From: an uncultured archaeon
GTDB lineage: Archaea > Micrarchaeota > Micrarchaeia > Micrarchaeales > CABMGC01
Reading direction: 5' to 3'
Length of the DNA: 24,075 nucleotides
Assembly: GCA_963787445.1 (NCBI GenBank)
Contig: CAWBCT010000010.1
Coordinates: forward strand, 1-24,075
Shown: positions 1 through 24,075 of the stretch, piece after piece
How positions within the stretch are numbered: the stretch's first letter is position 1
Layout of the letters: every line of letters starts with the position of its first letter
Position numbers and translations under genes: made by a program
Notes under the pieces: generated by a model
Told to the model about the DNA's origin: nothing
What the model saw: only the letters and a program-made list of their open reading frames with translations
Database searches by the model: none

Positions 1-130
1 TTTTTTGGCCATTTGAGTTACCCTTTTCATAGCGTATTTAAATTTCCCATTACCTACTTAATTTCTTATGATTCTTATATGTTCGCTTTGTCTAGAAATA
101 GAAATTTGTAGAATACGAGATTTGAACAAG

Positions 131-472
131 CCTTAACCCGTCTGGCTTACGCTCTTCACGCTATCTTACCTTCTTAGAAGAGTTGTAAAAGATCTTCTTC
201 TGCTCTCAGCAGACTTTACTTTAACCCCACCATCTTCATCTTCCTCCTCTTCCTCTTGGGTTGTGGCGTTCCTTGCTCAGGGAATCCTTTCTGCAGATCG
301 TTCCTATTCAGTACAAGCCCATCCCATACCGCTAGGGCTCCTGGATCCCTCCTCAGGGCAGATTCGGCGAAGACTCTAAGTAGGTCTAATTTTTCTATCG
401 GAGCTTTTTCCTCCGAGACGAGAGAAGTCCTAGGCGCTGGGCTCTCGTTTTAGTTCTGATCTCGGTTACCAT
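131..472 (-). pseudogene. Small orphan ORF, apparently frameshifted (MVTEIRTK/NESPAPRTSLVSEEKAPIEKLDLLRVFAESALRRDPG.../EEEEDEDGG...)
   Basis: ATG at 472 lies ~27 nt downstream of a minus-strand TTTAAATA box (~499-508). The frame can be restored with one extra A in the A4 run near 450 and a second shift near 255. No recognisable motif; 3' end uncertain. Confidence 0.3.
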
Positions 473-609
473 TTCCCCAATTGAATAACTCATTTGAAAT
501 ATTTAAACTTTCTGTACAGTGGATATTTATCAAAGGAAAAGGTTGATACACACAATATCAATTTGGGTCGCAACTGATTATTAACCTTTTTGTTTAGTTA
601 ATCGCACGG

Positions 610-1080
610 GTGTTTGTAGTGAAGAGGTGTCTGGTTTCTACGACTATCGTGTTTGACAAGGAGCATAAGAATGTAATACTCCTCAATCACAAGAAACTGG
701 AGGTGTGGATGCCGCCTGGAGGCCATATTGAGCCTGGAGAACTGCCATCTGAAGCGGCGTTGAGGGAGGAATGGAAGAGACCGGTCTAAAAGTGAATTTA
801 CTATACACAAAAAGACAGGTCGTAAAGGGAGACAGGCATGCAATAGAGGTCCAGAGTCCATTCGTTGTACTTAACGAGAACGTAGAGTACAAGGACGAAC
901 CGCATCTGCATTTCGACATGGTCTACATAGCTGAAGCAGAAAGCAAGAACGCAGCTACTTAGCCATGAATCCACAGACATAGGGTGGTTTGACAGAAAAT
1001 CAATAAAAGATTTGAAGATGTTCACTAATGTCCGTTCAGTACTAGAGGCGGCTTTCAAGCAGTTCGGTAGCAAAGAATAA
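610..1080 (+). CDS. NUDIX hydrolase, with two frameshifts (~769 and ~950) that are probably sequencing errors
   Basis: Frame 1 reads MKRCLVSTTIVFDKEHKNVILLNHKKLEVWMPPGGHIEPGELPSEAALRE. ORF 771..962 continues MEETGL, completing the NUDIX box. A third segment LSHESTDIGWFDRKSIKDLKMFTNVRSVLE ends at TAA 1080. Confidence 0.85.
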
Positions 1081-1118
1081 AGTATATGGTTTTATTGCTA
1101 TACTTTCTATCTGGTATT

Positions 1119-2732
1119 ATGAAATTCAAGAACGAGTTCACCTACCGCAAGTTTCTCGAAGATGGGAAGGAGGCTGAATTCGACAGGTTCTTTGATAACA
1201 GCGTAGCCAAGATACGAAGCGGAACACTCGGGAAGACATTTCCTATTTACATTGCAGGCAAAGAAGTCCGAACAAAGGACGAACTAGTCGAGTATTCCCC
1301 TATTAACGGCTCCTTAATCGGCAGATTCCAGAAAGGAGATAGAAACACCGCCACTGAGGCCATTAATGCCGCCAAGGCCGCCTTCCACTCATGGTCCACC
1401 ACTAACTACAAAGACCGCATCAAGATCCTCAGAAATGCTTCCTCCTTACTCTCCACCAAGAAGTTCGAGCTCGCCGCCATCCTCAGCATCGAGAACGGGA
1501 AGACACGCTACGAGTCCATCGGCGAGGTGGACGAGGCGATAGACTTCATCAACTACTACTGCCTCGAGATGGAGCGAAATAAGGGTTTCATCAGGAGGTC
1601 AAAGCTCGAAGGCACTAAAGAAACGGTCAACGCAGGCTTCCAGGGGGCTCCGGGCCAGGAGGAGAAGGTCACCATACTATTCAAGCCCTACGGGGTCTTC
1701 GGAGTGATCGCACCCTTTAACTTCCCAGTCTCCATCTCCACAGGAATGAGCGTGGGCGCCATGCTCACAGGCAACACAGTGGTCTTCAAGCCCTCCTGCA
1801 CGGACAACATGTCCATGCTCACCGGCCTCAAGCTTTACGAGATCTTCAAGGAGGCAGGGCTTCCGGACGGGGTCTTTAACTACGTAACAGGTCCAGGCTC
1901 AGAAGTGGGCGACGCCTTAGTAACCAGCCCGGACGTGGCTGGAATCGCCTTCACCGGCTCCCACGAGACCGGCTTGTCCATGATCGCCAAGTCCTACGCC
2001 CTCAGGCAGCAGAAGGTCTTCGTGGTGGAGATGGGCGGGAAGAATGCCGCTATTGTTACTAAAAACGCCAATCTCGACGATGCGGCCTCGGGCATAAGCA
2101 GCGCGGCCTTCGGCTTCAGCGGGCAGAAGTGCAGCGCCTGCTCGCGCGTCTACGTGCACGAGTCGGTGAAGGAGGAGTTCGTGAGCAAGCTGCTGGAGAG
2201 GACCAGGGCACTGAAGATAGGGGATCCTTTAATCAAGGGCAACTACATCGGCCCGCTCATAAGCGTGAAGGCGCTGGAGAGGTACAAGGAGACGGTTACG
2301 CAGCTCAGGAAGGAGCACATAATGACAGGAGGCAATCTGGTGGAGACGGGCGTGGAGGGCCTTTACGTGGAGCCGGTGGTCGCAGAGGCAGAGCACGGCA
2401 ACCCGCTGTTCAAGAAGGAGCTCTTCCTGCCAATATTGCTGGTTGACACTTACAAGAAGCTTGAGGATGCCATAAGGATGGCCAACGACTCCGAGTACGG
2501 GCTCACGGCCGGACTGTACAGCAAGAAGACATCGGAGATCAAGCAGTTCCTAAACTCCATAGAAGCGGGCACGGTTTACGTTAATAGGGCCGTAAGCGCC
2601 ACAACGGGTGCGATAGTGGGCTTCCACACCTTCGTGGGCTGGAAGGGCAGCGGGCTCACCGGGAAGGGCACCGGGAGCAGGGAGTACCTCCAGCAGTTCA
2701 TGCGCGAGCAGAGTCAGGCGGTGGTGAAGTAG
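1119..2732 (+). CDS. rocA: 1-pyrroline-5-carboxylate dehydrogenase (aldehyde dehydrogenase superfamily)
   Basis: N-terminal FKNE, APFNFP, FTGS, EMGGKN (catalytic Glu), SAFGFSGQKCSACSR (catalytic Cys), YGLTAG, NRxxxTGAIVG. The ATG at 1119 is preferred over 1086. Confidence 0.85.
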   Translation: MKFKNEFTYRKFLEDGKEAEFDRFFDNSVAKIRSGTLGKTFPIYIAGKEVRTKDELVEYSPINGSLIGRFQKGDRNTATEAINAAKAAFHSWSTTNYKDRIKILRNASSLLSTKKFELAAILSIENGKTRYESIGEVDEAIDFINYYCLEMERNKGFIRRSKLEGTKETVNAGFQGAPGQEEKVTILFKPYGVFGVIAPFNFPVSISTGMSVGAMLTGNTVVFKPSCTDNMSMLTGLKLYEIFKEAGLPDGVFNYVTGPGSEVGDALVTSPDVAGIAFTGSHETGLSMIAKSYALRQQKVFVVEMGGKNAAIVTKNANLDDAASGISSAAFGFSGQKCSACSRVYVHESVKEEFVSKLLERTRALKIGDPLIKGNYIGPLISVKALERYKETVTQLRKEHIMTGGNLVETGVEGLYVEPVVAEAEHGNPLFKKELFLPILLVDTYKKLEDAIRMANDSEYGLTAGLYSKKTSEIKQFLNSIEAGTVYVNRAVSATTGAIVGFHTFVGWKGSGLTGKGTGSREYLQQFMREQSQAVVK

Positions 2733-3369
2733 GACTTGGATTGGACATATAGTAAGATTTTGCATAAAGTCGTTCTTTTGGCAATTTTCTTGCGTCTCTA
2801 AGCGTATCTCGCACCTTCCTGCGGAAAGCAGGCTTGTACTTTTCAAGATAGGAGTTAAGCCTCCTTGAGTCAAGACCTGGAAGTATGTTCTGCCATAGCT
2901 CATCCCTTATGGCGCCTCCGAAGTAGAGCATGTCTATTATTGTCTTTTCCAAATCAGACACAGGAACCCAGAATCCATCTCGCTTTACAAGTCCATACCC
3001 AAAGAATAGTTCTGGCTTCATCCGGTATACCAGATAATTAGCACCTAAAAACGTCCGTAGACCCATTCGGACATTCTTTGGCGTGATTACTATCGGATTT
3101 GTCCCTTGCATGGAGAGACCCCTTATTCTAAGAGCGTCCTCCAACCCGTAATATGAGGGAGAGAAAGCGAAGCATAGGACGACCATGTCTTGATGGAACG
3201 TGTATATGCCCCTGGTTATCTTTGCTATAAGCCCCCGTTTGAGGAGGTTATGGATGAGGAGCCTGCGGTAACCCGCGCTAAGACCCTTTATGATCTTGAG
3301 TTCGTTGACGTTGAATACGGGTTTGGTAGTGCTAGAAAACTCCTCTTTGATATTCTGAAGGTATCTCAC
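2698..3369 (-). CDS. AbiEi-like type IV antitoxin / winged-helix transcriptional regulator
   Basis: N-terminal wHTH (LIHNLLKRGLIAKITRGIY), PSYYGLEDAL, FFGY and VSDLEKTIIDML are typical of AbiEi-family proteins. Overlaps the NTase gene by 4 nt. Confidence 0.75.
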   Translation of the reverse strand: MRYLQNIKEEFSSTTKPVFNVNELKIIKGLSAGYRRLLIHNLLKRGLIAKITRGIYTFHQDMVVLCFAFSPSYYGLEDALRIRGLSMQGTNPIVITPKNVRMGLRTFLGANYLVYRMKPELFFGYGLVKRDGFWVPVSDLEKTIIDMLYFGGAIRDELWQNILPGLDSRRLNSYLEKYKPAFRRKVRDTLRDARKLPKERLYAKSYYMSNPSPTSPPPDSARA

Positions 3370-4022
3370 TCTATCTCCCCCATTATCGTGTCTTTCATAT
3401 CCTTAAGGGACGGAACAGGTCCGTTATAGACAATACTCTGAAGCTCCTTTTCGTTTACAGGTTCTTCGAGATGTTCTATGAACTTCTTCAGAGGCCTCCT
3501 AATGAGTTCCTTCTTACCCGAATAGGCAATCAACTGATATATATCGTAAATGTCTCTTGCATATTTTCTACTCTCGTATGCATCAATCTTCTCAAGTATG
3601 TACTGCTCAGCAGTAAGTGTGCGTAATTTCAGTGTTGTCCCATTTATCCGCTCAAATTCCCTGAAGCTTCCATTTTCCTTGTCTTCTGGACACTTGATGT
3701 CTACGCTCAGTTTTGACTTTGAATTGGAGATATAAATTCTCAGAGATCTGTTTGTCGCAGATATTTTATCGGTGTAGATTCCGAGCCTTTGGAGGTTCGC
3801 TGCGATTGAGTTCTTAATTATCTCGATGCTCCTTTCCGATGCAACGTAAAGATCTATGTCAAATGAGAATCTGTTTCCTGAATAGCATCGCCAGATTCCC
3901 GTTCCTCCATGGAGCACAAAACTGTTGTCTATAGCGAATATTGTGTCGATAAACAAGTCCTGAAGCTCAGCCAGATCTATGAACTCTTGGTTCTTCAAGC
4001 TTAAGGCTATCGGAATTTTCAT
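3366..4022 (-). CDS. AbiEii/AbiGii-family nucleotidyltransferase toxin
   Basis: Motifs LHGGTGIWRCY, RFSFDIDL, EKIDAY and RKYARDIYDIY are the AbiEii (DUF1814) signature. Confidence 0.85.
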   Translation of the reverse strand: MKIPIALSLKNQEFIDLAELQDLFIDTIFAIDNSFVLHGGTGIWRCYSGNRFSFDIDLYVASERSIEIIKNSIAANLQRLGIYTDKISATNRSLRIYISNSKSKLSVDIKCPEDKENGSFREFERINGTTLKLRTLTAEQYILEKIDAYESRKYARDIYDIYQLIAYSGKKELIRRPLKKFIEHLEEPVNEKELQSIVYNGPVPSLKDMKDTIMGEIE

Positions 4023-4030
4023 ATTACCAC

Positions 4031-4107
4031 AGTTATACTATAATATAATTATAGTAGGATATAAATATCTATCTTTTTATTTACAATAGTTATATTATAA
4101 TATAATT
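4031..4107. promoter_or_regulatory. Paired palindromic direct repeats, putative AbiEi operator
   Basis: agttatactataatataatt (4031-4050) and agttatattataatataatt (4088-4107) are 19/20 identical. The region contains a perfect IR tactataat-ata-attatagta (4036-4056) and the palindrome ttatattataatataa (4090-4105), directly upstream of the toxin start. Confidence 0.6.
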
Positions 4108-4181
4108 TAGGTAAATATCAAAGGCTTTGAAGCGGGATGAGAAGACTTATATCGTTTTGACTTGCTTTAATACTGAATCAT

Positions 4182-4598
4182 ATGTGCCTAACCAAACTTA
4201 TCTACGATCACACAAAGTTCGATACAGTTGAGATACTTGCTAAAGGTAAGAAACTCCGAGTCTGGCTCGCTGATTCTCCAACCAAGAACATGGTCGGATT
4301 AATGCACAGGCCAAAGATGGGCGCCGATGGGATGCTCTTTACACCGGACAGGGAGGCAAGGCACGGGATCTGGATGCTGAACATGAAGTTCCCGATAGAC
4401 ATCCTCTGGCTTGACGGCTCAGGGAAGGTAGTTGACATTGCCCAGAATGCAAAACCATGCAAATCGATATTCAGCTGTCCCACTTACAGGCCAAAGAGCG
4501 ACGCAAGGTACGTTTTGGAGCTGCCTTCCGGCAACGCCAAGCGGTTTGGGCTTAGAGAAGGGGCCAAGGTGGACTTGACAACAATTAATAATCTTTAA
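4182..4598 (+). CDS. DUF192 family protein
   Basis: LADS...GLMHR...GMLF, IWMLNMKFPIDILWLD and YVLELPSG motifs. Confidence 0.9.
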   Translation: MCLTKLIYDHTKFDTVEILAKGKKLRVWLADSPTKNMVGLMHRPKMGADGMLFTPDREARHGIWMLNMKFPIDILWLDGSGKVVDIAQNAKPCKSIFSCPTYRPKSDARYVLELPSGNAKRFGLREGAKVDLTTINNL

Positions 4599-4612
4599 GT
4601 CGGGTGTTATTC

Positions 4613-5182
4613 ATGCCAAAAGCAAAAAGGATTCAGAAGCAGCCGTTCGGAAGACTGGGCAGATGGCTGTTCGTGATACTCTTCATTGAGCTGCTGGTCA
4701 TCTGGGCGAGGGCAGGCATCGCCATATACTACCTTTCGGGCACTACAATACCGGTGCACTACGGCCTGAATGGCGCCCCCAACGGCTACGGCAACAGCGG
4801 CGTGTTCTACATCCTCGCAGTGGCGTTCAGCATAGCCCCGGTCCTCATAATGCTCATCTCCTACTACCGCTTCAAGCTGATAAACGACTACCCGTACCTG
4901 ATAAACATGCCCGCCTTCTACGCGAGCATCATGAAGGTCTCTGAAAAGAGGAAGGGCTACTGGATAAACCGCTACTTCGAGCTGATACTGGCGCTGGGAG
5001 TGGTAGTCGCGCTGGTCTTCATCCTGCTGCTGGTCGAGCTGACGAACGCAGCCCAGACAGGCTATGCCAGCCCCGCGTTCGTCACCTGGTTCCCGATAGC
5101 GGCGATCCTGGTGATGGTCGGGCTGCTGTTCGTCCTGCTGAGGAACATGTACCGGGAGGTCTCGAAGGAAACAGGAAGATAG
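4613..5182 (+). CDS. DUF1648 / SdpI-like membrane protein
   Basis: IPVHYGLNGAPNGYG motif after a TM helix; four hydrophobic segments. Confidence 0.75.
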   Translation: MPKAKRIQKQPFGRLGRWLFVILFIELLVIWARAGIAIYYLSGTTIPVHYGLNGAPNGYGNSGVFYILAVAFSIAPVLIMLISYYRFKLINDYPYLINMPAFYASIMKVSEKRKGYWINRYFELILALGVVVALVFILLLVELTNAAQTGYASPAFVTWFPIAAILVMVGLLFVLLRNMYREVSKETGR

Positions 5183-5204
5183 ACATATTATAAAAGATGA
5201 AAAC

Positions 5205-5399
5205 ATGCAAGAATGGAGAAAAAGGGTTTTTGAACGGTTGGATGTAGCGCTCGTAGCGCTGGAGTTGGTCCTGAGCGTGATATTCGTCTCGCTGGGATAT
5301 CTCACAGGCAACGCATACTTTAGGGGAGTAGGAGTTGGACTGGTAATCGCCTGGGTGACAACTGCGATAGCTTATTTGGCCAAAAGGAAAATGAGATAG
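5205..5399 (+). CDS. Small two-TM membrane protein
   Basis: 64 aa, two hydrophobic helices and a basic C-terminus; collinear with the upstream genes. Confidence 0.65.
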   Translation: MQEWRKRVFERLDVALVALELVLSVIFVSLGYLTGNAYFRGVGVGLVIAWVTTAIAYLAKRKMR

Positions 5400-5404
5400 C
5401 GGGC

Positions 5405-7114
5405 TTAGCTCTTTATCGAGTTCTTGTTCTCTACGAAGTAATTACCTAGGAAGAAGTATCTTGTCCCGGTATCCTTAGCAGCTTTTATCACGTCGCTTGC
5501 CTCCATCGCGATCGGCATCCCGTGGATGTTCAGGCTGGTGTTGAGTATGATCCCGTAGCCGGAGTGCTTCTTCACTCCCTTCATCACATCCCTGTAGGCA
5601 GGGTTCTCGTCCCCGACCATCTGCGGCCTTGCAGTAAAGTCGACGTGCATGACTGACTTCATCACATCCGCGTGCTCCTTCTTTACCCGGTATGCCATGG
5701 TCATGAACCTATTGTAATCGCTGCTAACGCCTTCAAGAACCTTTGATGCGTCCTCCTCAAGCATCGCAGGTGCAAACGGCTGGAACCACTCGCGCTTCTT
5801 TACATAAAGATTAAGCCTGTCCTTAACGCTCTCCGAGCCCGCCTTGGCCAGTATGCTTCGGTTGCCCAGGGCTCGCGGGCCGTACTCCATGCGTCCCTGG
5901 AACCAGAACAGGTAGTGATCATCGTTCAGCAGTTCGGCGGCGTGCTTTGACTTGTCCTTGTCGCGCTCGAAGTGCAATGTCTTTTCGTTCTTTAACACTG
6001 CTTCAATCTCTTCGTCAGTATATTCGGCACCGAGATAGGCATCATCGAACTTGTAGGAGCTGGTCCCGGTATTCACGTAGTTAGCCTGCATTGCTGCACC
6101 AAGTGCAATTCCGCCGTCTCCCATGTGCGGGAAGATGTAGATGTGCTTGAATCCGCTGGTCTCCCTTATCCTCATGTTCATCTTTACATTGGAGAAGATT
6201 CCGCCTGAAAGCGCAAGGTGGTCCAGGCCGTACTCCTTGTAAAGGTTCTCGAAGAACTTGATCATTATCTCCTCCATGAGCTGCTGGGCCATGTAGCCGA
6301 ACTGCTCGCGGGGCGTTCCCCAGGAGATCCTGCTCAGCATGCTGTACTGCGCAATAGGGCTGTACTTTGCCTTTATCGTGCATCCCTCAACTCTGAAAAA
6401 GTCCTTGAGCTTGTTGTCCTTGAACTCGAACGGATAGGAGAAGTCGGCCATGGCCATTATCTTGCCCTCATCCTCAAGCTCGCGCATCCCGAGTATGTTG
6501 GTCACCTGCTCGTAGAAGATTCCTATAGAATCCTTCGCAGGCAAAGATGCCTGAAGTTCAAGTTTCCCATTATCGAGTATGCTTATCGAGCCGCACTTCC
6601 CGTCTCCGAGCCCGTCAAGGGTCACAACAAGCGCCTTTTTCATTCCTGAAGTGAAGGCTGCCGTTGTTGCATGAGAGGTGTGGTGATCTATTGCGTGAAT
6701 CGAGAACTTACTGAAGCCTATTTTGCGCAAGGAGGAGCTTACTGAAGACTTGCTTATCGAGCCGCAGAGGGGAAGGACGCCGATACTTGTCATAAAGTAT
6801 TTTTGGTAGTGCATCCACGTCTCAAAGCGAGGCTTGAGCATCTTGCGCCTCCTGAACTTGTAGTACGCCTCCTTCTGAGCGGGAAAGACCCGCGACATGG
6901 TCTTCGTGAACTCAAGAGTGGGAAACGCAACGGTCTCGACCTGCGATGCCTGGATGCCTGCATAGTCAAGAGCCGCTTTTATCGAATGGTAAGGAAACTC
7001 TATCTCAAGCTTTCTCTTCGTGAATCGCTCCTCGTTCGCCGCGTAGACTATCTTTCCATCCTCAAGCAGCGCTGCGCCGGAGTCGTGGCCATCCCAAAGT
7101 CCAAGTGTGTACAT
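5405..7114 (-). CDS. NodU/CmcH/TobZ-family O-carbamoyltransferase
   Basis: GHDSGAAL, EERFTKRK, HHTSHA, DGLGD, EGKIMAMA, GGIFSNVKMN, GDGG, RMEYGPRALGNRS, PFAP, HVDxTARPQ, LNTSLN. Confidence 0.92.
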   Translation of the reverse strand: MYTLGLWDGHDSGAALLEDGKIVYAANEERFTKRKLEIEFPYHSIKAALDYAGIQASQVETVAFPTLEFTKTMSRVFPAQKEAYYKFRRRKMLKPRFETWMHYQKYFMTSIGVLPLCGSISKSSVSSSLRKIGFSKFSIHAIDHHTSHATTAAFTSGMKKALVVTLDGLGDGKCGSISILDNGKLELQASLPAKDSIGIFYEQVTNILGMRELEDEGKIMAMADFSYPFEFKDNKLKDFFRVEGCTIKAKYSPIAQYSMLSRISWGTPREQFGYMAQQLMEEIMIKFFENLYKEYGLDHLALSGGIFSNVKMNMRIRETSGFKHIYIFPHMGDGGIALGAAMQANYVNTGTSSYKFDDAYLGAEYTDEEIEAVLKNEKTLHFERDKDKSKHAAELLNDDHYLFWFQGRMEYGPRALGNRSILAKAGSESVKDRLNLYVKKREWFQPFAPAMLEEDASKVLEGVSSDYNRFMTMAYRVKKEHADVMKSVMHVDFTARPQMVGDENPAYRDVMKGVKKHSGYGIILNTSLNIHGMPIAMEASDVIKAAKDTGTRYFFLGNYFVENKNSIKS

Positions 7115-7119
7115 ATTAT

Positions 7120-7686
7120 CTACTTTATAGTTCTCTGGAACAGGAGCAGCTCGCTGCTTAGCCTCTCTATCTGGATGCGCGCGACGTCCTGCTTCTTCCT
7201 GAAGTCCGGAACCAGCGAGTTGGCGAAGCGCATCGGGATCGTGGAGTCGTAGATCTCGAGCATAAGGTCATAGTGCTTCTGCGCGTGCTCGAAGTTGCCC
7301 TTCCTCAGCTGGTCAACAGCGCCGCGCTTGAGCTCTCCAACCGAGTCGAGAAGGCCCAGCAGGTAGCTCACCTCGTCCGCATCAAGCTCGCCTATCGAAG
7401 GGAGGCGGTGCTCGTTGCACATTATGTACAGCCCGTGCGCCTCCACGTACTCCTGGTGCGCCTGGAGCGTGTTGTACTCAAAGCCCGCCTCTATCTTCTT
7501 CAGCTTCTTGACCTCTGTGTTAAGGGTGGCAAGGAGCTTCTTGACCTCTCCCAGGTCTTCCCCGTGTATCTTCGTAATCACCCTTCCGGAGAGCCGGATT
7601 ATGTCCGAGGAAAGTTTAATCGCCTCGTCCTTCCGCTTCTGAAGATCCATCAGTTTCTTCTCTATCTTGTCCGCATTTTCAATCAT
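7120..7686 (-). CDS. Archaeal translin/TRAX (C3PO)-family RNA-binding endoribonuclease
   Basis: All-helical; QEYVEA, YLLGLLDSVGELKR and FRKKQDVAR match translin-family motifs including the acidic catalytic residues. Confidence 0.85.
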   Translation of the reverse strand: MIENADKIEKKLMDLQKRKDEAIKLSSDIIRLSGRVITKIHGEDLGEVKKLLATLNTEVKKLKKIEAGFEYNTLQAHQEYVEAHGLYIMCNEHRLPSIGELDADEVSYLLGLLDSVGELKRGAVDQLRKGNFEHAQKHYDLMLEIYDSTIPMRFANSLVPDFRKKQDVARIQIERLSSELLLFQRTIK

Positions 7687-8618
7687 TATCTCACTCCTGT
7701 TTTTGTGCTCCTTCCGTGCCAGAATAAATATTGCTGGGCGTAGCCCGCATTAGTTCCCCAGGTCTTGGTTGCAAACGCGTGTATCTGGGCGATGCGCTTC
7801 TTGCGTCCCTTGAAGTATACTGACTCAACCACGCGCTTTATCCAGACATCTGTAGGGAATGCCTCAAGCTTTCCATATCCGAATAAAAGAATGCAATCCG
7901 CCACTTTGTCTCCAATTCCGTCAAGCTGCATCAGCTTTTCCTTCAAAACATCATATTCCAGATTATGAAGCGTGTTGTACTCAGGATTTTCGGCGAAAAC
8001 CTTTGCAGTGCTCTTTATGTATTTGGCCCGGAAGCCTGTTCCACAGGCCATGAGCTCCTTTATGCTGGCATTTGCAACGGATTCTGGTGAAGGGAACAGT
8101 CTTTTCTCCTTCCCATCAACAAGTACGGGTTCGCCAAATTTATTTATCAGGTTCTTCATTATCAGCCTGATTCTTTTCATGTTGTTGAACTGCGAAACCA
8201 GGAAAGTAAGAGTTGTTTCCCATGGAGGATTCAGCGTTACGCGCATTCCGGGAAAGGTTTGGATTGCCTCCGCCATGAACGGGTCTGTCTTTATCTCAGA
8301 ATAAACATTTTCTACCCCACCATCAAGAACAAACCTCGACTTTATCTCTTTGATAGCTGAATTGGTAGAATAATTTCCAAAGAACTCGTAATCCAATGCA
8401 TTCGGATTGGACTTGGTCCTTGTTATCCTTATAAAGCCGGTTTGGGTAGGATACTCGATTATCTCTTTGTCACCTTCTTTTCTGTAATCCGAAGAGAAGG
8501 TTAGCGGCTGGCCGCTTACTATCGTGAACTCAAGATTTAGGTCGTTGCTGCCCAGCGGGATGCTGGTTTTCTGCCGCGTAGCTGTTCTTTGTTGCGTGGG
8601 TTCACCTTTCAATCTCAT
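7686..8618 (-). CDS. ogg: 8-oxoguanine DNA glycosylase/AP lyase (OGG1-like, HhH-GPD)
   Basis: SGQ N-terminal motif, WETTLTFLVSQFNNMKRI, GTGFRAKYI, HhH LDGIGDKVADC (catalytic Lys), FPTDVW (catalytic Asp), AGYAQQYLF. Confidence 0.88.
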   Translation of the reverse strand: MRLKGEPTQQRTATRQKTSIPLGSNDLNLEFTIVSGQPLTFSSDYRKEGDKEIIEYPTQTGFIRITRTKSNPNALDYEFFGNYSTNSAIKEIKSRFVLDGGVENVYSEIKTDPFMAEAIQTFPGMRVTLNPPWETTLTFLVSQFNNMKRIRLIMKNLINKFGEPVLVDGKEKRLFPSPESVANASIKELMACGTGFRAKYIKSTAKVFAENPEYNTLHNLEYDVLKEKLMQLDGIGDKVADCILLFGYGKLEAFPTDVWIKRVVESVYFKGRKKRIAQIHAFATKTWGTNAGYAQQYLFWHGRSTKTGVR

Positions 8619-10062
8619 CCATCTTCTTTCTTATTTGTTTCGTAGTGTTCCGGTCGCGTATCGTTACTGTTCCATCCTCTATAGTCTGATGGTCCACAGT
8701 TATGGCAAACGGGATGCCTATCTCATCAGCTCTCGCATATCTTCTGCCTATGCTACCAGAGTCGTCATAGACGACGCTGCATTTTGTCTTTAACCGATGA
8801 TACAGCTTCTCTGACACTTCGGGTATCTTGTCCTTGTTTACCAAGGGGTATAAAGCATATTTGTAAGGTGCTATGTTCGGAGGAAATGCAAACCATTCCC
8901 ACTCCCTGTCCTTCATACCCATATAGAAAAGATTCATTGCCGCGTAAAATGTTCGGTCTATACCGACGCTAAGTTCAAGTACGTGGGGTATAAACCTTCT
9001 CCCGTTGTAGAATATCTCGTGGGACTTCTTTGAGATCTCACCGTGGCCTTTCAGATCGTGGTCGGTTCTGTAATGTACGCCGCCAATCTCTTTGTACTCA
9101 CCAAAAGTTTCCATGAAGGCCTCAGCATCGTAGTGTATCTTGTTGTAAAATGCCCGCTCTGATGCGGAGAGCTCCCTTAGTCTGAACTTATCTTCCGGAA
9201 GTCCAATTACATCCACAAAGAATTGCTGTTGTTTTGCCATGTGATAGACATAGAACTTTGGAACTCCTTTTTGGGTTGAAAAATCAGCACAACTTATTGT
9301 CACTGTCTCTTTTTCGCCAGAGTTGAGTATTTTGAGTTTGTAGTCCTTGACTTCGTCCCACTTGTCACATTCTTCAATAGTGGAAGGGTCGAAGAAGATC
9401 TGGAGTTCCGCCTGGGTGAACTCGCGTTGCCTTATCAGAAGCTGTCTTGGGGAGATCTCATTCCTAAAGGCCTTGCCGATTATCCCTATGCCGATTGGCA
9501 GTTTGCCCCTCATTATCTTGAACTGTCTTAGGAAGTTGACGTAAGGTCCTTGAGCCGTTTCCGGCCTAAGGTAAGCGAGCGTGTCCTCCTCAGCCCCGAG
9601 CTTCGTGGGAAACATCATGTTGAGTACTTTTACCTTCTCAAGGGCTCCGCCGCACTTCGGACAGACAATCTTGTTCTTCTTGATTATTTCCGTCAGCTCT
9701 TCAGAGGTCTTTCCCTCAACGCTCTGTTTTATTGCGGCTTCTATCAGATGGTCTGCGCGGTTGTAGGTCCCGCACTTTGAGCATCTTACACTTGGGTCTG
9801 TGAAATTCTTCAGGTGTCCGCTTGCGATGAACACCTTCTCTGGCATAACGTTTGATGTCTCAATCTCAGAATAGTTCTCTCCCAAGCCGAAGTAATGCTT
9901 CCTCCAAAGATTCTCTATGTTTCGCTTAATCAGTGTGCCAATGTTGCCGTAGTCGTAGAAACCAGTAAGACCGCCGTAGATCTCGCTGCTTTGGTAGAAG
10001 AAGCCCCTGCTCTTGGCTATCTCGAAGAACTTCTCCTCTGACTTATTCTCAGTATTAGCCAC
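8602..10062 (-). CDS. glyS: Glycine--tRNA ligase (alpha2, class II)
   Basis: SEIYGG...YDYG, LRPETAQG, FRNEISPRQxLIRQREFTQAE, PHVLExSVGIDR, SGSIGRRYARADEIGIP. Confidence 0.97.
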   Translation of the reverse strand: MANTENKSEEKFFEIAKSRGFFYQSSEIYGGLTGFYDYGNIGTLIKRNIENLWRKHYFGLGENYSEIETSNVMPEKVFIASGHLKNFTDPSVRCSKCGTYNRADHLIEAAIKQSVEGKTSEELTEIIKKNKIVCPKCGGALEKVKVLNMMFPTKLGAEEDTLAYLRPETAQGPYVNFLRQFKIMRGKLPIGIGIIGKAFRNEISPRQLLIRQREFTQAELQIFFDPSTIEECDKWDEVKDYKLKILNSGEKETVTISCADFSTQKGVPKFYVYHMAKQQQFFVDVIGLPEDKFRLRELSASERAFYNKIHYDAEAFMETFGEYKEIGGVHYRTDHDLKGHGEISKKSHEIFYNGRRFIPHVLELSVGIDRTFYAAMNLFYMGMKDREWEWFAFPPNIAPYKYALYPLVNKDKIPEVSEKLYHRLKTKCSVVYDDSGSIGRRYARADEIGIPFAITVDHQTIEDGTVTIRDRNTTKQIRKKMDEIER

Positions 10063-10231
10063 TATCTCACCAAAATGCGCAGTCTTAGCTTGCCTAGACG
10101 CGTATGATTAGGTTAGCCAACGTAGGTTTATATTACTGATGTGTGGCCGGTTGTTGAGGCTACACGCACAGAAGCGAAGGCTATAAATTGCTTCTATCTT
10201 ATATCAATAAAGTATTCTAAGCGGTGTTCTG

Positions 10232-11173
10232 TTGCCATACGATAATTACAACAACCAGAAGAAGAGAGGAGGCTACGGCAGGCAGGGCGGAGGCGGCGGA
10301 AGGGACAGGCCGAGGTTCAACGACAGGAACAGGGGCTCCTACGGCCCAAGGCCGGAGGGAGGAGACGACCGCAGAAGCAGGTTCATGAAGAAGGCCAAGA
10401 GGGACGTGACCAGCGCCTACGTGACCTCATCGCAGGACCATGCGATAATTCAGGGCATAAACGCCTACAACGAGCTCGAGAAGGTGAGGAACATCCTCTA
10501 CGAGAGGCTGGAGGAGTGGTACGGCGGCTACTTCCCGAACGTAAAGATGACGAGCCACGAGACGTTCGCCAAGCTAATCTCAAGGGTGAGGAGCAAGGAC
10601 GTTGATGACTCCACACTTGAAGAGATACTGGGTGACGGAGCGACGAAGGTCTCGGACGCGATAAAATCCTCTTTGGGCTTCCCCGAGATGGGAGAGGAGG
10701 AGTACAGCGGGCTCAAGGCAGTGGCTGACGAGGTCCTCAACATAATCGAGCTTCAGAAGAAGCTGGACAAGATCCTCGATGCGCAGACGAAGAAGCTGAT
10801 GCCGAACATCACCTACCTGATTGACTATAAGATTGCAGCAGAGATGTTGGCGAAGGCTGGTTCATTGGAAAGGTTCGCGAACATGCCCGCAAGCACAATT
10901 CAGCTGCTCGGCGCCGAGAGGGCGCTGTTCAAGCACCTCAAATTCGGCGGAAGGCCTCCGAAGTACGGCTACCTGTTCAAGCTCCCTGAATTGGCAACGG
11001 TTAACAAGAAGGAGAAGGGAAGAATGGCGCGTATCTACGCGACAAAGATAAGTATCGCCTCAAGGGCGGACGCGTATTCGCACCGCTTCATAGCCGACAA
11101 GCTCAAGGAGTCGCTTGACAAGGCGAGGGCGAGAAACGCGGGCAAGCATGAAACGCAAGAAGAGATTAGTTAA
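10232..11173 (+). CDS. nop5: Box C/D sRNP protein Nop5 (Nop56/58) with a Gly/Arg-rich N-terminus
   Basis: ERLEEWYGGYFP, MPNITYL, AGSLERFANMPASTIQLLGAERALFKHL, PPKYG, GRMAR...IASRAD. TTG start preceded by GGTG. Confidence 0.93.
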   Translation: MPYDNYNNQKKRGGYGRQGGGGGRDRPRFNDRNRGSYGPRPEGGDDRRSRFMKKAKRDVTSAYVTSSQDHAIIQGINAYNELEKVRNILYERLEEWYGGYFPNVKMTSHETFAKLISRVRSKDVDDSTLEEILGDGATKVSDAIKSSLGFPEMGEEEYSGLKAVADEVLNIIELQKKLDKILDAQTKKLMPNITYLIDYKIAAEMLAKAGSLERFANMPASTIQLLGAERALFKHLKFGGRPPKYGYLFKLPELATVNKKEKGRMARIYATKISIASRADAYSHRFIADKLKESLDKARARNAGKHETQEEIS

Positions 11174-11204
11174 GTATTTACTTTGATATTTAACAGAGAT
11201 ACTC

Positions 11205-11816
11205 ATGGAAATAAGAAGGGATGGCGACACCATTTACCTTAAGGGCAAAATACTTAACGAGTTAGACAGGCGTGTCCTGGATTTTGTAAACGTGATACCG
11301 TGCAGGTACGTCATTATAAGCGGCTACGTAGCCATATTGTTTGGCCGTTCCAGAACTACTGAGGATATTGATCTTTTCTTAGACATAAAATCAGGGTCAG
11401 ATTTCTCAGATTTTTACAAAGCAGTAACAAAAATAGGCTTCAAACCATTCAATGCTAGAGACGAAGAGGAAGCCTATGAACTAGTAAATGAAGATATTCC
11501 CGTACGTTTTATTTTTAATGATGAGTTATACCCAAACTTCGAAATAAAATTGCCAAAGGATAATGTTGATAAAGAATCTCTCAGGAAGAGAGTAGAAGTT
11601 GTGCTAGATAATGGCAAACTCTATGTATCGCCATTGGAGTTACAAATAGGTTACAAGATGTATTTAGGAAGTGACAAGGACATTGATGACGCAAGACACC
11701 TTTATCTTATGTTGAAGGAACAGCTTGATATGAAAGAGCTTAAATATATTGTGAGGTCAGTAAAGGTAAAAGGGAATATAATAAAAAAGGTTTTGGGTGA
11801 GGATTTTGACATTTAG
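11205..11816 (+). CDS. Pol-beta-superfamily nucleotidyltransferase (DUF6036/AbiEii-like)
   Basis: IISGYVAILFGRSRTTEDIDL (hG..DxD) and C-terminal K...SDKDIDDA; AT-rich. Confidence 0.75.
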   Translation: MEIRRDGDTIYLKGKILNELDRRVLDFVNVIPCRYVIISGYVAILFGRSRTTEDIDLFLDIKSGSDFSDFYKAVTKIGFKPFNARDEEEAYELVNEDIPVRFIFNDELYPNFEIKLPKDNVDKESLRKRVEVVLDNGKLYVSPLELQIGYKMYLGSDKDIDDARHLYLMLKEQLDMKELKYIVRSVKVKGNIIKKVLGEDFDI

Positions 11817-11997
11817 GGTTGACTTAAAAGAGTTGAGGGCTTCGAAGAGAAGAAATGCAAAGAGCAATCTTCAGTTTATAGAATTGTATGTCAAGTATCT
11901 AAAAAGTAAAACTAATGCAGAATGGAGTTTAGAGCAGGGCAGATTCATAGATTCGGTGTATAAGTCTGCTCCAAAGCGCCATAATTTCAAGCAGTAA
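11797..11997 (+). CDS. Small basic helical protein, putative partner of the NTase
   Basis: 66 aa, overlaps the NTase stop by 20 nt, same AT-rich composition. Confidence 0.6.
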   Translation: MRILTFRVDLKELRASKRRNAKSNLQFIELYVKYLKSKTNAEWSLEQGRFIDSVYKSAPKRHNFKQ

Positions 11998-12060
11998 GAG
12001 TTAATTGTAGTTATATAGTTTACAGATTTAGAAGGTTTATCTTATAAAAATAGCGATTTA

Positions 12061-12945
12061 ATGAAAGGCGTAAATTCAGCGGTGGATGGAGAACTTATTG
12101 AGTTCCACGCTGAGGACAAGGCACTGCTTCATGGTTTCCTGATGAGGCCAAAGTACGCAAACACCTGCCTGATATGGGTCCACGGGATGACGGGCAATTT
12201 CTACAGGAGCAGCATACCGATGGCGCTGGCAAAGAAGCTCGGCAATATCGGCGTCGCCGTGTTTTCAATCAACACACGGGGCCATGACCTGCTGTCGGGC
12301 ACGAGGTTCGACAGCAAGAAGCGCGATCCCAAGGTCATCGGCACGAGCCTTGAGAACTTCGAGGAGTCGGTCTTCGACATCAGCGGCGCGATAAACGCGA
12401 TGAAAGAGAAGGGCTTCAAGCGATTCATATTATCAGGAGGCAGCACGGGCTGCCAGAAGATAACCTACTATCAGTACAAGAGAAAGGACCCACGGGTCAA
12501 GGGCCTGGTGCTCCTTGCTCCGGTCGATGATTACCATTCGCAGAAGGCCGAGCTCAAAAAGAGGTTCGACAAGATAGTCAAGATGGCCAAGACGCTCAAG
12601 TCGAGCAGGAAGAGCAGGGTGGTCCTGGATGACCTGAACTATCTTGGGGTCTACAGGTTCCTCTCGGTCGCGGACACAAGGAACGTGGAGGCCAGGCTCT
12701 TCAACTACGACGGGCCGATGACCGAGTTCAGCAGCATAAAGGTGCCCATCTACGCCTCGTTCGGGAGCAAGGAGGAGTATGAAGTGAAGCCGGTCCACGA
12801 ATGCATAGAGATACTGAGCAAGAAAACGCAGTCGAAGTCCTTCTCCTTCAGCATCATAGACGGCGCGGCCCACTCCTACAGGGGTTTCGAAAACAATGTC
12901 GCCTCTTCCATAGAGCTCTGGCTCCTAAACATCCTGAACTCCTGA
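12061..12945 (+). CDS. Alpha/beta hydrolase (DUF1749-like)
   Basis: VHGMTGNF oxyanion loop, nucleophile elbow GGSTGCQK, LLAPVDD, IDGAAH catalytic His. Confidence 0.8.
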   Translation: MKGVNSAVDGELIEFHAEDKALLHGFLMRPKYANTCLIWVHGMTGNFYRSSIPMALAKKLGNIGVAVFSINTRGHDLLSGTRFDSKKRDPKVIGTSLENFEESVFDISGAINAMKEKGFKRFILSGGSTGCQKITYYQYKRKDPRVKGLVLLAPVDDYHSQKAELKKRFDKIVKMAKTLKSSRKSRVVLDDLNYLGVYRFLSVADTRNVEARLFNYDGPMTEFSSIKVPIYASFGSKEEYEVKPVHECIEILSKKTQSKSFSFSIIDGAAHSYRGFENNVASSIELWLLNILNS

Positions 12946-12949
12946 TAGT

Positions 12950-13624
12950 ATGGAGATCAAACTAATCATCGTGAGCCCCAAATACCAGATGAATGTGGGC
13001 TATGCCGCAAGGGTGGCCAAGAACTTCGGGATAGGGAAGCTCCACATAGTGAGCCCGAGAGCCGACATAAGGGGAAAGAAGGCGGTTATGTTCTCAAAGC
13101 ACGCGGTTGACCTGCTAAAGGGCGCAAGGGTCTACAAAAACTTTGATGATGCAACGCGTGATTGTGATGTGATTGCAGGAACCAGCGGCATACTCAGGGA
13201 GAACGCACGCTTTACGGCTATCGAGCCCGATGCTGCAGCGAGAAAGATAAACAAGGAGTACAAGAAGGCTGTTGTGGGATTGATCATTGGCAGGGACGAT
13301 TCGGGGCTTAACTTTGAGGAGCTGTCAAAGTGCGACATTCTTGTGCACATAGGCGCCAACGGTCAGTATCCTGTGCTGAATATCTCCCATGCCCTGGCCA
13401 TACTTCTCTATGCATTCACAAAAGGGACGTTCAAGCACGAAGGCATGAGACCGGAAAAACCAAGGCCCGAGGAGCTGGTTGCCTTGTCTAAAACTTTTGA
13501 CCAGATGATAAAAAGTAAGAAGATGAGAAGCAGGGAAGACGTGCGCAACGTCTTCCACAAGATGCTAAGGCGCTCGCAGCTAACCAGGCATGAGGTCCAC
13601 GCGCTGATCACTGCCTTCAAATAA
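12950..13624 (+). CDS. trmJ: SPOUT tRNA C32/U32 2'-O-methyltransferase, TrmJ/LasT family
   Basis: PKYQMNVGYAARVAKNFG, AGTSG, IGRDDSGL, YPVLNISHA and a helical C-terminal domain. Confidence 0.85.
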   Translation: MEIKLIIVSPKYQMNVGYAARVAKNFGIGKLHIVSPRADIRGKKAVMFSKHAVDLLKGARVYKNFDDATRDCDVIAGTSGILRENARFTAIEPDAAARKINKEYKKAVVGLIIGRDDSGLNFEELSKCDILVHIGANGQYPVLNISHALAILLYAFTKGTFKHEGMRPEKPRPEELVALSKTFDQMIKSKKMRSREDVRNVFHKMLRRSQLTRHEVHALITAFK

Positions 13625-13634
13625 AGTCTTGGCT

Positions 13635-13913
13635 TTATCTGGCGTAGGTCTTGATTATGTCCAGTATCACCAGGAAGACCAGGAACCAGACTATGAAGTC
13701 GAGCACGAAGCCGGCCGGGCTTATGCGCCACGGGTTGTATATGGGGGCTAGGACAAGCCTGTAGAGCCAGGTGGCCGGGAAGCCGTACCATGACGCTCCA
13801 ACAAGTCCCGCAGGGGTATAGTTCACGGCCCCGCTTATCAGGGAGACCACGAATCCGCCAACCATCGATCCAGAAACCAGTTTTTCGCTGTTCATGATAT
13901 CATGATTTAGCAA
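13635..13913 (-). CDS. Small membrane protein, hypothetical
   Basis: Two hydrophobic helices flanking a YGFP..W loop; minus-strand TTTAAAA box just upstream (~13927-13933). Confidence 0.6.
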   Translation of the reverse strand: MLNHDIMNSEKLVSGSMVGGFVVSLISGAVNYTPAGLVGASWYGFPATWLYRLVLAPIYNPWRISPAGFVLDFIVWFLVFLVILDIIKTYAR

Positions 13914-13949
13914 TGAACCTAAGGGCTTTTAAACTTTTAGAAGGCCTTT

Positions 13950-13985
13950 AAGGAAAAAGAAGGGAGTGCGCGGCAAGCGCCGCGC
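13950..13985 (-). terminator. Hairpin plus pyrimidine/U tract downstream of sepF
   Basis: 7-bp GC stem gcgcggc-aagc-gccgcgc (13968-13985), followed on the minus strand by ACTCCCTTCTTTTTCCTT, 8 nt after the sepF stop. Confidence 0.55.
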
Positions 13986-13993
13986 CAGTAAAA

Positions 13994-14365
13994 TTATCTC
14001 GTCGACTTCTTTCTCTTGATTATCTTGACCTTCTGCGGCGTTATCAGCACGCGGTTCTCGTCGATCTGGCCTATGTCGCCATTGATCTTCTCCACGTACG
14101 CCTTCAGCCTGGAAACGATCGCGTTCCTTGTGGTAGGTCGCTTGTTGAGTTCGGAGATGTCCAGAAGGATTATGTTCTTCTTTGCTATCTCTTCCTGTAT
14201 CGGCTCTACGTCAGCCTCGCTGGTCGCTGTTACAGGCTTTATGTACATGTCAGCAGGCTCGTGAAGCACGTCAACGTCCTCCATCTCTGCAGAGTTCATG
14301 TAGTCCTCTATGTCCATTCCCTTTGAAGTTCCAAATGCCTGTCCTAGCTTGTCAAATACTCCCAT
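13994..14365 (-). CDS. sepF: Cell division protein SepF (archaeal type)
   Basis: Amphipathic N-terminus MGVFDKLGQAFG, acidic linker, NIILLDI...INGDIGQIDENRVLITP core. Confidence 0.88.
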   Translation of the reverse strand: MGVFDKLGQAFGTSKGMDIEDYMNSAEMEDVDVLHEPADMYIKPVTATSEADVEPIQEEIAKKNIILLDISELNKRPTTRNAIVSRLKAYVEKINGDIGQIDENRVLITPQKVKIIKRKKSTR

Positions 14366-14518
14366 TCATATCGCCCATTTCTGGTTTTTGTCACTACTAG
14401 ATACGGAATTAACTATTAAAAACTTTCCCTTAACGTCTGTTAGGCAGCTAAACGGCAGAATCCGAGATAAAATAGGGTTATGGAGCGCAAATTAGGTTGT
14501 TTTGACGTCGTTAAGCAG

Positions 14519-17500
14519 TCACAGGCCAGGCACCTGCTGGAGTATCCTATTGGAAAGCTCCTTCGTGAATAGGCGCTCCAGCTTCTTCCTTCCGGCCTCG
14601 GTTCGCAAGTCATCGACGCCCTTTATGCCCGCGTTGAACATCAGCCGGGCCCTGACGCGTCCTACCTGCTCCAGTCTGACAAGGTCCAGGAGCTCCTTCT
14701 TTATCCCGTACCTCATCCTCACCCGCAGCTCGAACAGCCTGGCCGGGCTCACCTTGAGCAGCTTGGCCAGCTCGGTGCTCGAGTAGAGCAGCCAGTCCGC
14801 GTTGTTCGTTTTCGTGAAGATGGAGCCCGGGGTCTCCCTGTACTTCACCAGCAGCTCCTGCTCGCTCGACTCGGAGATCCACTCGTTGAGCATCAGGGAG
14901 GTGCTGAACGGCCTGAGCGGGTCGTAGAAGTAGTTCTCGTAGGCTGCCTGGCCCTCCAGCAGCCGGCCGTACTTCAGGAACCGTTCCTCCGCCTCCTCTG
15001 TGGCCCGGGAGTAGGGCTTCATCTCGATGGTGTTGCAGATCATGAACAGGCAGGAGATCTCGTCCACCACCTTGGGCAGGGTGTCGATGATCCACTTGGC
15101 CGACACCGGGTCTATGTAGAGCTCGCTCACGCGCCTTCCGATCTTGGTTGCCCTGTAGGAGCTCCCCTCGCGCTCGATGAACTCCCACTCCTCCAGCTCG
15201 GCAAGTATGTCGCGCGTGATGTTCTTCAGCTCCCTGCGCTCGTTGCGCTGGTGGCCGTAGAAAGACTCGTACAGAAATGCGCAGATCGAGTCCTCCATGG
15301 TAAGGAAGTCGGTGGCGATGAAGGAGAGGACGTGGGTCCTGAGCACGGGAAGGACTCCAGCTGGGAGAAGACTGGGTCAAGATCAGAGCATCGATATAGC
15401 GCCGGTAGAGATCCTTGCCCTCTTCTGCGTTTTTGGCTATGAGGAGTGCGCGTCCGTACTTGTCGTACTTCGGCCTTCCGGCCCTGCCAAACAGCTGGGT
15501 GACCTCGTTTATCCCGATCATGACAGAGCCGTCACCTTCACTGTAGCGGTGATGTCGCGGACAACCACCGTATGGGCAGGAAGGTTAACGCCGAGCGAAT
15601 TGTGGACTATGAAAGATCCCACATAACTAGCATCTTTTTCTACTTCTAGATTATAAACCGGCCCGTTGTATTCTTGTTTACCAACCTTTCGGATAGGCAT
15701 GTAGTAATAGTTACTGTCTATCTTACCCAAATTGTAGGTTCTGTTGCCACTAAATTCAAGATTTTTGAGGAGAATTTCTTTTGCAAATTTTTTCAACTGT
15801 TTTCCCGAAATAGAAACGCGGTATATATCACCGTGTCTTGGAATTTGTACTTTATACTTTGGATTAAATGGCGTTTCAGCAGCTTTGGTGTATTTTATCC
15901 TTGGCATAAAGCCCAGTTTTATAAGAATCATGAACAGTTGGTTAGCTAGAATTTTGGAAGTTGTAGTATATTCCGCATCTCCATAGGTTTTCTTTAGATA
16001 AATTGATCCATCACCTAACCACATACCTCTTACTAAAGGTATCAACTGGTCCTTGATCAAGAATAAAAAGTTTTGTGGTAGGTGTTTCTCCCTCGCATTT
16101 CCTCCAAATAGTTCTCTAAACTTAAAGGATAGCTGTTTTGAACAACTGTTTATTGTTCTCCTGTGTCTTTCGAAATCTTTTATGTTTGAATTTAAACCCA
16201 AACTATCAAACCATTTCATTATTTTATCTGTAAGCAGGTCCTCTTTTGTATTTATGGCGAATCGTATTATTCCATTTTTGCCAGTGTAACCTTCTGCTAT
16301 AAACAAACCAATTATCTCCAAGGTATTTTGATCCAATTTAATAATATCTGTGTTAATTCTTGTCCAATGTCGCCCTACCACCCCGAATTGGTTGCTAAGA
16401 GGGCCAATCTTACTCAATTTGATGTTTTTAATTCTTCTGGACTCTTTAATTTTGGGGAATAATACCATATCACCTTTCTGTACATTTTTAGCCTCTGTCC
16501 AAGAGGGGCTTGAATACTCCCACCAAAATGTATTACGACCATCTGCCCAGTGCGAACTGTGCCTCTTTCTTTTTACAACTAAGATTCTGTGTTCCTCAGT
16601 CATACTCATCGAAAACTGACCATAGGGAGTAATTCGGACTAGATTACCTTTGTAATGACTTTTTAAGGGTAGAATTACTTTCCTGAAATCGCCAGTATGG
16701 GTAAGGACTTTGTCATCAGAATTCAATAATTGAATTGGTTTCTTTGTTAAATTTGTTATTATTTCTTCTCCAGGCGGCAAACACAAGGTAGTGGTAGAAC
16801 ATATTGCTTTTATTACCCCATTGCTGAAGTATTGCTCCATAACTGAACGCTGGGAGTTCACAAGGCCCGCATGATGGAACGCAACTCCTAATTTGACGAG
16901 TTTCGCAAGTTTTTCGCACTGGGTCGTGGGCTTGGTGAGTGCTCCGAGTATTTCTGTGGAAGCTTCTTCAAGGGCGACCTTGTCATCCGCAGAAAGCAAA
17001 GGTGCAACTGCTTCGGAAAGTTTTTCTGCACCCGACTCGGTGTTTCTCTTAGTTGAATAGAAAAGAAGTATCTGCTTCTTCTTGTCCAGCGTGTCCTGCA
17101 TTATCCTTATCTCGGGAATTGCGCTGCTTCCGGACATCTTCTCGTGCCGGTCGCCGAAGTTAATCTCGCTCTTGACTATCACCCCCTTCTCCAGAGGTAC
17201 AGGCCGGAACTCGCTGACCACCAGTTTGGCTCCAAGCCAGGAGGCCATCTCCTCGGCGTTGCCCACGGTCGCGCTGAGGCCCAGCATCTGGGCGGAAGGG
17301 CAGGAACGCCTGAGCCTGGTTATTAATATCTCAAGAGTCGGACCTCGTCCCAGCTCTCCCAGCATGTGAAGCTCGTCTATCACTATGCATCCGACGGAGT
17401 CGAGCCAGCCTATCCCGTGGCGGATGAGGCTGTCGAGCTTCTCCGTGGAGACGAAGAGAATGTCGTACTTCTCAAGGTAGGTGTCCAGGGCGTCGAGCTC

Positions 17501-17812
17501 GCCGATCGAGATCGCAACCTTGAGGTAGGGATAGGCCTGCTTTATCTCATTGTACTTCTCGCTCACGAGCGCGCGCATGGGCGCCACGTAGACCGCCTTC
17601 TTCCGGTCCCACAGGACGGAGCGCAGCATCGCCATCTCGGCTATGAAGGTCTTCCCGCTGGCGGTGGGCGCCGCAACGACTACGTTAGAGCCCGATAGAA
17701 GTCCTTTGGACACGGCAAGTTCCTGAGGAGGAGTTAGTGATTTGATGCCCCGCTGCTCCGCTGACTCTACGACTTCCTTTGGGAGATCCTTGAGCAGACT
17801 GGAGAGCTGCAT
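14519..17812 (-). CDS. hel308: Ski2-like SF2 DNA helicase Hel308/Hjm, intein-containing, with ~3 frameshifts (~15548 and 15350-15390) that are probably sequencing errors
   Basis: Q motif LTPPQ, Walker A APTASGKT, DELH, LSAT, FHHAGL, TTTL|SLGVNLPA, QLFGRAGRP, domain-5 RVRAR. The pieces 15518..17812, ~15385..15521 and 14519..15346 join with single-base corrections (e.g. ITRYSEGDGSVMIGINEV). Confidence 0.93.
15599..16783 (-). mobile_element. Intein (395 aa) with LAGLIDADG homing endonuclease, in helicase motif V
   Basis: Starts CLPPGEEII and ends GSFIVHN followed by Ser+1. Block B MTEEHRIL, block F VYNLEV, LAGLIDADG helices IIGLFIAEG and VRGMWLGDG. Markedly AT-rich relative to the host gene. 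Confidence 0.96.
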
Positions 17813-17980
17813 TAAAACAGTATTAAATGGCTCTCAACAGCTAAAATACGTGCTATGCTTCCTTCCTTTGAAGCGTCTGGAGGTGAAGATTGAGCTCTGC
17901 CTCATTCGCCATTCCGGTAAATACGATAATGGATATCCCACTTTGGCCTGCAAATCCATACCCGCTGCGCAGCACCTCCC

Positions 17981-18526
17981 TCATCCTAAGATGCGCCCGT
18001 GGGGCATCTTGGCATCGCCGACAGTTATGTCTTCAACCGAGATTGAGTGGGCTATCAGTGCATGCTGCCAGGCAATGTTCTCCGAGACATCCTGTGGAAG
18101 CTCGGGGGTGCTGGACAAAGACATATTGTAGAATACGGTGCCGATAGACTCGAGCTCGCTTTCCCGCTGCCTGGCCTCCCCGACCCTGTTGACCCGGTTC
18201 CAAGAGTCAAGAAACTGCGCGGTCCTTGTGTTTGCCCCGAATTGCACGGAGCTTGCCAGATACTCGACCTGCGAAGACTCGCCAAGCTCGAGCAGCGACT
18301 CGGCGAAGGCGCTGCTTAAGCTATACGTGGCTCTCCTAGGATACACAACCTTCCACATGGTGCTCGGGGTCTGGTTAGGCGCCATGTACCTTGTTGCCGA
18401 GACCTCATCGAACAATCCGCTAAGCTTCGCCCGCTGCTTTCCTTCAAGCCTTTTCTCGGGCAGGCCGACTAGCGCTTCAGAAAGCCGTTCCCTGTGATGG
18501 TCCTTGGCCGGACTCTTCAATATCAT
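17981..18526 (-). CDS. Hypothetical protein
   Basis: 181-aa ORF with host-like codon usage, a possible GAGG RBS and a TATATATC box upstream (~18559-18566); no motif recognised. Confidence 0.55.
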   Translation of the reverse strand: MILKSPAKDHHRERLSEALVGLPEKRLEGKQRAKLSGLFDEVSATRYMAPNQTPSTMWKVVYPRRATYSLSSAFAESLLELGESSQVEYLASSVQFGANTRTAQFLDSWNRVNRVGEARQRESELESIGTVFYNMSLSSTPELPQDVSENIAWQHALIAHSISVEDITVGDAKMPHGRILG

Positions 18527-18632
18527 CCTTAAACCTCGAAAAGAGAGGTGATTTTTCAGATATATAGGCTTAACGAACCTATTTTGGAAAAGTATAAAAG
18601 CTTGGAAAGCCAGATGAACTTAGTTGATTTGA

Positions 18633-19115
18633 TTGGCTTTCAAGACAAAGGAAAATCCTGATGCAGCTGAAGCAAACCCTTTCAAGAATCTCAGGATCAA
18701 GCACGATGCGCAGGAGAAGGAGGAGCGGCTGGACGAGATAAAGGTGATAGAGGGCGACAGGATCATGGGCTCGCACGTCTTCGGGAACCTGTATAAGATA
18801 GACAAGGAGGTTGCAGGCAATCTCAACTCCATAAAGAAGATTATAGAGGAAGCGGCTGGCGCCGGGAACATGCGCATCGTTGAGATAAAGGCATTCTCAT
18901 TCGGTGAAAATAGGGGCGGAGTGACGGCGATAGCGATAATGCAGGTGGGCCACATCGCCCTCCATACATGGCTTGAGTACAACTACGCGACCCTTGACGT
19001 TTACACATCGGGAACGATGGCAAGCGCGGACAAGGCATTCGACTACGTAGTCTCGAAGCTCAAGCCGAGGAGGCACCAGAAGTTCAGGGCGGACAGGAGC
19101 CAGGTCGAGCTGTAA
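18633..19115 (+). CDS. S-adenosylmethionine decarboxylase (SpeH/SpeD class 1B) homologue lacking the pyruvoyl-forming Ser
   Basis: MGSHVFGNLY, F..GGVTAIAIMQVGHIALHTWLEYNYATLDVYTSG aligns with the consensus GVT.....ESH...HTWPE...A..D..TCG. Confidence 0.85.
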   Translation: MAFKTKENPDAAEANPFKNLRIKHDAQEKEERLDEIKVIEGDRIMGSHVFGNLYKIDKEVAGNLNSIKKIIEEAAGAGNMRIVEIKAFSFGENRGGVTAIAIMQVGHIALHTWLEYNYATLDVYTSGTMASADKAFDYVVSKLKPRRHQKFRADRSQVEL

Positions 19116-19163
19116 TCGTTCAACCAAAAGTATTTATTTGTTGAAAAGGAGAGTTATCCTCGT

Positions 19164-19235
19164 GCCTCAGTAGCTCAGTGGTAGAGCATCGGTTTTGTAA
19201 ACCGAGGGTCGAGGGTCCGATTCCCTTCTGAGGCT
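19164..19235 (+). tRNA. tRNA-Thr (anticodon UGU), no intron, CCA not encoded
   Basis: Acceptor GCCTCAG/CTGAGGC plus discriminator T; D arm GCTC/GAGC; anticodon stem TCGGT/ACCGA with loop TTTGTAA; T arm GAGGG-TCCGATT-CCCTT. Confidence 0.95.
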
Positions 19236-19263
19236 AAAACACACATAAACGCTCTGTTTGAGG

Positions 19264-20196
19264 TTAAAGCACTTTTTTGCGGGTGCTCTTGTAAAACAAG
19301 CTCTCCGACAATCTGTTAAGGATTATCGGCTTGTCCACAAAAAACGTACGAAGTTCTGTAGTATAAGGCTCCAACCGTCTGATTAGGATATTGCTGTACT
19401 CCAGATAGTCATTGAAAGATAAGGATAGCTGAATGACGGTAACGCACTTGCTTCCGGAATACGCGACCACGCATCTGGGCAACCCTTTGATGTCTTCTAT
19501 GTTGATGTCCCTGCTCAGCGAGAATACGTGGTAGGCTATCTTCATCGAGTTAAACGCCTCTCCGGGTTGCGAAGCGGAAAATAAAGGAAGTACCCGTTCT
19601 TGATTAGCTGCTGTTTTCTGTATTTTATGACCGCAGGATTCGACCCTAGCTCATCGGAGGATTCTTACAAGTGTTTTCTTCGCCCCGCCGTTGGCCATGC
19701 TATGGATGAGTCGTACATCAAGATTGTCAAAGTTTATCTGCCCCTCATTTTCATTGTATTTCTCCGGCTCGTGATCGATGTCAAATATTGTACCTCCAAG
19801 TCCATGCGATCTTGTCAGTAATTGCGAGATGTGCCGTTCTGGTAGCATTCCCTCGAACTTTCCAATCTCCCATTTATTCCTGAAGAAGCAGAAGATCTGA
19901 TGCGAAAACTCTCCGAAAAGTCGCTGAAGGCCGAAACATATCTCCATTCTTACGATATTCTTGATCTGCTCCTCGTTGAGAGATACATAGTACATTTTGT
20001 AGATGAATGGCAGCGCATGGTATTATTTATTCAAGCTGTCATATCTGGATATAAATCCCTCCTGCTCCAGCTTTTTGATTGGGGCATAAACTGACGGCTG
20101 CTTGATACCTACTATCTTTGCTAGCTCCCTTGTTGAAAGCCGGGCATCGTAGAATAGGCTCTCGAACAATATCTTGTCGTTACGGGATAGCTCCAT
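19264..20196 (-). CDS. Lrp/AsnC-family regulator with tandem HTH units, broken by several frameshifts (sequencing error or pseudogene)
   Basis: HTH1 LSRNDKILFESLFYDARLSTRELAKIVGIKQPSVY...KKLEQEGFI. HTH2 FDNLDVRLIHSMANGGAKKTLV/SDELGSNPAVIKYRKQQLIKNG, read across a shift at ~19660. Fragments are 20023..20208, 19651..19995 and 19264..19545. Confidence 0.75.
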
Positions 20197-20217
20197 GATT
20201 ATATCCAAACGAGCTGA

Positions 20218-20274
20218 TTTATATAGTTTTTGTCTATTTGATAGGTAAAAACGCCATAATGCCTAAATAATAGG
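20218..20274. promoter_or_regulatory. Divergent promoter: TATA box plus two semi-palindromic boxes
   Basis: TTTATATA at 20218-20225; tcta-tttga-tagg (20233-20245) and ccta-aataa-tagg (20262-20274), 29 bp apart. Confidence 0.5.
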
Positions 20275-20286
20275 AAAATCATAAAG

Positions 20287-21411
20287 ATGTTCAGAAGTGT
20301 TCATATGCCGGGAGTCGCAGAGAATGTGGTAGAACCTTTCACGGAGAGCCGTCGAAGCGGCACGTCATTCGGCGTCGCGGAAAACGCGGTAGAGCTTTAT
20401 CCCAGACTTTACGAAGATAGGGCTGTGCTTGTGAACTTGGAGATAAACAACAAATGCAGCTATACGGTGACCTGCGGGAGCAACTGCATCTTGAACGCGA
20501 CAATGCCTAATTCAACGCCAATGCCTGAGAAGGAGACCCTGCAAGCTGCATTCGAAACCATAGCAAACGGCGCCACAGTAAGGCACCTCGCCATTCCTGG
20601 CAAGGAACCGTTGGAGAGCCCGGAGCTGATGCTAAGGATACTTGAAAGGTACCACAATGCGCCGCAGAGCCAACGGCCAGGCACGATAGGGATAATAACC
20701 TCTGGATTGCTGATGAAAAAGAGTACGCCGATATTCCGAGAATACCCTCTAAATTGGATGAATTTGTCTGTTGACACCGCAGCGTCGGGCTTGAGGGTGC
20801 CAGGGAACTCGATAAGAGCCTTGGATGACGCACTAGAGCTTAGGGAACTGGGCGGTCTCGGGAAACTAGGCATAAATACGATTCTCACGCACGACAACAT
20901 TGAAGACGTTATCAAGACGGGGAGACACCTTGAGGATAAGGGCGTCGACCAGTGGAGCGTCGGTGGGATGCTGGTCTCGGACGGCAGGTCAATGGTGCAC
21001 ACCCTGAACGCGGCGGAGCATCGCGAGCTTTTCGGCAGAGTCGCAGCCGAGTTTGCAGGCAGCAAGATGCAGCTACTGTTTGTCACTGACAATGTCCACA
21101 TCGAGCAGATAACCGGAAGACAGACGCCAAGAGAGGCACTCACTAGATGGAGGACAGAGATAGACGTGGCTCCGGGAATCAGGGCGATAGCCTTGAATCC
21201 GTCTGAAGGATATTTCTTCAGGCTCAGATGGGACGGCCAGCTGCTTAGGAAGTCTGATTTTGGGAAGGTAGGGCTAAAGGAAGGCAGTTACGGAGGGTAC
21301 GCACCCGGCAGGATCGCCGACCTGTTGAACGAATTCAGCAACCTGCGGAGAGGCGCCACCTCCATTCAGACTAAGCCCGTACAAGCCTCCAAGAGGCTAG
21401 TTTCTGTCTAA
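20287..21411 (+). CDS. Radical SAM-fold enzyme with a non-canonical CX5CX3C motif
   Basis: VNLEINNKCSYTVTCGSNC, then IPGKEPL (GGEP equivalent), IITSGLL (TNG equivalent), MNLSVD and INTILTHDN, in normal radical-SAM order and spacing. Confidence 0.75.
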   Translation: MFRSVHMPGVAENVVEPFTESRRSGTSFGVAENAVELYPRLYEDRAVLVNLEINNKCSYTVTCGSNCILNATMPNSTPMPEKETLQAAFETIANGATVRHLAIPGKEPLESPELMLRILERYHNAPQSQRPGTIGIITSGLLMKKSTPIFREYPLNWMNLSVDTAASGLRVPGNSIRALDDALELRELGGLGKLGINTILTHDNIEDVIKTGRHLEDKGVDQWSVGGMLVSDGRSMVHTLNAAEHRELFGRVAAEFAGSKMQLLFVTDNVHIEQITGRQTPREALTRWRTEIDVAPGIRAIALNPSEGYFFRLRWDGQLLRKSDFGKVGLKEGSYGGYAPGRIADLLNEFSNLRRGATSIQTKPVQASKRLVSV

Positions 21412-21488
21412 TCGCCACGGTTCACAGCCCAACCACGTGAAACAACACTAATCCCCTCGGTAAGTAACGTCCAATTTAATCATCACGT

Positions 21489-21500
21489 CCTTCTGAGGCT
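21489..21500 (+). repeat. Copy of the tRNA-Thr 3' end (putative attR core)
   Basis: ccttctgaggct, identical to 19224-19235. Confidence 0.65.
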
Positions 21501-21573
21501 TCCCCAGCCGAAGTCCTACCCCCTTGTCCCCCCTGCTTATAAAGCCCGAGTGGATACTCCAAGAACTATGGAG

Positions 21574-21675
21574 CATCCATACCTCAAGAGCGGCGATGGG
21601 CATCTCAGGGCTTACAATATGCTCATAAACAAAGGCTATCAGGACTCGTTGATTCAGGCATACATGGGCTGGAAT
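21574..21675 (+). pseudogene. Tyrosine recombinase/integrase C-terminal remnant
   Basis: HPYL...GHLRAYNMLINKGYQDSLIQAYMGW resembles box II (HPYLxRHSRAT.L...G.....IQ..MGW). No N-terminal part; cut at the downstream junction. Confidence 0.5.
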
Positions 21676-21803
21676 CCCGCGAACGTGTCGTGGTCGGTGA
21701 TCGCGAGAATTCCCACCTGGGCGCGGCGGGCGATATCAATCAGCTCCGAGGGAAAATCCGAACCGTCCGATTCGTTCGTGTGGCAATGCAGATCAATCAA
21801 CAT
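21654..21803 (-). pseudogene. PHP-domain (TrpH/YciV-like) phosphoesterase, N-terminal fragment, bacterial
   Basis: Not in the ORF track. MLIDLHCHTNESDGSDFPSELIDIARRAQVGILAITDHDTFAGF carries the DLHxHT/SDG/AITDHD motifs and ends after 49 aa in unrelated sequence. Confidence 0.85.
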
Positions 21804-22084
21804 GCGGAGGCGTTGGCCTGACAGCGCGAATTTTCCATGAAAATTAAATATTTAATTTCTCCGGCTTTTCGAAGCAGCAATGCTTAAGAATATCGCGATT
21901 GGCCCTCATTTCTAAAATCCGACTGCACTTTAAAAAGCGCTTACTGGCAAGGGCCGGTTGAATTGTGCGCGAAGAGCTATTCCTCGCCCTTTGCTTGCTC
22001 GGCTTAACTCACGGACGCCCGAGGCCAACCTCAGGGGGGGTTGTTCACTTGGTTTTCACACTTCCGGGCGCTAGGCTGTGCGGT

Positions 22085-22599
22085 CTGATCTCGACGGACA
22101 GCCACGATGCTTCTCAACTCAAGGAGATCACCGGCGGCTGGAGTTACTGCGTTCGGAGAGCTGAAGCTGGAGGCCGACAGCCTTCCCGGTGAAGCGGACG
22201 TTCACCCAGACCATCGTGCGAGCGCGCGCAACCTGCTTCATTATCTGGCGCTCCGACGGCACGACATTCGCGATTTGCAGGAGCAGCTGGGCGCTATGGG
22301 GCTCTCCTCGCTAGGGCGCACCGAATCGCACGTTTTCAGCGCCCTCCACGGCGTGATGGACGTGCTCGCGCGGCTGGATGGAAGCGACGCCCCGCAACAA
22401 GAACCAAACGGCATGGTGGCACTGGCCGAGGGCCAGAGGCTCCTCGAGAAAAATACCGACACGCTTCTCGGACCTGCCCCGGACGGACGGCGGGTGCGCA
22501 TCATGGTGACGATGCCATCGGAGGCCGGGTGCGACTATGCGCTCGTACGCGACCTGGTGGCGAGCGGAATGAATTGCATGCGCATCAACTGCGCGCACG
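22085..22599 (+). pseudogene. pyk: Pyruvate kinase (long N-terminal bacterial form), 5' fragment
   Basis: SARNLLHYLALRRHDIRDLQ..L...GLSSLGRTESHV, LLGP...RIMVTMPSEA, GMNCMRINCAH. Homology stops abruptly at ~22599; the start is approximate because of frameshifts near 22130-22160. Confidence 0.85.
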
Positions 22600-23034
22600 A
22601 ACGGCGTCGGCACGAGCGAAAATTGCCCAGGCATAATCCCCGCCCGGATCGGCACCCGGTGTGGAGGTCGCCAGCCGCACCGCGGGATCCAGCATCCGGT
22701 CCAGCAGATTGTCCTGCGTCAGCCCCGGCCGCCCCAGCGCGCACAGCCGGTTGCGCGTGAACATGATCACCGGCTGACCGGCCTTGGCTAGCACCCGCGG
22801 CTGCGTCATATCCGCGGACGCCAGAATATCCGCCGCCTCGCCATGTTCGATGCGTTCCCGCAACACCCCCGACGGCCCGAACACCGGCTCAACGCCTGGA
22901 AACTCCTTCGCCATCGCGGTGAACGCACCGGTCAGGCTGCCCGCCGCCAACACCCGCACATCGTCCGCCCACCCCGCCGCCGGCCACAGGAAAACGCCGC
23001 AGACCAGCAGAACAATCCGCACCACCCGAGCCAT
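22585..23034 (-). pseudogene. ModA-like molybdate ABC transporter substrate-binding protein, 5' part
   Basis: GGAGG RBS, then a signal peptide MARVVRIVLLVCGVFLWPAAGWA, LAAGSL, FGPSGVLRERIE, ADILASAD, TSTPGADPGGDYAW; truncated at the junction. Confidence 0.85.
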
Positions 23035-23094
23035 CTGGACCCTCCGCCGTCGCGTCGCTATATCCCGGCAACCATAGCAGCGAAGACCCGGCCC

Positions 23095-24075
23095 ATGTCG
23101 ACGACCGAACAGACCCGTCCCGCCACCGGCCAGTTGCGGCACGCCCGGATGCTGATCGACGGGGCGGGGCGGGGTCGACAGTGCATCCGGCGCAACGCTA
23201 ACGTCGAAAACCCCGGCCGTCGCATGCCGGTCGCAACCATCCCGCGCGGCAACACTGAAGACGTCCCGGGCCGTCGAGGCGGCCCAGAAGACGTTCCCCG
23301 GCTGGAGCAAAACTCCGCCCCGCCAGCGCGGCCGGATGCTGCTGCGGATCGCCGAGGCCATGGAAGCCCGGATCGAGGAACTCGCCCACGTCATCGCCGA
23401 GGAGACCGGCAACGCGCTCCGTACCCAGGCGCGACCGAAGCGACGTTAACAGCCGATATTTTCCGCTATTTCGGCGGTCTCGCCGGCGAACTGAAGGGCG
23501 AAACCATTCCGCTGGGGAAAATGTCCTCAGTTATACACGCCGCGAGCCGCTGGGCGTCGTGGGCGCCGTCATTCCCTGGAACGCCCCGGTGTTGCTGGGC
23601 GCGCTGAAGATCGCCCCCGCGCTGGTCGCGGGCAACACGCTGGTGCTGAAGGCCGCCGAAGACGCGCCGCTGGGTGTGCTGTTCGTGGCCCGTGTCTGCC
23701 AGGAATTCCTGCCACCCGGCGTGCTGAACGTGCTCACCGGCCTGGGCGAGGAATGCGGCGGTCCGCTGGCGCAGCACCAAGCCATTCGGAAGCTGTCCTT
23801 CACCGGTTCGACGGAAGTCGGCAAGATCATCATGCACGCCGCCGCCGAACGGATCGTCCGGTGTTGCTTGAGCTCGGCGGCAAGAGCCCGCTGATCGTCT
23901 ATCCGGACGCCGATGAGGACTGGGTGGTGGACGGCGTCATCGCCGGCATGCGCTTCACCCGGCAAAGCCAGTCCTGCACTGCTGGCTCGCGGTTGTTCCT
24001 GCATCACGGACATCTTCGACAGCTTCCTGGACAAGCTGACCGCGGAAGACCCAGGCCCTGAAGCTGGGCGATCCG
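23095..24075 (+). CDS. Aldehyde dehydrogenase (bacterial), multiple frameshifts, runs off the window
   Basis: MLIDG, ENPG, IPWNAP, GNTLVLKAAEDAPL, FTGSTEVG, LELGGKSP and QSQSCTAGSRL are spread over several frames. Confidence 0.88.

Follow-up and report, generated by a model that had tools for sequence, protein, structure and literature searches.

The gene at positions 20305..21411 of the forward strand of the window, by which we mean the whole 24,075-nucleotide stretch of archaeal DNA that was analyzed, is a member of a genuine new, rare, and unnamed radical SAM subfamily. All observations taken together are best explained by a working radical SAM enzyme whose canonical cysteines have been spread apart and whose substrate is linked to an importer in bacteria, and we consider this explanation probable. 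Radical SAM enzymes are usually recognized through the CX3CX2C motif and the Pfam model. The Fe-S binding loop of the present family is three residues longer than normal, which is why standard annotation misses it, as the original prediction of a new subfamily escaping standard scans had anticipated. Pfam Radical_SAM (PF04055) scored 21.7 bits on the query, under its gathering cut-off of 29.5, with a match that begins past the Cys loop, and at E ≤ 0.01 it matched 7 of 43 family members, every time weakly. None of the NCBIfam models came near its cut-off on the query or the family, the ESM Atlas matches were generic radical SAM clusters only, phmmer with the single protein retrieved nothing above noise from the PDB (UvrA, E 0.8), and neither the enzyme nor the ORFs of the islet had a match in PHROGs. 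A search of the literature did not find CX5CX3C as a SAM-cluster motif, only within SPASM auxiliary-cluster motifs or unrelated proteins, in agreement with the earlier statement that no characterized CX5CX3C enzyme is known.

The open reading frame extends over 20287..21411 (+) and encodes 374 aa, and residues are numbered from 20287 throughout. The ATG at 20305 (M7) is the start common to 8 of 8 homologues of the first search, which gives a 368-aa protein with an in-frame ATG upstream at 20287; the assignment draws on the ORF list, the homologue starts, the AF2 model, and Foldseek. The start first proposed for the feature, 20455, is the codon of C57 and not the beginning of the gene, but the residue numbering from 20287 and the end at 21411 were those of the ORF. 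The translation contains C57, C63, and C67 as its only cysteines, in the sequence CSYTVTCGSNC, or CX5CX3C, exactly as had been read at the outset. The putative cluster-binding loop C57-SYTVT-C63-GSN-C67 occupies 20455..20487 (+), as located by the translation, hhalign, and HMM alignments. The replacement of GGEP by GKEP and of TNG by TSG was also verified: the counterpart of GGEP, a motif that holds the methionine amino group of SAM, is G105-K106-E107-P108 (20599..20610, +), aligned to “GGEP” of BlsE, and T138-S139-G140 (20698..20706, +), aligned to “IITNG” of BlsE, lies at the end of strand β3 in the canonical TNG position. S161-V-D163 (20767..20775, +), aligned to “VSLD” of BlsE, is on strand β4 at the canonical ribose-contact position. 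A Cys-free, β-rich C-terminal domain with a terminal helix, delimited by the secondary structure of the AF2 model, covers 21064..21411 (+) and includes W288-R289. Its hairpin Y309-FFRLRWDGQLL-320 (YFFRLRWDGQLL; 21211–21246, +) has no cysteine, and none follows C67 anywhere in the translation, which bears out the description of a Cys-free hairpin. At the other end, homologue alignments revealed a duplicated motif, GVAENVVEPF ... GVAENAVELY (20311..20403, +); a single copy of this motif, M-x-x-x-A-E-x-A-x-E, opens most family members.

The proposal of a radical SAM fold was upheld by structure prediction and Foldseek. The AF2 model (pLDDT 77.9, pTM 0.79) has (β/α)6 topology, and 165 PDB matches were obtained at E ≤ 0.001, which are radical SAM proteins nearly throughout among the matches listed. 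The leading ones, together with BlsE and others in the range of E from 1e-9 to 1e-5, are MoaA (6.5e-9), SuiB, viperin, and PqqE, and SPASM/twitch enzymes were aligned with the model over more than 340 columns. Model confidence is low in the Cys loop (mean pLDDT 56 for residues 61–70), and residues 1–29 have pLDDT below 50, the N-terminal tail being predicted as disordered. The C-terminal part was modeled as strands 289–295, 298–303, 309–313, and 318–320 followed by a helix at 342–362; its sequence profile matched 0 PDB chains at E ≤ 10. The family profile matched BlsE at E 1.7e-9, with GKEP/GGEP, ITSG/ITNG, VSVD/VSLD, and VNT/VNS paired. The predicted structure thus indicates a partial (β/α)6 TIM-barrel of the radical SAM type, and the alignments indicate a GGE-type motif together with the β4/β5 SAM-contact motifs.

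As judged from sequence alignment, the cluster motif is the canonical CX3CX2C with its cysteines separated further by insertions of 2 and 1 residues. When the family was aligned by hhalign with 12 distant CX3CX2C relatives (probability 99.9%, E 2e-32, 291 columns), “EINnkCsyTvtCGsnCiLN” was paired with “EINddCml--kC-pyCyLd”, which places C57/C63/C67 on canonical Cys1/2/3 with insertions of +2 and +1. The same register was observed in four HMM alignments to canonical relatives. When BlsE, viperin, and P0073 were aligned locally by HMM, another register resulted, with C63/C67 as Cys1/Cys2 and N70 at Cys3. An assignment in which C63/C67 are canonical Cys1/Cys2 and C57 is an additional ligand recruited from upstream was rejected, as the full-length profile–profile alignment overruled the local ones. 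The unnamed CX3CX2C relatives (e.g., P0067, P0070, P0103, and P0076) are full-length homologues that have in common with the family the “EIN..C” strand end, GKEP, ITxG, SxD, and the C-terminal “F-R-L-x-x-DG” hairpin, in a domain that hhalign finds common to both. They differ in the CX3CX2C motif itself, and their HMMER E-value in the whole-library search was only ~1e-9. The original prediction had asked about ordinary-motif homologues with known function. Such distant homologues were indeed found, but none of them reached an NCBIfam cut-off; they are likewise unnamed, and therefore the function of the family is not explained away by them.

When 1.84 billion representatives were searched with the profile, ~60 relatives (clusters at 50% identity) were detected, followed by a sharp E-value gap. 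The family set comprises 64 proteins (P0002–P0065), of which 50 cover the loop and the remaining 14 are fragments that do not include the N-terminus. Among the loop-covering members, the spacing is CX5CX3C in 45, CX7CX3C in 3, and CX5CX2C in 2, and the loop consensus is C-x-Φ-T-x-x-C-G-x-x-C-[IVYF]-L-N. The three cysteines are invariant in 9/9 sequences with identity down to 36%, and in all 43 full-length members with identity down to 27%, among which no further conserved Cys column exists. E107, S161, and D163 are likewise invariant in the 43 members, N197 is at least 90% conserved, and so is each of W288, R289, R312, and R314; T138-S139-G140 is invariant in 9/9 close homologues. The position preceding the third Cys is occupied by N, R, S, A, or H in the family, and none of these is aromatic. 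In a quick tree, the query groups with P0003 and P0004 (SH-aLRT 100). The family is sporadic across Bacteria and Archaea: of 400 further genomes from each of two phyla, 0 had a member, no relatives turned up when 72,556 plasmids were searched by tblastn with two family proteins, none was confirmed among 133 pattern matches in viral contigs, and the family-alignment search of genome contigs found none, though 86 patterns matched.

In the archaeal genome, the gene is best explained as horizontally acquired cargo that is carried with a small winged-helix regulator on a 2.3-kb strain-specific islet by tRNA-Thr. The regulator (61 aa; 20023..20208, −) is divergently transcribed and matched Pfam HTH_24, MarR, and TrmB, and its matches to NCBIfam LrpA, Lrs14, and Sta1 were weak and all under cut-off. 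The left border is a tRNA-Thr(TGT) located by ARAGORN at 19164..19235 (+), and the match with a contig from a related strain stops at 19236. An exact-repeat search gave a 12-nt direct repeat with its left copy at the 3' end of this tRNA (19224..19235, +) and its right copy 78 nt past the radical SAM stop codon (21489..21500, +), that is, 2 exact copies in the window against 0.00 expected from shuffles. Downstream, a tyrosine recombinase remnant with the C-terminal catalytic motif (…HLRAYNMLINKGY…AYMGW; 21601..21672, +) is cut by the contig junction; along 72 nt, it shares 79% nucleotide identity with a Phage_integrase ORF of 237 aa on contig C9, and Pfam gave no match for the 87-aa translation of the remnant. 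The segment from 21674 to 24075, which has 66% GC and lies outside the feature, probably belongs to another, bacterial organism, based on the GC profile and the contigs of four runs. These contigs match rightwards from 21674 and run leftwards into unrelated sequence, and none spans the junction, which is located ~260 bp downstream of the gene and outside it. The MAG is visibly messy and contains contigs that are redundant or have chimeric ends, and its sole SBP_bac_5 gene is in a contaminant stretch of 65–73% GC. The genome holds 6–7 other radical SAM genes over the Pfam cut-off, indicating that the host runs radical SAM chemistry.

The neighborhood tally consisted of three loci, namely the window, L003 from a Verrucomicrobiae MAG, and L004 on a metagenome contig; single-protein queries returned one locus each. 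Both bacterial loci show the same order of a ~390-aa protein without Pfam family, the radical SAM gene, SBP_bac_5, and two permeases. In 2/2 bacterial loci recovered, an Opp/Nik-type ABC importer follows directly downstream of the radical SAM gene, and in L004 the radical SAM gene overlaps the SBP gene by 4 nt. The locus of the window contains no importer and is truncated 260 bp downstream of the gene. The ~390-aa neighbors of L003 and L004 are barely alike (E 4e-4). The one in L004 has a single near-identical relative, belongs to no Pfam, NCBIfam, or PHROG family, and gave no tblastn match under E = 1 in the genome of the window. The enzyme had been described as a lone, single-cluster protein; the cysteine set agrees with a single cluster, but in the two bacterial loci the gene is not alone and heads an ABC-importer operon. 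The substrate in these two loci is probably the imported compound.

Among solved structures, the best sequence relative is BlsE (cytosylglucuronate decarboxylase; PDB 7VOB/7VOC), aligned to the family profile over 168 columns at the E-value above and by Foldseek over 347 columns. Its model TIGR04466 is the NCBIfam model with the most members matching (13/43, weakly, best E 3.1e-9), but the family is far under the cut-off of 400 bits and the query has no match at E ≤ 0.01. BlsE further differs in having the canonical CX3CxMC and GGEP, and its gene lies in a cluster for a nucleoside antibiotic rather than in an importer operon. The Lys in place of the second Gly of GGEP and the non-aromatic residue before the third Cys speak against the preferred explanation. 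In PMC3715490, BlsE is described as having Met, not an aromatic residue, before Cys3, and its G73-G74-E75-P76 were mutated; a non-aromatic residue at this position hence occurs in a characterized active enzyme. MoaA (GTP 3',8-cyclase) was the top Foldseek match (1tv7_A, 367 columns), aligned over the whole length, and both proteins have a barrel plus a C-terminal β-rich domain. MoaA differs by a second [4Fe-4S] cluster bound through C-terminal cysteines that the family lacks, and TIGR02666 scored 17.6 bits on the query versus a cut-off of 284. The pair R312-x-R314 may resemble R266/R268 of MoaA, a likeness suggested by the title of entry 2fb2. The auxiliary-cluster cysteines of SPASM/twitch enzymes are also absent from the query, and the family has no conserved Cys column for them. 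The lengthened loop at the canonical cluster site has a parallel in HmdB/HcgA (CX5CX2C) and QueE (CX14CX2C), variants cited in the original prediction and described in PMC4389238; the HmdB/HcgA spacing is that of 2/50 loop-covering family members. Compared by motif alone, HmdB and QueE have an extended first spacer, whereas the family has also extended the second from X2 to X3, for which no description in a SAM cluster was found in the literature.

In the mechanism that we propose, C57, C63, and C67 would ligate one [4Fe-4S] cluster, of which the fourth iron would bind SAM. The SAM molecule would be held by GKEP (E107), T138-S139-G140, S161/D163, and N197 on the six-stranded partial TIM barrel, and its reductive cleavage would generate a 5'-deoxyadenosyl radical that abstracts a hydrogen atom from the substrate. 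The substrate may sit between the barrel and the Cys-free twitch-like C-terminal domain, which carries the near-invariant W288-R289 and R312-x-R314. In the two bacterial operons recovered, the radical SAM protein is the only enzyme beside the Opp/Nik-type importer and would act on the imported compound. The lack of an auxiliary cluster and the arginine-rich conserved residues lead us to favor, instead of a RiPP precursor, a small anionic substrate such as a sugar acid, a nucleoside or nucleotide, an opine-like compound, or a short peptide.

Other readings were weighed against this working enzyme. It is unlikely that the family performs an undescribed radical reaction on a compound from a dedicated Opp/Nik-type ABC importer, with the longer loop and the conserved acidic N-terminal tail as functional adaptations. 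The imported compound may then be a metallophore, an opine, or an unusual peptide, the lengthened loop might change the seating of SAM on the cluster, and the tail might be an in-cis plug or a substrate mimic for the arginine-rich pocket. If this were true, the family would represent a self-contained “import and radical-process” module, also moving as a regulator-plus-enzyme islet into small-genome archaea. Opp-type transporters are classically peptide importers, and their adjacency to the bacterial members, the presence of SuiB, PqqE, and other peptide maturases among the structural neighbors, and the short N-terminal motif kept in a family otherwise 27–40% identical would suit an enzyme that modifies a peptide or protein, be it an imported or co-encoded peptide or its own N-terminal tail. 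We regard such an activity as rather unlikely: the proteins have no SPASM/twitch cysteines and no RRE-like N-terminal domain, they are only ~340–370 aa long, their N-terminal tail is predicted to be disordered, and the annotated ORFs of L003 and L004 include no peptidase or exporter gene.

A viperin-like antiviral enzyme, which would make a chain-terminating analogue from a nucleoside triphosphate and travel as defense cargo on the small mobile islet, would have in common with the present protein the single cluster, the cluster-free C-terminal extension without auxiliary cysteines, and conserved arginines that could hold a triphosphate. It would also fit the strain-specific islet beside a tRNA, where an integrase remnant is found, the viperins among the Foldseek matches (E ~1e-7, TM 0.44–0.46), and the weak viperin and pVip HMM matches. 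The suggested viperin comparison held for the generic fold, but no viperin signature was found: NCBIfam viperin NF038283 scored 15.9 bits versus a cut-off of 180, PADLOC pVip gave E 0.0032, and at E ≤ 0.01 the pVip models matched no more than 7 and 6 members out of 43 (best E 8e-6), no better than MoaA or a tungsten-cofactor maturase and worse than BlsE. Viperins have the canonical CX3CX2C and another gene context, as the bacterial members are in importer operons and not in defense islands, and the 133 pattern matches in viral contigs noted above yielded no confirmed relative; this identity is very unlikely. Least probable is an inactive relic, a non-SAM Fe-S protein (pseudo-radical-SAM), or an assembly artefact, as might be suggested by the altered loop spacing, GKEP for GGEP, the sub-threshold Pfam score, and the messy MAG. 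It might also be suggested by another assembly in which a chimeric join falls within the radical SAM gene. The invariance of the cysteines and of E107, S161, and D163 across 43 members, with N197 close behind, is at odds with decay, the frame is open and full-length, and the chimeric junction of the window is outside the gene. The motif is not a read error: three natural variants on three contigs, differing by 1–3 residues, have an identical loop, and Logan contigs of run X1 covered 20341–20633 with 0 differences, though X1 may be the source sample and its match is hence not independent support.

Since the family fails both the CX3CX2C motif and the Pfam model, motif-based censuses of the superfamily undercount it. 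The practical gain is modest: annotation resources can be extended by a new subfamily, and a new reaction may come with it. The family indicates that, in the cluster loop, lengthening can affect the second spacer and not just the first, with the SAM-contact motifs retained. For the working radical SAM enzyme favored here, the transporter tie in bacteria offers an experimental handle, as the ligand of the transporter should be the substrate.

The radical SAM gene (20287..21411, forward strand, 374 aa, the version used for residue numbering) likely starts at the ATG at 20305, giving 368 aa, because its seventh codon (M7) is where all 8 homologues retrieved by the initial protein search start. 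Its product contains exactly three cysteines, C57, C63 and C67 (CSYTVTCGSNC), together with the motifs G105-K106-E107-P108, T138-S139-G140 and Y309-FFRLRWDGQLL-320. All sequence details listed in the original prediction (cysteines, GKEP, TSG and hairpin) were thus present in the translation, while 20455, given there as the start, is the codon of C57. A word-indexed search yielded 8 relatives at E ≤ 0.001 among 4,537 candidates, and the three cysteines were invariant in 9/9 aligned sequences at identities as low as 36%. An HMMER search with the profile of these nine sequences, covering 1.84 billion cluster representatives, gave 152 matches at E ≤ 0.001, 60 at E ≤ 1e-10 and 53 at E ≤ 1e-30. The list exhibited a gap between 1.1e-14 (P0065) and 3.1e-10 (P0066), past which mostly ordinary CX3CX2C radical SAM proteins follow. 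Among the 64 proteins P0002–P0065, the loop is CX5CX3C in 45, CX7CX3C in 3 and CX5CX2C in 2, and the other 14 are fragments missing the N-terminus. The family consensus is C-x-Phi-T-x-x-C-G-x-x-C-[IVYF]-L-N, in which the position before the last cysteine is non-aromatic (N, R, S, A, H, D or T). In the 43 full-length members, the three cysteines, E107, S161 and D163 are invariant, and L69, E90, R130, P154, G189, N197, W223, W288, R289, R312, R314 and G336 are at least 90% conserved. As for reads altering the motif, a point raised in the original prediction, Logan contigs of sequencing run X1 showed 0 differences over 20341–20633, though X1 may be the source sample and is hence not independent; furthermore, the 90% cluster of the query comprises 3 sequences from 3 contigs that differ at 1–3 residues and share an identical loop. 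A sequencing artefact is excluded as the origin of the loop.

Local HMM alignments to BlsE, the nearest solved sequence relative, and to viperins placed C63-x3-C67 on canonical Cys1/Cys2 and N70 on Cys3, a register in which C57 is a recruited ligand. This register was overturned when full profiles were compared by hhalign, using 12 distant CX3CX2C relatives, several of which match the whole architecture including the C-terminal hairpin and others the barrel only. The two profiles aligned over 291 columns (probability 99.9%, E 2e-32), pairing ‘EINnkCsyTvtCGsnCiLN’ with ‘EINddCml--kC-pyCyLd’, so that C57, C63 and C67 correspond to canonical Cys1, 2 and 3. The flanks ‘EIN’ and ‘C-Phi-L-N/D’ are conserved on either side, and the same register was found in 4 individual HMM alignments (relatives P0067, P0070, P0103 and P0076). 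By these alignments, the first spacer of the loop has gained two residues and the second spacer a single one. Two borderline relatives carry CX5CX2C (P0066) and CX9CX2C (P0079), and the first spacer is therefore plastic across the wider clade; the trait marking the family is the X3 second spacer.

An AlphaFold2 model based on the 9-sequence alignment (mean pLDDT 77.9, pTM 0.79) exhibited six beta-alpha units, with strands at 47–51, 98–103, 133–138, 155–161, 191–200 and 222–227, followed by a beta-rich C-terminal domain (strands 262–268, 289–295, 298–303, 309–313 and 318–320) and a long terminal helix (342–362). Its confidence is low at residues 1–29 and 359–374, and the cluster loop (61–70) averages just 56. 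Foldseek against the PDB returned 165 matches at E ≤ 0.001, and nearly all among the matches listed are radical SAM enzymes: MoaA (1tv7, E 6.5e-9), SuiB (2.5e-8), fungal and mouse viperins (about 1e-7), PqqE (1.2e-6) and BlsE (7vob, 4.2e-6). The radical SAM fold of the original prediction was thereby borne out in the model, and its reading of the C-terminal part as twitch-like without cysteines agrees with the predicted strand-hairpin-helix layout and with full-length structural alignments to MoaA, SuiB and BlsE. When the 43-member profile was compared with PDB sequences, BlsE was the best match by far (E 1.7e-9), and viperins and MoaA followed at approximately 0.02–0.05. The family motifs fall on those of BlsE as GKEP/GGEP, IITSG/IITNG, VSVD/VSLD, VNT/VNS and DQW/RQW. 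According to PMC3715490, C31, C35, C38 and every GGEP residue of BlsE have been mutated, and BlsE carries Met before its third cysteine, where other enzymes have an aromatic residue; on that account, a non-aromatic residue at this position is known in a characterised active enzyme. We conclude that the SAM-binding apparatus is, as judged from these motifs, intact, and infer that the protein binds both cluster and SAM. The C-terminal domain, which is common to the canonical-motif relatives in the hhalign comparison, has near-invariant W288-R289 and R312-x-R314-x-D-G but no cysteine, and therefore cannot hold an auxiliary cluster; its profile gave no match to PDB sequences at E ≤ 10.

The prediction of a new subfamily that escapes standard scans was supported. 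Pfam Radical_SAM scored the query at 21.7 bits against a cut-off of 29.5, with a match starting past the Cys loop, and it detected only 7 of the 43 members at E ≤ 0.01 (best 8.7e-5); no NCBIfam model came near its own cut-off. The sole named member of the query's cluster is a ‘hypothetical protein’. A full-text literature search for CX5CX3C with ‘radical SAM’ returned only SPASM auxiliary-motif strings or unrelated proteins. The extended loops of HmdB (CX5CX2C) and QueE (CX14CX2C), cited in the original prediction, match those given in PMC4389238.

The window is archaeal to about 21.67 kb, encoding Nop5-type, SepF, archaeal-type ProRS and intein-bearing DEAD-box helicase proteins. A 61-aa winged-helix regulator (20023–20208) is divergent from the radical SAM gene, and no family was found for two small ORFs beyond it. 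Window 16757–19236 has a counterpart on C4, a contig of this MAG that derives from a related strain (helicase 93.6%, AdoMet decarboxylase 83%, tRNA 100%), and the match runs to the end of tRNA-Thr(TGT) (19164–19235); past 19236, C4 has no match and carries genes for phosphoribosyltransferase-like, SfsA and PRPP-synthase proteins. The 12 nt at the 3' end of the tRNA (19224–19235) are repeated exactly 2.27 kb further downstream, at 21489–21500, 78 nt past the radical SAM stop; the window has no copy besides these two, and shuffles gave an expectation of 0.00. Furthermore, contig C9 carries a 237-aa Phage_integrase ORF, and the portion encoding its C-terminal catalytic motif is 79% identical to 21601–21672. 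We read this arrangement as a putative 2.3-kb strain-specific islet (regulator, two small ORFs and radical SAM gene) inserted at tRNA-Thr, with an integrase remnant adjoining. A pyruvoyl-type S-adenosylmethionine decarboxylase gene (18633–19115, forward strand) lies directly upstream of the tRNA; it probably neighbours a SAM-using enzyme by chance, since it is outside the islet and present in the related strain. Elsewhere in the window, the Hel308-like helicase ORF with a LAGLIDADG/intein insertion (15518–17812, reverse strand) ends shortly past the intein and is followed, with a 4-nt overlap, by a 303-aa ORF without Pfam match (14610–15521, reverse strand), and the two could be a split or frameshifted helicase. 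This small archaeal genome also carries an AbiEi antitoxin/AbiEii nucleotidyltransferase toxin pair of the type IV toxin-antitoxin class (2698–4022, reverse strand).

From 21674 on, GC leaps to 66–67%. Four public sequencing runs belonging to different studies have contigs whose match to the window begins at 21674 or 21676 and extends to the right; leftwards these contigs continue as unrelated high-GC sequence, and in no case do they bridge the junction. Because of the GC jump and this leftward divergence, the right 2.4 kb most probably belongs to another, bacterial organism, with a chimeric join at 21673/21674. Its genes are bacterial-looking: one codes for an SBP_bac_11 protein, and a match to aldehyde dehydrogenase falls among ORFs that overlap in several frames. 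The same MAG has other irregularities: C5 has 65–73% GC over its first ~78 kb (1–78000), C4 repeats itself in inverted orientation, C18 and C19 each duplicate window 1–5170 at 95%, and C15 and C5 gave identical radical SAM matches. P0156, on an 88-kb contig of another assembly, is near-identical to the query until residue ~289 (one substitution, E10K, was seen in the first ~40 residues) and then enters an Ala/Arg/Pro-rich frame, an independent-looking second chimeric join within the same gene.

Two bacterial loci with a family member were recovered, L003 of a Verrucomicrobiae MAG (gene at 10001–11035) and L004 on a metagenome contig (2278–3330). Both have, in the same order and strand, a ~390-aa protein without family, the radical SAM gene, SBP_bac_5 and two BPD_transp_1 permeases. 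In L004, the radical SAM gene shares 4 nt with the SBP gene, and two oligo_HPY ABC ATPases adjoin; in L003, the SBP_bac_5 gene 3' of the radical SAM gene (10603–12626) is split over two frames, which is a frameshift or assembly error. The SBP best matches binding proteins for nickel (Opp5A/NikA) and glutathione (GsiB), though weakly and far under their cut-offs. The ~390-aa proteins share 22% identity over 224 residues (E 4e-4), and by eye both N-termini look like Cro/C1-type helix-turn-helix; the sole relative found for that of L004 is near-identical. With tblastn, the genome of the window gave nothing below E=1 for either protein, and the only SBP_bac_5 gene of this MAG is within the high-GC contaminant part of C5. 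The transporter link thus holds in 2/2 bacterial loci and 0/1 archaeal locus, the latter being truncated.

The protein is very probably an active radical SAM enzyme. It would be a single-cluster AdoMet radical enzyme in which C57, C63 and C67 hold a [4Fe-4S] cluster on a loop that exceeds the usual length by three residues; SAM would bind through the unique iron and the retained GKEP, TSG, SxD and N197 contacts, and one-electron reduction would give a 5'-deoxyadenosyl radical. The Arg/Trp-rich C-terminal domain, which lacks cysteines, would hold a small and probably anionic substrate, from which this radical would take a hydrogen atom. The genome contains 6–7 other Pfam-positive radical SAM genes, and the host can therefore run such chemistry. 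A small molecule is somewhat favoured as substrate over a peptide or protein, and in bacteria the chances are about even that it is a compound imported by the adjacent transporter. The NCBIfam models matching most members were BlsE (13/43), tungsten-cofactor maturase (10), MoaA (10) and viperin (8). Chemistry like that of BlsE, with a sugar acid or nucleoside as substrate, is unlikely, and viperin-like nucleotide chemistry is more improbable still: the PADLOC pVip models matched weakly in 7/43 and 6/43 members, and the comparison with viperins drawn in the original prediction was not specifically supported. A short acidic motif, M-x-x-x-A-E-x-A-x-E, opens most members as one copy at the very N-terminus and is doubled (GVAENxVE, window 20311–20403) in the query and its two closest relatives, P0003 and P0004, which form one group with it in a quick tree (SH-aLRT 100). 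This motif may act as a plug, touch a partner or mimic the substrate.

A sample of 400 other genomes from the phylum of the window, 5 of them in its genus (genomes listed at 0.6–1.0 Mb), contained no family member, nor did 400 others from the phylum of the Verrucomicrobiae MAG, which is the one GTDB genome carrying a member; 72,556 plasmids and the viral contigs likewise gave no match. Members are mostly singletons from metagenome assemblies. The family is rare, patchy and cross-domain, a distribution that fits the islet reading, and it constitutes a rare and mobile radical SAM subfamily whose loop spacing is new.
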